The notes beneath the pieces were generated by a model that saw nothing but the letters and a program-made list of their open reading frames with translations, searched no databases and was not told the origin of the DNA. From positions 258,142 through 322,141 of the forward strand of contig QPGO01000067.1 of assembly GCA_008632985.1 (NCBI GenBank): a DNA stretch of 64,000 nt, read 5' to 3'. The position numbers were made by a program, and so were the translations under genes. Source of the DNA: Psammoneis japonica. Its lineage: Eukaryota. Shown piece after piece: positions 1-64,000 of this stretch (position 1 is its first letter; each line of letters starts with the position of its first letter).

Positions 1-229
1 CACTTGGATGAGCAGAGCTGGAGCCAGGGCAGCTGGCCTGGCAGGGCTTGGCTGACACCCAAGCTGGGCTGCTCAGCTTGGTGGCACACACTCAGTGTCA
101 CATCTCTTTGCACCTGCAGCAACCACCCTGGACCAAAAGAAGCCAGTGCAACTCTGGCCCTGGTTGCATGGTCAATTGTGTGTGTGTTCAATGGTCGAAT
201 CCCCTCTTTTTTTCTCTTTTCCTTTGACC

Positions 230-2250
230 GGCCACGAACATGAAAAAATTGCCGAACTGCCATGGTTCCTACAACGCCTCGAGGAATTGGGCCCTCAACA
301 CGGTGTCCGCCTCAATCGCTCCAAGACACACACACTCACCTCAATGACCGGCACCAGCCCCCTGCCAAACTTGCCCCCAACAAGTGCCAACGCCCTCCGC
401 CAAGCCCTGCATTTCCTCAACCCTGCTGACGATCCTGCCCTGCATCCCGAAATCACCACTGGCCTCCGCTTCCTTGGCCAACCCATTGGCAGCCCCACCT
501 TTGCCCACACCTGCCTTGAACAAAAAGCTGACACCTTCCACACCAACCTCAACAGACTCTCATCACACCTCCATGACACCCAAACCAAAAGCTCCCTCTG
601 CCACACCTGTGCCATCCCATCACTCCTGCACCTGCTGGCGTCCGACGTCCACTTCAACTTCAACCCAGACAACCCACAACCCCTCACTTCCTGGACTTCA
701 CCTTTCCAACAAGAGGTCCAATGCCACTGCGACACCTGCCTGCAACATCTTACAGTGCAACCACTGCCACTGCCACCGCACGCCACGCTCCTCGCCCACC
801 TCCCAGCATCCTCCGGCAGCGTCGGCTGCCGATCCACATCCACCTCCACCATCCCCTTCCTCGTCTCTCAACTCACTCGCTCCTTTCGACATGCAACACA
901 CGGACCGGTCACAGGCCAGGACAACCCCCTCAAGCTCCCACCTTTCTACGCTCGCTCCCTCCGCGCCTGGGCCACCTCCCGCCGCCCCTTGCACCTGTGT
1001 CAGGTCTTTCAACACTGCGGCAAAGCTGCTGCACACACTCTCGACCCCCCCCCCCCACCTTCCCTGAAAGCCTTAGTCAAAACGCACCCGCTGCGCAACC
1101 TTTCCCACACCCTCCATCATGCACACTTCGAATGCATGCTCGCAGACCTGCGCCTGCATGGACCATCGCACATCACCCATGCGCTCCCGTCCCCCTTCTC
1201 TCTCCACTCACAAGTCTCGCCCTCCACTCCCTTGCTCGCACGCTGCCTCAACAACGCCCAAACCCTGAACAGTTCCGCCTGATGCTACAATGCAAATTGC
1301 GGCTCCCCATCTTGCTGAATCAACTCGCACCTGCCTCTTGCCCCTCTTGCTCCGGCACCATCAACCCATGCGGTGACCATGCCTTTTGTTGTCGATCCCT
1401 CGGACACAAAACAACCATGTCCAACGCCATCCGCGACGGCCTCTGCGCTGCTTTCCAAACACTTGCTCCACTCTCCGGCATCTGTGCCGACTCTTCTGCC
1501 GCACACCATGAACCAACCAATCCAATGCCTCATTCACCCCTCAAACGCCCTGCTGATGCAGGCATCCAGCTTACCCCAGCCGCCTCTGCCGCCTCCCCTC
1601 TTGGCCACCGACACCTCGCCATTGACATCACTGTCCCTGAACCCCCCCATTGCCTGCTCCTGGCTTGCCTGCCCCCACTCTTAACCCTCACACTGAGACA
1701 CACCACACGAGCACAAAACGGAAGTTCAACGGAACCCACGAGACCCAACACGAAGCAACCCTTGCACCCGCCCTCAACAACGCCGGTGTTTTTTTCCCTT
1801 TGCCATTGACCACCTGGGAGCTCCAGGCCACTTCACCCACTGCCTTCTTTTTGGTGCCAACCAAGACCTCCCCATCCCTGCTCCACCCGCCCCACCTTGG
1901 AACACTGAAACCTGTTTTCAACACCTGCTGCCCACGCCGCACATGACTGTGCCCAACAATCCCTGTCTGCCATCCTCCCTGCTGCCACCGCCACCTGGCA
2001 AACCATCTCTGCCGAATGCTTTGGCCCAACCCACCACTCCTCAACACCATCACAATGGGGTCTACAGAGCCCAAGCCTCGCGATCACCAAATCGCTCGCT
2101 GACCAACTGACCCGCCACTCCACCAAACTACAATCCCTTTTCCCACCTGCATGACTCCGTTCTGCCATTGCCCCACATCTGTCCCTTCCCCCGCGCCACT
2201 GGGTGACATTGCACGTGAACTTCTCATGCGTGCGTGCTGCCAGGCAGTTT
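230..2250 (+). mobile_element. Degenerate CRE-like non-LTR retrotransposon (end of RT, CCHC knuckle, restriction-like endonuclease)
   Basis: Across frames: GVRLNRSKT, GLRFLGQPIGS, LPASSGSVGCRS (LPxxxGGLG-like), CPSCSGTINPCGDHAFCC, KRPAD...LAIDITV, in the order typical of RLE-bearing non-LTR elements; broken by frameshifts and stops. Confidence 0.7.
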
Positions 2251-3337
2251 CCCCGACCACAAACACCGGAAGCGAATGGCTGGACAGCAGTCCAGCACAT
2301 CCAGCACACAATCAGATTTGACCAGGACAGACATTCTCCTCACATGTTTTTGGCACTTGAGCCTGACAGATGCCAACTCCTGATGTGAAGCATGTGGCTG
2401 TGGAGACAGGTGAGACAGCATCCTCACAGATGAGGGTGATGATGACACTTGTGGTGAGTTGACACCAAAAAATCCTCTTGTGTGTGGTTGTCCAAAGATG
2501 TTCTGCAATGAATGCTGCTTGCACTTGTGCAGTGACAGTGCAACCTCCTCTTGTTGTGTGTGACTCTGCTCAGCAGATGGGGCAGTGTGCTCTTCAGCAC
2601 AAAGCACCAGGCTGGTGGAAAGAGGCACCAAAAGGCAGACTGCAAGCAAGCCAACACAAAAACTCAAACACACTGCCTGCAAACAAGGAGCAGAACTTGA
2701 CAAACAAAGAGCAATGTGGCAAGCCTCGCTGCTCCCAAATGTCAAAAGTGGCCAGTGTTTGGCGAGTTCAAAAATTGTCGTCTGCTGCAAGTGGCCCTGG
2801 CTCACATGCTCGTGTGACTGACCGCACAAAGCAAGACCAGGAGGCATTCTCATGGAAGCATTGAGTGGGGATTTTTGCTGTTCCAGGATTGGGGAGAGAC
2901 ACTCTCTGTGCTCCTGTTCAATGATGATGCGGTAAAAAAAGGTGGGGGTGGTGCTGCAAGAAAATTGCTGTGCTGCCCAGCAGAGTTGTGGTTGAACACC
3001 ATCTCCCCACAATCAACAACTGAAGTGAGCTGCAACTCCCACCAATGTTCACAACATCACTGAGTCTAAACTCATCAGCAAAAGATGAGCTTGATTGGAG
3101 GAATCTGCTGTGTCTTGTGGTGGCATCTGTGCCAAAAAACAGGAGTGCACTAACTTGGGGCAGAGGCAAGCCATCTCAGAAGGGAGGGTGGCTCAAAAAG
3201 CAAGCAAAGAAGCTCAACATGCTCTTGGTGTTGCATCTTGCATGCAGCTGGGGAGTTTCTTGTGGCTGCTTGTCACAGCAACCCAAGCCATCATCTGCAG
3301 CAAGCAGCACCAACCCAGACTGCAGCAGCCAGAAAAA

Positions 3338-3858
3338 TTGCTGTCAGCCATGTTGAAAACAGCAGAGAAGCCACATGCAGGAAACATTCACACCAAAGTT
3401 TTTCCACAAGAGCAGTTTTGTCACGGCAAGACTGAATGAAGAAGCAGCTCTGGAAGCCAACATCTGAGCAAGGAGAGAAGCCAAGCCAAGCAGCAAGAGC
3501 AGCTGAGTGATGGCAGCACAACAGGAAGTTGGCAGTTGGCTTGAGAGCATGATGACAGCACAGTGGGCAGCACAATCATGGCTGGGGCTCAGTGCATTGC
3601 TGTCAGCCATGTTGAAAACAGCAGAGAAGCCATGTGCAGGAAGCATTCACACCAAAGTTTTTCCACAAGAGCAGCAGTTTTGTCATGGCAAGACTGAATG
3701 AAGAGGCAGCTCTGGAAGCCAACATCTGAGCAAGGAGAGAAGCCAAGCCAAGCAGCAAGTGCAGCTGAGTGATGGCAGCACAACAGGAAGTTGGCAGTTG
3801 GCTTGAGAGCATGACAACAGCACAATGGGCAGCACAGTCATGGCTGGGGCTTGGTGCA
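3338..3858. repeat. Two-copy tandem duplication, unit about 260 bp
   Basis: ttgctgtcagccatgttgaaaacagcagagaagcc starts at 3338 and again at 3597; copies differ by CA/TG swaps and a few other changes. Confidence 0.95.
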
Positions 3859-4247
3859 GCCAGTTCTCAATGGTGCACAAGTGGCTTGATGAACAAGGGC
3901 ACTGCAAGCACACCAAACAACCCCCACCTTTGATCACACACAGGTTCAAATGACAAAGCATGTGTTTGCTTTCAAAGCTGGTGTTGAGTGGCTGGAAATC
4001 ACGCTGGTTTGGCGACAGTTGCTGCTGCTGTTGGATGTGCTGCTTTTGATCAAAACATGGAACAAAGTGGTGCCATGGTGGGTTGAAGCTGAAATTTTGG
4101 CATGATCAAGCTCCACAAGGGTTGCAAAAAAAGCAACAAGCTGCTGCTGTTGACAGAGACAGAAATGTCAAGTGCAGTCAAGGTCATTTAGAAAAAACAT
4201 TGCTGCTTTGTGACACCCCCACAAGGGCCAGTCCAAGCAACAAAGCA

Positions 4248-5185
4248 GAGATCAATGAGGCAGGTTTGCAACAATGAGAACATCAACAGCAAGGAGGATG
4301 GACAACAAAAGCCAGTGTTGTTTGACCAACTGGCCAAAAGCAATGCTGTCAGTGCAAGAGGTTGGCACAGGAGGGGGGCATCAATCAGCCACTCTGCAAA
4401 ATTGTGAGCCATCAATGGGGGCAGCCACCACTCAGAGTTTCCTAAATTCTCTTGTGCAAATTCCACACAAAACAAGCATGTCAGCACAATGATGTAGAGT
4501 GTGCAGTTGTCAACTTGTTGCTGAGCTCTCACAGGCTGTGGAAGTTCTCTTCTTGTTGAAACATTGCTGATGGCAATGATTCCATTCATTTCCACACATC
4601 AGTCAGAGAGGCGAATCTTGCAAAACACGAATCTTGCTTTGAAAAGTGCAGTTCTCTGTGTGTGTGTGTCTTTTGAAATGAGTTCAAAAAGCTTGTGACA
4701 TTTCACAGGCTCTGGAAGTTCTCTTCTTGTTGAAACATTGCCTGTGGCACTGATTCCATGCATTTCCACATGTCAGTCAGAGAGGTGAACCTTGCAAAGC
4801 ACGAATCTTGCTTTGAAAAGTGCAATTCTGTGTGTGTGTGTGTGTGTCTTTTGAAATGAATTCAAAAAGCTTGTGACATTCCACAATCTCAATCAATCTG
4901 TGAATTTCTGTAAACCGCGAACCTTGGTAATTTGACAATCCGCAAGCAAAAGCAAGCACCAAAGCACTCGGAAACTGCCAGAATGCCGCGATGTTTCAGT
5001 GTTGCAAATCAATGATCGAACGAGGTGGGCTTGCAATGGTGAGAACGACCCCAGTGAGGAGGGTGGACGATGAGAGGTGGTGACGTGCCGGTCAAAATGG
5101 CCAGAAGCGCCATCATCGGAGCAAGAGTGGGGTGTCGGTCGGCCACTTGTGGCAAAATTGTGAGCCGTCCACGGGAAAGGCCACC
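4248..5185. repeat. Two diverged direct copies of about 180 bp (about 4248-4430 and 5012-5185)
   Basis: Shared core caaaattgtgagcc with alignable flanks (gatcaatgagg vs gatcgaacgagg; ggcatcaatcagccact vs ggtgtcggtcggccact). Confidence 0.7.
4530..4885. repeat. Two-copy tandem duplication, unit about 175 bp, each with a (TG)n tract
   Basis: ggaagttctcttcttgttgaaacattgc...(tg)n tcttttgaaatga.ttcaaaaagcttgtgacatt occurs twice. Confidence 0.9.
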
Positions 5186-5586
5186 TCTCTGAGGAAGACA
5201 GGACTCCCAACACTTAGACTATCGACAGACTCAATAAGACAAATGATTCACACTCCTCCGATTCAACTAGAGAGGCGTTAAACGAGAACGACCGGCTACT
5301 GGAACGCGCAGCTCTTCATACCCGACTCCAACGTCCCGCTAGCTCTCCATTCTACGGGCTTCACATCGCTGGAAATAAAAGAGCAGGCGAGCTCAAGCAC
5401 CTCTTGCAATTCATCATTATCGATGCAAAAAAAGAAACGCGAGCCTCTTCAGTTTCTTGCCATAGCATTCTACCGCTTCGCAGGTGCAAAAGTTTTACCA
5501 CTCTTCTTCTTACGCAGTATCTTCTCTTAAGTCCCGTGGCTACCAAAGCAAGAGATTCTTCTCTAGTCTTTCTTGTTTCATCCCAT

Positions 5587-6890
5587 TTAGGATTTGCTTT
5601 TTGCGGGAAACAAAGCGTCCAGTGAGCATGTGGCTGGGTCATAGATTGGACGAGCCGTTCTAAATGAGGCCGTGACTCCATACGAAAAGGGAGGATTCTG
5701 AATGACAACATCGGACTCTCCAATGAGATACCAATCAATCAGAGCCTTGGCAAAGTCGGCCGTCGTCGGTTTGTCTGCAATCCGTGAATGCCCACCCTGG
5801 GATCCAGCAGTAACCACCACACTTCGCTTCAATGTCATTTCCCTTGTCATTGCTTTGTTGGCGATTCCTTTCCCGTCATAGGTCTCAACGATGAGACGCT
5901 TGAGTCTAGCCGAGTCCGTCACAACAGTCCAAACCACTCGGCGAAACCTCATCTCGGCCAGGTGCTTCTTCTCAAGCTGAAGGGCACATCTCAGTTGATC
6001 CTGTGCCTTTTGAAGTTGATCGGCAGCTTCATGCATACCGGGCTGGTCGGCTTCTCCCGTGCGGATATATACTGCGATCACAAAGGTGCTCTTATCCTTC
6101 AAGGCGGGGAGAATGTCACGAAACAAACCTTCTTCATACTTTGCAGCCGTAGGAGCTAAATCAAAGGGTGACTTCAACGAGCAAGCAAATCCAGTGTCAA
6201 TATCAAAACCGGGTAGAGCACGTTGCAAATCTGGATAGACTCCAAAGTTCTTTACAAACTTATCACGGTGTTGATAGGCGAATCGATACCATGGAATGCC
6301 AAGGATTGGTGGGCGCTCCCTCTTGTCGATACCCAGCTTTGAAATGGCCTCTGAAAGATATTTCCCCGCCAAGGTAGATATAGGAGCTACGACGCACTTG
6401 TTTTCTGCCTCACACTGAAATCCCAGCGGTACAGTCCAGTCACGGGAAACCGGCAACAACACCTCGCGTACATTGACACTGCTACTCTCGCCATAATCAA
6501 GCAAAAGCCGACATCCCGTATGTTTCGCAAGCATTTGTCCCGAAACAATCTGTGACATCCACTGACTTATACCCTCGGGTTGTTTGGTTGTGGACGAGCG
6601 AGAATGTGGCAGTCGTTTCGTTCTGCAGCTGGAGGGATAGCCGCCCATTGGCAGTCACGGCGAAACAAGTCGGTGCCGAAATCCGGAAAGCGACGAGGGT
6701 TAATACTCTCTGTTTGGACATTTCGCAGTATCCATAGAAAGGAGATCATCGTGATGGATAGAGCCACAGCAATTACTAGACGTCCCTTCGTCCGTGCTGA
6801 TGTTCGATGACGGCGAAGCAATGAGCGAGAGACTCTTGTTGAAGTCATATCGTGACTATCACTCTTCTCGACATTTCTATTTTTCAACAT
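5587..6890 (-). CDS. Type II membrane fucosyltransferase-like glycosyltransferase (NodZ/GT23-like motifs), one apparent frameshift near 6585
   Basis: N-terminal TM (LVIAVALSITMISFLWIL) in ORF 6567-6890 continues in another frame into ORF 5587-6648 with IAVYIRTGEAD, VVTDS and ALIDWYLIGESDVVI...FSY, resembling fucosyltransferase motifs I-III. Confidence 0.6.
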
Positions 6891-7545
6891 TATAAATTAT
6901 GCGATGCTACTGTTGAGGCAGAACTCGTTCCTTCACACACATGGTTGATAAAGAAGACACGGGAGAAACGTAAAGCATCAGCATCGCGATGCATTTATTG
7001 GTGTGACCGCGCGAGACCGCAGAAGCTTTTTCGGGGACGCCCATTTGGGCTGCAACGCTGTTGTAGCATCGCAGCATCACGAACTGACGGACACGACGCC
7101 TCATGCTTTCGGCATGACGGCGTCCGCAATGATGGTTCCAACCATGATGTCTTCAAGCGGAGGCTATCCCTTTGGCGCGAATCATCATAGGCACACCCTA
7201 TTGGCGAAGAATTTGGCATTATGATGATCATCAAGAATGAAAAGAAGCGCGATATTGTACTCCTTGCATCGCCCGACACGGGATTCATGCGGGAATGAAA
7301 AATTTTGTTGTCGATGGATGGGATCGTAACGTCCGACTGCGGCCAACTCCCACCTCTACCAATGGAATAGTAACAAGTCGTAATGAGCACAAACAGCATG
7401 TGTGAGAATGCTTTTTCTTTTGAACGGAGATGCACCCCAGCAGTGGAGTATCGATCCATCGAGCTTCTTTCCAAGTAACACCACCTCACAATTGTTCGTC
7501 AAGGCTCACCATCAGGTCGAGCTTATTCTGTGATTGCTTTTAATA

Positions 7546-9925
7546 ATGAAAATCTTTCCACTATGCTTTCTCGTGGGGCTTTGCTTGATCCAGTTGGTAG
7601 CTTGCGCAGAGGTGAGTTTATCAAGTTTAACATGATGTTTCGAGCAATGGGATTCCACTCAAACATATGAAAACTCGTTACAACAATGCAGACCCAAGCA
7701 TCCAGACTCAGGAGAAGATTATTTCAACAAGAGCCTTGCCTTGTACTTCTTAAGAGCACCGAATATGAGGACCATCATTCTCATGGCGACGAAGACGACA
7801 AGGCTGTGTATTGCGAATTGTTCGGTCGCGATGCCGAAAGTTCGAGATCTTCTTTGGTACAGGTTGAAGGAATCAACTCTGAATGGGCTGCTTCGCATGG
7901 AGTGATTAGTGGCGAAACGACTCTTATTGGGTACGGGGCTTTCATTGACGGAGACCGCCTTGGAGTTCCCCAGAGTAGCACTGCTGCTGCAGTCTTGGGA
8001 AAGGATCCCTTTGTTCTTGGGACGCTAGACCGCAGCCGTGGATCTGGTGTCGGTGGTCGAAGACTTGCCACGACGACTGGATCCAAGAATGTTCTCGTTG
8101 TCAGAGTGATTGCAAAAGATAGGCAAACAACCGATTCTCCCATATCCCTCTCTGATTCGATCTTTGGGACATTCGGCGACCCTGTGAACCTGAAGACTCA
8201 ATTTGCAGCTTGCTCGTATGATCAGCTCACGTTTGAACCAGCACCGAATCAGACGTCCCCAGTTCCCATTGTCAATGGTGTAGTCGACGTTTCAATTGAA
8301 GAAAATGTCAAGGGTGCTTCTTCCGATACGATTACTTTCGCCGTGTATCGTGCGGCAAGATCACTTTTGGGTGGTTTGTCAACACAATTTGACAATGTCA
8401 TGTTCTGTTTGCCGCCGGGGACTTCGGGTGATTGGATTGGTACGTATCGTATGCCATTTCGGTCTTGCACGAATGCAGCGGTACACAACCACGCTCTTGC
8501 ACCATCCTTGCAAACTCACTTCTTCGCTTCTGACCCTTCCCAAACAAATCATATGCCTACATTAACCATTTTCTTTCAGTCTACAACGACCGCTGGTGCA
8601 AATACCCAAGTAGTCAAATGCACGAGCTAGGTGAGGCAGAAAAAAATTGGGAAGAACATAGAAGGCCATGATACAAGAGACCAATTTCTCACCGTGTTGC
8701 TTCATTGCCACTACCTTTCACCATTCAGCTCATAATCTTAACCTTGGCCATGCCGGAGAAGGTGGCAACGAGTATGCAGATCAAAGGTGCTTCTGGGTGG
8801 ACTGTTTCTTTACTCATCGTCTCTAGAGACAAGATTGCTGACAGGCTGTTCTGATTGTTTTCATTTTTGAACAGCGGTATGATGGGGTTCTCGTACTCGA
8901 GGGACGACACACCACTTATGTGCTTCAACGCTGCCAAGAGTTTTCAGTTAGGGTGGTACAGTGATCGTCACACCACGGTTAACCCGCTTTCAGCTTCCTG
9001 GGTTGGCGAGCTTGTGGGTGTCGCCGACTACGAAGCAGATACAAAGGGGCGCACTGTTGTTCTGAAGATCAACACCGACAGCGATGTTGACTACTATGTA
9101 AATTTCAACCGGAAGACAGGCATTAATGCTGGCACAATTGAAGGCGGGAACTTGGTCATGATTACAAAACAGGGTGGTCACGGTCGTGATTTCGCCACCT
9201 CTTTTCTCGTTGCAAAGTTGAGTGGTGGCCAAATGTTTACAATCGCAGACTTCAATGGTTCTGGCAGTGATGTCACGGTAACAGTGAAGGGAATTGACAA
9301 ATCGTCGCCAGTTCGATACGCTTCTGTCTCCGTGGGCATCGCCACTGAGGCACCAACTACGTCACCTACGCGGTCACCAACAGCTTCACCGACGCAGATT
9401 CCCAGCTTTGCTCCGACAATAAGCCCTACAATGTCGCCTTCTGCAGCCCCATCATTCCTTCCCAGCGCTCTACCGTCGAATTCGCCGTCAGATGTTCTCA
9501 AGAGTCCACCAACGACTGCTTTACCCTCATCCGTACCGACGCTTCTGCCATCGTGGATCCCAAGCGCAAACCCGAGCGACGAACCCACTCAAGTTCCAAC
9601 GATGTCAACTCTTGCCCCGACGGCATCATCTACTCCTCTCCTGACCACGTCGCCGACTCAAGTTCCGAGCAAGCAAGCGACCTCGAAACCTACATCCAAT
9701 TCAGGGGTAACCAACTGTTCTCTCGTCAAATGGCGGAAAAAGTGTAAGCTTTTAAAGGGGACCTGCAGATGGAAGCGATTATTTGGACTGTGTGTCAATG
9801 TGAATGGAGCAGTAGCGTTGTCAACTACAGCTTGCCCTGAGCTCAAGAATGAGCTGGTGTGTGGACGGCAGCAGAAGGAGCGATGTTCGTGGGACGCAAA
9901 GAATGGTCTATGCAAATGGAAGTAG
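7546..9925 (+). CDS. Secreted gametolysin-like M11 metallopeptidase with Pro/Ser/Thr stalk and Cys-rich C-terminus, 4 introns
   Basis: Signal peptide MKIFPLCFLVGLCLIQLVACAE; manual splicing gives MFCLPPGT, MHELAHNLNLGHAGE (zinc motif), EYADQSGMMGFSY (Met-turn), CFNAAKSFQLGWY; PTxSP repeats follow. Confidence 0.85.
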
Positions 9926-10042
9926 TCGCACCGCGAAGTCGAGTCAAGCGACTTCAAAATACATTCTTCGAGTATAATTCGTAGATACCGATAAAACCTC
10001 TAATCGTATCTTCGCAGCAGGGCGTTTCTCTTGCGTATTCTT

Positions 10043-11473
10043 TCACTTCGATTGGGGTAAGCATTTTGTGCAGCATGTACACGACGGCTTTGTGTCTGTT
10101 GGCGAAACTTCTAAGCAGTCTGTCCACAGCTCTTCTAGTTTGTGGTGCTGTCGCAATGAGCATACTTCTTTGGGCGGTTTCTCTAACTCATTACCATGCA
10201 CTGCAGCAAGAAATCAAGAACAGCACACGATGAGACGAGGAGAATCCGATGATAAAGAGTCATCCACAGACTTCTTTCTACCGTCATACTCACGAGTCAA
10301 GCCGACAAGGTCCGTCATTAGACCAAGTTCTGATGGAATTGCACCAGTAAACTGATTCGAGTGCAACCAAAGCCAAGTGAGGGAACTTAGCTTTCCGATA
10401 TCGCTTGCCAGTGACCCTTTAAACTCCGCGTTGTAGCTGTTTTGTGTTGAGAAAAACGGTAATAAAGTGTCAAGTTAGAAAGACGGACAGCTTAGCACAA
10501 CGGGAAAGGCCCCAAGAAATACATACAGCCGTATTGATTCCAAGTTGGTCATTGCATACAGCTGCAATGGTATTGTGCCAGCCACAGAAGTGTCGTGCAA
10601 GCTAAGCGATCGTAGGCTTGTCATTAGCGATATCCAAGAGGGAATAGTCCCGACTAGATTTTGATTTCCAGACCACCACAGTAGCTCCAACGATTCCAAT
10701 AGCAGCAACTCCGGCGGAGCAAAAGATGATGGCTTGTCCTCCTCCGAAAATGGTTGAGCCAATCCATTCTCCGTCCATGACAGACGGGTAACTCTCCCTT
10801 GTTCGTTGCATGTTACACCGTACCAGTCACATTCATTCCGCGTCCACGTTAGAAATCGCACCTTTCGTTTATTCCCTTCTTTGTTATTCTCATTACACGG
10901 CGTCGCCGAAGGCCGGTGGAACGAGCATTTCAACCAGAATTCGTCTCCTCCCGTGGCAAAATACAAAATTGCCAGTGCATAGCGTTGAAGCAAAGTACTT
11001 TCTTCGATATCTTCATCGGGAGTATACGATCTTACCATCCAGCGGAGACTCTTGTAAGCAATCGGGTCACTGTAAATGTCATCGTGCTTCAAGACTTGCT
11101 TAAATGGTTTTGTGATGATGAGTTTGTATTCTTTGCCCAACGAGGTTGACGTTCTTACAAGCCTCTCAAGTTGTCGCGCGAAATGCTTAATGTGTCTCAA
11201 ATCATCACCTTGAGAGCTCCCACGACCGCTACTCGAAGACGGCGTAAAGCATTCACCCCACACCAACAGAACAATAGCAGAAATTGCAACACTCAGTACA
11301 ACAAAGGCACGCAAGTGTATGGAACTTGTCAGCCACCAAATCTTACATATCCGTACAATATGATCTAATTTTCGACTGAAACTGTTCCTACTTGTCTGTG
11401 TATGAGATTTGTCAGTTGTAGGCAGTGACGATCTCTTGGTCCGTGAATCGAGAGCATGCCGTTTGTGCATCAT
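10043..11473 (-). CDS. Diatom-type membrane-anchored leucine-rich repeat protein, 2 introns
   Basis: TM near N-terminus, QRYALAILYFATGG, ECDWYGVTC LRR N-cap, LxGTIPS-type repeats; downstream exons give NQFTGAIPSELG and a CTCCTKC end with stop at 10043. Confidence 0.85.
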
Positions 11474-11960
11474 GGTGGGCGAAGAGCGAAGAGCAGTTTA
11501 TGGCACTCTCACTCGCCATCTTGCTTATTCTTGCGCGTTGTGCTTCCTGCCTGCTCGCCCTTAGCAAAGGCCAGACCGACCGAGGACCACGTCGATCGAT
11601 AGATAGATGCGATGCGATACCGGTACCATAGATCGAGCGAGTGAGCGATGCGATTACGACTACGGTAAGTCTACTCTAGTAAAAAAGTAACTCTCGGTGC
11701 AGATCGCGATGGCGTCCACGTTGAGAACCCAAACGAATTCTACGTCAGCAGCCACCCTCCTCAATCTCCCATAGCACGTCTGCAAACTGGATTCGCGTCT
11801 CCATGCTTTGCAACTTCAGGCAACGAGGTTTTTGAGCTCGCACGTTCGAGTTCGAGACGTGCGTCAGACCCACTCCGAAACGTGGGTCAAGTGCTTTTGA
11901 ACCGGAGCCACCACAACACAAAACTTTGTTTCTGTAACACCGAAAGAAAGTATTTTTGCA

Positions 11961-12572
11961 ATGGCTCATTCCCACTTTACTGATTGCAGATCCTTTACTG
12001 GATTGAAGAGTGGCGCAGAACACGACTGTGACGGGGCTCCTTTCATTGAACCGATCGCCGCCAATGATCTCCGCGTTGGCAAGTACTGCATGATTGGTGA
12101 TTTTCCCTGTAAAATTAGAGAGCTGAATCGAGCAGCTCCTGGCAAGCATGGACATGCGAAACTCCGAACCGTCGGACAAGGAATCTTTGACGGCAAAAAG
12201 AGAGAAGCAATCTTCTCGGCTCAAAGCATGGTGCACGTCCCTGTCGTTCGTAAATTCCAAGATCTTCAATGTGTAGTGAAAAGAGATGGGCTCGAACTGA
12301 AAGCCCAAGAAGGTCGCTTCCCGCCCACATTTATATTCCCAACAGAAGCCTGGTTCCAAAATTTGAATCTAGAGGCGGGGAATCACGTGACCGTGTCGGT
12401 GATCACTGCTTGCGGACACTACAAGATCACAGACGTGCATCCAGCGGCTACTCCTGCCTCCATTGGCGACGATAATATCATGTCTTTGCACTCTCAAGCT
12501 TTATCCAAAAAAGAATCTCGAAAAAGAAAGAAACTCATGCGGAAGCAAAGTGCCTTGGAGACTCAGAACTAG
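11961..12572 (+). CDS. Divergent eIF5A-like protein
   Basis: LRVGKYCMIGDFPCKI...PGKHGHAK...GIFDGKKRE...VPVVRK matches the eIF5A N-domain and hypusine loop. Confidence 0.85.
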   Translation: MAHSHFTDCRSFTGLKSGAEHDCDGAPFIEPIAANDLRVGKYCMIGDFPCKIRELNRAAPGKHGHAKLRTVGQGIFDGKKREAIFSAQSMVHVPVVRKFQDLQCVVKRDGLELKAQEGRFPPTFIFPTEAWFQNLNLEAGNHVTVSVITACGHYKITDVHPAATPASIGDDNIMSLHSQALSKKESRKRKKLMRKQSALETQN

Positions 12573-12794
12573 AGTGTAGAGGAGAGCGCGTCGTGCGACC
12601 GAGATACTCACTAGCAGTAACATGTAAACGTTATCTATGGACTAATGTACCAAACAGTTATCTAGAGACTAGAGTAGGCCAAGCAACTCTCTCCCCGGTA
12701 TAGCTCGCAACTGTTCAAGCGTTAAGTGCCCTCGTAAGCTTGCAGAGCCAACAGCATTGTTTCCATGGAAAAGCATAGTTCCAATTTATTCTAT

Positions 12795-15180
12795 CTAGAG
12801 AAAGCTGAACAGACACGATAGCAACAAGTGAATGCAAAATATGCAAAAGCTGTCGGTGGTTTGACGAACTAGGACGGGTGCACCTGTCGAAGGCGGTGCC
12901 GTATCGGGAGCAGGGTCAAGAAGCGCCACGCGAAAATCTGGTGGCCAGGCACCTCCAACGCATTCCACTGCCTTCTTCATTACAGGGCCCATGGCTCCAT
13001 CAGGCAGCACATTGGAAATCATGGCCCAGACACAGTTCTCATAGGTTGAATTGCCTCTAATCAAATGGCTGTGGCTGCCCAAGTAATCGCCCTCGTGGCC
13101 CCAGAACAAATCATCCCCACTACCGGCAACAAAAATTCCGTGTCCGTAGCGGGCATCATCTTGCATCATGACATCTTGCGGAATCGTAGTAACGTCGATG
13201 CATCCTGCATCACTAGTCAGAGTGTCTATGGAACTTTGCCACAGGAGACAGCTGTGCTGGTTGCTATCCAATGTTCCGTTGCAGTGTGGCTCGGATGTTG
13301 CAGCCATCAGTTGTACGAGCTGCTGGGCCGAAGATACCCAAGATCCGCATCCAGTTGCCAATTCCAAGGGATCACCCCCACAATGATTTGGTACCTTTTC
13401 AGGGTGAGACGAAAAGTCGAAACAGGAATCGACATATGGACACCCTGGACAGTAGTATTTTGACTCCTGCGGAGGCATCTCGGCAATAAGCGACGATCCA
13501 AGATAGCTTTCGGGCCTGGATACCCCAGAGTCATCGAGAAACAGCTCTCGAACGGCCTCCTCGTAGTCCTTACCCGTTACGACTTCAATGACACGACTCA
13601 GAACTGTGTAACCGAAATTGGAGTAAGCACATGTTGTACCAGGCTCGTGTTGGAGGGGTTGTCCGAGCATGTAGTAGATGACATCATCGCGGTCCACATT
13701 CCTTCCAGTAATTTCCAGCGAAGATTGGATGGCCGGCCAGTTGACCAAAGGGCCGCCCGCGATGTCTCTGTCCCAACCTCCCTGGTGAGAGAGCAAGTGC
13801 TCAATTGTGATGTCTTCGATACGTCTGTCGAAGATTGGACAGCACGGCTTGGGGGTATCGGACATGAAATGGAGAAGACCGCCGTCACCAAAGATTCTAT
13901 CCGTCAACGAAAGAGCGCCTTGTTGAATCAACATGTAAACAGCAAGGAATGTTTGGAGCTTGGACGCAGACCCGATTCGCATAGGTGTGTGCGGCATGAC
14001 CTTGAGAGGGTTTCCTTCGTTCTCTCTATCAACACCTGGAACTTCACGAAACCCGTATCCTTGGGAGTACACAATCTTGCCATCTTTGAGAACCGCTGTC
14101 CATGCAATCGATCGGAGAGTGCCAGTTGTGTTAGCAGCTGTCGATTATGATTGACACCTTAACGTTTCTAGTATCATGAAACTCACCAGCGGTGATGCCG
14201 GGAACTTTGAACTGATTCATGAATGTCATGACGATTTCATCGAAGCAATCCGTTTCTGGAAAGGTCTCCCCATTAGGCTCTCGTTGAGGGATTGTATCCG
14301 CGTCCAACCTCGCATCCACGAGCACAACCATCCAACGCAATTTGCCATCCGCTGTCTTGTACGCATCAATTACATTTGGCATGTATCCCATGTAATTTGT
14401 CATCCAAGGCAAGATTCCGTCGAGGGTAGTTTGGTCAATAAATGGAATCGGTGGTCGGAGAACCGTCTTTCCCTCTTTTGTATAGATTGCAGCAAACCGC
14501 GGCTCTCCATTTTCGACAGTACCTGCTGAGCCAAACTTCAAGGAAAAGCCCAAAGTAGTGGCCACTCCAAATTCTGTGCCGGCCTGGAATGCTGTCATAT
14601 CGTGACGGCTAAACCAGTCAGCATCGTTGTTGCCGCTGTAGAAGATGCTCGCGATTCGTGTCTCTCCGTCAAGTTGATAGGAGGACACGATTTCAGGTGC
14701 AAAACCCGAGCTCACCATCTCATCAAAGTACACTTGGTAGTGATGACTGTCTTGTCCAGCATTAACAGACGCATTTGTTGGAGAGCTTTCATCTCTTAAA
14801 TGAAAAATAATGTTGATTCGTGGAACAAGTTTGTCCGTCGCTGCATCGGTCACGGAGAAACCGTCAATAAATACTGGCAGCAATCCCTTCGTATCCATCG
14901 ACTGCACGACGTTGGTTTCAAGTTCATCCTCTGTGATTCCTACATAGCTGTTCCAAATTATTCCGTTCACGTTTTTGTGCCATATTGTGTTGTATCGAGT
15001 GATACCTTCTTCGTCCTCGAATCCCGTCACCTGCACCAAACGAAAGCCTTGTTCCTCCCAACCATCAAAGCGTTCTTGAAAATCTTCCTCTGAGACGGAC
15101 TGATCATATCCATAAGGGAATCCACGAACACTAACACAGCTTAATATCAGTAGGAGTACACCTTGTTTCAATGCCTTCAT
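12795..15180 (-). CDS. Secreted beta-lactamase-family serine hydrolase with N-terminal BTRD1-like (polyglycine hydrolase-type) repeats, 1 intron
   Basis: Signal peptide; repeats such as FQERFDGWEEQGFRLVQVTGF and YQVYFDEMVSSGFAPEIVSSY; GT-AG intron about 14186-14096 joins VPGITA|AVLKDGKIVYSQGYG; SASK, YSN and HEG motifs; hydrophobic C-terminal tail. Confidence 0.8.
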
Positions 15181-15625
15181 CGTCAAAATCTTCGCAATGC
15201 TACTTCTCTTTTGTATGGTTCATGACAACTCGGAAAAGGAAAGCGAAGCCACTATGCGCGCGTCCGCGCGAAATCCTTCCTTTGGTGATCACTCTATACC
15301 CCCAACTTTGCTCTAGCTAGAGAGTCGAGCGCTGACCCATTGTTACAGCTCGTTCCCGATCGTTGCTAGCTCTAGGCAGTAGCTGTCTGCAAACAGTCGT
15401 CTGGGACAGGGTTCACTCCACTGGAGAGTGACTACGGAGGAGTCAGTCTGGTGCTCTTGTTGACATTTGGGATGTAATATAGAGGAAGGGCTGCAATGAG
15501 ATTTCCCATGTAAACCGGCCAGCCCTCTCAGACCCCCCAACTCGACGACCACATTTAGCAAGAATCCCAATTGAACGTTTGCCAAATCGCACAATACAAA
15601 ACGCAGAAGTCTTGGCCGGGCACCT

Positions 15626-16563
15626 CTAGCGAATTCCAAAGCCTCCAAAGGTAGGGGCAACTTTCTTTGTTTTGGGGCGGACTCGTTTGGCAGCAAGTTG
15701 TTGTTGACGTTTCTTGATCCACGCCTGTTTCTTCTCATGGAAGCCTTGAGCCTTATGAAAACCCTGTTTAACTTGAAACGCTGTTCCGTACAAAGGTTTC
15801 AAATCATGCGCGGCGCATGTTGCAATGGGACGATTTTGCACGCAACGCATCTCCCAACGACGCAGATGACGGGCCAACCAGCTGGCCAAGCTTAGATGCT
15901 TCCTGTTTTGAGAAGTACCACAAGGCATTTTGAGCCGTTCCAGCGCTTCCATGTCCCCAAAGTCCGCAACCCAATAGGTGATACGAGGCCACAATTGGCG
16001 ATCGCGTTGTTGGATTTCAAGCAACTTGTTTTCGCGAGCTTTGACGGAGACATGCACACCGAATACGACGCACAGAGTACCTTGGAAACCGGAAGGCGAA
16101 GGCTCAATTCGTCAAATTCCACATGGCGAAGGCTCAATTCGTCATAACTCTTCCCGTCCTTCTCTGCCTGTACCACGAGCTTTTCAAATTGTTGCTTGTC
16201 CATGGCAATGACTCCTTGCTCCCCAAAGTTCAACAGTAGGACACAATCCAGTTGGTTTACTTCATTGCGAGTGAACGGATCTGTTTTGTTATTGATGTCA
16301 AACAAACCCAGCGACGGGGCTGTCTCGAAAGTCGTTGCACTTGCAAGTATTGTCGATTCGGATGAATCTTCAACAGGTTTCGTTGGGGAAGTATTCCAAT
16401 TCGTCGAGTCGCAAGGTTTGAGACGAAATTCAATCGAAACCTGTCCTTCATTCAAAACGACGTTGTCACACTCAATCAACGCTTCAAAGACTTGACTGCA
16501 GTCGAGAACGAGCTCCAACCAATAAGGTCCTTTCTTGGACTTTGTCAGGACCCAGCAACGCAC
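15626..16563 (-). CDS. Hypothetical protein, frameshifted, 5' end unresolved
   Basis: Two overlapping ORFs (15892-16563 and 15626-16057) with protein-like composition; no recognised motif. Confidence 0.4.
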
Positions 16564-17088
16564 TTCGTCGTGATCGGCGTCAGGGCAAGAGACTGGAAGA
16601 GCTCAACATGAGATGGGAACTCCTGGGCGGCGAAAGGCTTACCCCATACCAGTAGCCAGTAGCGTTCCAGTCATCAACATCGAGTAGATCGATGTTTTGC
16701 CTCTCTCTTTGTATGATATTGTAATCCTTCACCAGCAGCCAGTGCTGATGCGGCGCGTGCGTGTTCGTTCTGTAACGTGCGCCTGCGAAGGGTTGAAAGA
16801 GAGGGAAAGGGCTACAGAGCGAGTATTTGTTTCCTGTTTCATACGTTCTCTGCTTTTCAGCAGCAAAGTAATCGACTTACAAAAAGCACGAATAATGATG
16901 GATTCAATGTTGAAATTACGAATTACTAAGAGAGGACTCCGTTTAACATCAGCTCACGGCCAAAAACAGACAGGACACGGTACGAATAAGTAAACTTGGA
17001 TGATGCTTTCACAGCATCGTGCTGCATCGTTCGAAAACGAATGCGTCATGTGCAGGCAAAACCAATTTACGAGTAAGTTCCACCCTCT

Positions 17089-18851
17089 CTAGGGTGGGCA
17101 GCCGACGGTAACATCCCAGGCGGTTCCCGCATTAGGGGCATCGAGCGTTACTTCCACTACGGTGCTCATCCCCGAATACGTAACTTGAACCGTCTGACTT
17201 CCAGAGACTAGACCACCAGTGTCATAGATGGTCATTCCTTCGTATGTAACAAAGAGACGATCGGGAATGCTGTACATCTGGTAGGAGACAGGAAATGTGC
17301 CTGAAGTTTTCAACAAGTCAATACGAAGCACGGTGGTACCTTGCCCACCAGATTGCTGAGTCGAAGGACACTGAGCAACACAGACAGGCGTTTCTTCATA
17401 CGCTTTCTGATCCGCCTGCGCATCCTGGTAAAACCCGGTTCCAAGAGGCGATGCCACGAAACCATAAAAGGCTGTCGCTAGGGCTGGACACGCTGCCAAG
17501 ACGCCTTGAATTGGTGTGGGAAGAAAAATTCTGAGAAAGAGAGGAATTGTTGGACATTCGCCTATCATTGTACTGAAGAATGTTCGATCACACGAGCTTC
17601 GACTGACTGTGCTACTCCAGCAGTGATCGTGATTACAACACGCCGGGCCAAAATCGAAGATTAGAAAGTCTCCGTCAGTGTTGAAAACACTGCCTTCACC
17701 GCCGCAGCCATTGTCACAGGACGTCTTGCATACAAAGCAATCATCAGCGGATCCGTCCGTACCAACAAAGCAGTCGGTGTACGTGCAGCGGCCATCAGAA
17801 TTCTTTTGAAGCCAATTGCCTCGGCATTCGCCCAAAAGATTACGACTCAGGAGTTGCTCGATCTCTGTATTGTCTTTTGCCATTGCATGCTCGCTTTCGC
17901 CTTTCCACAGTTTTCGGTTCCTTGAAGTACTGTGGGTGCATCCAAACAAAGGCTCTACCTCTTCGTTGGCGACGCTTGGGTCGAAATATTCGTCTCCGAA
18001 GATTTCTTGAACAGTCGCAAATGACGTTTGAAGAATCCTTGATCCGTTCGTGCCGTCTTCGACAGATTCAATTTTGCGGAACAGAGGTAGGCAGTCAATA
18101 CATTCGATGGAGTTGGCACCATCAAGGTAGATAAAGAAACTGTCGGCTTCAAGACTATCTGCAAAATCACCTTGAACTTCGACTGTATCCACACTGCAAG
18201 AGACAACGCTGAGCTCCGACGTTGAGCTTGAACCACCCGTGAGATATGTGGCAACAGCTTCGGCATCCTCGCAGCTTTCGAGGCACTCTTCGACAGTTCC
18301 AATCAAGTATGCCTCATCCTCCATGCACACGTCGCACAAGTCTGCCCCCTTGCTCTTGGAACGACTCTTGCCCTTGCTCTTGGGACTCTTGCCCTTGCTT
18401 TTGGGACTCTTGCCTCCCTTACTCTTGGGACTCTTGGTTCCCTGACTCTTGGGACTCTTGCCTCCCTTACTCTTGGGAAACTTGCCTCCCTTGTCGACTT
18501 CCCCATCATAGGGCTTGTTCTTCGTGAGCTTGGTCTTCTCTTTCTTCTTGATTCGTCGAGCCGGCTTGCTACCAGTGACGTAGTTCTTGTCGTCAAGGAA
18601 CACGGATGTCACGCCATCGTGGTCAAGCCTACTTTCGCGATTCTGTGAAAAGTTCAAGGGCCAAAAAAGTCGTGAGTTGAGCAGTGTATACGTGAAACAG
18701 GAGTTCTTGAACCCTGCAATCGGCATCTCCTAGGAGCAGCAGGGATTCTCGACCAGGTAGCACTTACAGATCCAGCGTGAACGGATGGAAGAAGGTTTAG
18801 CAAACAAGTGCTGAGGAGCAGCAACAGAGTTGTGTTTGATTTCACGATCAT
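17089..18851 (-). CDS. Secreted protein with KSPKSK repeats, Cys-rich region, PLA2-like domain and small C-terminal beta-rich domain, 1 intron
   Basis: Signal peptide MIVKSNTTLLLLLSTCLLNLLPSVHA; GTAAGT..CACAG intron about 18767-18643; GGKSPKSK repeats; NGCG...FGPACCNHDHCW...CDRTF motif. Confidence 0.75.
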
Positions 18852-19169
18852 GATGGTGTTTCTGTTGATCCAGGCGTTTGATGAGCTAGACAAATGATCA
18901 AGAATGTGAGAGAAAGAATTGTGGCGATTATCGTTTGAATTGTTGCGAGCTAGAGGCCCTATGTACCCCGTAATGCTATAATTTTTGGAATTTGTTCTTA
19001 GAAGAATTCATCATATGCAGCATCGTATGCTTAACATTTTCAACCTTTATATTCACGCATGGATGGGTTTTGACACGCAATTTTGTGTGCATGCCAGCAT
19101 CTTATGCTTAAAATTTTCAACCTTTTATTCACGCATGGATGACATGAGAATGCTTGAAATTTTTTAAAA

Positions 19170-22100
19170 TGACAAAACTGTGAGAGAATGAAATTTTCAA
19201 CACCGTGGACAACCTCTCCCACACTGAAGCTTCAAGCAGGGATCTTGCAAAAGAGGACAACTCGTCAATCAAGAGAGGAGGAGGACTCTGGCACACAGAG
19301 ATGGGCAAGCTCACGACCAGAGAAAGCTCCCCCCACCGCCACTGCTCGAAGAGCGTGCAAAGACACTCCATTGTTTTTTCGCATGTTGAAAGTTTGTCAC
19401 TTGCTGGCAGAGAGAACATGACAGCTGAGAAAATGATCTCCATGCAGTGGCGGCTGTTGAGATGACTGTGCAGCACTTCAAACTTGTGGGTCTCTTTGCC
19501 CAAACAAAATCGCCAGATGTCTGCCTTGCTGAGAGACCAAACACAAAGTGTGGCGCACAACCTTGCATTGGAACATTGGGGTGCAAGGTGGTTTTTGCAG
19601 GACAGACAGACAATGTTGCAGCATGAGATGCACTGACAGCCGATTTTGCATGAGACGTGGCAACAAACATTTGCGTTCGCACCTCTTGGTGACTTGTGGG
19701 TCCTGTGCTCACTTTTTGGCTTCTGTGCCCGGCAAACTTGGCAGTGATTGTGGCAGCAATGAGAGTGTGTTTTTGATCCATGCAGTGAGTTTGGGGGTCA
19801 GTGAGGCTGAGTGCACAACAGCCAGCAAGCAGCTGTTTGGGCCAAGGAGAGGAATCTTTCGAGACTTGTTCATGGAACAAGAAGTGGCTGCAGCAGTTTT
19901 CCACCTGATGCCATCAATTCTGGCCAAGAGATTCAAGTTAGAGCAAAAAACACAGAATGAAGTTTGTTGACAAAAACAACTCTTGTGCATGAATGCATGG
20001 TTGAAACAAGAAATGCGCTCAAGAATGTCAACAAAATCACGCTCATGCTGCTGTCATCCTCAAGAGTGACAAAATTCATCAAGTTGAGCTTCTGCCTTGC
20101 TTTCATCCATTTTAGATTGATTGCAGAGATGCAAAATGTCAAATCTGAAAACAGGAAAGCATGGCTTGCAACAAGCTTCCCTGGGCTGCATTGCACAGTT
20201 CTGGCACAAAAGAGGGGCAAAATGTGGTTGTGTCACAAGGTTGGCCATGAATTGCAAAATGGGACATTGCCGCCAAAAATGGGCTTCTTGTGTCAATGTT
20301 GTCATCTGTCTCATTGTTTGAGAAAAGGTGAATTTCCCCTTTCATTGTGCCACAAGTCATTTGCATGACCCGCTTGACTTAATTTTTGGAAGTGTTGGCA
20401 GACTTTCACCTGCTCCCAATGCCAGAGACAGCAGAAACAACAAGACACACAAGCACTGTTGGTTTTTCACTTTTCAAACTAATGTCTTGCAAGAGTGCAG
20501 TGAGTGCACATTGTTCATGGCACTGGGTGTTTGAAAATGCAGGTTTTTGTGGCGCACCTTTGTTGCATGTGAAAGTGCAAGGGACCAATTTCAGTGGTTG
20601 GCAAGCAACGATGTCACAACCTCCATTCTGCAGCCCCCCAAAGGAGGTGTGCTCAACTTTGTGGCATCTGTGTGCTGTGAGTCAATCAATGTGGGCACTC
20701 CGGGGGGTCATTTTTTGCACGTGGAGTGCAGCTGGGGTGGATGGCTCTGTTGACACAAAAGTGGCCTCAAGAAGCTGTCTTGGAGAGAACTTTGTGCATG
20801 GGGAGAGACAGCTGTTGAAGCAAGACAAAGCCTGCCTGCTGAGAAAGCACAAGCTCTGACAGCCGCAGCCCAGCTGAGCATGCTGACATGCCAGCTGCAC
20901 ACACCTGCTCATTTCAATGACCAATGGCACCCATTTTGCATGTGGCTGCACTGCCACTTGTTGCCACTGATGCAAAAAAATGAGCACTGCCTCCATTTTT
21001 TCTGAACTTGTGGGAGTGTGTGCTGCGCACTGCCACAGACATGTGCTGCCAACCCCCAATGCTGGCAATGTTCCAGCAGTTGTTCCTGTTGTTCAGCTCC
21101 TCTGGCAGCAGGTTGTCCTGTGGCTTCTTCTCCATCCTCTGTTCCTTCTTGGTTGATGCCACCAACAAGTGAGTTGAGTGTGGGGACTGGAAACTGGAGC
21201 ATGTTGGCACAGTCATCTGCAGAGACTGGAGGATGTGTTGGCGCAGTCATCTGCAAAGAGCCAAAACCACCCAATTGTTGAAAGTTGCCATGCAAGTGCT
21301 TGGCAAGGTGGTCAGACATCTTTGCACAATGGCAGGAAGCACTCATGCTGCTCCATGTGTCTGTCAACAAGAGATGTGCAAAGTGCACGTGCCAAACAAA
21401 AGTTGCAGCACAAGATTGCGGGGTGGCGGTGCTGCACACACATGCTTGAGTCAATTGCCTCAGATGAGCTGGCCAAAGCATCTCTGAGGGCAATTGGAGC
21501 AACTCCTTTTTCTCATGTGAGATTCATCACATGCACAACTGTCAACAGTTGACAAAAATTTTCATCATGTTTGTGAGCGCAATTCACACAAAACAATTCT
21601 TGTGCATGAGTGGCTTGCTCATTGTGCCAATGTTTTGCTTTTGTGCCAACACTTGCAGCAGCATCACAATCAACCAATGGCTGCACATCAAGCATGTGCA
21701 GCTTGTCACACTGAGCCTCAGATTGCTGCAGTCAATTTCTGATTTGCACAAACAATGAATGACCCCCCCTGCTGCTGGCAGATTCTGGCAGTTTGCGGAG
21801 GACACCTTGTCATGCCAGTGGCCAGTGACAAAGCAAATGACAAAACTGCCGCCACTCTCATTTCTCTCATTTGCAGCCATCATTGTGCTCACTCCCCAAT
21901 GATGTGTCATTCCGTGCCATGATTTGTGACATTGTTTTCCTCTTTTTCCTGGACCTGCACATTGCAAAGAACACACCTTCAAGCAGCTGAGGCTAAAAGC
22001 ACCACAAGAATGCTTGTCCTGAAAGAAATGTTGCAGTGTCTGCGCTGCACTTGGCTTTTCTCCTGCCACCAGCACCAAGCTCCCCAAGCTCAAAGCACCA

Positions 22101-23480
22101 CAATGCTTGTTTCAGTCACTGTCACAAGCACAACAGCTTGCAGCATGGCTGTGCTTGCTGCTTGCTGTTGCTCAAAGATCATTTGTGCTGATCATGAATT
22201 TTTCTTGGCTTGACATGCCCATCTTTTTTCATGCTTCCATCTGCCAAGAGACCAGGAAAAATTGGGCTGGCAGATTAATTTCAGGTTCAGAGGATTTGCT
22301 CCCTTTTTTTGTTTTTGCATTCAAAAAGTCTCTTGTTGTTGCCACACAACAACAATTTCCCCTGCTGTGCCTCCATGAGGGGGCCGATGAAAAAGAAATC
22401 AGCTCTGTGAATTTGCACAGGTGTGTGCTGCTTGCCAAGGCAAACTGAGGGCATGGATTTGACACCTGCAGAGGTGACTTTGGACATGTTTCATTTGTGC
22501 TCCATTTTGCACACAGTTTCAACCCAAGCAAAACCCCATTTGACAACATTTGCATGTTCGTCATTCAAAGTGAGCAACTCCAAAGTCAAAAGCCAATCTT
22601 CTGAACAAACAAGTTGATCCACAGAACCCAAGCCTCCAGTGGAGACCAGGGTGCACTCTGGGAAAGGTAAAAAAATCTTGCCATGGAAGCCACTGCTGCC
22701 TGGAACTCAAGTGTTTTTCTCCAAGCATGGCAAAGAACACTCCAGAAGCTGCAGCTCCTGGAAGCTGAAGCACAGCTCTTTTTCCCCTCTCCACAGCTGA
22801 CGTTTTTGCATTGCCTTTGTTGGTGTGTTTGGTGCTGGGCAACAAAAGAGCTTTGGAAGAGAGTGGGGAAGTGCTCCAGTGCTGATTGACCATGCTGAGG
22901 AAAGCATGGCAGTTGACACATGTCCTCATCCTGTGTTCTCTCCTGTTGTTTTGATGAGTTTTGTTGCAGTTTGTCACTTGCCTGTGTGAAATGTGAGCAC
23001 ACCAGGTGTGTGCCAACTTCTTTGTTTCCAATTTTGACTGCTTCATTCTTTCACTGCATTGCCCCTTGCTGTTTCTCTGCAGTGCAGGCAACAAGCCAAA
23101 AGAACATTGGCTGGGCTTTTTGTGTCAGCGCAGGGACATGCTCAACCCACACATGCCAAGAAAGCAAGAGCCCACATGAGAAAGATTGTCTCGGAGTGTG
23201 CTCACATGGTCGGTGCAGCATGCACAGCATGGCTTTCATTTTCACAAAGAGCCCTTTCTTGGCGACTGTTGCTTCACCGAGAACACGGGGAAGGACATTG
23301 ACAATCTTGGGGTTTGGACTAGACTGTGGCAAAAAGCGCATTCGTGTCTGAGGTGCGCAGCTGCACCGTGAGAGGTGCGCACGCACAGCGGGAGGCCCGA
23401 TTGTTTGCCTTCCGAGATCAAGATCGCCCCGTCATGGGGCCACACCCTGACTTCGAAGCGGCCAGGGGGCGTGTCAGTGT
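19170..23480. mobile_element. TpA-depleted decayed repeat block 2, element class not identified
   Basis: About 8 TA in 4.3 kb by eye, CpG-poor core, only short Cys/His-rich Tyr-poor ORFs; TE origin inferred from similarity in composition to blocks 1 and 3. Confidence 0.6.
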
Positions 23481-23772
23481 GCCTAGACCAAGGAGGTACC
23501 GCAGTCCTTTTGTGAAAATGCAGTAACACTCTACCAGGTAGGTAGGGCCTTATCATAGCATGGCAAATCCTTGGTCCGAGCTCTCATAGAAGCGGTCAGC
23601 CTGAAGCTGCGTTATCAACCTAGGTAGCCCAAAGAGAACAGAAGCCTGAAGCTGTGCTAACAAATTAACAACGAAATATTTCAGGGCCCCTGCCTACAAG
23701 TAAACAGCTAAGCTAAACTGTGTCACTTCTTTACTATCATGCTTTTGGAAACAAAGCCTGGGGCCTACCAAA

Positions 23773-24450
23773 CTATCCTGATCGTAAACCTCCTACAAAG
23801 CCGGCGCCAAATCCACCTCCTGAAGGAAGATTGTACGAGAAGACTTCTTGGAGCTTATTTAATGCTGCCTTACCGTCCTCCTGGTCTACCTTCCCATCCT
23901 TGTTGAGATCCATCGCTCCCATCACATGCTCCTTCATTTGATCATGATTGACTTTGATGTAACCAGAATAATCAAGTGTCTGAAGAAACATGAATCCGAC
24001 ACCAATGACAACGGCAGCAGCCTTTCCTATCCTTTTCAACGCATACCCTGAAGAGAACCCACAAACAAATCCATACGATATATGAGTGGGGATTCCCGAA
24101 TCAATCGCGCTTTGAGCCTGAAATTATGAAACAGATGATGTTCAGCAAACAACAGACTTAGTATGTCGTAAAAGAAGTGAATCAGCACTCACTTTTGAAC
24201 CAATCGTCTTTGCTACTTCATCCAATGTTGAGTTCCAATCGGTATTGCCCTCCTTGTCCTTGGAAACGAGTTTCGAGAGCTTGTCCATGACGCCATCGTC
24301 GTCGCCTTCGCAACGAGTCACCATTGTTGAACTTCCCAAGATAGAAGATGACGCTATTCCAAAGACGACGCTTGCATGGTTGACGCGTTTGGCGCTCTGT
24401 CGGACAAGCCGAGAAGCAATCGCAGAGTAAGCGGCGGTCGACATTGTCAT
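23773..24450 (-). CDS. FUN14-family protein with EF-hand-like loop, 1 intron
   Basis: Exon 2 gives ISYGFVCGFSSGYALKRIGKAAAVVIGVGFMFLQTLDYSGYIKVN, DLNKDGKVDQED and GGGFGAGFVGG; N-terminus resembles a mitochondrial presequence. Confidence 0.85.
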
Positions 24451-24802
24451 GGGCACTGTTTCAAAGAACGCATAATAAGTGCGAAGAAGCGAAGGCGAAT
24501 CCTTTTATAGTACTGGATCCTTCGTGGATCCTACGTACGTACGTGACTTTCAATACAACCAACAGACGAATTGATGACGTCATGTCTAACTATTTCTTTT
24601 AGATCCATGAGCTGTCGAGTTTCTTTTTTAGTTTTAGTTTTTTGGTCTCAGTAGATACTCAAACGAACAGAACTTGTACCTGAGATTCGTCCACCTCTTT
24701 AGACGTAATCTATGGCTGTTTAGATACTGTTTTTGTGGTATAGTAGATAGACCCATCTAGTACAATTTCGCGTTGAGATCTGCTGACTGCTATTTAAATA
24801 TT

Positions 24803-26693
24803 CTATGCTTGATGACCAATCTCGGAGCAGCTGTCGTGCTGCTGTTCCTTGGAAGTCGAAGATGACGATTCTCCCGTTTGCCTGTTTAGGACCGGCGGGA
24901 GGGCCCGCATCATGAGGACACCCGCAATCGCAAAGAACAGTGCAAGCATTGCAAAATTGACCGACCACCCGTGTGGTCCCACAAGAGGATGCGATACAAT
25001 CCTACTGGTAGTTGCCCATATAGGCGACGCCAAGAAGTAACCCAACCCATCAAAAAATGATAAACAGACTGGTTTGTTTTTGCCAAAGGTATTGGCAACC
25101 ATGGATGGTAACAGGTATATTTGAAACGAAAGAAACGATGCCATGGATCCTGACGACAATGCCACGGCAAGAATCAGCCACTTGTTGGACTGTCGCTGCA
25201 GCGTAGAAATTACCCTTTGTTGGCAACCAACGCCAAGAATAATGTCGACAATACCGCATATAAGTATCGCTTCTTCAAAAGCCTTGATTTGGCCACAGCT
25301 GTCTTTGCGAGTGTAATTTCCTTTCCACTCATCAACCCATGAAAATATCCTATGGCAAGACATGCCAATAGGCCGCCACAGACATTGTGCGGAAGTGACG
25401 TTGTCTCTTGAAAAAAGGTACCCAGACTCGATCACTTGTTCTCGCCAAAAAGGCCATGGCATGCGCCACACCCACCTGCCAAAAGAGACGACTGCCCAAA
25501 ACATGTCGTATGGACGACACCACACCTCGTAGCGTCAGCCGTTCATTGTCCTTGATTGGGACAGACTTTGTATTGCTATTATTTGTACTTGGTACCGTCG
25601 GGAACTCTCTCACTCGCACGTGTATAATGAGAGCGCCCACAAGAGAGACCACAGCACCAAACTGCGCCACGCGTCTCCAAGAAAGACGTTGCAGCAGAGC
25701 GGTTCCAAAAAAGTTGGCCACCAGCATGCCGGCAGTCGATGCAAAGCTGACCGTCGTCATGCCGTACGTTAGTTTTGTAACGTCGCATTCATAATGATTG
25801 TTCAACAACAAGGCCATACTGGTAAATTGGATCGAACAAAAAAATTCAATTCCTCCCATGGCAAGTCCAACGTGGCGGGATGTTTTGGAAAGAAACAAGG
25901 AACACGCTGCCATTCCCAATAGATACAGAAAGGACGATTGTCGTCCTCCAAGCCATTTGCAAACAAAGCCATTCACAACTTTGCCTATACCCGCCCCGAG
26001 TGTTGCTACCGAAGCCACCGATGCGGCAAAGGAAGCCACAGAAGTACCGTCTTGTAATTGCGATGTAATGTCGGCCGACACGACAGGCAACAGCATGACG
26101 GGTAGAGCCAAAACAACACAACAACAAAGATAGACACAAAATAAGGAAACTTCCAGCTTTCCGCGGGTCGTCGACGGCAACGGTGCAGCTTCCTTTGTCA
26201 CTTGGTATGGATTCCCAACTGTAGGTGTTGTTTTGGTGACGGTAGATGTAGTCTTGTTGTAGGCCTTTTCACGAGTAGTAGTATTCGCTTCGGATGATTC
26301 ATCCTGTGCGGGTATATTCTCTGACACTCGAACAATGTGACGCAAGGTGGGTGTAACTTGTGCCTGCGTCAGTTGCTCATCAAGTTTCTTTTCAGAGTAG
26401 GAAGGCAAGTCTTCGTCGCTACTTCGGAACATTGGTCCGGACCGCTGAAATATACTGAATCTAGACGTGCGTCTTGGCGTGTCATTCTCGTCCATTGGCG
26501 ATAGAGTGGTGGACGAAAGATCGTCCGAAGGTGTCACAATTAAGTCACCCAAAGAAGAAGCTTCTTCCATATCGGACCAATCTTCACACGCTGTCGTGTC
26601 GCCCTCCGATTCTTTTCGCAGCGTTTCGTCAAGTTCTGCCAAATCATGGTCCGAGTTTTTTCTGTCTCGCTTCGATCTCAAGGGCCACAACAT
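24803..26693 (-). CDS. MFS-type transporter with two apparent frameshifts
   Basis: Multiple TM segments, GKVVNGFVCKWLGGR (MFS motif A-like) and SWRRV; reading frame continues after shifts near 25424 and 25214. Confidence 0.75.
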
Positions 26694-27177
26694 GCTTGTG
26701 GTCTCTATTGGAAGTTAGAAACAAGGTGGTGCCATTGCCTTCTTTAGACCATAAACGGAACTTTGTTGGAATACTCGTGATGAAAGACGAAAAAGGAGGA
26801 TGGACCAATTTTTCAGTTTTTGATCCAATTCCGTTGAGAGGAAAAACGGACACTTTCTGTTCAAACTATCAAACAGTCATAGCTCGTATATGTTTTTATT
26901 TAAATCTTTAAATTATCAAATCGATCTCGATAAATAAAATGATGGTCATTACGAGCTCCATGTGTAATAAAGAAATCCATGACGTGTACATACAGAAATA
27001 TTCGGCTTAATAATTGATGGTATAGGTGACGCAGGCTTCGTAGGTCTTACGTTGGATGATTCATACCAGGTCCTTTTTTAACGCCTGCTGGTTCACGCGC
27101 ATGCCGCGATCGAACGGTCGTGCAATGTGAAAAAAAAAACAAGAAGCGCCGACCAGTTCAGTCACCGCCATTGGCCC

Positions 27178-30100
27178 ATGGGAATTAGCGGTTCAAGCGG
27201 AACACACTACTACGAAGACATTGCATCGGTAGACGACAACATGATGTCACAAGAAAACGGCCATGGAGTACGGTATGAAGACGTTCCGTCCCAAGACTCG
27301 GAAGAAGACGAAGAAGAGGATGATTTCCAAGAAGAGTATTACAGCGACGATGACGAAGCACCACGCGCTAGTCCCAGGCGAAGACGACGTGCATCACCTG
27401 ATGAGGGTCGTAACTTTTTGCAGAATGCGTGGATCTTTATTTTTGTAGTAATGCTCTTGGTGGGTGGTGCGCTTATCGGATGGAGGCAAGAGTTGCACGC
27501 GTCTCACATTCCCAGGCCGCTCTTGGAGGATGATGACGATGACGACGGGTTTCGGCCTGCAAGTGCCGTTGCCATGGAGGGAGAGAGCAATCCCATGAGG
27601 AGTAGTTCCGTCAAGACGGTTCAGTATGACGCAACGGCTGGATTGCACTCGTACAATCCGTTTGATTTAAAGCAAGCGGATTGGTATGGATCGGTATTGA
27701 TGCCCCCTCCGCTTTCGTATGAATCTGATTCTGAAAAACAAGACGATTTGCCTCTTGGTTACTTGCGTGATCCCTCGGTTGTCAATGATACAATTGTGTT
27801 TGTATCCGAGGGTGACATGTACTTGACGAAATTGCTTCACGGTCAATCATCGTCGTTGCCAGCCATGAAACTCACAACCACGGTTGGGAACGTGCTGTCT
27901 CCAAAAATCAATCCAACGTATCCCTTTTGGATTGCCTACACGGCAACGTATACGGGACGACGAGAAGTGTATCTCTATGATTTGAGACCGTCGCACCGCC
28001 ATACACCCGCGATGCGTTTGACCTATTGGAATTCCGCAGCCGGTGTCAGTCACGTGGTGGGATGGAAAGACCATGGCAAGACGCTCGTCTTTTCGGCTTC
28101 CAGCAATGAAGTGGGCATGTCCGACACGAGGCTGTATCAAATTGGACTGGAACAAGAGGATATCAAAGTGGAGGATGCTCATGACGATAAGGGCCATGCT
28201 TCGTCGTTGCAAGCCTTTCAGATTGCACCCGTCCCGTTGTCTCAAGCAATTGAAGGTGTCTACGATGCGTCCAACACGTGTCTGTACTTTACAAGATTTC
28301 AGCAGTCGTCCAAAACCATTCGTTACGTGGGTGGCACGGTCGAATCGCTTTGGGCACACTGTCACAACATGCCACGTGCGGTTCCAATCACGACCGACTA
28401 CAAGGGCACTGACAAGAGTCCGCAGATTCTTACGCTCAAGGACAAGAAACAGTACCTACTCTTTCTCAGTGACCGAAATGACCACGGAGTACCCAGTACA
28501 ATGAATTTGTGGGCCATGCCGCTACCGACTCGAGAGGACCTTTACGATAACGAGGACGGACCGCGATTGGAAAAGCCGATTCGTCTCTCCCAAGTCTCGT
28601 GCGAGTTCAACGGCATGTCTCTTATGGAATACTCCTTGGATGTTGTCACCAACAATGTGGTCTTGAGGATTGGTGCGGATTTGCACATTTTGAAAGCAAA
28701 GAATATTGCAGAAATGCTAAATCACCGGCATCTGGCTAAAGACAGTAAGGAAAAAGAGGAATCAAAGCCAAAACATCATGGATCGATTCGTCGCCTCCCT
28801 ATCGTGGTTTATTCTGATTTCCACGAACACCAGGAACGCATTCTTCCCGTGGTGGTACCGATTGACTTGAACTCTGTGGATATCTACGAGACAACCTATG
28901 GTCAAACTTCTGCGTTGCTCAGCATTCGCGGACAAGTCTTTGTGACACCCGTGGTTCCTGATGTGACGTTGGCTACGCCATTTCAGGGTTCTGGAATGAA
29001 TTTGCCTCGTCGCAAGTACCGAGTCGCGCCCGGTTCCACCATGGGTGGCATGCTGCGCATTCTCACGGCGCTGCACGTTCCTCTTTGGCAGGAGCAGTCC
29101 AAGTCGACGCGTCGCTTGTCGCTCCTTTTGGCAACGGATCCCAATAGTGATACTGCGGAGCATGGATTCTATTTGGTCGAGACGCAGTCTGACAGTCCTC
29201 CTAGCTTTGTTGATGCTTCGGATCTTCCCGATCCCTTTGTCGGGGGACATGTCAATGGAGGCAGTGTCGCCAATGGCGGTCTGGGCAGTGTTCAACCGAA
29301 TAGCATGACGGTTAGTCCGTGTGGACGACGCCTGGCCTGGACCGACACGGATGGCAGAATCTGTGTCATGAACTTGCCTCTCTATCAAAATTCGACCAAT
29401 GGCAAATACGACTATGTTGTGTTGCCGCAACAGAATGAACTGGGAGAGCCAATGGTTGGAAACGAGGTTGAACTTTCGTGGAGTCCTGGAGGGACCTATC
29501 TGGCCATTACACATTCCGCAAAGAATCAATTTAATGTTGTAAGCATTGCAGATTGCGGAAGTCCAGAGCGAAACGGACCCTTGGAGGTTGCAGATGTCAA
29601 GCTTGGAAGGATCGTCCAGGCGACGCCCGATCGCTTTAATAGCGGTGATGTGTATTGGGGAAAGACCGTGCTTGATCATAGCCAAGCCAGTGTACCAGCA
29701 CTCAAGAAGCGTCTCTCGTTAAAGGGAAATGAGGAGTCTGACACGGGTGCAACGACACTCTACTTTTTGAGTGATCGCAACATTGGAACAGACGTTTCTT
29801 CTCCCTGGGGAACGCGTGCACCGAGTCCGCACTTTTCGGACAAGTACAATGTCTACGCCTTGCCACTGATGGAAACTGCCCATGATCCGTCATCGGGTAC
29901 ATTTTCCGGTGGAGGCGCCGCCGAGTTGTGGGCTGATGGAATCATTGAGCTCAAGAATCAAATGGAGGAAATGCTGAAATCGGTAGAGCAAGTGGCGAAA
30001 AAGGAAGATTTGAAGAGATATCTGACAAGTAGCGCAACACCCTCGCTTACTTCTTACATGGCAAGGCAGGAGGTGGAGAAACGAATGATGGAAGAAGGCA

Positions 30101-31974
30101 CGTTGCCCACCTCTCAGGTTGCACCAACAGCTGTACCCTCCGCAACGCCATCTGCTGTTCCTGCTGCAGAGAAGTCGCCGTTTCCTCAAGACAATGCTAT
30201 TGATTTTGGTTCTGACGGAATGTACTTTGCTAGGCGCGCCTACCGAGTCGCCCACATTCCGCAAGGAAACTACCGTACCATTGTTTGTCAGTTACAGGAC
30301 AGTGCTAGCTTTGTGTTACTGGAGCAAACACCAGACAAGCAGAGTGTCCTCAAGATTGTTATCATGGACGACTATCCATCGGATGACGCAAAAGTCGTTC
30401 CTTTCGAGGTACCCGGCAGGAAACTTTTGGGTCTTGGACTGAGTACCACCAGGGATCACCTTTATGTAATCTTTGGCACAGACATGAAGGTCGTCAAGAA
30501 CTCTGCGGCTGGAATCCTGGGGCTCATGGGAGACAACGAGTACACCAAGAACATTGTCGATACCAGCGATCTGGCTTTGCATGTTTGGCCATCACTCGAG
30601 TATCGTCAAATGTACAGCGACGCTTGGAGGATGCTGCGAGACTATTACTACGATCCGGGAATGGCTGGTGTCGATTGGCCTGAAATTCACTCTCGCTATG
30701 CCCAGTTGGTTAAACGATGTGTCAAGAGAGAAGATTTGGATGATGTAATGAGCCAAATGGCTTCTGAAGTTAGCTCCTTACACGTCTTTGTGTACGGCGG
30801 GGAATACCGCTCCCCTTTGCACGGTTCCCCGTTGCTCATGAGTTCGAATCAAGTTGCTACTCTTGGCGCGACGTTTGAACGTTCAGCGGAGTGGAATGGC
30901 TATGTTGTTACCTCTATCCCAGAGCGTGATCCCGATTTCAATCTGGTCGAGCAAAAAGCCATCTTCAGTCCGCTAAGTGAACAGCTGCTGCGACTGAGCG
31001 GCCAACGAGGGTTGCAAGTTGGTGACGTGATTGTTGGTGTGAATGGTGAGAGCGTTATGCGAGTGCCTGATATTCACATGCTTCTTCGAGGCATGGTAGG
31101 AAGCAGCGTTCGGCTAGACGTCCTTCGACTAGCATCCAACAGTACCGATAACAACCGCCGTCTTGACGACGAGGAAGAAGGCAAAGAAAATGTTACGCTC
31201 GAACCGGAACCCGTTATCACAGTCCCCATCTCTGCCGATGATGCAGATGTCCTTCGCTATGGCGCGTGGGAATGGAAGACTCGTGAGCATGCCAAGGAGC
31301 TTGCCAAGGACAAGGGCTTTTCAGTTGGATATGTCCACCTCCAAGCAATGGGAACCACGGATGAGGACGCCTTTGCTCGTGGCTTTTATCCAGACTACGA
31401 TAAAGATGCCTTCATTGTCGATGTTCGTCACAACCACGGTGGCAACATTGACAGTTGGCTTTTGGACTCGCTACAGAGAAAGGCATGGATGTATTGGCAG
31501 TCGAGAACCAAAAATATTACAACGGGCGGCTTGGGTTGGGACGAGCAGTTTGCCTTTCGTGGGCATTTGGTTGTGCTCATTGACGAAAAGACCTCGAGCG
31601 ACGGCGAAGGCTTCTCTCGTGGTGTATCTGAGCTCGGTCTCGGTAAGCTGATTGGAACGAGAACATGGGGTGGTGGCATATGGCTGTCGTCAGACAACCA
31701 CTTAGTGGATGGTGGAATTGCGACCGCGCCAGAGGTCGGCACGTACAACGACAACTTTGGTTGGGGATTAGGCATTGAGCAGATGGGGGTGGAGCCTGAC
31801 ATTGTGGTTGACAACAATCCCAGGGAGTCATATGATGGAAGAGACCTACAGCTAGAGCACGCGATTGAGTTCCTTGCCCAATGGCTCAAGGAGGAGCCAA
31901 TAGCTTTCCCCGAGAACCCCGGGCCAAAGAAGGACGTATCGCTCTCATCAGAAGCCAGCGAATGTTCGAACTAA
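27178..31974 (+). CDS. Tricorn protease-like S41 peptidase with N-terminal transmembrane anchor
   Basis: Intronless ORF of about 1600 aa; propeller-like repeats (SPCGRRLAWTD, WSPGGTYLA), AWRMLRDYYYDPGMAGVDW, SSLH, PDZ-like GLQVGDVIVGVNG, GYVHL, DVRHNHGGN, TSSDGE, IGTRTWGG, GVEPDIVV. Confidence 0.92.
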   Translation: MGISGSSGTHYYEDIASVDDNMMSQENGHGVRYEDVPSQDSEEDEEEDDFQEEYYSDDDEAPRASPRRRRRASPDEGRNFLQNAWIFIFVVMLLVGGALIGWRQELHASHIPRPLLEDDDDDDGFRPASAVAMEGESNPMRSSSVKTVQYDATAGLHSYNPFDLKQADWYGSVLMPPPLSYESDSEKQDDLPLGYLRDPSVVNDTIVFVSEGDMYLTKLLHGQSSSLPAMKLTTTVGNVLSPKINPTYPFWIAYTATYTGRREVYLYDLRPSHRHTPAMRLTYWNSAAGVSHVVGWKDHGKTLVFSASSNEVGMSDTRLYQIGLEQEDIKVEDAHDDKGHASSLQAFQIAPVPLSQAIEGVYDASNTCLYFTRFQQSSKTIRYVGGTVESLWAHCHNMPRAVPITTDYKGTDKSPQILTLKDKKQYLLFLSDRNDHGVPSTMNLWAMPLPTREDLYDNEDGPRLEKPIRLSQVSCEFNGMSLMEYSLDVVTNNVVLRIGADLHILKAKNIAEMLNHRHLAKDSKEKEESKPKHHGSIRRLPIVVYSDFHEHQERILPVVVPIDLNSVDIYETTYGQTSALLSIRGQVFVTPVVPDVTLATPFQGSGMNLPRRKYRVAPGSTMGGMLRILTALHVPLWQEQSKSTRRLSLLLATDPNSDTAEHGFYLVETQSDSPPSFVDASDLPDPFVGGHVNGGSVANGGLGSVQPNSMTVSPCGRRLAWTDTDGRICVMNLPLYQNSTNGKYDYVVLPQQNELGEPMVGNEVELSWSPGGTYLAITHSAKNQFNVVSIADCGSPERNGPLEVADVKLGRIVQATPDRFNSGDVYWGKTVLDHSQASVPALKKRLSLKGNEESDTGATTLYFLSDRNIGTDVSSPWGTRAPSPHFSDKYNVYALPLMETAHDPSSGTFSGGGAAELWADGIIELKNQMEEMLKSVEQVAKKEDLKRYLTSSATPSLTSYMARQEVEKRMMEEGTLPTSQVAPTAVPSATPSAVPAAEKSPFPQDNAIDFGSDGMYFARRAYRVAHIPQGNYRTIVCQLQDSASFVLLEQTPDKQSVLKIVIMDDYPSDDAKVVPFEVPGRKLLGLGLSTTRDHLYVIFGTDMKVVKNSAAGILGLMGDNEYTKNIVDTSDLALHVWPSLEYRQMYSDAWRMLRDYYYDPGMAGVDWPEIHSRYAQLVKRCVKREDLDDVMSQMASEVSSLHVFVYGGEYRSPLHGSPLLMSSNQVATLGATFERSAEWNGYVVTSIPERDPDFNLVEQKAIFSPLSEQLLRLSGQRGLQVGDVIVGVNGESVMRVPDIHMLLRGMVGSSVRLDVLRLASNSTDNNRRLDDEEEGKENVTLEPEPVITVPISADDADVLRYGAWEWKTREHAKELAKDKGFSVGYVHLQAMGTTDEDAFARGFYPDYDKDAFIVDVRHNHGGNIDSWLLDSLQRKAWMYWQSRTKNITTGGLGWDEQFAFRGHLVVLIDEKTSSDGEGFSRGVSELGLGKLIGTRTWGGGIWLSSDNHLVDGGIATAPEVGTYNDNFGWGLGIEQMGVEPDIVVDNNPRESYDGRDLQLEHAIEFLAQWLKEEPIAFPENPGPKKDVSLSSEASECSN

Positions 31975-32113
31975 CGTCTCAACAAATTAATAGTGTTTGA
32001 GCTTCGATTGAACTTTTTACACCATGCATTACTATGCAAGCCTTCTTATCAGCTGTTTACGACCCATTATTTACGACAGCAATTCCCTTGTCACGGTCTG
32101 CTGGTCTGCTATT

Positions 32114-32999
32114 TCATGAGTTATTGTTTGCACCCGAGTCGGGGCCGAGTAAAGACATGATACTGTTCATTTGATCCTGCAATTCTCGAATTTGGTTCAT
32201 AGCAGTGCTCCTCATGGATTGATCAAGATATTGTATCGTGCTCCGGTCGGCAATGTTAATGACGCGTCCTTCTCCTACATTAATGTCGATAGCAACCGGT
32301 GGTGCCTTTCCTCGGCGTTTCTTCGTCACGGTAGCAACCAACGCTCCCTCTTCGACTTGTTCCACTGGCGACCCATTTGCAGAGCTGGAATATATACCAG
32401 TGATGGAAAGGAGCAAACGCATAATGAGTAAACATGCAAAGGCTTTTTCACTTGAGGAAGTGACGGTTGTGACTTTTGCTTGTCTTGACTTACACGAGCT
32501 TCTCTCCGCGACGTACGGTACGAACACTGCCAGGTGCCGGTTGCCCTTTCGACGGGGCCGGAGTCTCCAAGCCCATATTGTTGTTTCGCTTCTTCTTTCC
32601 GGCGTCACCCCCCTTATTCTTCATTACATTCTTCATGATTTGAATCAAGTCGCAATCGTATTTCTGATTGAATTCCCGGATGGTCATCTTTTTGGTCTTT
32701 CCCGTCAGCTTCATCATTCCAGTAAAGAGTAGATCATGCACCTCTTGCTTGGCGGTTGCGGTATCAGCCGTAATGATTTCTTGCTGCTGTTTCAAATGAG
32801 TATCAATGTCATCAAAGAGCAAACGAACATGTGTCGGATTGCTGATATCCAAATCGTTCTTGATGAACTTTTCGATACCCTTGGCCGTCGTGTGCTTGGC
32901 TGACGCTACGTTGTCAACGTTTTCCTCGTCTAACACACCCATGACTTGGCGTTTCGTTGCAGCCACACGCCTCTCACTTCGTCGGGCGGCAGTGGTCAT
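32114..32999 (-). CDS. Borealin-like chromosomal passenger subunit, 1 intron
   Basis: N-terminal helical region ending MKLTGKTKKMTIREF; GT-AG splicing gives RRGEKLV|SANGSPV, similar to the conserved Borealin S.NGSP motif. Confidence 0.55.
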
Positions 33000-33072
33000 G
33001 GCGAAATTCAACAAGAAAGAGTTGATGTGTTGTTGTTTTGTTGACGAAGTTTTTGTTGTCCGGGCCCCAACC

Positions 33073-33128
33073 GCCAACGGTCACTCGGCGCAACTCTAAG
33101 TTTGAATTTTCGCGCGTCACGCGCGTCA
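33073..33128. promoter_or_regulatory. Candidate cell-cycle promoter elements (MSA-like, CHR-like, E2F-like)
   Basis: GCCAACGGTCA at 33073, TTTGAA at 33101, TTTCGCGC at 33108 and doubled cgcgcgtca, 75-130 bp upstream of the Borealin-like ATG. Confidence 0.45.
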
Positions 33129-33348
33129 AATGATTAACTCGGTACATGAGGAAAATTAGGCTACACTATGTCATACGCCCCTCTGAATAAAATTATGCTC
33201 ATACCATAATAAATGATCTTCCTAATAAACGGCAAAATAACATCATCCGTACCGTAGAATGTTTTAGCAAGTCTAGCGATCGAGTCGAAACTTCGATCGC
33301 CACTGTCCCACATTTTCCGTGCATTTTTGGGCATGTTTCAGAACGACG

Positions 33349-34803
33349 ATGGTGAATCTGTTGACTACTACCGATGAATCATGGTGGATTTATCGCATAC
33401 TATTTATTCAGCTCCTGTTTCTTTTCCTACTTCTGATTGTTTCGAACGTGCTTGGATTGAAATCCTATGAAACCAAGATTCTTGCCATTACCTTGTGCCT
33501 CACTTCATACACATTTTTTGCAACTGTGAGGAGGAGGAAACTTATTGATCCAAAAAGAAAAAAAGTGCGGTTCCGTCTCATCGGGCCTTTGGCTTTGTTG
33601 CTCCTGCTGATTTCGTATCACTCTCTTACTCGAAATCAGACTATCACATCAGCTACCAAGACTCTTATGGAGTTAGCCGCGGTCTTAAGGTCCGTCGCCA
33701 AATCCAAATCCATTCCTTCAGTTGTAAGTCAGCCATTTGAAGAAATCTGGAAAGAGCCTCAATCTTCTCAACAACTGTTTGAAGGTGATACTAAGATCAT
33801 GTGGGCCTATTGGGATTCTGGTTTCGAGGGAATGCCGCCCATCTGCCAGCGTGCAATTCGTTCATGGGAAATCCACAACTCAAAGTGGCGTGTGATTATC
33901 CTGAACGACACAAACTATCGAGAATACGTATCAGTGAGAGATCTGCCATCGACGTATTATAGTTTGAAAGTTCAGCATCGTAGTGACTTCCTCAGATTGG
34001 CCGTGCTACTGCGATACGGTGGCATCTACATGGACGCATCGACGTTTGTCGTGAAATGCTTTGACGATATTTGGGATCGAGTGGACAATGACAAATTGAT
34101 GGTCACGTCCCTAAATACATTATCCGAATCCAATCTTGATCTATTCAACAATGGACTTCTCATGACCAAAGGAACGAACAATGAGGTACTTAGACTGTGG
34201 CAACAACGCATGCTAGAATACTCGGAAAATCCCAACTTGACTCTGAAAGACATGGCACAGAATCCTGAATTTGCCCGTGTTGCGCCGCATTGGAACGCTG
34301 AATCTCTGGGAATACTAGCCCAAATGGTCCCATACCACTCAAACCTTTGGATATTCAACGATTTGATCTGGAATAACCAAGATATAGCCGACAAAGTGCT
34401 AAGTCTTTCACGAACTCGGTGGGGTTTCTGGTTTCATTCCTTACACCACTTGACAAGAGAGACCCGAAGTCCCCAGAACGTTGCGAATACCAATCATACC
34501 GCAGATGCTACGACCGATCCAGCCACGGTAACCTGGAAGCCATTAGGACTCTTCAAAGTCGCCATCGATCTATTGCGTGTCGCGTTGAACGAGGACGTGG
34601 ATCTGGCCAACCATGTCATGCAGAACACAAACGTTCTAAAATTTTCATCCCACGATATACGGATCGTTGACATATTTTTTCAAAACTTTGGACTTGACAA
34701 TACCTTGGGATACTTGTATCGAGCCGCCACCAATATGACTCTGTTTCCACTGCAACAAGCGAATCTGGCCGGAGCAGTCCGACCAGTCAGTGTAGGGCCA
34801 TAG
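33349..34803 (+). CDS. Capsular-polysaccharide-synthesis/GT32-like glycosyltransferase with N-terminal TM segments
   Basis: IMWAYWDSG, PPICQRAIRSW, HRSDFLRLAVLLRYGGIYMDAS motifs. Confidence 0.85.
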   Translation: MVNLLTTTDESWWIYRILFIQLLFLFLLLIVSNVLGLKSYETKILAITLCLTSYTFFATVRRRKLIDPKRKKVRFRLIGPLALLLLLISYHSLTRNQTITSATKTLMELAAVLRSVAKSKSIPSVVSQPFEEIWKEPQSSQQLFEGDTKIMWAYWDSGFEGMPPICQRAIRSWEIHNSKWRVIILNDTNYREYVSVRDLPSTYYSLKVQHRSDFLRLAVLLRYGGIYMDASTFVVKCFDDIWDRVDNDKLMVTSLNTLSESNLDLFNNGLLMTKGTNNEVLRLWQQRMLEYSENPNLTLKDMAQNPEFARVAPHWNAESLGILAQMVPYHSNLWIFNDLIWNNQDIADKVLSLSRTRWGFWFHSLHHLTRETRSPQNVANTNHTADATTDPATVTWKPLGLFKVAIDLLRVALNEDVDLANHVMQNTNVLKFSSHDIRIVDIFFQNFGLDNTLGYLYRAATNMTLFPLQQANLAGAVRPVSVGP

Positions 34804-35583
34804 GCGACTTGTAGAAGGCAAAAAAGTAGAGGAGCACCAGAGCCCCTCTGCCTTGCTCTAACTGTCATTTCTCCTTTGATTTCTCCTAATAAAGCCCCTG
34901 TTAGCTGCTTACACAACAAACAGAAAACAAGAAGAATGACTGGACATAAATTGTAGTCTTTTTTTTTAGCCTTGTCTTTTTAGCGGCGCTGGCTCTCTAG
35001 GCCTAGAGTAGAGATCTTCAGCGTTCTATCTATCATCTCTCTAGAGAGAGAGGAGCTATGAGTAGAGCTACAGTACCAGGTAGCTACTAGTACTTCTACT
35101 TTACCGGTAGGGCCCTAGCTACTCTATCTTGACGATCGACGACTCCTCATCGCAGACAGGCCGCAGAACACATTTTGTTTCAGACATGGTCGCATGTGCT
35201 GTTTCACCGCGGGCGGCGCCGCGCCGCGCCGCACGAAAACGCCCGCGCTTTGGGCTCACATCACACATCACATCTCAAAGCGATGCACATGGCGGAAGGT
35301 TGACTTTTGACCAACACGCGGCTCCCCACCACTGCACTCCAACACCCCAGCTTCATCGTTGTCATTGTGTGTCTAGATAGGTAAGATATGATGGAGAGGG
35401 TACTGTAACGAGAAACAAAGACATTGTCCATGGAAGCTTCCATCACTCTTTCGATCGCCACGGAACTACGGTGTAGCGGCTTCGCTCTTCCACGTGTGAT
35501 TAATCGGCGACTCTCACATTAAAACTCGAACTGTACCCCGCGATATACTTATAGGTCATTCTCGAAACATACTATAGTTCATC

Positions 35584-37347
35584 ATGGTGGAAACACGTAA
35601 CCGCAAGCGCACCCGAACTCAAGACGAAGAATATCACGAGCCTTCCGATAGCAATGCTCTCGTGGAACACGCAGAAGAAGCATTGGAAGAGGCCAAGCAA
35701 GTCCGCGCTCGCAAGAACAAGCAACGACGTAAAGAGTCATTTGCTCGCAATCACCCTCCGTTGGATATGCTGGATGATTTAGTGTTGGAAAGGATCTTCC
35801 TCTACCTCGACTCTCCGCGCGACGTCCAGTCGCTTGCGTTTTGCGCCAAGTACTTGCGAGCCTGTCTCACGCCCGAGATTATCATTCGATCGGCTGTATT
35901 CGCGGGGGGCACCTCCCGTAAAGCCATTGGCTCCATTATTCACTCCGTCAAGAACGAGTCGATTCACATTCCTTCGACTCCTCGACTGCTTCGATTGGTG
36001 AATGCTACGAAATGTGAGAGAGGTGACCAGTGTTTTGCGTACAACCACACGACAAACAAGTCAAAGCGTATTGCCAACTCTGGATTACGACCATTTGGTC
36101 TTGCTCTTTGTGCTGATTGCATCGTGAACACTTCTCATGCGGTAACCAGGAGGGAGTACGATCTCCACAAACGTCTCGACACCGACGGTCAAACCTGGCG
36201 TTTGCTAACCGACCACTACGTGGAGGCGGTCACTGGTGATAAAGCCGGATCAATCATTTCGGAGCTTCAAGTGAAACAAGCTCAAGCCACATATCCTCGT
36301 GACCAAGTCGAACAAGCGCTCAACGAGATTTGTGAGTCAGTTGACGAGGCGGCAGACGAAGAAGCTGTCGAGCGAGGAAAGACGCTCGTCTCCATCTTTG
36401 ACAATGCGGAAAGCAAGTATGACGCCTTCCAGAATGCCAAGGCGGAGGTGCGAAGACGAAGGTACCAGGAGAAAGAAAAGCTACGAGCCGAGAAGCGACG
36501 GGCCAGTGCAGAGTCCATTTACCACAGGCTCGAATTGCTCGTGAAAGGACATGACCACGAAGAACTGATTCTTGATTGCAGCTGGACACGCGAAGGGTAT
36601 TGCCACTTCACTAATGGTGTCGTTGACAGCGAATTGGGAAATTTGCTACGGGCTCCCAGCACAATGACCATCAAGAAGCTCACAGCGTCGGTGGAGCGTG
36701 CGAAGGACGCCGTGGACTTGCTTGCTTCTAATGGGTTTTTGCACGGTCCCAATTTCCTCTCCTTTCTTTCAGGTTCAAGGCACGACTACGAACAAGTGCT
36801 GTATCGTTTCTGTCGTGCAAAGTACGGAGAAGACAACCCTTTGCTCATGAACCGTCTATACTTTCCAGGCAAATTTAGCGATGCGATGGAACGCCTGAGG
36901 GAAGGCAAGCCACTTGAGTTTTTGATTCACATCCTGGGGACATCCGGTCTTGGTGAAGCTTTCGCAACAAGTGTGCGTGGTACTGAACTTCTACCTCAAG
37001 ATAAGCTGAGGACTGTTGCAAAGGTCGTATGGGTCCGCAATGTTCGTGTTTTGGCGGATGTAAATACAGAAACTAAGTACCGCGGAATGTTTCGGGAATG
37101 CAAGGAAGAGTACGAGACGCTTCGTTTGAACATCAAGGACTATTTTGAGGATCCTGCAACAGTTGAGTTCCTCAATGGCATTGATGGTGATCGTCACGAC
37201 CAACGGCTCAGACGAAATGTGCTGAACAAGGTGTTCTTTCTTCGCACTGATACCTTAGCATATCTGCAATCTCGCAACTTTGTCGGCTTGCGAAACCTTC
37301 ATCGTCGCCAGTATCATCGTGGCGAAATTCCAGGGTTATTATGGTAA
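35584..37347 (+). CDS. Hypothetical protein with F-box-like motif
   Basis: 587 aa ORF; LDMLDDLVLERIFLYLDSPRDVQSLAFCAKYLR; central coiled-coil-like stretch. Confidence 0.7.
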   Translation: MVETRNRKRTRTQDEEYHEPSDSNALVEHAEEALEEAKQVRARKNKQRRKESFARNHPPLDMLDDLVLERIFLYLDSPRDVQSLAFCAKYLRACLTPEIIIRSAVFAGGTSRKAIGSIIHSVKNESIHIPSTPRLLRLVNATKCERGDQCFAYNHTTNKSKRIANSGLRPFGLALCADCIVNTSHAVTRREYDLHKRLDTDGQTWRLLTDHYVEAVTGDKAGSIISELQVKQAQATYPRDQVEQALNEICESVDEAADEEAVERGKTLVSIFDNAESKYDAFQNAKAEVRRRRYQEKEKLRAEKRRASAESIYHRLELLVKGHDHEELILDCSWTREGYCHFTNGVVDSELGNLLRAPSTMTIKKLTASVERAKDAVDLLASNGFLHGPNFLSFLSGSRHDYEQVLYRFCRAKYGEDNPLLMNRLYFPGKFSDAMERLREGKPLEFLIHILGTSGLGEAFATSVRGTELLPQDKLRTVAKVVWVRNVRVLADVNTETKYRGMFRECKEEYETLRLNIKDYFEDPATVEFLNGIDGDRHDQRLRRNVLNKVFFLRTDTLAYLQSRNFVGLRNLHRRQYHRGEIPGLLW

Positions 37348-37950
37348 AGTCAGAGAGCCTCACGACGTCATACTGATGCTGCAGTCGATGTCGACTGAAG
37401 TTCATCTCCATGCCATTGCAGTCTACGCGAAAGCATTGGAGTGAACTGTTCTACCGCTGCAGTCTTTTCGTGAGATACAATTAATAGCGCAGCTTGCGAT
37501 TTGTTTCGCTGTTTAGCTCGTTTGTACCATCTACTATTTATTTCAAGCCACAACGCCGGTGACTTGTCGTCGCAAGGCTGTTCATCAGAGTGATTTATTC
37601 AAAAAGTATAAATTATAATCTGTCAACATTACCATCGTCGTAAAGATCGTGCACAATAGGGCGAAAACCACAGGTGCATTCCGCTATGTCTTTAGTCTCG
37701 TTCTTAATATTTTAGAATGTAAGTTCAAACCGATGGGGCCAGACTTTTGCTGGCGAACTGAATCTCTGTCCAAACTAAAAAGGAAGTTGAGGATTTTATG
37801 TGTTGCCTCTTTTCCTCTGCTTTATGGGCCGACGGCGATCACGGTTTCTACACCTCACGATTGCAGTACCCTCGCCCCTTTCATGCATTAGCATTCACAA
37901 TTATAGTTCAATTTCAGTGGCTTACCTTCTCAAGAGAAAGAAAACGAAGT

Positions 37951-39972
37951 CTATGGCCGGACTCGGAAAACTTCCGACCAGGAATGAGTCGGATACTGAC
38001 GTTTCAACGACATGTTGTTGATTATGACCGCGGGAAGCAATGAAATTGCTGTTGACAGTAGCAGCATTCCATAATGTTTCCATTCAAAAAGCCCGGAAGC
38101 AAGAAGGACAGAACTCGCACCCGCAGGTGGATGCATGACTCCAAATTTCCCCATGAGAGCGATAGATAGTGCTGGTGCGATGGCTTGACGTAGCCAGGTG
38201 CTCATCACATTGTCTGGGATATGCGAGATTGCAAGAGAGATTGCCCCGGCAAGTGCTTGGCCGAGAATAGCATTTCGTGGTTGAGATGCGGGAGCAGCCG
38301 TCAGCCCATATTGTAGCGCCATTAATGCCCCGATGGGGCCCATAACGAAGAATAGATCCCCACTTGACTCTGTGCGAATTACATCGTTAAGACCTGATAT
38401 CAACAAGAGTCCAGAGAAGCATCCTAGAAGCGTCCAAAGCGACTGTCGTAATGTCATTGCTGGAGGGATTTGAAGATTGCCACCGCGACATTTTCGTGAC
38501 CACATTGTAGCCCTTTTCTTGGCCTTGGTACAATTCGACGACTCGTTCATGAGGTCCTCTGACACGTCATCCTTGCCAGTGTCAATGTGCAGATACTCCG
38601 ACATGGAAACAGGTCTCACGGCCATCGCCGCTAACCGAGCCTCGTTGGAAGCCAAAACAGATCCTATTGATTCTGCTGCTCGAATCATCAATACTTGATT
38701 CGGATAGTCATACAGTTGTTCCGCGTCCTCTTGGAGCTGGCTGAGGAAAATGACAAGGCCTTGTCGGCCTCCCGAGTGGAATGGAACACCGGCGGCATAA
38801 TTGAAACCTGCATTGTGTAAAAGTAAGAGCCGAGGAGTCTTTGGCAGGTCAGGATTTTCCACAAGCGCATTTATATCCCTCCAACTGAGAACCAGTCGGG
38901 GATGCAATTGATCCTCGTCCAAGTCATTTTTGGGTGTCCCACGAAACTTTGGTATTCGGAGTTGCTTTTTGCGAGAGTCAAAGCTCCGATTTGCAGCACC
39001 AGACCAAGTATTTATGCGTCTATGCTTTGGTTTGGCGGCGTCCAAATTAGCATCAGGAGCTTTTGCGTCATTCGTGGGAGTTGCCGATCCGCCCATTGCC
39101 TTGGATAACGATGCAAAGACATCCGCCCCATGCAAGGAACCGCCTGAAAACACCTTTCCACCCCTTCCAGAGCCTGACTCTGATGCGGGAGCTCGTGCCT
39201 TGGCAAATAAACTAGAGCCGAAAATGCTCCCCCCTCTTTGTGATCCAGATGGAGATGGGGTTGCTCGACCAAACAGATTGCCTCCTCTACCCGATAAGTT
39301 CATCCCTCCACCCTCCATGGACTCTGCCCACAAGTGACCAGGAAGATCCACACCCACAGATACCGGTTCTGCTGGCTCGTGCATGGGATTGGACGGATCC
39401 TCCAGTCGCGACAAGAACTCGTCCATTACCATTTCAGGATTGCGCCAGTACCCACCGTCGGGTCGAATCAGCAAACTCCCATGTTGAAGAAACCATACCT
39501 CCACAGCGTCCACTCCCCAAGCATCTTGACCTGTTTCTGTAACTATTCGATTCAAGCGTTTCTCCTCGACGGATCGGTTATCGACCGGAACTTCTTCCTT
39601 CTTTTCATCTTTTGACGTTTGCTTTTTGTACGACGGTAACATTGATTCTACCATCAGTCGACTCCTCATTTTCAAGAACTTTGGAGTACCTGACGATGAG
39701 CCTTGCTTATTTTCTTCGAGCCTCGGAGGCAACGTTTGAGAACGATGATAAAATGGAACACGCGCTCTATCCTCATCATGGTTTGTGTCTTCTTTTCTGG
39801 CGGCATTCTCGGTCGGAACTGTCAAACTGGAATCAGTTCGTTCAGTCTGATGTGTCTGTTGTGATTCATGCAGTGGTAAGGGAGTTTCTCCTTCTATCAG
39901 TGCTACTGGTGATCTCTGATGCCGTCGTTGAGGACGGCTTTTGCCGTCGCTTGTGGTCGGGCTCGACGTCAT
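37951..39972 (-). CDS. HPP-family membrane protein with long soluble N-terminus
   Basis: C-terminal TM region with APASQPRNAILGQ and MHPPAGAS. Confidence 0.85.
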   Translation of the reverse strand: MTSSPTTSDGKSRPQRRHQRSPVALIEGETPLPLHESQQTHQTERTDSSLTVPTENAARKEDTNHDEDRARVPFYHRSQTLPPRLEENKQGSSSGTPKFLKMRSRLMVESMLPSYKKQTSKDEKKEEVPVDNRSVEEKRLNRIVTETGQDAWGVDAVEVWFLQHGSLLIRPDGGYWRNPEMVMDEFLSRLEDPSNPMHEPAEPVSVGVDLPGHLWAESMEGGGMNLSGRGGNLFGRATPSPSGSQRGGSIFGSSLFAKARAPASESGSGRGGKVFSGGSLHGADVFASLSKAMGGSATPTNDAKAPDANLDAAKPKHRRINTWSGAANRSFDSRKKQLRIPKFRGTPKNDLDEDQLHPRLVLSWRDINALVENPDLPKTPRLLLLHNAGFNYAAGVPFHSGGRQGLVIFLSQLQEDAEQLYDYPNQVLMIRAAESIGSVLASNEARLAAMAVRPVSMSEYLHIDTGKDDVSEDLMNESSNCTKAKKRATMWSRKCRGGNLQIPPAMTLRQSLWTLLGCFSGLLLISGLNDVIRTESSGDLFFVMGPIGALMALQYGLTAAPASQPRNAILGQALAGAISLAISHIPDNVMSTWLRQAIAPALSIALMGKFGVMHPPAGASSVLLASGLFEWKHYGMLLLSTAISLLPAVIINNMSLKRQYPTHSWSEVFRVRP

Positions 39973-40332
39973 ACTTTCCTGAACCTTTTCTGTTCTTAGC
40001 GTTCCTCTAGAATCCCATCACTCCTTCGCAACTAGATGAAAAGCAAAGTACTGCGCAGGATAGCACCTCTTGGCCTCGAGAACAATGTGGTCGATTGGTG
40101 CACAGGGAACGCTGGGAGCGTCATTGTGGTCAAAGAAATAAATGAGCTATTGTCAGTACCGGTATCTTCCCCATACATCCGGGTATCTTACGTGTGGCTC
40201 AATAACTGTCGACAGACAGGCAGGATAATTCAAAATGCATGTATTCTGTTCTGAATAGTTGGATTAATTTTTCAGTCCCATCCGTTGAGAGAACCGCGCA
40301 CAACAATAATAGCCAACATTGCAAAAAGCACC

Positions 40333-41129
40333 ATGAGCCAAAGTTACGGCGAACCAGACTGGGCCACACCCGGTGCCACTAATGCACCAGTCACCACGAC
40401 ACAAGATGCATTGTCGGGTGGTGCCATTACTGCACCGACACCAGAATCTCGGTAAGTTGAGGCATGTGTTTTTGCGATGGCAATGCGTCAAACGCTGTTT
40501 TGTAGGTCACGCGCATGCCGGATTCCGTCTGCGGTGGGATTGCACGTAATTTATCTGTATCGCACGCTGTTGGAGGGAATCTGAGCTCCTGCAGAACTCA
40601 AATTTAACTCACCTTTTTTGTGTTTCTCGCAATGACGCCTTTACTTCTCAGGGACAATTCCAAAGGTCTCATTATTCTCTTGTCATTTGTCGACATGGGA
40701 CTTGCGGGTCTCATGGCTGCGCTCGGAGTGCTGTCGATTATTGATTTCAACCCATCAAGCACAAAAGACTATGCCGAGGTGTTTCTCTCTGTGTACATGA
40801 TTATTTTCGCCATGTTGCTGTTGATTTATGAACTCATGTATTGGATGGCGATTCCATTCATCAATCGGACCTTGCGCAAGAACTTTGGGTTCCTCTATGG
40901 ACTCAAGGGGAAGGGATTTTACCTTATTTTTATTGCCTTTTTGACGATTGGATTGAGAGATCAGACCTCGTTGAAAACCATGGCATTGGCGACGGGTATT
41001 GCCTTTTTGGCGGTCGGTGTCATTCACATCTTTCTAGTTTGTACCAAGCCGGAAATGGTTGATGCGTACAAAGCTCCTACCAGTGGCTTGACACAGTCAT
41101 CCACGGATAACGGAAGCGCTCCGGTTTAG
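40333..41129 (+). CDS. COPI-associated (Tvp15-like) Golgi membrane protein, 1 intron
   Basis: Exon 1 MSQSYGEPDWATPG, intron about 40452-40651, four TM segments with NFGFLYGLKGKGFYLIFIAFL. Confidence 0.8.
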
Positions 41130-41314
41130 AACGTGAGTCTTTCTCCTTCGCGGACTGTACGTGCTTTGCACAGGCAGCACTGAAGGTTTACATACACCCG
41201 TAAGAATCTAGCACTTGTTAGGTTAGCAGATGGGTGTCTCGTTACTGTATATGGTCATAGCGCTTACTCTGTTAAAAAGGTTTTCGAGTATGAAGCGACC
41301 GCTCGTTGTCTTTG

Positions 41315-42583
41315 TTACGCAACAACGTCCAGTTTCTCCATCATGGAGGTGAGTTCTTCGTTCCCTGGGCTAGCAATCAGTGCTTGGGCCACTGCCTCTT
41401 TTGCTTCTTGCGTTTTTCCCAATCCCCGCAGTGCTCGTGCCCGATACACATGGACCTGGGCTGTAAGCTCGGTCGACAGCTTGAATTCCAGCATGGCATT
41501 CGCATTGTCTAGAGCGCCAGTGTAGTCCTCGAGCTCCAATCGAACAGCACATTGCTTCTCATGGAGTTGGCAGACAAGATTCTCCAAAAGTGAAGGTGGT
41601 GTCGTGGATGTGTAGAGTGACTCCACTTTTTGTAGAGCCTCATTGTAGTGCTCAAGCGCCTCACTGGGTTGTTGCATGCAATCCATGCCTTTGCGAAAAC
41701 AAACCTCCGACTGACTTAGCGTGTCAAAGTAACCAGGATTTCCTTTTATATGCTCAATCAAGGTTTCTTGCTCCTTTTCAATAGCGATAAACAATGCCAC
41801 AAGATAGGTGATTTTCTGGTGCAAAGCGCTGTACTTTTCTTTCGGATAGGTTCTTGCTGCCGCGTCAACGAAATGCCTCATTTGCACAGCGCCCTATTTC
41901 GAATGTAATCGGGATAAAATTGATAAGACGAAAAAAATCAAGGTTGAGCTAAACAATTCATAGTGCTAGTGCTTTCTGGTATCGTGAAGAAGACACGAAA
42001 GAAAGACACTCACCCGCAATGCATTCAAATCGTCACCCAAACACATGGCGGCCAAGGTTGTCAGGGCTTCTTCCACCAAAGGCGCCATGGAGGCGACCGA
42101 CATGGTGCTATTCGTATCTTGCAAACAGTGCTCTAATACCAATGATACATATTCAAACGCTCTGGCAGACCTACACCGTGTTCTTCCGACTTTGTTGCGG
42201 ACAAGACAACACTTTGTCGCCTTGAGGCCGCCCAACAACACGGGCAACTTGCGTTCTGTGAGAGGCGACTCTGTCGCTGTTGTACTTTGCACCAATTGAA
42301 TAATCAGTTCGATGCTTCCCATACCATGATTTACGGCAATCGATTTCTTTGCTTCGTCCAAGCCAAATATAAGTTTCGTCATGGCGTCTAGCAACGACAG
42401 CACCCGTTTCTCATGATGGTCGAGGCTTTTCTTGTCGCCAGCGCTTTTGCTACTCGCTACCTGCACCGCTTGATCGTAAAATGACGACCACAGTTTGGAA
42501 AATCCCTCATTATCAAAGACAGGAGAGGCAATCCCCTGAACTCTCTTGGGATCAGTAGCGCTGTCAGTGCTATTGCTGCTCAT
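41315..42583 (-). CDS. Helical-repeat protein with C-terminal TPR motifs, 1 intron
   Basis: ORFs 41966-42583 and 41315-41887 joined by a GTGAGT..TAG intron; TPR-like LELEDYTGALDNA and YRARALRGLGKTQEAKEAVAQALIASPGN. Confidence 0.75.
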
Positions 42584-42960
42584 CTTTTCTCTCTGAAGAG
42601 AATGAATAAGTGAGCAAAATCACAAAAAGATGTCAACGGTGTGGCCGTCATCCGGTCGGGTTTCCCGCGCAAAATCCAGTCGATGTAGTCGACAGTCATC
42701 AATGCTTTGATAAGTCATTTCTTATCATTTTCTTACATACCCTCATGAGACTATATAACATTTGTGGATTTATGCCCATCCATGCAGGAAAACCCAAGAG
42801 CGCTGAATTTTGTGGAGGCCACTCATCATCACGACTCAAGCACTGAAGAGTTTATCGTGTGAATAAGTTGGTGATAGATTGAAAACTGCATTTCCTCAGA
42901 TAGAATCAAGAGGACCAAGATTGTGAGTGTGGTCTACAGTTTACAGTTTGCACGAGCACA

Positions 42961-44767
42961 ATGAGCTATCAGCCTGGTGGAGACGATGGTTTGGGTCGCT
43001 ATCGACAGGAGATGAATCAAAGGTTTGGATCCCCTGGAGAGGCGAACAAGCCGCCTCCGAGTAGGTCAAGGATGTCTGGAAATTTTTCCTTTGCCAGTTC
43101 ACGAAGACAGCAAGATAATGATGATGGTTCGAGGGCAAACAGTGGTGCTGGTGGCGCACAACGGGCGTCGCTCATGAGTAAGTTTGGTCTCCCTGGATGG
43201 GCAAAGAACGCCAAGGATGACCCCGCATTATCCGATGACGAATATTTTGACGACCATCTAGCCCCCGAGGAGAAGAAGATGGAAGAACAAGTCCAACTCG
43301 AACAAAACACAGGGGCTACCAAAGAAGGGCGGCCGTGGAGAATGAAAACAAGACTTTGGTCCAGTGGTCTCGAAAAGTCAGCCCGTAACATGTCGTCAAA
43401 TAATGGAAGGAACGAACAGAAGCAAGAGGACAACTTCGACGTTGTATCACAGTTTGATGTAGGAAGGTGGCAAGAAGTGGACAACGACACAATTTTTGAA
43501 GAAAATTTTGGCAACGTTTGGGATGATGCAACGTTCACCCCAGAGGAACACAGAGGAAAGAAATACACGTACAACTCGGGCAAAGCCACTGCGCCGCCGC
43601 CGAAAAAATACACGTATAGTGCTGGAAAGGTCTCTTCGGGTCCGAATAGGGAAAGTCTGCCGGCCGCGATCACTGAAGAGGAAGAGGAGGAGGAAGAGGA
43701 ACCAACCTTCAATAGGAGAAGAGAGCTTGGAAGAAGGCGTGGAGGTAGGAAGTCAGAACACTCGCTTCAAGTATCTGTGGGAGATACGACAGTACCTACA
43801 TCCAACTTGACTTCAATGTCTTTTGGAGATACGACGGCGCCTACATCCAACTTGACTGCAAACGGGAAGAAAGCACCAAACGAAGTTAAGAGGCGAGCAC
43901 GTGAGGGCGCCGAGCAACCCTCGAGGTCTCGCACACCGCACCAAAGGAGATACAGTAACCCAATGCCTCCTGTAGAAGAAGACGACGGGGTTGGACAGGC
44001 AGAGATGTCTATGAGGCGTTCGAGAAGTAGGGATCCGTACGATGACCAAGAACGCAAGCGAGGACAAAGGCGTGGAGAGGAAGAAGTAGGAGCTACGCCG
44101 CGGAAGTCAGAAAAGCGATCCAAAAAGAAACGAGGGGACGGTGACTCAGTGGCCTCGTCTCGTCGTAGTGCGTCTTCCCCGCATCGGAGATCAAGCAAAA
44201 TGAATGAATTGATAGAGGAACATGAAAATGAAAGAGCTTCAAGGACAAAAAAGAAATCATCGCGACGTAAGAGCTCAAGCGGAGATCATGATGCCGAAGT
44301 CAAGAAGCGTTCCAGCAAGACCAAATCAAGGGAGGAGAAGGAGTCCCCGAGAGACAAAAGCTCAAGAAAGCGACACAGTACTAGGACGAAAACTAGCGAT
44401 GACCATGAAAAATCACGCAGGCACCGGTCCACAGACGTTGATGTGCAGGAAGAAGAAGGTGAAGAGTCAAGAAGAGATCGTCGAAAAGATCCCCGTCGAA
44501 AGCAGAGACGCATCACGTCGACGCCGTTCCTCTGACGCGGACGTTCGCGAAGAGAAGAAATCATCAAGAAGATCGCCCTCCAAACCTAGAGAGGAGCGAA
44601 AATCCAAAAGGAAGTCATCACGGGCGGAGTCCAGTGACATCCACGAGGAGGAAGTAGCCCAGCCCACAAGTCAAAGAAAGAAAAGTCCAAATCAGGGGAG
44701 AAAAAGAAAAAGAAAAGAGCGTGAAAAGCGGATTGTCAAAGAAAAAATCGGACAAGCCAGACGGTGA
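42961..44767 (+). CDS. Low-complexity Arg/Ser/Lys/Glu-rich protein, apparent frameshifts near 44490-44500, 3' end uncertain
   Basis: 524 aa ORF whose composition continues in another frame (SRDASRRRRSSD); internal repeats KKYTY and GDTTxPTSNLT, each twice. Confidence 0.7.
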
Positions 44768-45335
44768 GAGGAAGCACGTAAGTTCCCGCATGAAACGACG
44801 GGCCGCCTAGCGTAGCTAAAATGCGCAATGCAGTCCTAATATCCATTTTTCGGCCGCACGCTGGAGAAATAGCATTGCGTCCCTATTTAAAATTGCTAGC
44901 TATGGAGAACTCGCTGGACCAAACACGTCCGGGTACAAACATGGCGCAACCGTAGGTTATGTTGCTACACAAATGCATACCATGTTGTCATTGTCAATAG
45001 ATTGAAACTGTTCTTAGTATGGTATGGATGTTCGGATTTACTTGGTCTAGTTGATTTGTCTCCGTAACGACCATCGGCTTGTCATTTATTTCTACTACTT
45101 GCAGCCACTTGAAACTGAGCCTTGAGGCTGCTACGTCACGCAAAGGTCATAAGGCGGTCGCGGTCTACTATGGTACACCGAAAAGCAGGCTAAGCAAGGG
45201 CTCATACTGTAGAGTTGTTATTTTGTACTTTGATGTATTATATACCAGTATAGAAGATCTAGCAACAGCAACTCATCCTTTCACGTAACCATGCCTTACC
45301 TTTGTTTCGTCTGCATGGTTGGACGACTTGCTGCT

Positions 45336-45986
45336 TTATAAAGTGGAGATGTACATTCTCTCTAGCTGTAGTAACTTGTTCCTATCGAAAAGGAAAGTTG
45401 GGTGGAGGAGGCATGGGCGATATGCCTTGGGTGATGAAAGTTGGGAGTAACTGGGAAGTTCCGAAAGAGCAATGGAGGCCAAGTCCAACAATTTGTTGTC
45501 GTGGCGACTCTCTGGCGCACTGAACTTCTCCAGAACAACCTCGCCGTGTGTCTCGTGTGAGATGCTGAATTGCGGCTCTTCCATGGACACGGCCGGTCTT
45601 ACAGCACTGATCGCGTCATCGGAATTCGTTGAAACGGGCAATGTTCTTTTGGCGACGAGCGAAGGACTTGTATTGGCCGATGACGCCATTTTGGGGGAAG
45701 GTATGGAGATTGGGCAAAGCGGAGGAGCCGGGTTTCTTGAAGATGGGAGGAGAGGCGCTGGCGGAAGCGGTCTTTGAATCAATAACAGACCGGTTCCTCC
45801 AACACTAGATTGATTCGCGCTTTGCAATGCTGACGTTTTGAAGTTCGCCCATTCGTCATTGGCCTCGTACTTCTCCAATGGAGTACTCGTTGTTCCGAGG
45901 CTTATAGGGTTGGGTGTTTCAGCCTCGTCTCCAATATGAGAAGCATTATATGCAGCGGTGTGGGGTTGGCTTTGTGTCGGTGTCAT
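45336..45986 (-). CDS. Hypothetical Ser/Pro-rich protein
   Basis: 216 aa ATG-initiated ORF; no recognised motif. Confidence 0.4.
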   Translation of the reverse strand: MTPTQSQPHTAAYNASHIGDEAETPNPISLGTTSTPLEKYEANDEWANFKTSALQSANQSSVGGTGLLLIQRPLPPAPLLPSSRNPAPPLCPISIPSPKMASSANTSPSLVAKRTLPVSTNSDDAISAVRPAVSMEEPQFSISHETHGEVVLEKFSAPESRHDNKLLDLASIALSELPSYSQLSSPKAYRPCLLHPTFLFDRNKLLQLERMYISTL

Positions 45987-46542
45987 GTCATTCTCTGTGA
46001 TGCAAGATTATGCAGAAGACCATGATGTGCAGTTTCCGAATCGAATTTGTGACACTTTCTGTGAAAAAGTGAGAGGCTGTCCCGATAGTTCCGTTGATCG
46101 ATGAGAACTGCGACTTTTATTAGGGCTCTTGGATTTGTTTATAGGCAATTAGGGACGTGGCCTTTTGTATTGCCTCTTCCGTTCGTTGAAAGTGCAAAAG
46201 AGGCTCTAACCTCTCAAAAAGTGAGCGGCATCAGTGACGTTTACATCGCCGTCGAGTCTTGCTTCCTGCACTTTCGCGCATTCGCATAGGCTCTACGGAG
46301 ATTCTACCAAAGATTCGAATCAGTCGTGGTAACGTCAGAAACACGTCATCCACGTGTGGGGTAGATTTTCAGTCGAATGATTCGTCAACGTACCCACCCC
46401 ACCGACGGAATTCTTTTTATGTTTTTTGTTTTTTGCAACGTTGGGTTGTGTTGTGGATCCTAAGAGTACGCTTTTGCATTCTTAGAAGCAAGCTTAGGAG
46501 TACCGGTATTCTTCATCGCACTCTCATTGTCATTCTCACATT

Positions 46543-48311
46543 ATGAATATTTCAAGAGACAGCAGCAGCAGTGACGATCTTCAGGAGCCATTTCTCGATG
46601 AAAATCACGTTGTCGAAAGCAACGAGAATAGTTCAATTGAAAAAGATATCATCATTCCTCGGTGGCTCCTCTGTCGAAACCGTTCCGACCAACCACCTGT
46701 AAAAATCAATCATAATGTCGCTCTGAATTTGCTGGTTTGTGTTGCATACGGTATCGCCGATTCCCTCTGGACTGGAACAGTCATTGCAGCCTACCTGAAA
46801 CGTCTAGGTCAAGGTCGAAACTCACCCGTGGGCGATGTTGAGGCGGCAAGCGGCTTGGCAAATCTCATTAGTGCCTTGCCGGTTGGATACTTGGCTGACA
46901 AGATTGGCCGAGCAAAAGTGATTCGCGCCGGTGGAGTTCTAATTGCAGTGACTGCAGTCGTTCATATTTGGCTATTGGACTGGATCGGAGTCAACCCTTC
47001 AAACATGTTCTCAGCATTATTTCTGCAAAATCAACAGGACAAGGAGTTTTGGTATATGGGCGCCGTCATGTCAATGTGGGGGATAGCTGGTGGAGTCGTA
47101 AACGGACCAGCGCAGGCATTGTATGCAGACTCTACACCGGCTGGACAACGATCAATCTATTATACCTATCTATTTGGGGCTTACTTGTTATCATCGTGTG
47201 TTGGGCCTCTCGTTTCCATTGTACTGTTTCAAACCCTTGGAGATGATTGGAATTTGTATGACTTGAGAATTGTGCTTTATGTTGGTTTGGGATTGGAAAT
47301 GGTGAATGCAGTTCTGATGATGTTCTTTGACGACCGAAAAGCTCTGGAGGAGGGCTGCGATTCAGAGGATGCAACTGGTGAAGTAGCAACGGAAAACGGA
47401 GATGACGAAGTACCCTTAGCATCAGGGCTGGATGATGGACACGATCAGTTGGTTGACACCGGAGACCACTGCGAAAGCATCATAAAACGACGCAAATACA
47501 TTCCGTACATTATCTTTTGTCAGGCTCTCATCTTTTCCATCGGTTCCGGAATGACCGTAAAGTTCTTCCCGTTGTTTTTTAAGGACGAAGTCAAAATGTC
47601 TCCGACGCAAGTTCAGGTAATTTACGTGCTGGTGCCGCTCTCCATGGTCGCCTTGTCTGGAGTAGGTCAAAAGCTGGCAAAGACGGGCTTTGGTCGAGTT
47701 CAATCGGCAATAGTTCTGAATACCTGTGGCGTGTGTTGTCTCTTTTCCATGGTTCTCTTCAAAAGTTTCTTGGACTCGAATCCCTTTATCCTGGTACCAA
47801 TCTATATCATACGAACGGCTCTCATGAATTGGTAAGCGGGACGCACAGTGAAAGCCCTAGCTCTTTGTCTCAACGCCTGGTTGTCTCATCTTTTTGTCTG
47901 CAATGCGTTTTGCATTCTAGTACATATCCCCTTCAGGAATCTATATTGATGGACTTTGTTCCCAAGAATGAACGTGCGCGGTGGAAGTCATTGGATTCGA
48001 TCGCCGTGTTTGGATGGTGTGGCAGCGCTGCGTTTGGCGGATGGTTGTCAGATCGGTATGACTATACATACACGTTCTTTATCACTGCACTGATTCAAAG
48101 CGCGGGTATATTGTGCTTTGCCCTTCTCTTGCCATTGGTACCACGACGCGAGGACGATTTGAGCTCAAATAATAATGTCAGCAACACAAGCAGGCCAGCG
48201 ACAAGTGCTCAGCAGCAATCTCTCAATGAAAATGGAGACACCCACAGTGAGATGTCAAACCAGGTCGATCTCGAGAAGCCTCTCTTAGGTCCAGCGGAAA
48301 GTCTGGAATAG
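46543..48311 (+). CDS. MFS transporter, 1 intron
   Basis: PVGYLADKIGRAKVI motif A, multiple TM segments; intron about 47832-47919 joins ALMNC|TYPLQESILMD; GGWLSDRY. Confidence 0.9.
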
Positions 48312-48637
48312 AAAATACTTTCTTGACAAACCCTTACCGTAGGCCCTCTAGAGTAATTCTTTTTCTAACTCTAGAATAGAGAGGGCCCTACGGAGAGTAC
48401 AGTAGAGTAGCGCCTGTAGCTAAATAGCAAGAGTGCATGGCCGTACAGTACAACGAAAAAGGGAAGAAAAGAGGGGAGTTCGTTCCTCAAGTGTCCACAA
48501 AATCCGCGCGAGCGTTGGGCTATCGCCAAAACGGCGTCATCATCGCTCCTTTCCTTTTTCGTTGCTTCTGATCTTGCACATTAAACACACTGTTGATCAC
48601 AGGAGAGATCAAAACACTCTTCCAACATACATCAGCC

Positions 48638-49973
48638 ATGGCGCTCATTCTGGTTGGCACAGCCGCGTATGCTGCTTATAAAGCAATGAGCGAGAATGAG
48701 TCTCCGTTGGATCCCGAGATTCCTCCTCTCGACGAATTGAAATCAATTTCCTTCCTTCCCCTTGAACTGGCACTTGGCTTGATGGAAGCTCCCATTCATA
48801 CTATTTCCTTCTTTGAAGGAAATTACAAAGAAGTGGCAAAGACTTTGGAACAACGCATCAAGGATATACTGTATGTGAATCCGTGGTTGGGAGGGTGGCT
48901 TTGCAATGATACTAGTAGAAAAGAACTCAAACTCTACTACGATGAAACGGGTGTCAACAAGGCACCAGGGACGTTTCAAGTCTTGAGCCAGGGCAGATTG
49001 CACTTTCCAAGCATGTTCCCTATATGGAATACGACGAAATCTGAAAGATTCTAGGACCAAAGTACCTCATAATCATGATTTGCTGGGAAAGAATGAGGCC
49101 TTGTGGCAAATCAGTGTCATTCCGGATTCACAGAAACCTAATGACCGCTTTGCCATTGTGGCCAGCATGTCGCACATAGCAGGTGATGCCTCTCTATTTT
49201 ACAAATTATTCGACATGCTAGCTCCTCACGTGGAAGTTGTCGCTCTCAATCCTGAACGTCGTCAAGTCGTTACCGACCAAGTTGAAGAACTAATGGGAGC
49301 TTCTGAAATGACATACGTATCCAAGGCAATTTCCAATCCGCTCTGGGACTATACACAAAAAGATGCAGATCCAGTTCAGAGTAGTATCTTTTATGTTTCC
49401 AATGAATGGCTGGAACGACAACGCAGTTTACATGTAAATGGAGAGCAACCCGTATCGGACCACGCATTGCTCGCTTCGACGTTTTTCATCGTTGCCAAAC
49501 CGACGGTCGGATTCAAGATGCATCAGCTTCGTGAACGACTTGAAGATGTGCAAGAGACTGATGCCGGTAATTATCAAGTTTCCATTCCATATACGGAGTA
49601 CGACTATTCCTCACCAGAATTGATTCAGCAATCCGAAAAGGTGTTACGGCGGTGTGGCGAGTACAATCAAGCTCCATTGCCAAGTGCCAGTTGGAACTCA
49701 ACCTATTCAGTAATGACCGATTGGTCTTCCTTTTACACCGAGCCAATTAATCTTGGTGATGGCCTGCAGGAAGTTCTGCACCTGCCTTTGTACAGCACTG
49801 AGGAACTCAAAGTTATTCCGAGCAAAATGTCACTCTTTTGCGTTTTTGCGGCATCTCAACAGCATGACGATTCTCACAAACGACGAATCGGTGTTTCCAT
49901 TGTAGCTCCTCGATCCATTATTGTTGCGATTGAAGAGAGCGGGATTGTGGATGAACCCATTGCAAGGCGTTAG
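48638..49973 (+). CDS. CoA-dependent acyltransferase-like protein (HxxxD), two apparent frameshifts
   Basis: ILYVNPWLGG and MSHIAGDAS motifs; ORFs 48593-49054 and 49080-49973 join if single bases are restored near 48984 and 49038. Confidence 0.65.
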
Positions 49974-50978
49974 AAGATAGGTGTGCGCGCTCATGTCAGA
50001 CGACATGGAAGCTAGCTAGCTGACAAGATCTGTTTGAAAACGAGCCTTTCCATCTGTGAAAGAAGATAGTTCTACAGGCTTAATTTTACTGCTCTATGAT
50101 GCCTTAATGTGTTTCAGAAGCTCATCCACAGGAACTGCAGGAAAGCTGCCTGCTGTTCGAGAAATCAGAGCGGGCGCGATTCCACGCTGTTTCACAGCTG
50201 CACCTTTGGCATCGAGAGGCCCCTCTTGGACCCAAAAGAGTCTGGACCATCAACTTCTTTTCTTCTTGACAAGCTGCTCTCTTTTGCTAGAGCCCTGCGG
50301 TGCTTTGCGCAAGTTGTGTGTCGGTTTGAAAGCTCACATGGCATTTATCAGTGTGTTGAGCTGTGTGCTGTGTGGGCAATGTGAGCCGCATTTTTGTCAC
50401 CATGGCCTTGTCGTTTTTCGCATCGAAAATTTAGTGAGGCTCATTTTTATTTTACGCATGATTTGTAGAGCACGTGTGCACACTTGCATCAAATCTGTCA
50501 AGTTTGATGTGCTTCATTGAATGAAGTGTGAAACACTCTAAGCTTGAGGTTGTCAGGTGCGGCACACAACATGAACACTCCCCCGGGGGAGAGATGACGA
50601 CTCTTCCTGGGAGGGGTGCGAACCTTTCACGGGGGCTCCTGGAGGGCTGCAAACTTTCTTGCGGTGGCTCCTCTGGCTGCCCTGGGGGGGGGATGCAAAT
50701 TTTCTCAAAGGGTTCCCCACTTGGCTCAACATTTCTTACAACTCCTGATGCTCTGTGGTGCCCACTCCCGGCTTGGGAGGTCTGTAATTGTGGTGCCCAA
50801 CTTGCATCTTGAGGGCATGCCAATTTTCTCATGGGCATTCCTGGGGAGGTGTGGCAAAAATGACATGTTGTGTTGGAGTGCCAAGATCATGGGTGCTGGT
50901 GCAAGGAATCCGGGTCCACCAAAGAAATGACACTTTGGCTCCCAGCGTGGTGAGTTGGCAACAGCTCTCTTGGGATTT

Positions 50979-53900
50979 TCCTCTGTTGCCAATTTCTCAC
51001 CTCTACTTTCATCTCACTCTTTGGATCAAGTCATTTGGTGTGCTGCATCTCCCTGTTTGTCCATGTCAGCATCTCTGGGCATCTGCCACTGTTGTCATTT
51101 GAGTTGGAAGTTTGTGTTGACAACTTCCAGGCAACCCACAGCCACCACATCAGCCAAGGCAAGTGCAGCAAGTGTCGCAAGAAGCCTGGTGGGGTCCCCT
51201 TTTAGTGGCACTGGCTTGCCAGCTCAGTGCTCACTCTAAAGAGTGAGAGGTGGGAGACACTTGTTGATGACAAAGGCCCAGGGAGCATTTGACCAGAAGG
51301 GGCAAGAAGCCTCAGAAAAGGAGCCAGATGGCTCCACAACTGGGTGTGTTTTGCACCAGCATCAGCCAAAAGCATGAGACTCTAAGTGAGAAGGCAAAGG
51401 CCATGGCAGCCTTGGCATTCCTGGCATGGAAAAGAAACAAGATGGTCTTCAAAAAAAGGGCAAATGGTTTGTGAAGGCAAACTGACAAGAGCACAGCTGG
51501 ACAAGGATGAGTCAGCCAGTCAACAGAATTGTCAACAACAAGTGCTGATGACAGCTGTTGTTGATGCTGTAGAAGAGCATGACATGATGAGCACCAGTGT
51601 GCCAAGTGCATTCACTCAAAAGTTGATGTCGGAGCCTGAGCAAGGCAAAGACCAGATCATGATGAAGATTTCTGGAGCATGGGTCGACATGTTGGCAAAC
51701 ATTGACCCCAACCCACACAGACCATCATTTGTTGTCATGGAAAGGGAAAAAAGAGTCCCCTGTGATTGAGCCACTGGAGAAGTGTGCAGTGCATTTGTTG
51801 CAGCTCCACTGTGGTGCAAGACATTTTGCAAAGACTTGGAGAAGATCAAGCTCAAGTTTGGCCCATGATGCAGTCCATGCACTGCCAACCAAGAAGCAGT
51901 CAACGGCAAACAGCACAAGCCATGCCAACCTGAAAACAAATGACAAACTCACAAGCTGGCTCAACACAAAGCATGGAAGCCATGGAGAAGCTGTGGCGAC
52001 ACAAGGAAAGAAAAGCATGGCTGCCATGAAGTGACCAAATTTCTGGGTGCAAAATGAAGGGGTCCATCTGCTTTTCTTTTTGCTGAACATCAATTTGTGT
52101 TTGTGCTGGCAGCTGTTTCAGTGTGAAGCAACCTTGACAACACATGTCTGAGATTTCAAATTTTCCATGACTTGTGGAGCAAAATGCAATGACAACAGCG
52201 GCCATGAATGCATTGCTCCACCAGTGGCCACAAACTCACCATGAGACTCTGATGTGTGTTGACAGCTTGCATTCACATCACATGTGTGTGACTTTTTGAG
52301 TTTCAAAGTTCTTTGACAATGGAGAAAACACCTGAAACAACCACTTTTCTGCCTGTCACTTTTGACTGCATGAGCCCAGAATGAGCCAACCACACTCACA
52401 TGCAGGCATGTTTCTGTTCTCCCACAAATGAGTTCATGACATGCAACATGCTGTTGATTGTCACATCTCTTGAAGGTGATCCCATCAAGAAAGTGGCATT
52501 TGCAGAGTTGCCATGGTGAGGTGGTGTTGTCTGTGGCTTTCCTGTGGCAAATTTGCACCAATTCTGAGCCATGCTTGTTGAGTTGGCAAGGATGCAGCAT
52601 TTGCCAGTGCACATGACAGGCCCACCATTCTCCTCAGTGGCAGTGCCTGCAGCAAAAAAATCATCATTTGGCAAAAAAAACTCAGGCAAAGAAGACCTTC
52701 AAGTGACAAAGTGGCACATGGATGATGCACCATTTGCAGTGCACCCCAATTTCAAGAGCCACACAAGGAAAGCTGTGACAATGGGCAGTTTGGCAGTGCA
52801 CGCCATGTTGAAGTGACAGAAGAAGCTCAACAGGCCACCCAGAGCAGCACAATTGCTGAACTCACAAGAGTCAATGACACAGCCAGTCATGATTTTGTGA
52901 ACAAAGTTGTTTGTAGAGCACTGGGGGGGGGGGCAGTCAACAAGAACATCCTGCATCAGGACAACAAGAGCGCTGGGCCATTGGAAGCCAATGGGCACTG
53001 GAGTGCTGGGAAGCAATCCAGAGCACTTGCACTTGGCATTTTTTGTGTCAACCAAGTTGAGAAGGGCAACCTCAGAGTTGACACATGGAATGGACAGAAG
53101 GACAGGTTTGTGAAAGAAGTGGAGACATCTGTCAAGATGAGCACGCAAAGCATTTGTGGATTTGAGTTGATGTCCAAGCCAATCCTCCAACAAAACACTT
53201 TAGATTCCTGTCAGCTGACAATGGGTGCAAGACAAGGAGAGTGCAAAGAGGGTCACATCAAGATCCCTTCTTCAGTGCCAACCAAAGTGGCATGAGCTGT
53301 GTGGATGAGAAGGTTTGCACTGACAGAAGACATGCTCAAATGCACCAAACTGTGAATGGGAGAAATCAATGAAGATGTGTGTCCGCTGCTGTGCCAATGT
53401 TTTCCATTCATGACAATGTGTCAAATGAGGTTGAAGTGTGCACCATTGCACATGAACATTTGACCAAGGAACATTGGCAGATTGTTGGTTATCAAGCCTT
53501 AAGACAAGGAAAGGCACATTGTTGCAATTGGACAATGGTGCTGAACAAACATGTGTGACAGGCTCATTGCTTGGTCAAGGGGGGTGGCAACTTGCAGCTG
53601 GCCTCAGACAAACAAGACATTGACCACTTGAGCAAATGGCCATCTGCCAGCTGTCCTGCTCATGGTGTGGATTCACCCGGGATGTGTGGTCTCCTTGTGA
53701 AGCCCAGTGCTGGTCATCCTGAGGACAGTGTGAGTCATTGTCAACTCACTCAGGATGCACGTGGTGTGGTCTGTGATGCTGAGAAGCTGGCATTGTTTTT
53801 CAACCATGACGTCAATGCTCCAAGCCCTTCTTTGAGATGGACTTGTCACAACATGATGCTCTTTGAATTGGTTCCCTTGAAGGTTGACTGTTGGGTCAAG

Positions 53901-54490
53901 GGTCAAGGAGCTGTTGCTCTGTTGGAAAGGATTTGCAGTGCCAGCACACTGGGCAATTTGTGGAGAGTGTGCACGGAACAGCCAGCCAGCTCAATGACAT
54001 GATTGACTTCTTTCCAATGAGGGGTGACATGCTGGCCTGCACTGTTGCAATCTGGAAGGCTTCAGTGCTGAGGCAATGACAGACCACACTGGTGCTGATC
54101 TCCCCCCATGTCATCACTCCCAATTTTTAGAAACACCAATGACATGTGAGCAACAGGAATGCATTGGAGCATCCAGGTCATGGCGCTGCACAGAACCTGG
54201 GCCCATTGAAGCAAAGATTCTTTGTTCTTTGACAAGGTGAGTTGGTGTCTGTTGCTTGAGGACTGTCCTCTGCTGCCAATCTCTCACCTCTGCTTTTGTC
54301 TCACTCTTTGCAGTGAGTTGTTTGGTGAGAAAATCAATTTGTCTGTTGTCATCACCATGTGCCTGCCGCTGTTGCTGTTTGAGCTGGAAACTTGTGCTGA
54401 CAACTTCTGGGCAACCCACAGCCAACACAGCAGCCAAGGCAAGTGTGGAGAGCATCGCAGGATGAAGCCTGGCAGGGCTCCCTTTTGGTG
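50979..54490. repeat. Two diverged direct copies of about 230 bp (about 50979-51210 and 54267-54490)
   Basis: Shared ctcacctct, tctcactctttg, gacaacttc, ggcaacccacagcca and cagccaaggcaagtg segments in the same order. Confidence 0.85.
51400..53100 (+). mobile_element. Degenerate Ty1/copia (CoDi-like) RT and RNase H
   Basis: VLMTAVVDAVEEHDMMSTSVPSAFTQ, IMMKISGAWVDML, LWCKTFCKDLE, KWHMDDAPFAVHPNFKSHT, SSTIAEL, ILHQDNKSA, SAGKQSRAL. Confidence 0.9.
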
Positions 54491-55019
54491 ACGTCAACTT
54501 GCCTGGTGCTCAAAAAGTTGAGGTTTGCAGTGGTTCCTGATGCCTCGCCTGTGCAAACTTCTCGCGTCTGAGTCTGGGGGTGAGCACAAACTTTCTCAAA
54601 ATGCAGCACAAGTGCAGCATGCATTGTTTGTCAAGTGAAAGGAATTGTGCATGTTCACAATCACATGTTGTTGTGCACATTAATTGCACCACAATTGTGG
54701 ATGCACGCAAAGGACAGATCAATCACACAAATGTGATTGATGTTGAAAATTGCAGGTGCAATTGAATGATGATGATGACACACAAGAGATGTCAATGTTG
54801 ATTGCATCTGGACAACATGTTGTCACAATCTAATTCTCCACAAGGCCTTGAGTCCACAGAAGCAGTGCAAAAGCTTTGGGCCATTGAGAACTCCTTTGGA
54901 GAAACTTCAAATCTCAGAACAAAATCTAATCCCACAATTTTCCACTTGTGTTGTGATTTGTTCTACTTTCATTTGCACCATTTCTTTGAGCACAGTGAAG
55001 AAAACAAAAACACAAAAAT

Positions 55020-55750
55020 GAAGCTTTCACCTCACAGTGCAGTTGACAAATCTTCCATCAAGCAGGAGAAGATGGTTCCTGTGCCATTGGAGTTGATTTC
55101 TGAGCTGAAGATGCTCAAACTGAGTCAGTGCCTCAAGACGGAGCAGGGCTTTCACCCCAAGGACAAGCAAAGAGAGTTGCATCTGCATGGTCAATGTCAA
55201 GCACTGCAACAAACAAGGAGTACGACATGTCACCAAAGTTTTGGTTGGACAGAACATTCACAAGCAAGCTGGTGAGTTCCGGCTCAAGCATGTGTTGTTG
55301 CAGGGAGATTTTGTTCAAGTTTTTGAGAACAAGGTGACAAACACAGATGACGAAGAAGCCAAAGGAGCCTTCAAAAAATGCCTGCATTGTCTCTCAAGCC
55401 ATGTCTTCCTCAAGAATGCACTTCAGAACCAGAAACAACATCTGCGTCATAATCTCAAGAAACCAGAGTCAATGAAGATTCAAGAAATTGCCACGTGGAC
55501 TCAGGAGGTCATGTGGACTTGAAGTTCTGTCCCCCCTTTGAAGATGACCAACAGCTGGAAGAAGATGAGCTCAAGGATGTTGTGTGCAATCATGCACCTT
55601 GCAAATGGTGGCGTCAGTCAACTGCACAAGGTTTCAAAACTTTGGATCAAAACCTTCAACAAGTTGGTTGAGTTTTTGGAACGTCTGGAGGTTGCAGAGG
55701 ACATCTTTGCCACCATTCATGTCAAGGGCAATGCCAACAGCAAGCCTGAT
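55020..55750 (+). mobile_element. Degenerate gag-like ORF of an LTR retrotransposon (probably gypsy)
   Basis: LLQGDFVQVFEN, CLHCLSSHVFLKNALQNQKQHLRHNLKKPESMKI and LVEFLERLEVAE resemble diatom gypsy gag sequences. Confidence 0.55.
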
Positions 55751-56699
55751 TCCAAAATCAAAAGTGGGCTTCAATGTGGTCCCAAAATGGTCACCTGCAA
55801 GGCACCAATGTTTGCAACATGTTTCCGTGCTTGACCAGAGTGATGGTTGTAAAAAATTCCACATGTCTGCCCAATTTTCCTGCCAATCTTCTTGGTGCAT
55901 GGACATTGATTCTTGTCACAGACAAGTTGTTGGTTTGTGGATCATTTGATCAATTGTTCTCATTTTGAGCTGCCTGTTGTCCATTTTGTGTGCACATTGT
56001 TAAACTTGTCAAGTTTGCATGCATTTCATCCCTTCTCTTTCCAATTGTCAGCTGGTGCCCTTCTGTCTTGCTCTGTTTGTGCCACATCTCTCCTTTTTTC
56101 CACTGCACACACCACAAGCCACATGCCGGCCCAAACTCTGCCAAAGACAATGCTCTCCAATGACCTTTTCAAAGGCATCCCCAGTGCTCTTCCTTCTTTC
56201 ATTGTGGCCTTGACAATGCATCTTCCTTGCTCCCCCCATTGCTCTCTGAGTGACAACTGTGCCTCATTCTCATTGGATGCATCGTTGCCTTCCAACCAAT
56301 CCCTTGGTTCAAGCACCACAGGATTGTTGTCCCTGTCTCTTGATGATGGCAATCCATCCTCCCTCTTTCCTGATGGCAGCAATCATGAGCATCAACCTCC
56401 CACTCATGGTGACCCCTCCTCCGCTGAATCGCTGTTGGAATTTTCCTTGACAACGCCTCTGCCAATTCTCATGCTGTGCCACAGCCTGACAAACTCAGTG
56501 CTGGGGTGTCTTGCCCCAGTGCCAAGTGGTGAGCACATTTTTATGATGACATTCTTCTCCTTGAGGAGGAGTTTGATGTGTTCTCAGCACAACAATCTGT
56601 GTCATCCTCTTCCCCCCCTGACAATGACAAGGACAACAAAGGACTGCACTGCTTTGATGCACTTGAGTTGGAGGTGATGGAAGAAGCTCAACTGTTGCA

Positions 56700-59540
56700 A
56701 CCTCCCTGCATTTGAGACACCAATGCCACCAAAAGCTTTGTCCTGTGGAGGAAGAGTTGGTTGTGATGATGAAAAAGCATTGTCTTTCCCACGGTTTGCA
56801 CAAGGCTTTTCTTTCCTGGGCTAAATGTGCCAAGGAAAGTGACTGTGAGTGCAAGTCTCTCTCCTGCTCTGCAGCCTTGCAACGCATGAAAGCCAAGCAT
56901 TTTGATTTTGTTGGACCAGAGCTCATTTGCTCCACAGTGAACATGGGTCCTGATTTTTCCTTTCTGCACTCTTGTGTGAAAAGGGCATTTTGTGATCCCC
57001 AGGTTGTCCAGTCTTGTCAGTGAATGCACAATGAGAAGCGCTGCCCCTGTTGCTGCTCTCTCAACACAGGCAACTGGTGGAAGCAAGTGGAGCATGATCT
57101 CAAATCTTCCCTTGCTCAACTCGGCAATGGCTGCCCATCTGGGTCACATCATGTTTGCCCGGTTGTGCTTTTTGATGATTCTGCCCTTTGTGACAACATT
57201 GGTCATTTGCAAGCACAACCTGTTTTTTTTGACATTGGGAAATTTTAACAATCTCAAATCTTCCCTTGCTCAACTGGCAATGGCTGCCCATCTGGGTCAC
57301 ATCATGTTTGCCCGGTTGTGCTTTTTGATGATTCTGCCCTTTGTGACAACATTGGTCATTTGCAAGCACAACCTGTTTTTTTTGACATTGGGAAATTTTA
57401 ACAATGAGTGTCATCACAGCCACTCCCTTTGGTCAATGTTGGAAATGGTGCTGCTGCACCCAAAGACAAGCAATGAGCACACCGCCAACCATCAGTCAAA
57501 GCTCAGACAGGAGACGCACATCAAGCTTTGTCACAGCACTCTGTGCAAGACATTCACTGAGTTGCTTCAACTGTCAAAGCAAAAGACTTGTTTCCCAATT
57601 GTCCTGCCATTTCTTGGCTTGGTTCACCTCCACTTTTGATTGTGCATGACAATTGGCAATGCAAAAGGCCATGATGACATGGCTTGTCACAGCAACTCCC
57701 ACTCCAGTGACATTTTTCAGATGAACAGGGATTGTGACATTCCCCAGCATTTTGGCAATTGTCCCTTGTTTGCTTGCAATTTAGTCAAACAAGAGCACAT
57801 CCAGGGCACAGCAGAGGCTGCCATTGTGGCAGTGGAGGAAAAGCATCATGGCAAGGCAACTGCTGCTCGTGAGAATGGGCTCAAGGATGTTTCCCAGCAC
57901 TTGGCTCGTCCCGTCTTTTGGGATGTTCCTCACAGCAGAGGAAAGCACAGCATTTTTGGCATGCTTCCCTGGGAACTGTTGCATGCCTTGCACCTTGGTC
58001 TTTGCAAGCATCTTCTTCATGCATTCTTCAACTTGTGTCAAGTCCCAGAAAACATGTTGTCATGGTGCCACAACTGTCATGTTGACTGGGAAGCCACAAC
58101 GGATGAACAACCATCCATTGTCTTCAAGGAGCTCCCCAAGCTTTTTGACAAAGCTGAGTTTGAGAGATGCTTCAGAGTTGTGGCACATGCCTCCAAACAA
58201 CAAAGCAATTGAAAGATGCCAAGAACTCCCTTCAAGAACAGAGTGACAGACCAGACTCATCTTTCTGGCCAAGAGCATCCAGGTTTGCTGCTGGCGACAC
58301 TTGCTGCAATGAAAGGCATGCTTTCAAATGGAGATGACAGCCTTGAGCCCCCAGAGAGTCACTTTGCCCACCTGATGTTTGTGTCCTTGGGATTGGATGC
58401 AGCACTTTCCATGTCTCAAAACAAGGAAAGCTTTCTTGAGCCACTTCAGAACTGCCTTGTCAAGCATCTCCAACTGTTTCAATTTGTTGCCGGCCCATTC
58501 AGAGAGTGCTGCTCATGGTCCAGACTCCACATGTCCAAGCTCCATGGCCTTCTTCACTTTCTTTTTTTGTGCATCAGTGTGGCAACACCAACAATTTTTT
58601 TGGTGGATTCTGTGAAGCTCTTCTCAAGATGCTTCGCAAGCAACCCACCAAAAACACAAGTCGTTGGCAGGCCAGGCCAGACCTTGATGTGATGAATCGC
58701 CATCATGAGGATCTTGTGGCAAGGGAATCAGAGAAACATTTGCTCAATGCAGGTTGGCTGCATGAACAAGAGGACATGGCTCCTTCCATTGCTTCATCCA
58801 ATTGCACATGCACGGACCCCACAACAGGATTCAAACCTCACAAATCTGTGATGACGGTCACCCGTGTTGCAATTTTGGGTCAAGTCAATGGATCATGGTC
58901 TGTAAAATTTGGCAGCAAGCAGCCAGAGATGCTGTCCCATCTGTTTGTTCCAGGTGATTGTGGCAATGAATGGGTGGCCGCATTGCTGGATCATGTGGAT
59001 GATCAATGCAAAGCTTTCCCCATTGGCCTTGTCAATTTTCATTTTGGATGTGACACTCCAAGCTCTGCCAATGACAAGCATGACATCCTGAGATGTCACC
59101 CTGACTTTCACTCCCATCCAGGGAACAAAGGAGTTGGCATGACTGGGCCATGGTTAACTGGGACAACATTGAAACAAGCTGTTCCGTTGCTGCAGGTGTG
59201 TTGTTGTGGGCAACCTTTGAAAGTGAAGCAACCAGCCACAGATTGACAGTTTGTGCCATCCAATCCCTTCGAAGCTTCAAACCATCAAAAGATTCTTTGC
59301 TCACCTTTTTTGTTGGTGATGAAATGGAGTCCGATGTCCAAGTTGTTGATGCCACTGACATTTTGCCTGCTGCCTTTGTCGTCCCATCAACGAGGTCCCC
59401 ACAAGACCACTTTCCCAACAATTTGGAGGACACCACCCACTTTGTTGTGATTCCACCAAGGATTGGCTGGTGCGAAATGACCACGTCATTGACAGAGGAA
59501 TGTTTGGACACTGAACACTCAGATGAGTGTTGGTGAATGC
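56700..59540 (+). mobile_element. Degenerate Plavaka/CACTA-like transposase
   Basis: PVFLTLGNF, IGNAKGHD, PWELLHALHLG, MPRTPF, SKLHGLLHF, GNTNNFFGGFCEALLK..KQP, RCHPDF..WHDWAMVNW in the expected order. Confidence 0.65.
57097..57405. repeat. Near-perfect 154 bp tandem duplication
   Basis: atctcaaatcttcccttgctcaac starts at 57097 and 57251; copies differ by one base indel. Confidence 0.95.
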
Positions 59541-62249
59541 TTGAAACAAACAACTGAACATTTGTTTCTGTCAAATTTTAACCAACAAGCCATCATGGTT
59601 CATTGATTGTGTTGGCAGATTCCAATGACAGAGATCCCATGGACAACAATGATTCGCTGCTGTCTGTGGGGGGCTCTGTTGACAGCAAGTCACACTCAGA
59701 AAACATTTCTCCACAATCAATGTTCGTCTTTGGCGAGTTGATTAAAGACAGGTTGAGAGGTGTCTTTTGACTTGGAGAAGCACCGTTGTGCTGTTCTCTG
59801 TTGTCATCTTCAAAAGACTGTTTCTCCTTTGTTTCCAATGGCAGGTCCTCTTCTGCTGAAATGGCATCCTTGGTGTGCACATCCGAGGATTCCATTTTGT
59901 TGACCAGAACGTCTGCCTTCAACCCTGCTGATGAGGATGGGGACACAACCAAACACTTGTTTGCCGTGGTGTCACACAAAGTCTGCAGCAACGGGGTTGC
60001 ATTCTTCCCCCAAAAAGCATTGTGGCTCGGGTGTGGCATGCATCCTGGGCAGTTTGCTTTTAGCTCCAATGTGATGGGCTGAACCAACTCCTGTTTTCCA
60101 ATGCTTTTTTCCAAGGAAATGCCAAGCAACAACACATTTGACAGTTTGCAGCATTGCAAAAGTGCTTTTGTGTGTCCGTTCCATGCAACCTGAACAATGT
60201 CCCTGTGTTGTTTCACACCAAAGGTCACTTTGGGTGTTGTGCACTTTCTTCCAGTCTGTTGGTTGCACCTGACTTTGGTGTTTCCAACTCCACTGCACAG
60301 TGGGAATGGTGAAACGTCAGCCAGCACAACACACACCCCTGCTCTTGGCTTGGTCGAGCATGCGCACTTTGTTGTTGGTTCTTTCCTTGTACGAATCAAG
60401 TGTGTGTCGAGGTTGCAATGGTGTCACAATGCTTTGTGAAATGGGCAATGTCCTGGGCAGCACACTTCTGCTTGGATTTTGCCAATGGGGCCTTGGCAAG
60501 GCAATGATTGCACAAATGTGAGCATTCTTGAGAAACACCCTCATTGGCTGCATTGCTGCTTTTGGGTGCAACTGGCACATCTTCCATGTTTTGCAAGCTG
60601 TCAATCAGATCATCCTTGTGGTGCTGGAAGATGTGTGTGAGGAGCCACTTTACAGTGATCAACTGTGTGAGTGCCTCCTGGACTCAACTGTCCATGCAGT
60701 GGGTCACAGTCAAGCCATCCTTCTTGGCACAAAAATCATCAATTTTTTGGAGGCTCTGATTGCGGTCTTTCGTTGGTGTTCGAGTGCAACAGAGACATGC
60801 AACGGCAGCCAGAGGCAAGAAAAACTCCACCCACAGAGACAGGACCAATCTCCCAAAGTGACAGGTGGTGCAGAGATGGGCTGTGTTGCAACAGCATGCG
60901 ATGGCTCTGTTTTCCTTGACAGTCAGTTCAGTTCTGGCACGAGGGGCATTGAACAAGTCAACAGGAGTGCGCTGACCTGCAAAAGACAAATGAACCATAA
61001 AGCCATTGTGAGTGACAGAGAGCAGAGTCAAAAAAGAGGGGAAAAGTGTTTGCTCACCTGGACAACCGTGATTGGAACCACAGACTCTGTGATGTTTCTC
61101 AAAAATGCTGTCCAGGACTGTGGGAAACAAGGCACTGCAGGCCTTGGGCAGCAGAGTGTGTTCAATTTGTGAATGGAGGTGGGAAGCAAAGGTGTTTTGT
61201 TCTTAATTCATTGAGTTGAGGGCCGATGGGCCAACCTTCTCCCAAAAGTTTTGACGAACTTCAGGTTTGTTGAATTCATTGTTTGACCGGTCCTTGTCCC
61301 ATCAAGGCAAAGGGACATTCAGAGCCCAACACTGGCACCCAGGAGTGAGTGCCAATTCATGGTGTCACTGATCTCTTGTTTGGATGGAAAACCTGGAGAG
61401 AGAAGAGAACAACCCACCTTCAAGTTGCCCACCTTCTTTGCAAGGTTGGTCTCCAAATTTGTCATTTCACTGGCATGAAGGGTCTGTTTCTGAGCTTTCT
61501 GGAGAGAGGATGTGGTCTTGTTGGTTGTGGCAATTTTTGCACTGCAGGTGTGGTGCTTCTCCTGCAGTTTCTTGCACATCTTTTTGTTTTTGGTTTTGCA
61601 CAGGCTGAGCATCCTCCAGTGAAACAAAAGCCACATCCTGCAATCTTTGCCAGACATTTGGTTTGGGTTGATGCCATGAATGGCATGATGCTTGGAGACT
61701 TTGAGCAGATCGGCAGTCTTGCAGGAAGGGATTTTGTCACACTGCTGGAGAAATTCAACATCCTCTTTTCAGTCAGAGGGGAACAGTTCTCAGACATCTT
61801 TGGAGGAGTTGACTTCTTCATTGGTGGAGGCTAGATTGGCAGCGGCAGCTGTGGGGTCATTGGCTGGTGGAGAGCAGCTGCAGACAGAGAGCCTTGACAA
61901 CACCAAGAGCTGACCCTGGAGCCTTGCCTTGGTGGTCCAGTGGAAGCAGCTTGGCCTGGTGTTTAAGCTGAGCAAGCAGCACCTCCACCATGACCTCCAC
62001 TGTGGCCACCGGCACCACAGGTGCGACTGGCATTGTTGTGGTCAGCAACTGGTGAGTTGGTCTTCTTCCTTTTTCTTGGCGGCGTGGTCAACAAGAACAC
62101 CAAATGGAAAGAAAACAGGATGAGTGACATCCCAGAGAAGGCAAAAATGTGAAATCTGACAGCAAATGCAAGACGCAGTTCTCATCACCAGCATTGGACA
62201 AGCACAAAATGATTGACAAGATGGCGCATGTGGACAGCACTCCTTCTTC

Positions 62250-63880
62250 TTCATGTCAATGTGATGTGATCATGGGACACAACTTGATGAGCAATCTTGG
62301 GATCGTGCTTGATTTTGCAAATGAAGAAATCAAATGGGAAGATGCAGCTGTGCCAATGAAGGATGCACATGCACCATTTGATGCTGAGGGTGGTCTTCAA
62401 GCTGATTGCCAATCACATGGAGGAATCTCACACCATGAAAAGTCTCAATGACAGGGTCAACAGGATCCTTGATGCTGACTGTCACACTGCTGACCTCAAC
62501 AATGTGACTGCTGCAACAGCAACTCACCTTGCTCCAGAGGAGTGGAAGCAATTGAACTTTCTTCTAAAAAGATTCAAAAATCTTTTTGACAGTTCCTCAG
62601 GTGCATGGGCTGGAAAACTGGTCAATCTTGCATTGAAGTCAGGGGCAACCCCACATCATGCAGTGCCATTTCCTGTTCCACAAGCCTTGGAGGCAACTGC
62701 TTGAAAGGAAGTCAAAAGCCTCTGCAAGACAGGAATCTCAAGAAAAACAATCCACTTAGAATGGGCAGCTCCAACCTTTGTTCAACCTGAGAAAAATGTC
62801 GGAGTTCAATTTTTGTCCAACTTTTGCAAGCTGAGTCAGAGGTCAATGTGCACTCCGCACCCCCCACCTGACATTCAAGACATGCCGCAGAAGCTCAAGG
62901 GCTTCATGCATGCAACGTCATTTGATTTGAACATGGGATGTCATCACATTAAGTTGACACCATGCGCACATTGGTTGTGCACCATTGTGATGCCGTGGGG
63001 CAAATGTGAGCACTGCAGACTGCCTGTGGGAATTTGTGGAGCTCCAGACATTTTTCAAGAGCACATGAGTGACCTCATGGCAGGCTTAGAATTTGTCAGG
63101 ATGCACATTGACAACATGCCATGCCTGACATGTGGTGACTTGAAGGATCATCTTAAAAAGCTCAAAACAACATTTGCGCAACTTGACAAGCTGGTTTAAA
63201 GTCAATGCCAAAAAAAACCTTTTGTGAAACCCAAAGTGGATCATCTTGGGTTTCACATTTTGCAGCAAGGCATCAAACCAATCCCCCAAAATGTGGAGGC
63301 AATTCAATCTGTCGCTGCTCCCAAAATGACATTTTTTTGGCATGATCAATTGTTGTCAAGATGTGTGGCCTCAACAATCTCATGCACTTGCTCATCTGGC
63401 CAGACTCACCTCATCCAAGGTCAAGTGGCAATGGGCAAGCATGGAACAAAAAGCCTTCAAAAATGTGAAGCAAATTGTGTCAAAAGATGTGTTTTTGGCA
63501 AACCCAAATTTTGACAAACCCTTTGAGACAAGCACAGATGCAAGCAATTCTAAATTGGGTGCCGTCACATCACAAGACAAATGACCCGTTGCCTTCTTTA
63601 GCAGAAAGCCAAATGGAGCACAGATGCGACACACCACAATGGAAAAAGAGCTGCTGTCCATCATTGAAGCTCTTCTTGAGGAGTTCTGAAATGTGCTGTT
63701 TGGTGGCCAACAATTAAAAACATTTGCAGATCATGAAAACCCTGCTCATGAGAATTTTGCTGTGGACAGAGTCATGTGTTGGCATCCAACAACAAAAGAA
63801 TGCAGTCCTGAAACAATTTGCCTCATGGGCAAGGCCAATGTCATCACAGATGCAATCAGCCAACTTGCTGTGAAACAAAT
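62250..63880 (+). mobile_element. Degenerate Ty3/gypsy pol (protease end, RT, RNase H)
   Basis: CDVIMGHNLMSNLGIVLDF, PHHAVPFPVP, DLNMGCHHI, WGKCEHCRLPVG, PDIFQ, HIDN (YIDD), HLGF, TDAS, AFFSRK, EKELLSII, ANVITDAISQL. Confidence 0.95.
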
Positions 63881-64000
63881 GTAACCCATGGAAAACCTCA
63901 GCTCTGTGAAGAATTGGCAGAAAAGACAACCCCTGAGTCCCACAACAACGTCTTTCTGTCAACACACAAAGTTCTTGACACTGAACAAAAATGGGACAAA

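Follow-up and report, generated by a model that had tools for sequence, protein, structure and literature searches.

A footprint of TpA-specific A-to-G hypermutation in transposon DNA of Psammoneis japonica

Fungal RIP changes C to T at CpA, thereby creating TpA and lowering GC content. A different signature, hypermutation of TpA to TpG or CpA, has been described by Mettrop et al. (bioRxiv 2026; 10.64898/2026.01.13.699255) in integrated NCLDV and virophage DNA of Bigelowiella natans. According to the available text of that preprint, the changes were seen de novo in mutation-accumulation lines, where an episodic, roughly 1000-fold raised de novo rate was measured directly, and clusters that are TpA-poor and CpA+TpG-rich show an enrichment of RT and DDE domains; its authors propose, as a hypothesis only, an ADAT2-like DNA adenine deaminase. 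The first-pass annotation of the DNA analyzed here, a window of 64,000 nucleotides from Psammoneis japonica, knew of no described mechanism for the pattern it reported, a statement that the B. natans preprint has overtaken. The footprint in the window is that of TpA-specific A-to-G hypermutation, which so far has been reported once before, in an unrelated alga. Because the window has few introns and does not resemble B. natans, it probably represents the same kind of process in a second host.

Three depleted blocks, defined by TA positions within the 64-kb window, are located at 1–5214, 19166–23483, and 50106–64000 and together comprise 23,427 bp. They contain 78 TA dinucleotides (3.3 per kb; o/e 0.05), where about 910 would be expected at the normal rate; the 40,573 bp of inter-block DNA contains 1,576 (38.8 per kb; o/e 0.58), and the initial description of few TA per kb in three repeat blocks beside neighbors with ordinary TA content is thus borne out. 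CA is raised in the blocks (o/e 1.72 vs 1.17 between them), as is TG (1.82 vs 1.15), and total YpR (0.238 vs 0.240), base composition, and GC content are the same in both. CpG is depleted as well, with 323 in the blocks (o/e 0.23 vs 0.97 between blocks); the first-pass annotation had placed little stress on this. Fungal RIP was considered and rejected, since the blocks have lost TpA (o/e 0.05) and gained CpA (1.72) at unchanged GC. By the threshold for TpA-poor, CpA+TpG-rich windows taken from the B. natans preprint, the 13 consecutive windows 51001–63001 qualify, with TA o/e 0.01–0.09 and mean TG/CA o/e of ∼1.6–2.0, as do windows 1–4001 and 20001–22001.

At borders ∼5201, ∼19201, and ∼23401, TA passes from 0 to normal in one step at 200-bp resolution, and flanking genes exhibit TA o/e values of 0.4–0.9 to within 200 bp of the borders. 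The borders are thus sharp, as described earlier, although block 3 has a less abrupt edge on its left, extending over 50106–50800. TA-free gaps of at least 180 bp outside the blocks number only two (35126–35374 and 44395–44587). TA loss reaches past CpG loss at the borders, and the two losses are separable. Dinucleotide o/e values identify a border zone at 4801–5214 in which TA is absent and CpG is already normal (4801–5200: CG o/e 0.79–0.83, TA o/e 0–0.12); TA loss with normal CpG is also present at borders 23201–23400 and 19201–19800, and region 1–2300 has a TA o/e of 0.09 but a CG o/e of 0.61. No strand is assigned to the blocks, the border zone, or the tandem duplications described below.

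The best explanation of the three blocks is that they are old, dead transposon DNA consisting of Ty1/copia, Ty3/gypsy, and unclassified repeats. Block 1 (1–5214; 17 TA in 5.2 kb) is cut by the window start, and a Pfam search of 43 ORF pieces from it gave no domains. Its sub-block 2301–5214 has TA o/e 0.04 and CG o/e 0.18. A plus-strand segment at 190–2300, recognized by composition (41.6% C), is TA-depleted with CpG kept; it is LINE-like by eye only, as is the reading of a Cys/His motif within it, and homologue and Pfam searches of this segment gave no match. Block 2 (19166–23483; 8 TA in 4,318 bp, o/e 0.03; CG o/e 0.23) contains a single Pfam domain match, a weak zf-Tnp_2 (E=0.068) at 20063–20341 on the minus strand. 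Block 3 (50106–64000; 53 TA in 13,895 bp, TA o/e 0.05, CG o/e 0.17) is cut by the window end and is repeated DNA, since its depth is above single-copy in every bin (77.8 to 2807 in 23/23 bins over 50201–64000, vs 58–65 in seven flanking bins). Within it, tblastn of 150 homologues located a plus-strand Ty1/copia RT-RNase H remnant at 51272–53082 that is interrupted by frameshifts and stops; the remnant itself lies under Pfam detection, and its RVT_2-type assignment comes from long copia homologues that carry RVT_2, to whose residues ∼640–1140 it aligns. A Ty3/gypsy Pol remnant (protease end, RT, and RNase H) occupies three frames of the plus strand at 62137–63881, as determined by tblastn and Pfam. 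It has 61 homologues at 34–62% identity, matches RVT_1 (E=0.011) and RT_RNaseH_2 (3.9e-11), and is collinear with homologues bearing RVT_1, RT_RNaseH, and rve in the Ty3/gypsy domain order; its integrase part falls past the window end. A second, weaker remnant from the N-terminal (gag-side) part of a gypsy polyprotein is located on the plus strand at 55223–55804 (tblastn of P0032 residues 75–262, E 7e-19). Four element classes had been proposed for the blocks; copia and gypsy are upheld, and the non-LTR and DNA transposon classes correspond only to the Cys/His motif read by eye and the zf-Tnp_2 match at E=0.068.

Ancestral states were taken from homologues at only 34–62% identity rather than from a family consensus. 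Among 326 conserved columns in gypsy, none of 18 conserved Tyr codons was kept (now TG 7, CA 7, TT 3, AA 1), and none of six was kept in copia (TGY 4, CAY 2). The pooled products, 11 TGY and 9 CAY from 24 codons with none kept, together with the similar TG and CA counts within each element, indicate that both strands are hit equally. At codon position 2 in gypsy, A changed to G in 7/18 cases after T and in 1/83 after another base (p=1.3e-5), and at codon position 1, T changed to C in 7/18 cases before A and in 0/27 otherwise (p=7e-4). Where an ancestral gypsy codon began with A, that base is now G in 18/24 cases after T and in 2/56 after other bases; the corresponding boundary test in copia gave 4/4 vs 3/24. 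Control dinucleotides in gypsy were largely kept (TT 17/17, CC 20/21, GC 16/17). Thus, A>G and T>C changes at TpA that yield TpG or CpA are found in both gypsy and copia, and the excess of A-to-G change at TpA over other contexts, on which the proposal of a host process had been made to depend, is present (7/18 vs 1/83). Arg codons have also changed, in 16/23 gypsy columns, 13 of the 16 being now CAN or TGN, and in copia 6/6 changed Arg codons are now CAN or TGN. These changes, the CG o/e of 0.23, and the allelic CG<->TG/CA differences described below match decay of CpG to TpG or CpA, so the TG/CA excess previously ascribed to TpA conversion, which is itself backed, has CpG decay as a second source. 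Comparison with homologues strongly supports the view that TA was once present and was then converted in dead transposon DNA, the process being read from its outcome within a single 64-kb window and not from mutations caught happening.

Removal of TA obeys a per-strand 5'-TAY-3' rule, TAT>TAC>TAG>>TAA, which is a new detail. With flank frequencies in host genic DNA serving as the proxy for expectation in TE DNA, TA survival is 0.007 at RTAY, 0.059 and 0.064 in the mixed classes, and 0.32 at YTAR; CpG survival by flank class is flat at 0.20–0.30. Within the blocks, surviving TA and TG/CA differ in their flanks (chi-square p=1.3e-12), and a two-strand Poisson fit gives hazards by 3' base of 3.3 for T, 1.9 for C, 0.95 for G, and 0.24 for A. 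Product excesses per kb are directional (RCAR +14.4 vs RTGR +6.7; YTGY +14.1 vs YCAY +5.0), a mass-balance argument that takes CpG products as split about evenly by strand, for which the flat CpG survival is indirect support. At Tyr codons the products lie in the predicted direction but not significantly so (5' Y: TG 5, CA 2; 5' R: TG 6, CA 7; p=0.37).

We consider it probable that the blocks were mutated in place by two domain-confined transition processes, CpG decay and TpA hypermutation by adenine deamination. Transposon DNA would have been mutated as chromosomal DNA, neither process reaching beyond the repeat or silenced domain. The first would be ordinary decay of CpG to TpG or CpA, presumably by deamination of 5-methylcytosine, and the second, hypermutation of TpA to TpG or CpA, would be far more efficient. 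Each strand would be treated independently, with the A of 5'-TAY-3' changed to G in the order TAT, TAC, TAG, and, far behind, TAA; the expected outcome is that RTAY is fully erased, YTAY becomes YTGY, RTAR becomes RCAR, and a fraction of YTAR sites (TTAA, for instance) is spared. As the likeliest chemistry, a nuclear deaminase, which may be targeted to chromatin that is silenced or foreign, would convert adenine in DNA to inosine, and replication would then read the inosine as G.

It seems unlikely that TpA instead decays like methylated CpG through a mutagenic modification in silenced chromatin, be it N6-methyladenine on both strands or oxidized thymine. The thymine version, comparably doubtful, would require 5-hydroxymethyl- or 5-formyluracil produced by a TET/JBP-type enzyme, and the mutagenic step, to which we give similarly low credence, would be either mispairing with G, a known property of oxidized thymines, or a deamination that yields hypoxanthine. 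TpA is palindromic like CpG, the domains of the two losses almost coincide, as if both followed heterochromatin marks, and all of the tests are blind to A>G at TpA versus T>C on the other strand. However, the losses are separable both in region 1–2300 (CG 0.61, TA 0.09) and at borders that are CpG-normal and TA-free, and an additive per-strand trinucleotide rule with directional products is better matched by a strand-autonomous editor than by a methyltransferase acting on a duplex palindrome. In addition, 6mA has 0 hits in the text of the B. natans preprint (10.64898/2026.01.13.699255).

The timing of mutation by these two processes can be read from copies within the blocks. The plus-strand copies of an LTR-like direct repeat (left, 50949–51207; right, 54236–54490) are 74% identical, and their aligned YpR sites include 11 CA/TG double discordances, 2 TA/TG pairs, and 4 CG/TG or CG/CA pairs; they also differ by 26 transversions and may not be two LTRs of one insertion. 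The copies of a 262-bp tandem duplication at 3337–3858 (94% identical) align with 12 differences, of which 11 are transitions; 3 CA/TG double discordances and 1 CG/TG are among them. Those of a 174-bp tandem duplication at 4529–4885 (90% identical) align with 14 differences, of which 9 are transitions, with 1 CA/TG and 1 CG/TG discordance. The CA/TG discordances between copies indicate that they were mutated in place after duplication. A 153-bp tandem duplication at 57097–57405, whose copies have 0 differences over 153 aligned columns, arose after hypermutation. Editing before integration, whether the element's RNA underwent ADAR-like A-to-I conversion or its cDNA was deaminated, would deliver copies that arrive already hypermutated, and such an origin is very improbable. 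Both identified elements are LTR retrotransposons, and ADAR prefers a 5' U, according to the discussion in 10.64898/2026.01.13.699255; however, editing of RNA or of a single cDNA strand is one-directional, whereas the Tyr products are symmetric with respect to sense (TG 11, CA 9) and lack the strand asymmetry of ADAR- or APOBEC-type editing. The tandem duplicates and LTR-like pair, moreover, diverged once duplicated, with unlike products at shared sites, depletion runs unbroken across many unrelated fragments and unclassified DNA to a common outer border, and the B. natans mutations arose in integrated DNA during culture (10.64898/2026.01.13.699255).

Contigs from a public run (X1) with k-mer depths of 55–59 match 50786–52125 with 8 differences and 52973–54881 with 3 differences; the scattered SNPs that separate them from the window mean that the contigs do not merely copy it. 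CG<->TG/CA exchanges account for 10/19 listed single-copy allelic differences in block 3. Contigs and assembly agree in this comparison, which draws on one run, X1, from one sample, possibly the assembled one, with the platform not on record. Modified bases can cause systematic long-read miscalls, and with the platforms of both the assembly and X1 not on record and a single sample behind all three runs, TA and CG in repeats might have been written as TG and CA (e.g., in unpolished long reads). We give this almost no credence, because short-contig data reproduce the block at single-copy depth, with independent k-mer contigs at ∼58× agreeing with the assembly save for scattered SNPs. Miscalling would set the reads of opposite strands against one another at a palindromic site and could not produce a removal that is 99% clean with direction-specific products, and the elements are broken by frameshifts and stops like old copies.

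TA loss also separates the window from related elements elsewhere. Among 17 related gypsy loci in metagenomes, none has a TA o/e below 0.43 (range 0.43–0.93), and 7 have a CpG o/e of 0.33 or less; judged from these sequences, TA loss is host-specific and not a trait of gypsy relatives elsewhere. That the families are simply TA-poor through codon usage or selection against TA/UpA, as suggested by the scarcity of UpA and CpG in many RNA viruses and transcripts (PMC3829696, in the part available), is a negligible prospect given that Tyr is encoded by TAY only and yet 0/24 were kept and 20/24 are now one-step TGY or CAY, that related elements have TA o/e 0.43–0.93, and that the copies, which carry frameshifts and stops, are non-functional. 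The intact homologues and discordant copies likewise back the earlier exclusion of codon preference and RT error, and the codon comparison and discordant copies give strong support to its central proposal of a host process converting TpA to TpG or CpA on either strand in repeat DNA. Mobile DNA is hit and host genes are spared, with copia and gypsy inside the blocks and normal flanks. The description of the process as repeat-targeted holds insofar as it is confined to repeat blocks; as for repetitiveness as the cue, domain-wide targeting of silenced or foreign DNA fits equally well. As regards a RIP-like trigger by duplication, block 3 is multi-copy throughout, but the perfect 153-bp duplication is without new changes, and chromatin state as the target accounts for the pattern just as well.

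Compared with B. natans, as described in the main text of the preprint (10.64898/2026.01.13.699255), the footprint shares A>G and T>C change solely at TpA on both strands, foreign or mobile DNA that is hit beside normally evolving genes, and a long-term record of RT/DDE-associated runs of TpA-poor, CpA+TpG-rich 1-kb windows. It differs in its targets (LTR retrotransposons and unclassified repeats here, integrated viruses there), in its saturation (o/e 0.05 here vs rho 0.45 in the NCLDV region), in the CpG decay alongside it, CpG being unmentioned in that main text, and in the resolved 3' rule TAT>TAC>TAG>>TAA, where the main text gives TpA only. The window is also intron-poor and has no (AC)n arrays, whereas B. 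natans has 8 introns per gene. RIP in ascomycete fungi likewise hypermutates transposons through transitions in a specific context, destroys them in place as DNA, on both strands, within sharp repeat-edge limits, and leaves copies unrecognizable to Pfam, but it changes C to T at CpA, makes TpA, and lowers GC, whereas here TpA is lost, CpA/TpG is gained, and GC is the same. Conversion by TadA/ADAT and TadA-derived base editors is also of adenine to inosine, read as G. The natural tRNA target of TadA/ADAT follows U33, which makes T-A-C a plausible native context. A TadA-8e variant prefers Y-A-C (PMC13109818, in the part available), to which the present rule bears only a loose likeness, its strongest context being TAT and not TAC, and natural genome-wide DNA editing by TadA/ADAT is a hypothesis (10.64898/2026.01.13.699255). 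ADAR and APOBEC3 in animals also leave clusters of deaminase-type transitions in viral or mobile sequences, with ADAR favoring a 5' U (10.64898/2026.01.13.699255), but they act asymmetrically on RNA or one cDNA strand, whereas the changes here are symmetric, post-integration, and domain-wide. Methylation-driven CpG decay matches the conversion of CpG to TpG/CpA in the blocks, the Arg changes from CGN to CAN/TGN, and the ongoing CG/TG polymorphism, but it covers only the CpG half of the footprint, and gypsy relatives lose CpG without TA loss.

The window was profiled for dinucleotides in 1-kb steps, its TA and CG positions were listed throughout, and borders were placed at 200-bp resolution. 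Three blocks delimited by their TA positions (block 1, 1–5214; block 2, 19166–23483; block 3, 50106–64000), 23,427 bp summed, contain 78 TA dinucleotides (observed/expected, o/e, 0.05), whereas the 40,573 bp between them contain 1,576 (o/e 0.58), a rate at which ∼910 would be expected within the blocks. The first-pass annotation, which had described three repeat blocks nearly without TA beside ordinary DNA, was therefore accurate on this point. Two further features received no emphasis in that annotation: CpG is also low in the blocks (o/e 0.23 versus 0.97 between them), and CA and TG are nearly doubled (o/e 1.72 and 1.82, respectively). The YpR sum is 0.238 in the blocks versus 0.240 in the rest of the window, and base composition is the same; TA and CG in the blocks have thus been replaced by TG/CA. 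The TA depletion is a real and striking feature of this DNA. Its borders had been called sharp, and TA does go from zero to normal within one 200-bp step at about 5201, 19201, and 23401, but block 3 begins more gradually, over 50106–50800. In segment 1–2300 the two strands differ strongly in composition (41.6% C, GC skew −0.42), and the segment contains open frames of >400 codons, which are to be expected since TAA and TAG cannot occur there. Outside the blocks, TA-free gaps of at least 180 bp are found only at 35126–35374 (249 bp) and 44395–44587 (193 bp).

Pfam searches with 40 long ORFs returned nothing beyond a sub-threshold DUF809 match; 43 ORF pieces from block 1 gave no credible match, and for 145 pieces from blocks 2 and 3 the matches were limited to RT_RNaseH_2 and to weak RVT_1 and zf-Tnp_2 hits. 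The RT_RNaseH_2 match (3.9e-11) lies together with weak RVT_1 at 62.7–63.6 kb, and a search with this ORF retrieved 61 Ty3/gypsy Pol proteins at 34–62% identity. Using tblastn, a collinear Ty3/gypsy Pol remnant was traced across three frames at 62137–63881 (+ strand), and a gypsy gag-side fragment was located at 55223–55804 (+). The ORF at 51386–51766 has 329 homologues at E≤0.001, of which the long ones carry RVT_2; because these map by tblastn to 51272–53082 (+), that segment is a Ty1/copia remnant. The LINE-like ORF at 577–1806 had no homologue among proteins of 225–718 residues. Four element classes had been proposed initially: gypsy and copia are borne out by tblastn and Pfam, but the non-LTR and DNA transposon assignments were not confirmed by Pfam or by homologues of 225–718 residues. 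With almost nothing here recognized by Pfam, hypermutated blocks slip past domain-based transposon annotation.

Since Tyr is encoded by TAY alone, conserved Tyr positions report ancestral TA. The gypsy remnant was compared over 326 alignment columns, each conserved in 15 or more homologues. None of its 18 conserved Tyr codons is kept (now TG 7, CA 7, TT 3, AA 1), and the same is true of all six in the copia remnant (TGY 4, CAY 2), giving a pooled 0/24 kept with 11 TG and 9 CA. At the second codon position of gypsy, A changed to G in 7/18 cases after T versus 1/83 after another base (p=1.3e-5), a large excess at TpA, whose absence would, by the first-pass annotation's own criterion, have refuted its proposal. 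At the first codon position, T changed to C in 7/18 cases before A versus 0/27 otherwise (p=7e-4). Among codons that ancestrally began with A (Ile, Met, Thr, Asn, Lys), 18 of 24 gypsy codons preceded by T now begin with G, versus 2 of 56 others; the copia figures are 4/4 versus 3/24. Control dinucleotides were largely kept (TT 17/17, CC 20/21, GC 16/17, GG 16/19). Decay of CpG shows just as clearly at Arg codons. Seven of 23 conserved gypsy Arg codons remain (six AGR, one CGA); 13 of the 16 changed ones are CAN or TGN, as are 6/6 changed Arg codons in copia.

The TA dinucleotides that survive are not a random sample. Among the 78, 59% are in YTAR (TTAA 17, TTAG 13, CTAA 13, CTAG 3) and 3% in RTAY, versus 16% and 30%, respectively, in normal DNA. 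Within the blocks, their flanks are unlike those around TG/CA (chi-square p=1.3e-12), and the survivors therefore have not simply arisen anew from TG/CA. Relative to normal DNA, with expected flank frequencies taken from host genic DNA, TA survival is 0.007 for RTAY, 0.059 for RTAR, 0.064 for YTAY, and 0.32 for YTAR; CpG survival is flat across flank classes (0.20–0.30). The products are directional: the excess per kb is +14.4 for RCAR versus +6.7 for RTGR and +14.1 for YTGY versus +5.0 for YCAY, while in the symmetric flank classes the products split evenly, and omission of 1–2300 leaves the outcome unchanged. When Tyr codons are sorted by their 5′ flank, the direction of the products agrees with the prediction, though not significantly (p=0.37). 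A two-strand Poisson fit reproduces the 16 tetranucleotide counts with cumulative hazards of 3.3 for TAT, 1.9 for TAC, 0.95 for TAG, and 0.24 for TAA. Survival classes and directional products thus follow from one rule, in which the A of 5′-T-A-Y-3′ is edited on either strand without regard to the other, with a per-strand hierarchy TAT>TAC>TAG>>TAA.

The explanation to which we are committed is that the A of TAY was edited in situ, on both strands of the DNA and within restricted domains. As editor we propose a nuclear deaminase guided to chromatin that is silenced or foreign; deamination of the adenine in TAY to inosine is the most likely chemistry, and ordinary 5mC deamination at CpG would proceed in parallel. 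The sequence comparisons demonstrate the conversions, their specificity, their occurrence after duplication, and their restriction to this host, whereas the class of enzyme, the signal that targets it, and a part played by 5mC are inferred. The natural tRNA target adenine of TadA/ADAT enzymes follows U33. A TadA-8e variant edits in a Y-A-C context, according to the available portion of a review (PMC13109818). The strongest competing explanation, less probable but still plausible, is that TpA carries a modified base that is itself mutagenic (6mA or an oxidized thymine), which would leave the same footprint; the per-strand trinucleotide rule favors a strand-autonomous editor.

TA loss and CpG loss overlap but are separable. 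Segment 1–2300 has a TA o/e of 0.09 with CpG largely kept (o/e 0.61), and at three borders CpG is normal again 200–600 bp inside the TA-free zone. Seventeen related gypsy loci from metagenomes have TA o/e values of 0.43–0.93, and since none of the 17 is depleted, TA loss is a property of this host rather than of the element lineage. Seven of these loci (L001–L003, L009–L012) are CpG-poor (o/e 0.02–0.33) with ordinary TA, so TA loss is no automatic companion of CpG decay; they look like ordinary methylation decay in other hosts.

Duplicated copies within the blocks record when the changes occurred. The two copies of the LTR-like pair 50949–51207/54236–54490 are separated by 55 transitions and 26 transversions, with 11 aligned CA/TG sites, two TA/TG, and four CG/TG or CG/CA. 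The tandem duplication at 3337–3858 is 94% identical, and its 12 differences comprise 11 transitions and include three CA/TG double discordances; the tandem duplication at 4529–4885 contains one. Such double discordances are to be expected only where both copies started with the same TA or CG and each then underwent its own conversion, as chromosomal DNA, once the duplication had taken place. The copies of the 153-bp duplication at 57097–57405 have no differences and are thus more recent. The nearly equal sense-strand products at Tyr codons argue against another reading, that the element's RNA or a single strand of its cDNA was edited.

One public sample, comprising three sequencing runs, contains DNA of the window. 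The depleted sequence of block 3 is recovered in k-mer contigs from run X1, whose depth of 55–59 equals that of the single-copy genes alongside: they match 50786–52125 with 8 differences and 52973–54881 with 3, and additional pieces were recovered. SNPs relative to the window are scattered, and the X1 contigs are therefore no copy of the assembly; the check is a good one, although its independence is incomplete, as the sample may be the assembled one and its platform is not on record. A sequencing artefact in which modification-induced miscalls wrote TA away is implausible, as reads from either strand would have to lose >99% of RTAY and yield products specific to direction. Depth ranges from 77.8 to 2807 in 23/23 bins of 50201–64000 versus 58–65 for single-copy DNA, and because every bin exceeds the single-copy level, block 3 is repeated DNA. 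Ten of the 19 listed single-copy differences between the block and X1 are CG↔TG/CA, indicating that CpG decay is still ongoing. In the ∼4.1 kb of unique genic DNA at 46001–50105, X1 differs from the window at six single bases, suggesting heterozygosity or a strain difference.

The flanking genes are ordinary and intron-poor, and include MFS transporters, a glycosyltransferase, and an HPP protein whose best homologue identity is 55%. An unbroken 1630-codon ORF at 27082–31974 (+) encodes a tricorn-like protease (Tricorn_C1, PDZ, Peptidase_S41) with a long acidic N-terminal extension. Of two adjacent ORFs at 12795–15219 (− strand), one has an N-terminus resembling a signal peptide followed by BTRD1 repeats (1.8e-29), and the other has a beta-lactamase-fold domain (1.2e-35); the pair resembles a secreted polyglycine-hydrolase-like protein. 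Just outside block 2, a 24-bp tandem repeat of ∼5–6 copies (18347–18492) lies in a 546-residue ORF (17089–18729, −), where it specifies a Lys/Ser/Pro/Gly-rich repeat close to the N-terminus. A contig from run X2 skips an 89-bp GT...AG stretch at 47831–47919, probably a spliced intron of an MFS gene, and X2 is thus probably an RNA run. It covers the window only at 46455–50089, with block 3 outside, and has no bearing on silencing.

RIP and CpG decay were, to our knowledge, previously the only known routes by which eukaryotic transposons are mutated to death. The first report of A-to-G mutation directed at TpA dates from 2026 and concerns integrated viruses in one alga, Bigelowiella natans (bioRxiv 10.64898/2026.01.13.699255), and our earlier statement that no such process had been described is outdated; in a literature search on TpA hypermutation and genome defence, this preprint alone was relevant. 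According to its available portion, two integrated viral regions in B. natans mutation-accumulation lines mutate at ∼6e-7 per site per generation, A>G and T>C account for 230/231 of the changes there, all of those at TpA, and hypermutation is confined to some lines. The genome contains 124 clusters of TpA-poor, CpA+TpG-rich windows, and RT and DDE domains are enriched among its low-TpA coding sequences; as a hypothesis only, the preprint puts forward a DNA adenine deaminase of ADAT2-like type. The available main text makes no mention of CpG, 6mA, diatoms, or flanks beyond TpA (10.64898/2026.01.13.699255).

Genes of B. natans have on average 8 introns of 182 bp, and its genome is (AC)n-rich (PMC13746701, Table 1, in the part available), whereas the window has unbroken ORFs of up to 1630 codons, one evident 89-bp intron, and no (AC)n array that we could find. 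The window thus does not look like B. natans and probably represents a second host of TpA hypermutation, and the locus indicates the same process run to completion on retrotransposons. N-termini and the single intron yielded no signal of lineage, and the data speak neither for nor against the initial guess of a diatom. We offer more tentatively, as a possibility somewhat short of even, that a strand-autonomous DNA adenine-editing defence (5′-TAY-3′ to TGY) is at work beyond the chlorarachniophytes, in an intron-poor eukaryote not related to them, acting on whole silenced domains to saturation and independently of cytosine methylation. If so, TpA hypermutation would be an overlooked anti-transposon system of eukaryotes, widespread or repeatedly evolved, and its tRNA-anticodon-like context would point to a natural DNA adenine deaminase derived from TadA/ADAT, which would be of interest for base editing too. 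The context hierarchy is a basis for an oligonucleotide-preference assay to find the enzyme, and RTAY versus YTAR survival is a simple genome-scan statistic both for that purpose and for surveying other genomes. Taken together, the window is best filed as a case of the recently described TpA hypermutation of foreign DNA, saturated here on retrotransposons, to which the TAY hierarchy, the directional products, and separability from CpG decay add constraints on mechanism.

Follow-up and report, generated by a model that had tools for sequence, protein, structure and literature searches.

How did the pol region of a Ty3/gypsy-like element come to carry cysteine or histidine at places where its relatives carry a conserved tyrosine, and at which stage of the element's history did the change take place? 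The locus lies close to the end of the window, i.e. the whole 64-kb stretch of DNA that was analysed. Its domain matches mark it as pol (protease, RT and RNase H) from a dead LTR retrotransposon of the Ty3/gypsy type, whose host is diatom-like to judge from the neighbouring genes. The features of the locus, all on the forward strand, are as follows.

62107..62385, forward: protease-like pol segment, degraded and broken up by stop codons (tblastn matches to P0003 residues 139-221, P0002 residues 29-91 and P0013 residues 534-607)
62414..63325, forward: RT domain in a single frame, without tyrosine (tblastn, 42-43% identity to P0002 and P0003)
62702 and 63197, forward: in-frame stops in the RT domain, TGA and TAA, respectively
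62933..62947, forward: MGCHH, where relatives have MGYYH (ATGGGATGTCATCAC; TAT>TGT at 62939, TAT>CAT at 62942)
62999..63013, forward: GKCEH, where relatives have GKYEY (GGCAAATGTGAGCAC; TAT>TGT at 63005, TAC>CAC at 63011)
63104..63115, forward: HIDN, at the site of the catalytic YIDD (CACATTGACAAC; Tyr>His at 63104 from TA>CA)
63113, forward: Asp>Asn of HIDN, a CpG>CpA change spanning the codon border
63326..63332, forward: frameshift from the RT frame to the RNase H frame (frame switch of the tblastn segments; frame translations)
63333..63878, forward: connection and RNase H domain (RT_RNaseH_2, RT_RNaseH, tblastn)
63348..63362, forward: NCCQD, where relatives have NYYRD (TAT>TGT twice, at 63351 and 63354; CGA>CAA at 63357)
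63582 and 63687, forward: in-frame TGA in the RNase H domain; a TAA follows at 63882, just beyond the domain

The homology to gypsy RTs claimed in the original prediction is real, as RT_RNaseH_2 matched at 63342-63698 with an E-value of 2.7e-21 and a HMMER search with 62360-63196 as the query returned 12,173 matches at E ≤ 1e-3, the best of them at 1.5e-66. RT_RNaseH (Pfam) matched at 4.8e-13 and, like RT_RNaseH_2, exceeded its cut-off. RVT_1 reached only E 0.011 on the RT part, which is under the Pfam cut-off because the RT motifs are mutated. The protease-like piece of the window itself gave no Pfam match; the equivalent region in relatives is RVP/Asp_protease_2.

Protease-like part, RT and RNase H adjoin one another between 62107 and 63878, and no integrase was found between protease and RT by tblastn. 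The position of an integrase would fall past the end of the window, after RNase H. Five of the six long intact relatives that were scanned (P0002, P0017, P0048, P0049 and P0072) carry RT, RNase H, Integrase_H2C2, and rve or zf-H2C2 in this order; protease stands in front of RT in three of these five, rve is also present in four of the five with Integrase_H2C2 after RNase H, and the sixth relative, P0013, ends in RNase H. Self-BLAST revealed no repeat that would pair with the sequence preceding pol, and the 3′ end of the element lies outside the window. The 631 codons of pol are without tyrosine, are interrupted by 11 in-frame stops and a single frameshift, and have HIDN in the catalytic place. 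Judged by these features, the element is a member of Ty3/gypsy (Metaviridae) by descent and is not an active one, having neither a functional YxDD nor an open pol frame.

Conserved columns and codon changes

The four motif strings on which the original prediction was based (MGCHH, GKCEH, HIDN and NCCQD) sit where it had placed them, the last of them within MINCCQD, which is encoded at 63342 by ATGATCAATTGTTGTCAAGAT. The reference set for conservation consisted of 134 relatives with normal tyrosine content, whose consensus at the four motifs reads DLNMGYYH, GKYEY, YIDD and NYYR. The consensus shares are 83 and 82% for the tyrosines of MGYYH, 84 and 88% for those of GKYEY, 83% (Y) and 94% (D) for YIDD, and 68 and 76% (Y) and 76% (R) for NYYR. 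These relatives therefore do not share the Cys or His of the locus, and the ten relatives that do carry C or H at motif tyrosines are all tyrosine-free or almost so (Y<1%) and are further decayed copies.

At strongly conserved columns (at least 70% consensus), Tyr is kept in none of nine, five having become Cys and four His as was claimed, whereas Phe is kept in nine of nine and all non-Tyr residues together in 107 of 140 (Fisher 5.7e-6). Tyr codons are also altered more than those of Phe, Asn and Lys taken together, which are kept at 15/20 columns (p = 2e-4). In the looser set (at least 50% consensus), Tyr is kept at 0 of 18 columns against 163 of 244 for other residues (p = 8.6e-9), with 8 His, 6 Cys, 2 Phe, 1 Asn and 1 Ser as outcomes. 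Arginine is the other residue that is largely lost: 3 of 11 conserved arginines are kept, seven having changed to Q, C or H and one to S, and the three survivors are all AGA, a codon without CpG. The arginines retained at the 50% level are likewise AGR codons in four of four cases, and conserved columns that are neither Tyr nor Arg are kept in 104 of 129. Over the 631 pol codons, compared with relatives, Tyr stands at 0 versus 3.5%, Cys at 3.3 versus 1.6%, His at 5.2 versus 2.6% and Arg at 3.0 versus 6.0%.

Because the closest intact relatives are just 42-58% identical in protein, knowledge of the ancestor is confined to conserved columns. A nucleotide-level reconstruction of the ancestor was dropped, since silent sites are saturated at the 58% protein identity of the closest relative, and the codon test was carried out in a form anchored on the protein. 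In this form, the two rules TA>TG/CA and CG>TG/CA suffice for 28 of the 42 conserved columns at which the residue was replaced (10 TA>TG, 9 TA>CA, 8 CG>CA and 3 CG>TG), compared with one to five columns for nine decoy sets of context rules that include neither of the true rules; the test uses the most favourable ancestral codon, and since the decoys are equally free, the comparison is fair while the absolute share is flattering. Rule sets containing only the TA rule explain 18-21 columns, those containing only the CG rule explain 11-13, and A>G after A, C or G explains almost no further columns. The remaining 14 columns need other changes (eight other transitions, six including a transversion), and 19 of the 45 nucleotide changes inferred at the 42 columns are of the TA type.

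The individual codon changes that had been proposed fit with one exception. Both GAC>AAC in HIDN and CGA>CAA in NCCQD agree with CG>CA and hence with CpG decay, and Ile to Thr in AVTSQ through ATA>ACA agrees with the ACA found at 63567. Leu to Pro through CTA>CCA holds for RKPN (CCA at 63609) and fails for DMPQK, the Pro codon of which is CCG (62885), because CTA>CCA cannot yield CCG.

Depleted blocks, strand symmetry and timing

The pol region is embedded in a longer block of unusual composition.

50400..64000, no strand: block stripped of TpA and CpG (dinucleotide observed/expected values), running past the end of the window and thus at least 13.6 kb long

Observed/expected values in this block are 0.05 for TA, 0.16 for CG, 1.79 for TG and 1.80 for CA, corresponding to 51 TA, 125 CG, 1538 TG and 1495 CA. 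At the mean observed/expected values of relatives, the block would contain about 750 TA and about 675 CG, from which the loss of TA is estimated at about 93%. On its left the block ends abruptly, over about 250-500 bases, and its G+C content of 47-48% is like that of host DNA. The 64-kb window holds three such blocks with sharp borders, across which TA ranges from 0.03 to 0.09. Host parts of the window are only mildly low in TA (0.55-0.59) and have CG at about 1.0, and the non-ORF host DNA that flanks the blocks has 11-19 TA per 250 bases. The TpA and CpG processes are separable, because positions 1-2250 combine a TA of 0.09 with a CG of 0.61, and eight metagenome relatives show the opposite, with CG below 0.45 and normal TA. 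All 86 related DNA loci, which comprise the best 80 of 569 metagenome relatives and all six viral-collection relatives, have TA between 0.59 and 1.18; the ranking of the metagenome relatives favours intact copies, and the frequency of mutated copies cannot be read from these loci.

The 13.7 kb at 50300-64000 contain 107 frames of at least 70 codons, and TGA occurs 386 times against 39 for TAA and TAG together. Because TA-free DNA leaves TGA as the sole stop, long open frames arise in all six frames, and open frames here are therefore no evidence of a living element. Beyond the pol pieces, none of these 107 frames reached a curated Pfam cut-off, and the 60 frames of 1-5100 and 19200-23350 gave no Pfam match at E ≤ 0.001.

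In the runs test, TG and CA outcomes are nearly equal in the block (1529 against 1485) and are randomly interleaved (z = +1.25), and strand-coordinated clusters were found in neither of the two cleanest blocks (z +1.25 and +0.74). The block at 2251-5000 gave z -4.0, but it contains tandem duplications; host DNA gave z of about -2.3. Equal and randomly interleaved outcomes speak for double-stranded DNA having mutated in place, one site at a time, and against editing of RNA or cDNA. Three duplicate pairs within the window also differ in this manner, CA/TG making up 13 of their 28 adjacent double mismatches.

Further information comes from a DNA run of the same organism (X1), which is possibly the assembly's own sample. 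Among the 40 of 153 differences listed between X1 and the window, 20 of the 30 that fall in the block set TA/CG against TG/CA. Relative to X1, and again among the 40 of 153 differences listed, residual TA/CG sites of the block differ at about 10% (5 on about 51 TA, 15 on about 125 CG), host TA/CG sites at about 1% (3 on 258 TA and 3 on 334 CG, which are small numbers) and other sites at less than 0.1%. The public runs listed as containing sequence of this region included none of RNA. X1 contigs contain 83% of the sampled 31-mers of 54001-64000, with 194 contigs at least 99% alike, and the contig depth summed over the RT at a likeness of at least 90% is about 20 times the single-copy level, which suggests that several similar copies of the element exist in the genome. 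Consequently, the view that the changes came after insertion is well supported in general and unproven for the present copy, since a mutated copy may have been duplicated.

Mechanism and its alternatives

These observations are very probably explained by a dead gypsy pol having been rewritten within the chromosome by two dinucleotide-specific transition processes. Once non-functional, the element and all of the surrounding repeat DNA would have mutated in place, one process converting TpA to TpG or CpA (A:T to G:C) and the other converting CpG to TpG or CpA (G:C to A:T), both nearly to completion and with few other substitutions. Because each Tyr codon is TAY, all tyrosines would be lost, becoming Cys (TGY) where the A of the sense strand changed and His (CAY) where the T changed, and CGN arginines would be turned into Gln, Cys, His or TGA stops. 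The change itself is directional, dinucleotide-specific and strand-symmetric, and it is restricted to repeat blocks.

A similar composition could in principle arise through age, if the mutation spectrum of the whole genome removes TA and CG and the block is merely very old neutral DNA beside genes protected by selection. Such an origin agrees with the mildly TA-poor host parts of the window and with the host segment 44001-50400, where 6 of 10 differences from X1 also set TA/CG against TG/CA (among the 40 of 153 listed), but it is improbable, because the non-ORF host DNA next to the blocks retains its TA, host CpG is not depleted, the borders are sharp, other substitutions in pol are few compared with the extent of TA loss, and residual sites vary from X1 roughly ten times as often in the block as in the host. 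Editing before integration, by an ADAR-like A-to-I activity on RNA or an APOBEC-like activity on cDNA, would have inserted a copy that was already ruined. Edited retroelements are reportedly known from animals, which speaks for this possibility. ADAR also favours a U preceding the edited A, according to the Discussion of the Bigelowiella natans preprint (Mettrop et al., bioRxiv 10.64898/2026.01.13.699255). However, a single template strand should give a single outcome, whereas TG equals CA in random order and Cys is about as frequent as His; moreover, the composition extends over 13.6 kb in which several repeat families differ greatly in depth, and over two other blocks, copies duplicated in place are set apart by CA/TG pairs, and residual sites are still variable between genomes. 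Pre-integration editing is accordingly a poor candidate.

It is highly improbable that the lack of TA and CG is an original trait of an element family that is still alive and shuns both dinucleotides, perhaps as a way round a host defence. The 10 nearly tyrosine-free open reading frames among the 151 proteins recovered (P0001 and 9 of the 150 HMMER matches listed) and the depth of similar copies would fit such a family, but the catalytic HIDN, the absence of tyrosine from all pol codons, the 11 stops with a frameshift and the failing RVT_1 model do not, and long open frames are expected from TA-free DNA in any case. Methylated motifs may cause systematic miscalls in some long-read assemblies, so that a base-calling artefact at modified bases might be suspected. 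This is scarcely credible, as X1, with the caveat that it may be the same sample, holds most of the 31-mers, miscalls on two strands would not yield TG or CA in clean, fixed form, the element also contains stops, a frameshift and further substitutions, and tyrosine-free relatives are found in other public data. A targeted process that attacks thymine, in which the T of TpA, modified or oxidised to a base such as 5-hydroxymethyl- or formyl-uracil, mispairs with G to give T>C, is unlikely but deserves more weight. Modified thymines occur in some protists, and a mark that is symmetric and can be maintained at the palindromic TpA would be a counterpart of CpG methylation, which is decaying in these blocks too. 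Because TpA is its own reverse complement, the data look the same whether A>G took place on one strand or T>C on the opposite one; the original wording of A>G at TpA is thus upheld as TpA>TpG/CpA and not as to the base, since the sequence by itself does not reveal which of the two bases is attacked. Against thymine stands the proposal of an ADAT2-like adenine deaminase by the sole experimental study, a proposal that is itself without proof (10.64898/2026.01.13.699255).

Within the favoured reading of two transition processes acting on chromosomal DNA, the CpG part probably goes back to methylated transposon DNA in which 5-methylcytosine was deaminated; the signature of such decay is present (CG 0.16; kept Arg all AGA). 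The TpA part would correspond to a repeat-targeted mutator of the B. natans kind that acts on double-stranded chromosomal DNA, one site per event. That this mutator is dedicated and targeted is reasonably likely; that it is specifically an adenine deaminase is rather doubtful.

Significance and comparison with known systems

TpA hypermutation of this kind was already known from B. natans; what is new is saturated TpA loss combined with CpG decay in a diatom-like host. An A:T to G:C mutator that acts at one dinucleotide, and on selfish DNA only, runs against the usual G:C-to-A:T bias, and the first measurement of a TpA mutator dates from 2026 and comes from one alga. The process is probably not peculiar to one species and can be searched for in lineages with good genetics. 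In the present retrotransposon, conserved protein motifs reveal the direction of change although no ancestor is to hand. Markers that could serve for screening are Tyr to Cys/His replacement, loss of CGN with retention of AGR arginines, and CA/TG double mismatches between copies. Relics that lack tyrosine, fail domain models and display long spurious frames lead transposon censuses to undercount, and they add false genes to protein databases, as the 10 of 151 recovered proteins appear to be. Relics mutated to such a degree would also be difficult for BLAST to find.

It may be, and we hold this tentatively, that diatoms, like Bigelowiella, defend their chromosomes by removing TpA from transposons and other invading DNA on both strands, site by site, beside CpG methylation decay, and that TpA editing is an old and widespread defence of the SAR supergroup, possibly with a heritable mark at the palindromic dinucleotide. 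If so, old invaders would converge on tyrosine-free, TG/CA-rich sequence with TGA as the sole stop, homology searches and gene callers would misread them, and the 'missing' transposon families of some diatom genomes would be explained.

Diatoms have Ty3/gypsy elements that go by the name of GyDi (Maumus et al., 2009, PMC2806351). The element resembles their published description in the part of the Ty3/gypsy pol order that lies within the window and in its diatom-like host; the same source, in its available text, reports no gypsy elements for Phaeodactylum tricornutum. Mutation accumulation in P. tricornutum points to CG, CC and TG as mutable contexts, in a text whose available part does not mention 'transposable' (PMC6604790).

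CpG methylation of diatom transposons depends on DNMT5a, according to the available text of PMC9998398. Decay of methylated CpG matches the present block in the low CG and in the change of CGN arginines to Gln, Cys, His or TGA with AGR kept, and CpG loss alone occurs in the eight metagenome relatives; however, it covers about one-third of the targeted changes (11/30 at conserved columns) and cannot alter TpA. Fungal RIP is likewise a transition hypermutation of chromosomal repeats with dinucleotide preference, sharp limits and loss of coding capacity, but it changes C to T mostly at CpA, makes TpA and lowers G+C. As the process acting here it was rejected, since a TpA of 0.05, a CpA of 1.8 and a host-like G+C of 47% are the opposite of RIP. 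Animal APOBEC3 and ADAR also wreck the frames of retroelements by deamination-type transitions, and ADAR shares the preference for U before the edited A; they differ in acting on a single RNA or cDNA strand before integration, with strand-asymmetric, clustered outcomes, whereas the changes here are symmetric and unclustered and extend to non-coding neighbours.

In the literature that was available, hypermutation of TpA to TpG/CpA was found in the B. natans preprint only, and none for diatoms. For this chlorarachniophyte there is a direct measurement of foreign DNA being hypermutated at TpA alone: of the 231 mutations recorded for two viral inserts in mutation-accumulation lines, 230 were A>G or T>C, all GC-biased mutations are stated to lie on TpA, the rate is episodic and raised roughly 1000-fold, and an ADAT2-like adenine deaminase is proposed (10.64898/2026.01.13.699255). 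The systems differ in host (a rhizarian there, a diatom-like stramenopile here), in target (NCLDV and virophage inserts there, an LTR retrotransposon and repeat DNA here) and in extent (Rho 0.45 in an NCLDV region there, saturation at observed/expected 0.03-0.09 here), and a measured rate there stands against a historical signature here. 'CpG' does not occur in the main text of the preprint, whereas CpG loss accompanies TpA loss here, so that the two systems may differ in this respect as well. They agree, on the preprint's account, in that TpA alone is hit by the TpA mutator and becomes TpG or CpA according to strand, that the change is limited to foreign DNA within an otherwise normal genome (judged here within the 64-kb window), and that the long-term mark is low TpA with high, clustered CpA+TpG. 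RT and DDE domains are enriched among the TpA-poor coding sequences of B. natans, and the TpA-poor relic described here is likewise an RT.

The decayed pol gene and the depleted blocks

The four strings on which the original prediction was built (MGCHH at 62933, GKCEH at 62999, HIDN at 63104 and (MI)NCCQD at 63342) are all present, on the plus strand of a decayed Ty3/gypsy pol gene that lies near the 3′ end of the window, within one of three TpA/CpG-depleted blocks.

Features of the window
1-5100: TpA/CpG-depleted block (dinucleotide counts)
12795-15180, minus strand: two adjoining ORFs, one with BTRD1 (polyglycine-hydrolase-like structural repeat, 1.4e-29) and one with a beta-lactamase fold (1.1e-30)
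About 19250-23300: TpA/CpG-depleted block (dinucleotide counts)
27178-31974, plus strand: S41/Tricorn-like protease, uninterrupted ORF of 1598 codons (Tricorn C1, PDZ, peptidase S41 C-terminal)
About 50400-64000: TpA/CpG-depleted block (dinucleotide counts)
62107-62385, plus strand: protease-like part of pol (tblastn of long relatives)
62414-63325, plus strand: RT, single frame (tblastn of long relatives)
63333-63878, plus strand: connection and RNase H, past a frameshift (tblastn of long relatives)
63342-63698, plus strand: RT_RNaseH_2 (E 2.7e-21) and RT_RNaseH (E 4.8e-13), Pfam
Host parts of the window: MFS, HPP and Caps_synth glycosyltransferase (domain matches)

In the RT core (62705-63196), Pfam RVT_1 matches only at E 0.011, under the curated cut-off. 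A full HMMER search with 62360-63196 as query (one TGA written as X) against 1.84 billion representative proteins gives 12,173 matches at E<=1e-3 and 74 at <=1e-30, the top one at E 1.5e-66 and 44% identity. Among six long intact relatives scanned with Pfam, five (P0002, P0017, P0048, P0049 and P0072) carry RT, then RNase H, then Integrase_H2C2, which is the Ty3/gypsy order; rve follows Integrase_H2C2 in four of the five, protease lies ahead of RT in three, and in the sixth, P0013, RNase H is the last domain. In the copy studied here, an integrase would be expected beyond the window end. With 11 in-frame stops (9 TGA, 2 TAA), one frameshift and HIDN in place of the catalytic YIDD, the copy is dead.

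Counted in 2-kb bins, TpA is nearly absent, CpG scarce and TpG plus CpA almost doubled in the three blocks, whose edges are sharp, the transition falling inside 250-500 bases. Observed/expected ratios in 50501-64000 are 0.05 for TA, 0.16 for CG, 1.79 for TG and 1.80 for CA at a G+C content of 47%; in host DNA, the non-depleted parts of the window, they are 0.55-0.59 for TA, 0.96-0.98 for CG and 1.14-1.20 for TG/CA at 48-49%, and non-ORF host DNA adjoining the blocks holds 11-19 TA per 250 bases. Altogether 50401-64000 contains 51 TA and 125 CG, where ~750 and ~675 would be expected at the mean observed/expected of the relatives. The surviving TpA are non-randomly placed, 43 of the 51 being TTAN or NTAA and 14 (27%) TTAA, a context that makes up 3% of TpA in host DNA; such contexts may be resistant to the mutator, or the sites may be new TpA arisen from the abundant TCA and TGA. 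The other two blocks, also sharply bordered by host DNA, have TpA ratios of 0.03-0.09. Within 1-2250 (G+C 59%), TpA at 0.09 is accompanied by CpG at 0.61 and by unequal TG (2.11) and CA (1.34), so that the TpA and CpG processes are separable and TA loss can outpace CpG loss; two overlapping frames of ~410 codons there have no Pfam match.

Because TAA and TAG contain TA, TGA is nearly the sole remaining stop in the block at about 50400-64000 (386 TGA against 39 TAA plus TAG), and the 13.7 kb consequently holds 107 overlapping stop-free frames of at least 70 codons on both strands, so that open frames carry no meaning there. With the pol pieces set aside, the 107 frames gave no Pfam match at the curated cut-off, and 60 frames in 1-5100 and 19250-23300 gave none at E<=0.001, these two blocks having no recognisable protein domain. 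Within the window, pol alone therefore lets protein conservation reveal the former sequence.

Host DNA contains long ORFs, mostly without interruption, with ordinary domains. The HPP protein falls closest to a eukaryotic Atlas cluster (score 0.97), in which Bacillariophyta is the commonest phylum, and the top named homologue of the glycosyltransferase is from the diatom Seminavis robusta (52% identity). Taken with the TpA share, 4.0% of dinucleotides in host DNA and a reported 6.0% in Bigelowiella natans, these matches suggest, at the level of lineage, a diatom host and not B. natans. No domain was found in the first ~1100 residues of the 1598-codon ORF. The pairing of BTRD1 with a beta-lactamase fold is that of fungal polyglycine hydrolases and occurs here in a diatom-like genome; the two ORFs may belong to a single intron-containing gene.

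Direction and dinucleotide context of the substitutions

The two pol frames were aligned to tyrosine-normal relatives (134 for protease-RT, 27 for RNase H), and conserved residues were tallied in alignment columns holding at least 10 residues.

Conserved columns (>=70% consensus) kept in the pol copy
Tyr: 0/9 (5 Cys, 4 His instead)
Phe: 9/9
Gly: 12/13
Pro: 14/15
Trp: 3/3
Arg: 3/11 (others 3 Gln, 3 Cys, 1 His, 1 Ser)

Tyrosine is thus set apart from all other residues, of which 107/140 columns are kept (Fisher 5.7e-6), and this holds at >=50% consensus, where 0/18 Tyr (8 His, 6 Cys, 2 Phe, 1 Asn, 1 Ser) compare with 163/244 others (Fisher 8.6e-9). Against Phe, Asn and Lys, the control named in the original prediction, the excess of altered Tyr is likewise evident, with 15/20 of the control columns kept at >=70% (Fisher 2e-4) and 24/37 at >=50% (Fisher 1.5e-6). 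The surviving conserved Arg codons are all AGA or AGG, which are CpG-free (3/3 at >=70%, 4/4 at >=50%). Over 631 pol codons, the share in the copy and in the relatives is 0% and 3.5% for Tyr, 3.3% and 1.6% for Cys, 5.2% and 2.6% for His, and 3.0% and 6.0% for Arg.

A replaced column was taken as explained if its present codon could be reached from any codon of the consensus residue by TA>TG, TA>CA, CG>TG or CG>CA, with flanking bases judged as now present. Since this takes the most favourable ancestral codon, equal freedom was given to every pairing of an 'A>G after base L' rule with a 'C>T before base R' rule, 16 sets in all.

Replaced columns explained by each rule set
True TpA and CpG pair: 28/42 (>=70%), 48/99 (>=50%)
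Sets with the TpA rule only: 18-21/42 (>=70%)
Sets with the CpG rule only: 11-13/42 (>=70%)
Nine sets without either true rule: 1-5/42 (>=70%), 2-10/99 (>=50%)

The columns explained at >=70% comprise 10 TA>TG, 9 TA>CA, 8 CG>CA and 3 CG>TG; the remaining columns call for some other change, a transition in eight and a transversion in six. Most of the individual codon changes proposed earlier agree with these rules, namely CTA to CCA at the Pro of RKPN (63609), ATA to ACA at the Thr of AVTSQ (63567), GAC|GAC to GAC|AAC at the Asn of HIDN and CGA to CAA at the Gln of NCCQD. The exception is the Pro of DMPQK (62885), which is CCG and does not fit CTA to CCA. The central claim, that a once-functional gypsy RT was mutated by TA to TG/CA and CG to TG/CA, is supported by both tests that the original prediction had named.

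Ancestral state and mode of action of the process

In all 86 related DNA loci fetched (the 80 best of 569 metagenome relatives and 6 from a viral collection, at 35-58% protein identity), TA observed/expected is 0.59-1.18, which indicates that the living state of the gypsy family is TA-normal. Eight loci combine CG below 0.45 with normal TA (L001, L013, L016, L026, L034, L040, L045 and L046; CpG 0.12-0.44, TpA 0.59-0.92), a product of ordinary CpG decay unaccompanied by the TpA process, presumably in other hosts, and CpG loss is therefore able to proceed alone. Among 151 gypsy proteins recovered (P0001 and 150 listed of the 12,173 matches), 137 have at least 2% tyrosine and ten less than 1%, with raised Cys and His. 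These ten (P0001, P0010, P0058, P0061, P0067, P0074, P0113, P0138, P0142 and P0144), which show MGCCH- and GKC.H-type motifs, are decayed copies annotated as genes; because their identity to the window copy is 30-51%, several families are affected somewhere.

Change in the chromosome itself was sought in duplications and in X1, a public DNA run of Psammoneis japonica. Tandem duplications lie in the depleted blocks at 3337-3858 (262 bases, 94%), 4529-4885 (174, 90%) and 57097-57405 (153, 99%); the last differs by a one-base gap alone, so that either it arose recently on the time scale of the mutator or its target sites were exhausted. In three duplicate pairs within the blocks, 13 of 28 adjacent double mismatches set CA against TG, every other type occurring at most twice, and such mismatches are the scar expected where each copy resolves a palindromic dinucleotide independently. 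The 74% identical repeats 50949-51207 and 54236-54490, which lie 3.3 kb apart inside a depleted block and could represent either two solo copies or the LTRs of a short element, show CA/TG in 9 of 22 adjacent double mismatches. Contigs of X1 (83% of sampled words matched), which may be the assembly's own sample, were compared over 44001-64000. Among the differences listed (40 of 153), 20 of 30 in the block at single-copy depth set TA or CG against TG or CA (15 CG-type, 5 TA-type), as do 6 of 10 in 6.4 kb of host DNA, where TpA makes up 4.0% of dinucleotides (258/6400). The share of remaining targets that differ, in small numbers and among the differences listed, is ~10% in the block (51 TA, 125 CG) and ~1% in host DNA (258 TA, 334 CG).

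Summed contig depth in X1 at >=90% likeness is ~1966 at 54673-55339 and ~1180 at 62677-63343, flanking single-copy DNA being at ~58, and is near single-copy at 59342-60008 and similar parts; the block is accordingly pieced together from repeat families that differ widely in abundance. Over the RT this depth, which is not equal to copy number, is ~20x single-copy at >=90% likeness and bears on whether the copy was mutated in situ or was copied after mutation.

TG and CA are equally frequent in 50501-64000 (1529 and 1485), they follow one another at random by a runs test (z = +1.25 there, +0.74 in 19251-23250), and even neighbouring Tyr codons have diverged (62939 TGT, 62942 CAT). This symmetry and random order fit independent strikes on one or the other strand of a DNA duplex. 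They speak against processive single-strand deamination, and against editing at the stage of the RNA genome or of single-stranded cDNA, from which a single outcome would be expected. Because TpA is self-complementary, the attacked base, A or T, is indistinguishable by sequence. If the block is near equilibrium, TG plus CA at 3033 against 51 TA would imply that TA is lost at ~60 times the rate of the reverse transitions, and against 125 CG a factor of about 24 for CpG loss. The TpA process has gone no less far towards completion than CpG decay, and since other substitutions are few (104/129 non-Tyr, non-Arg conserved columns kept) it is hypermutation relative to background.

Comparison with known systems

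In diatoms, the mutable contexts in P. tricornutum mutation accumulation are CG, CC and TG (PMC6604790), GyDi gypsy elements are present in Thalassiosira with none in Phaeodactylum (Maumus et al., 2009, PMC2806351), and Hoguin et al. (2023, PMC9998398) show that transposon methylation depends on DNMT5a and note that many species carry DNMT4 genes, related to RID, with no known function. A full-text literature search found TpA>TpG/CpA hypermutation described solely for Bigelowiella natans, and nothing comparable for diatoms.

According to that preprint (Mettrop et al., April 2026, bioRxiv 10.64898/2026.01.13.699255), mutation-accumulation lines of B. natans, only some of them affected, gained ~6e-7 mutations per site per generation in two integrated viral regions, ~1000-fold over the genome; 230/231 were A>G or T>C, all such on TpA according to the authors, who hypothesize an ADAT2-like adenine deaminase. 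Genomic TpA is 6.0% of dinucleotides, 1-kb windows low in TpA and rich in CpA+TpG form 124 clusters, the 324 TpA-poor coding sequences show an enrichment of reverse transcriptase and DDE domains, and the main text makes no mention of CpG. The TpA to TG/CA signature of the window matches this process, but the host belongs to another supergroup branch, the target is retrotransposon DNA, and TpA loss is saturated and joined by CpG decay. Judged by its dinucleotide signature, the decay in the window would be best filed as a further instance of the B. natans type.
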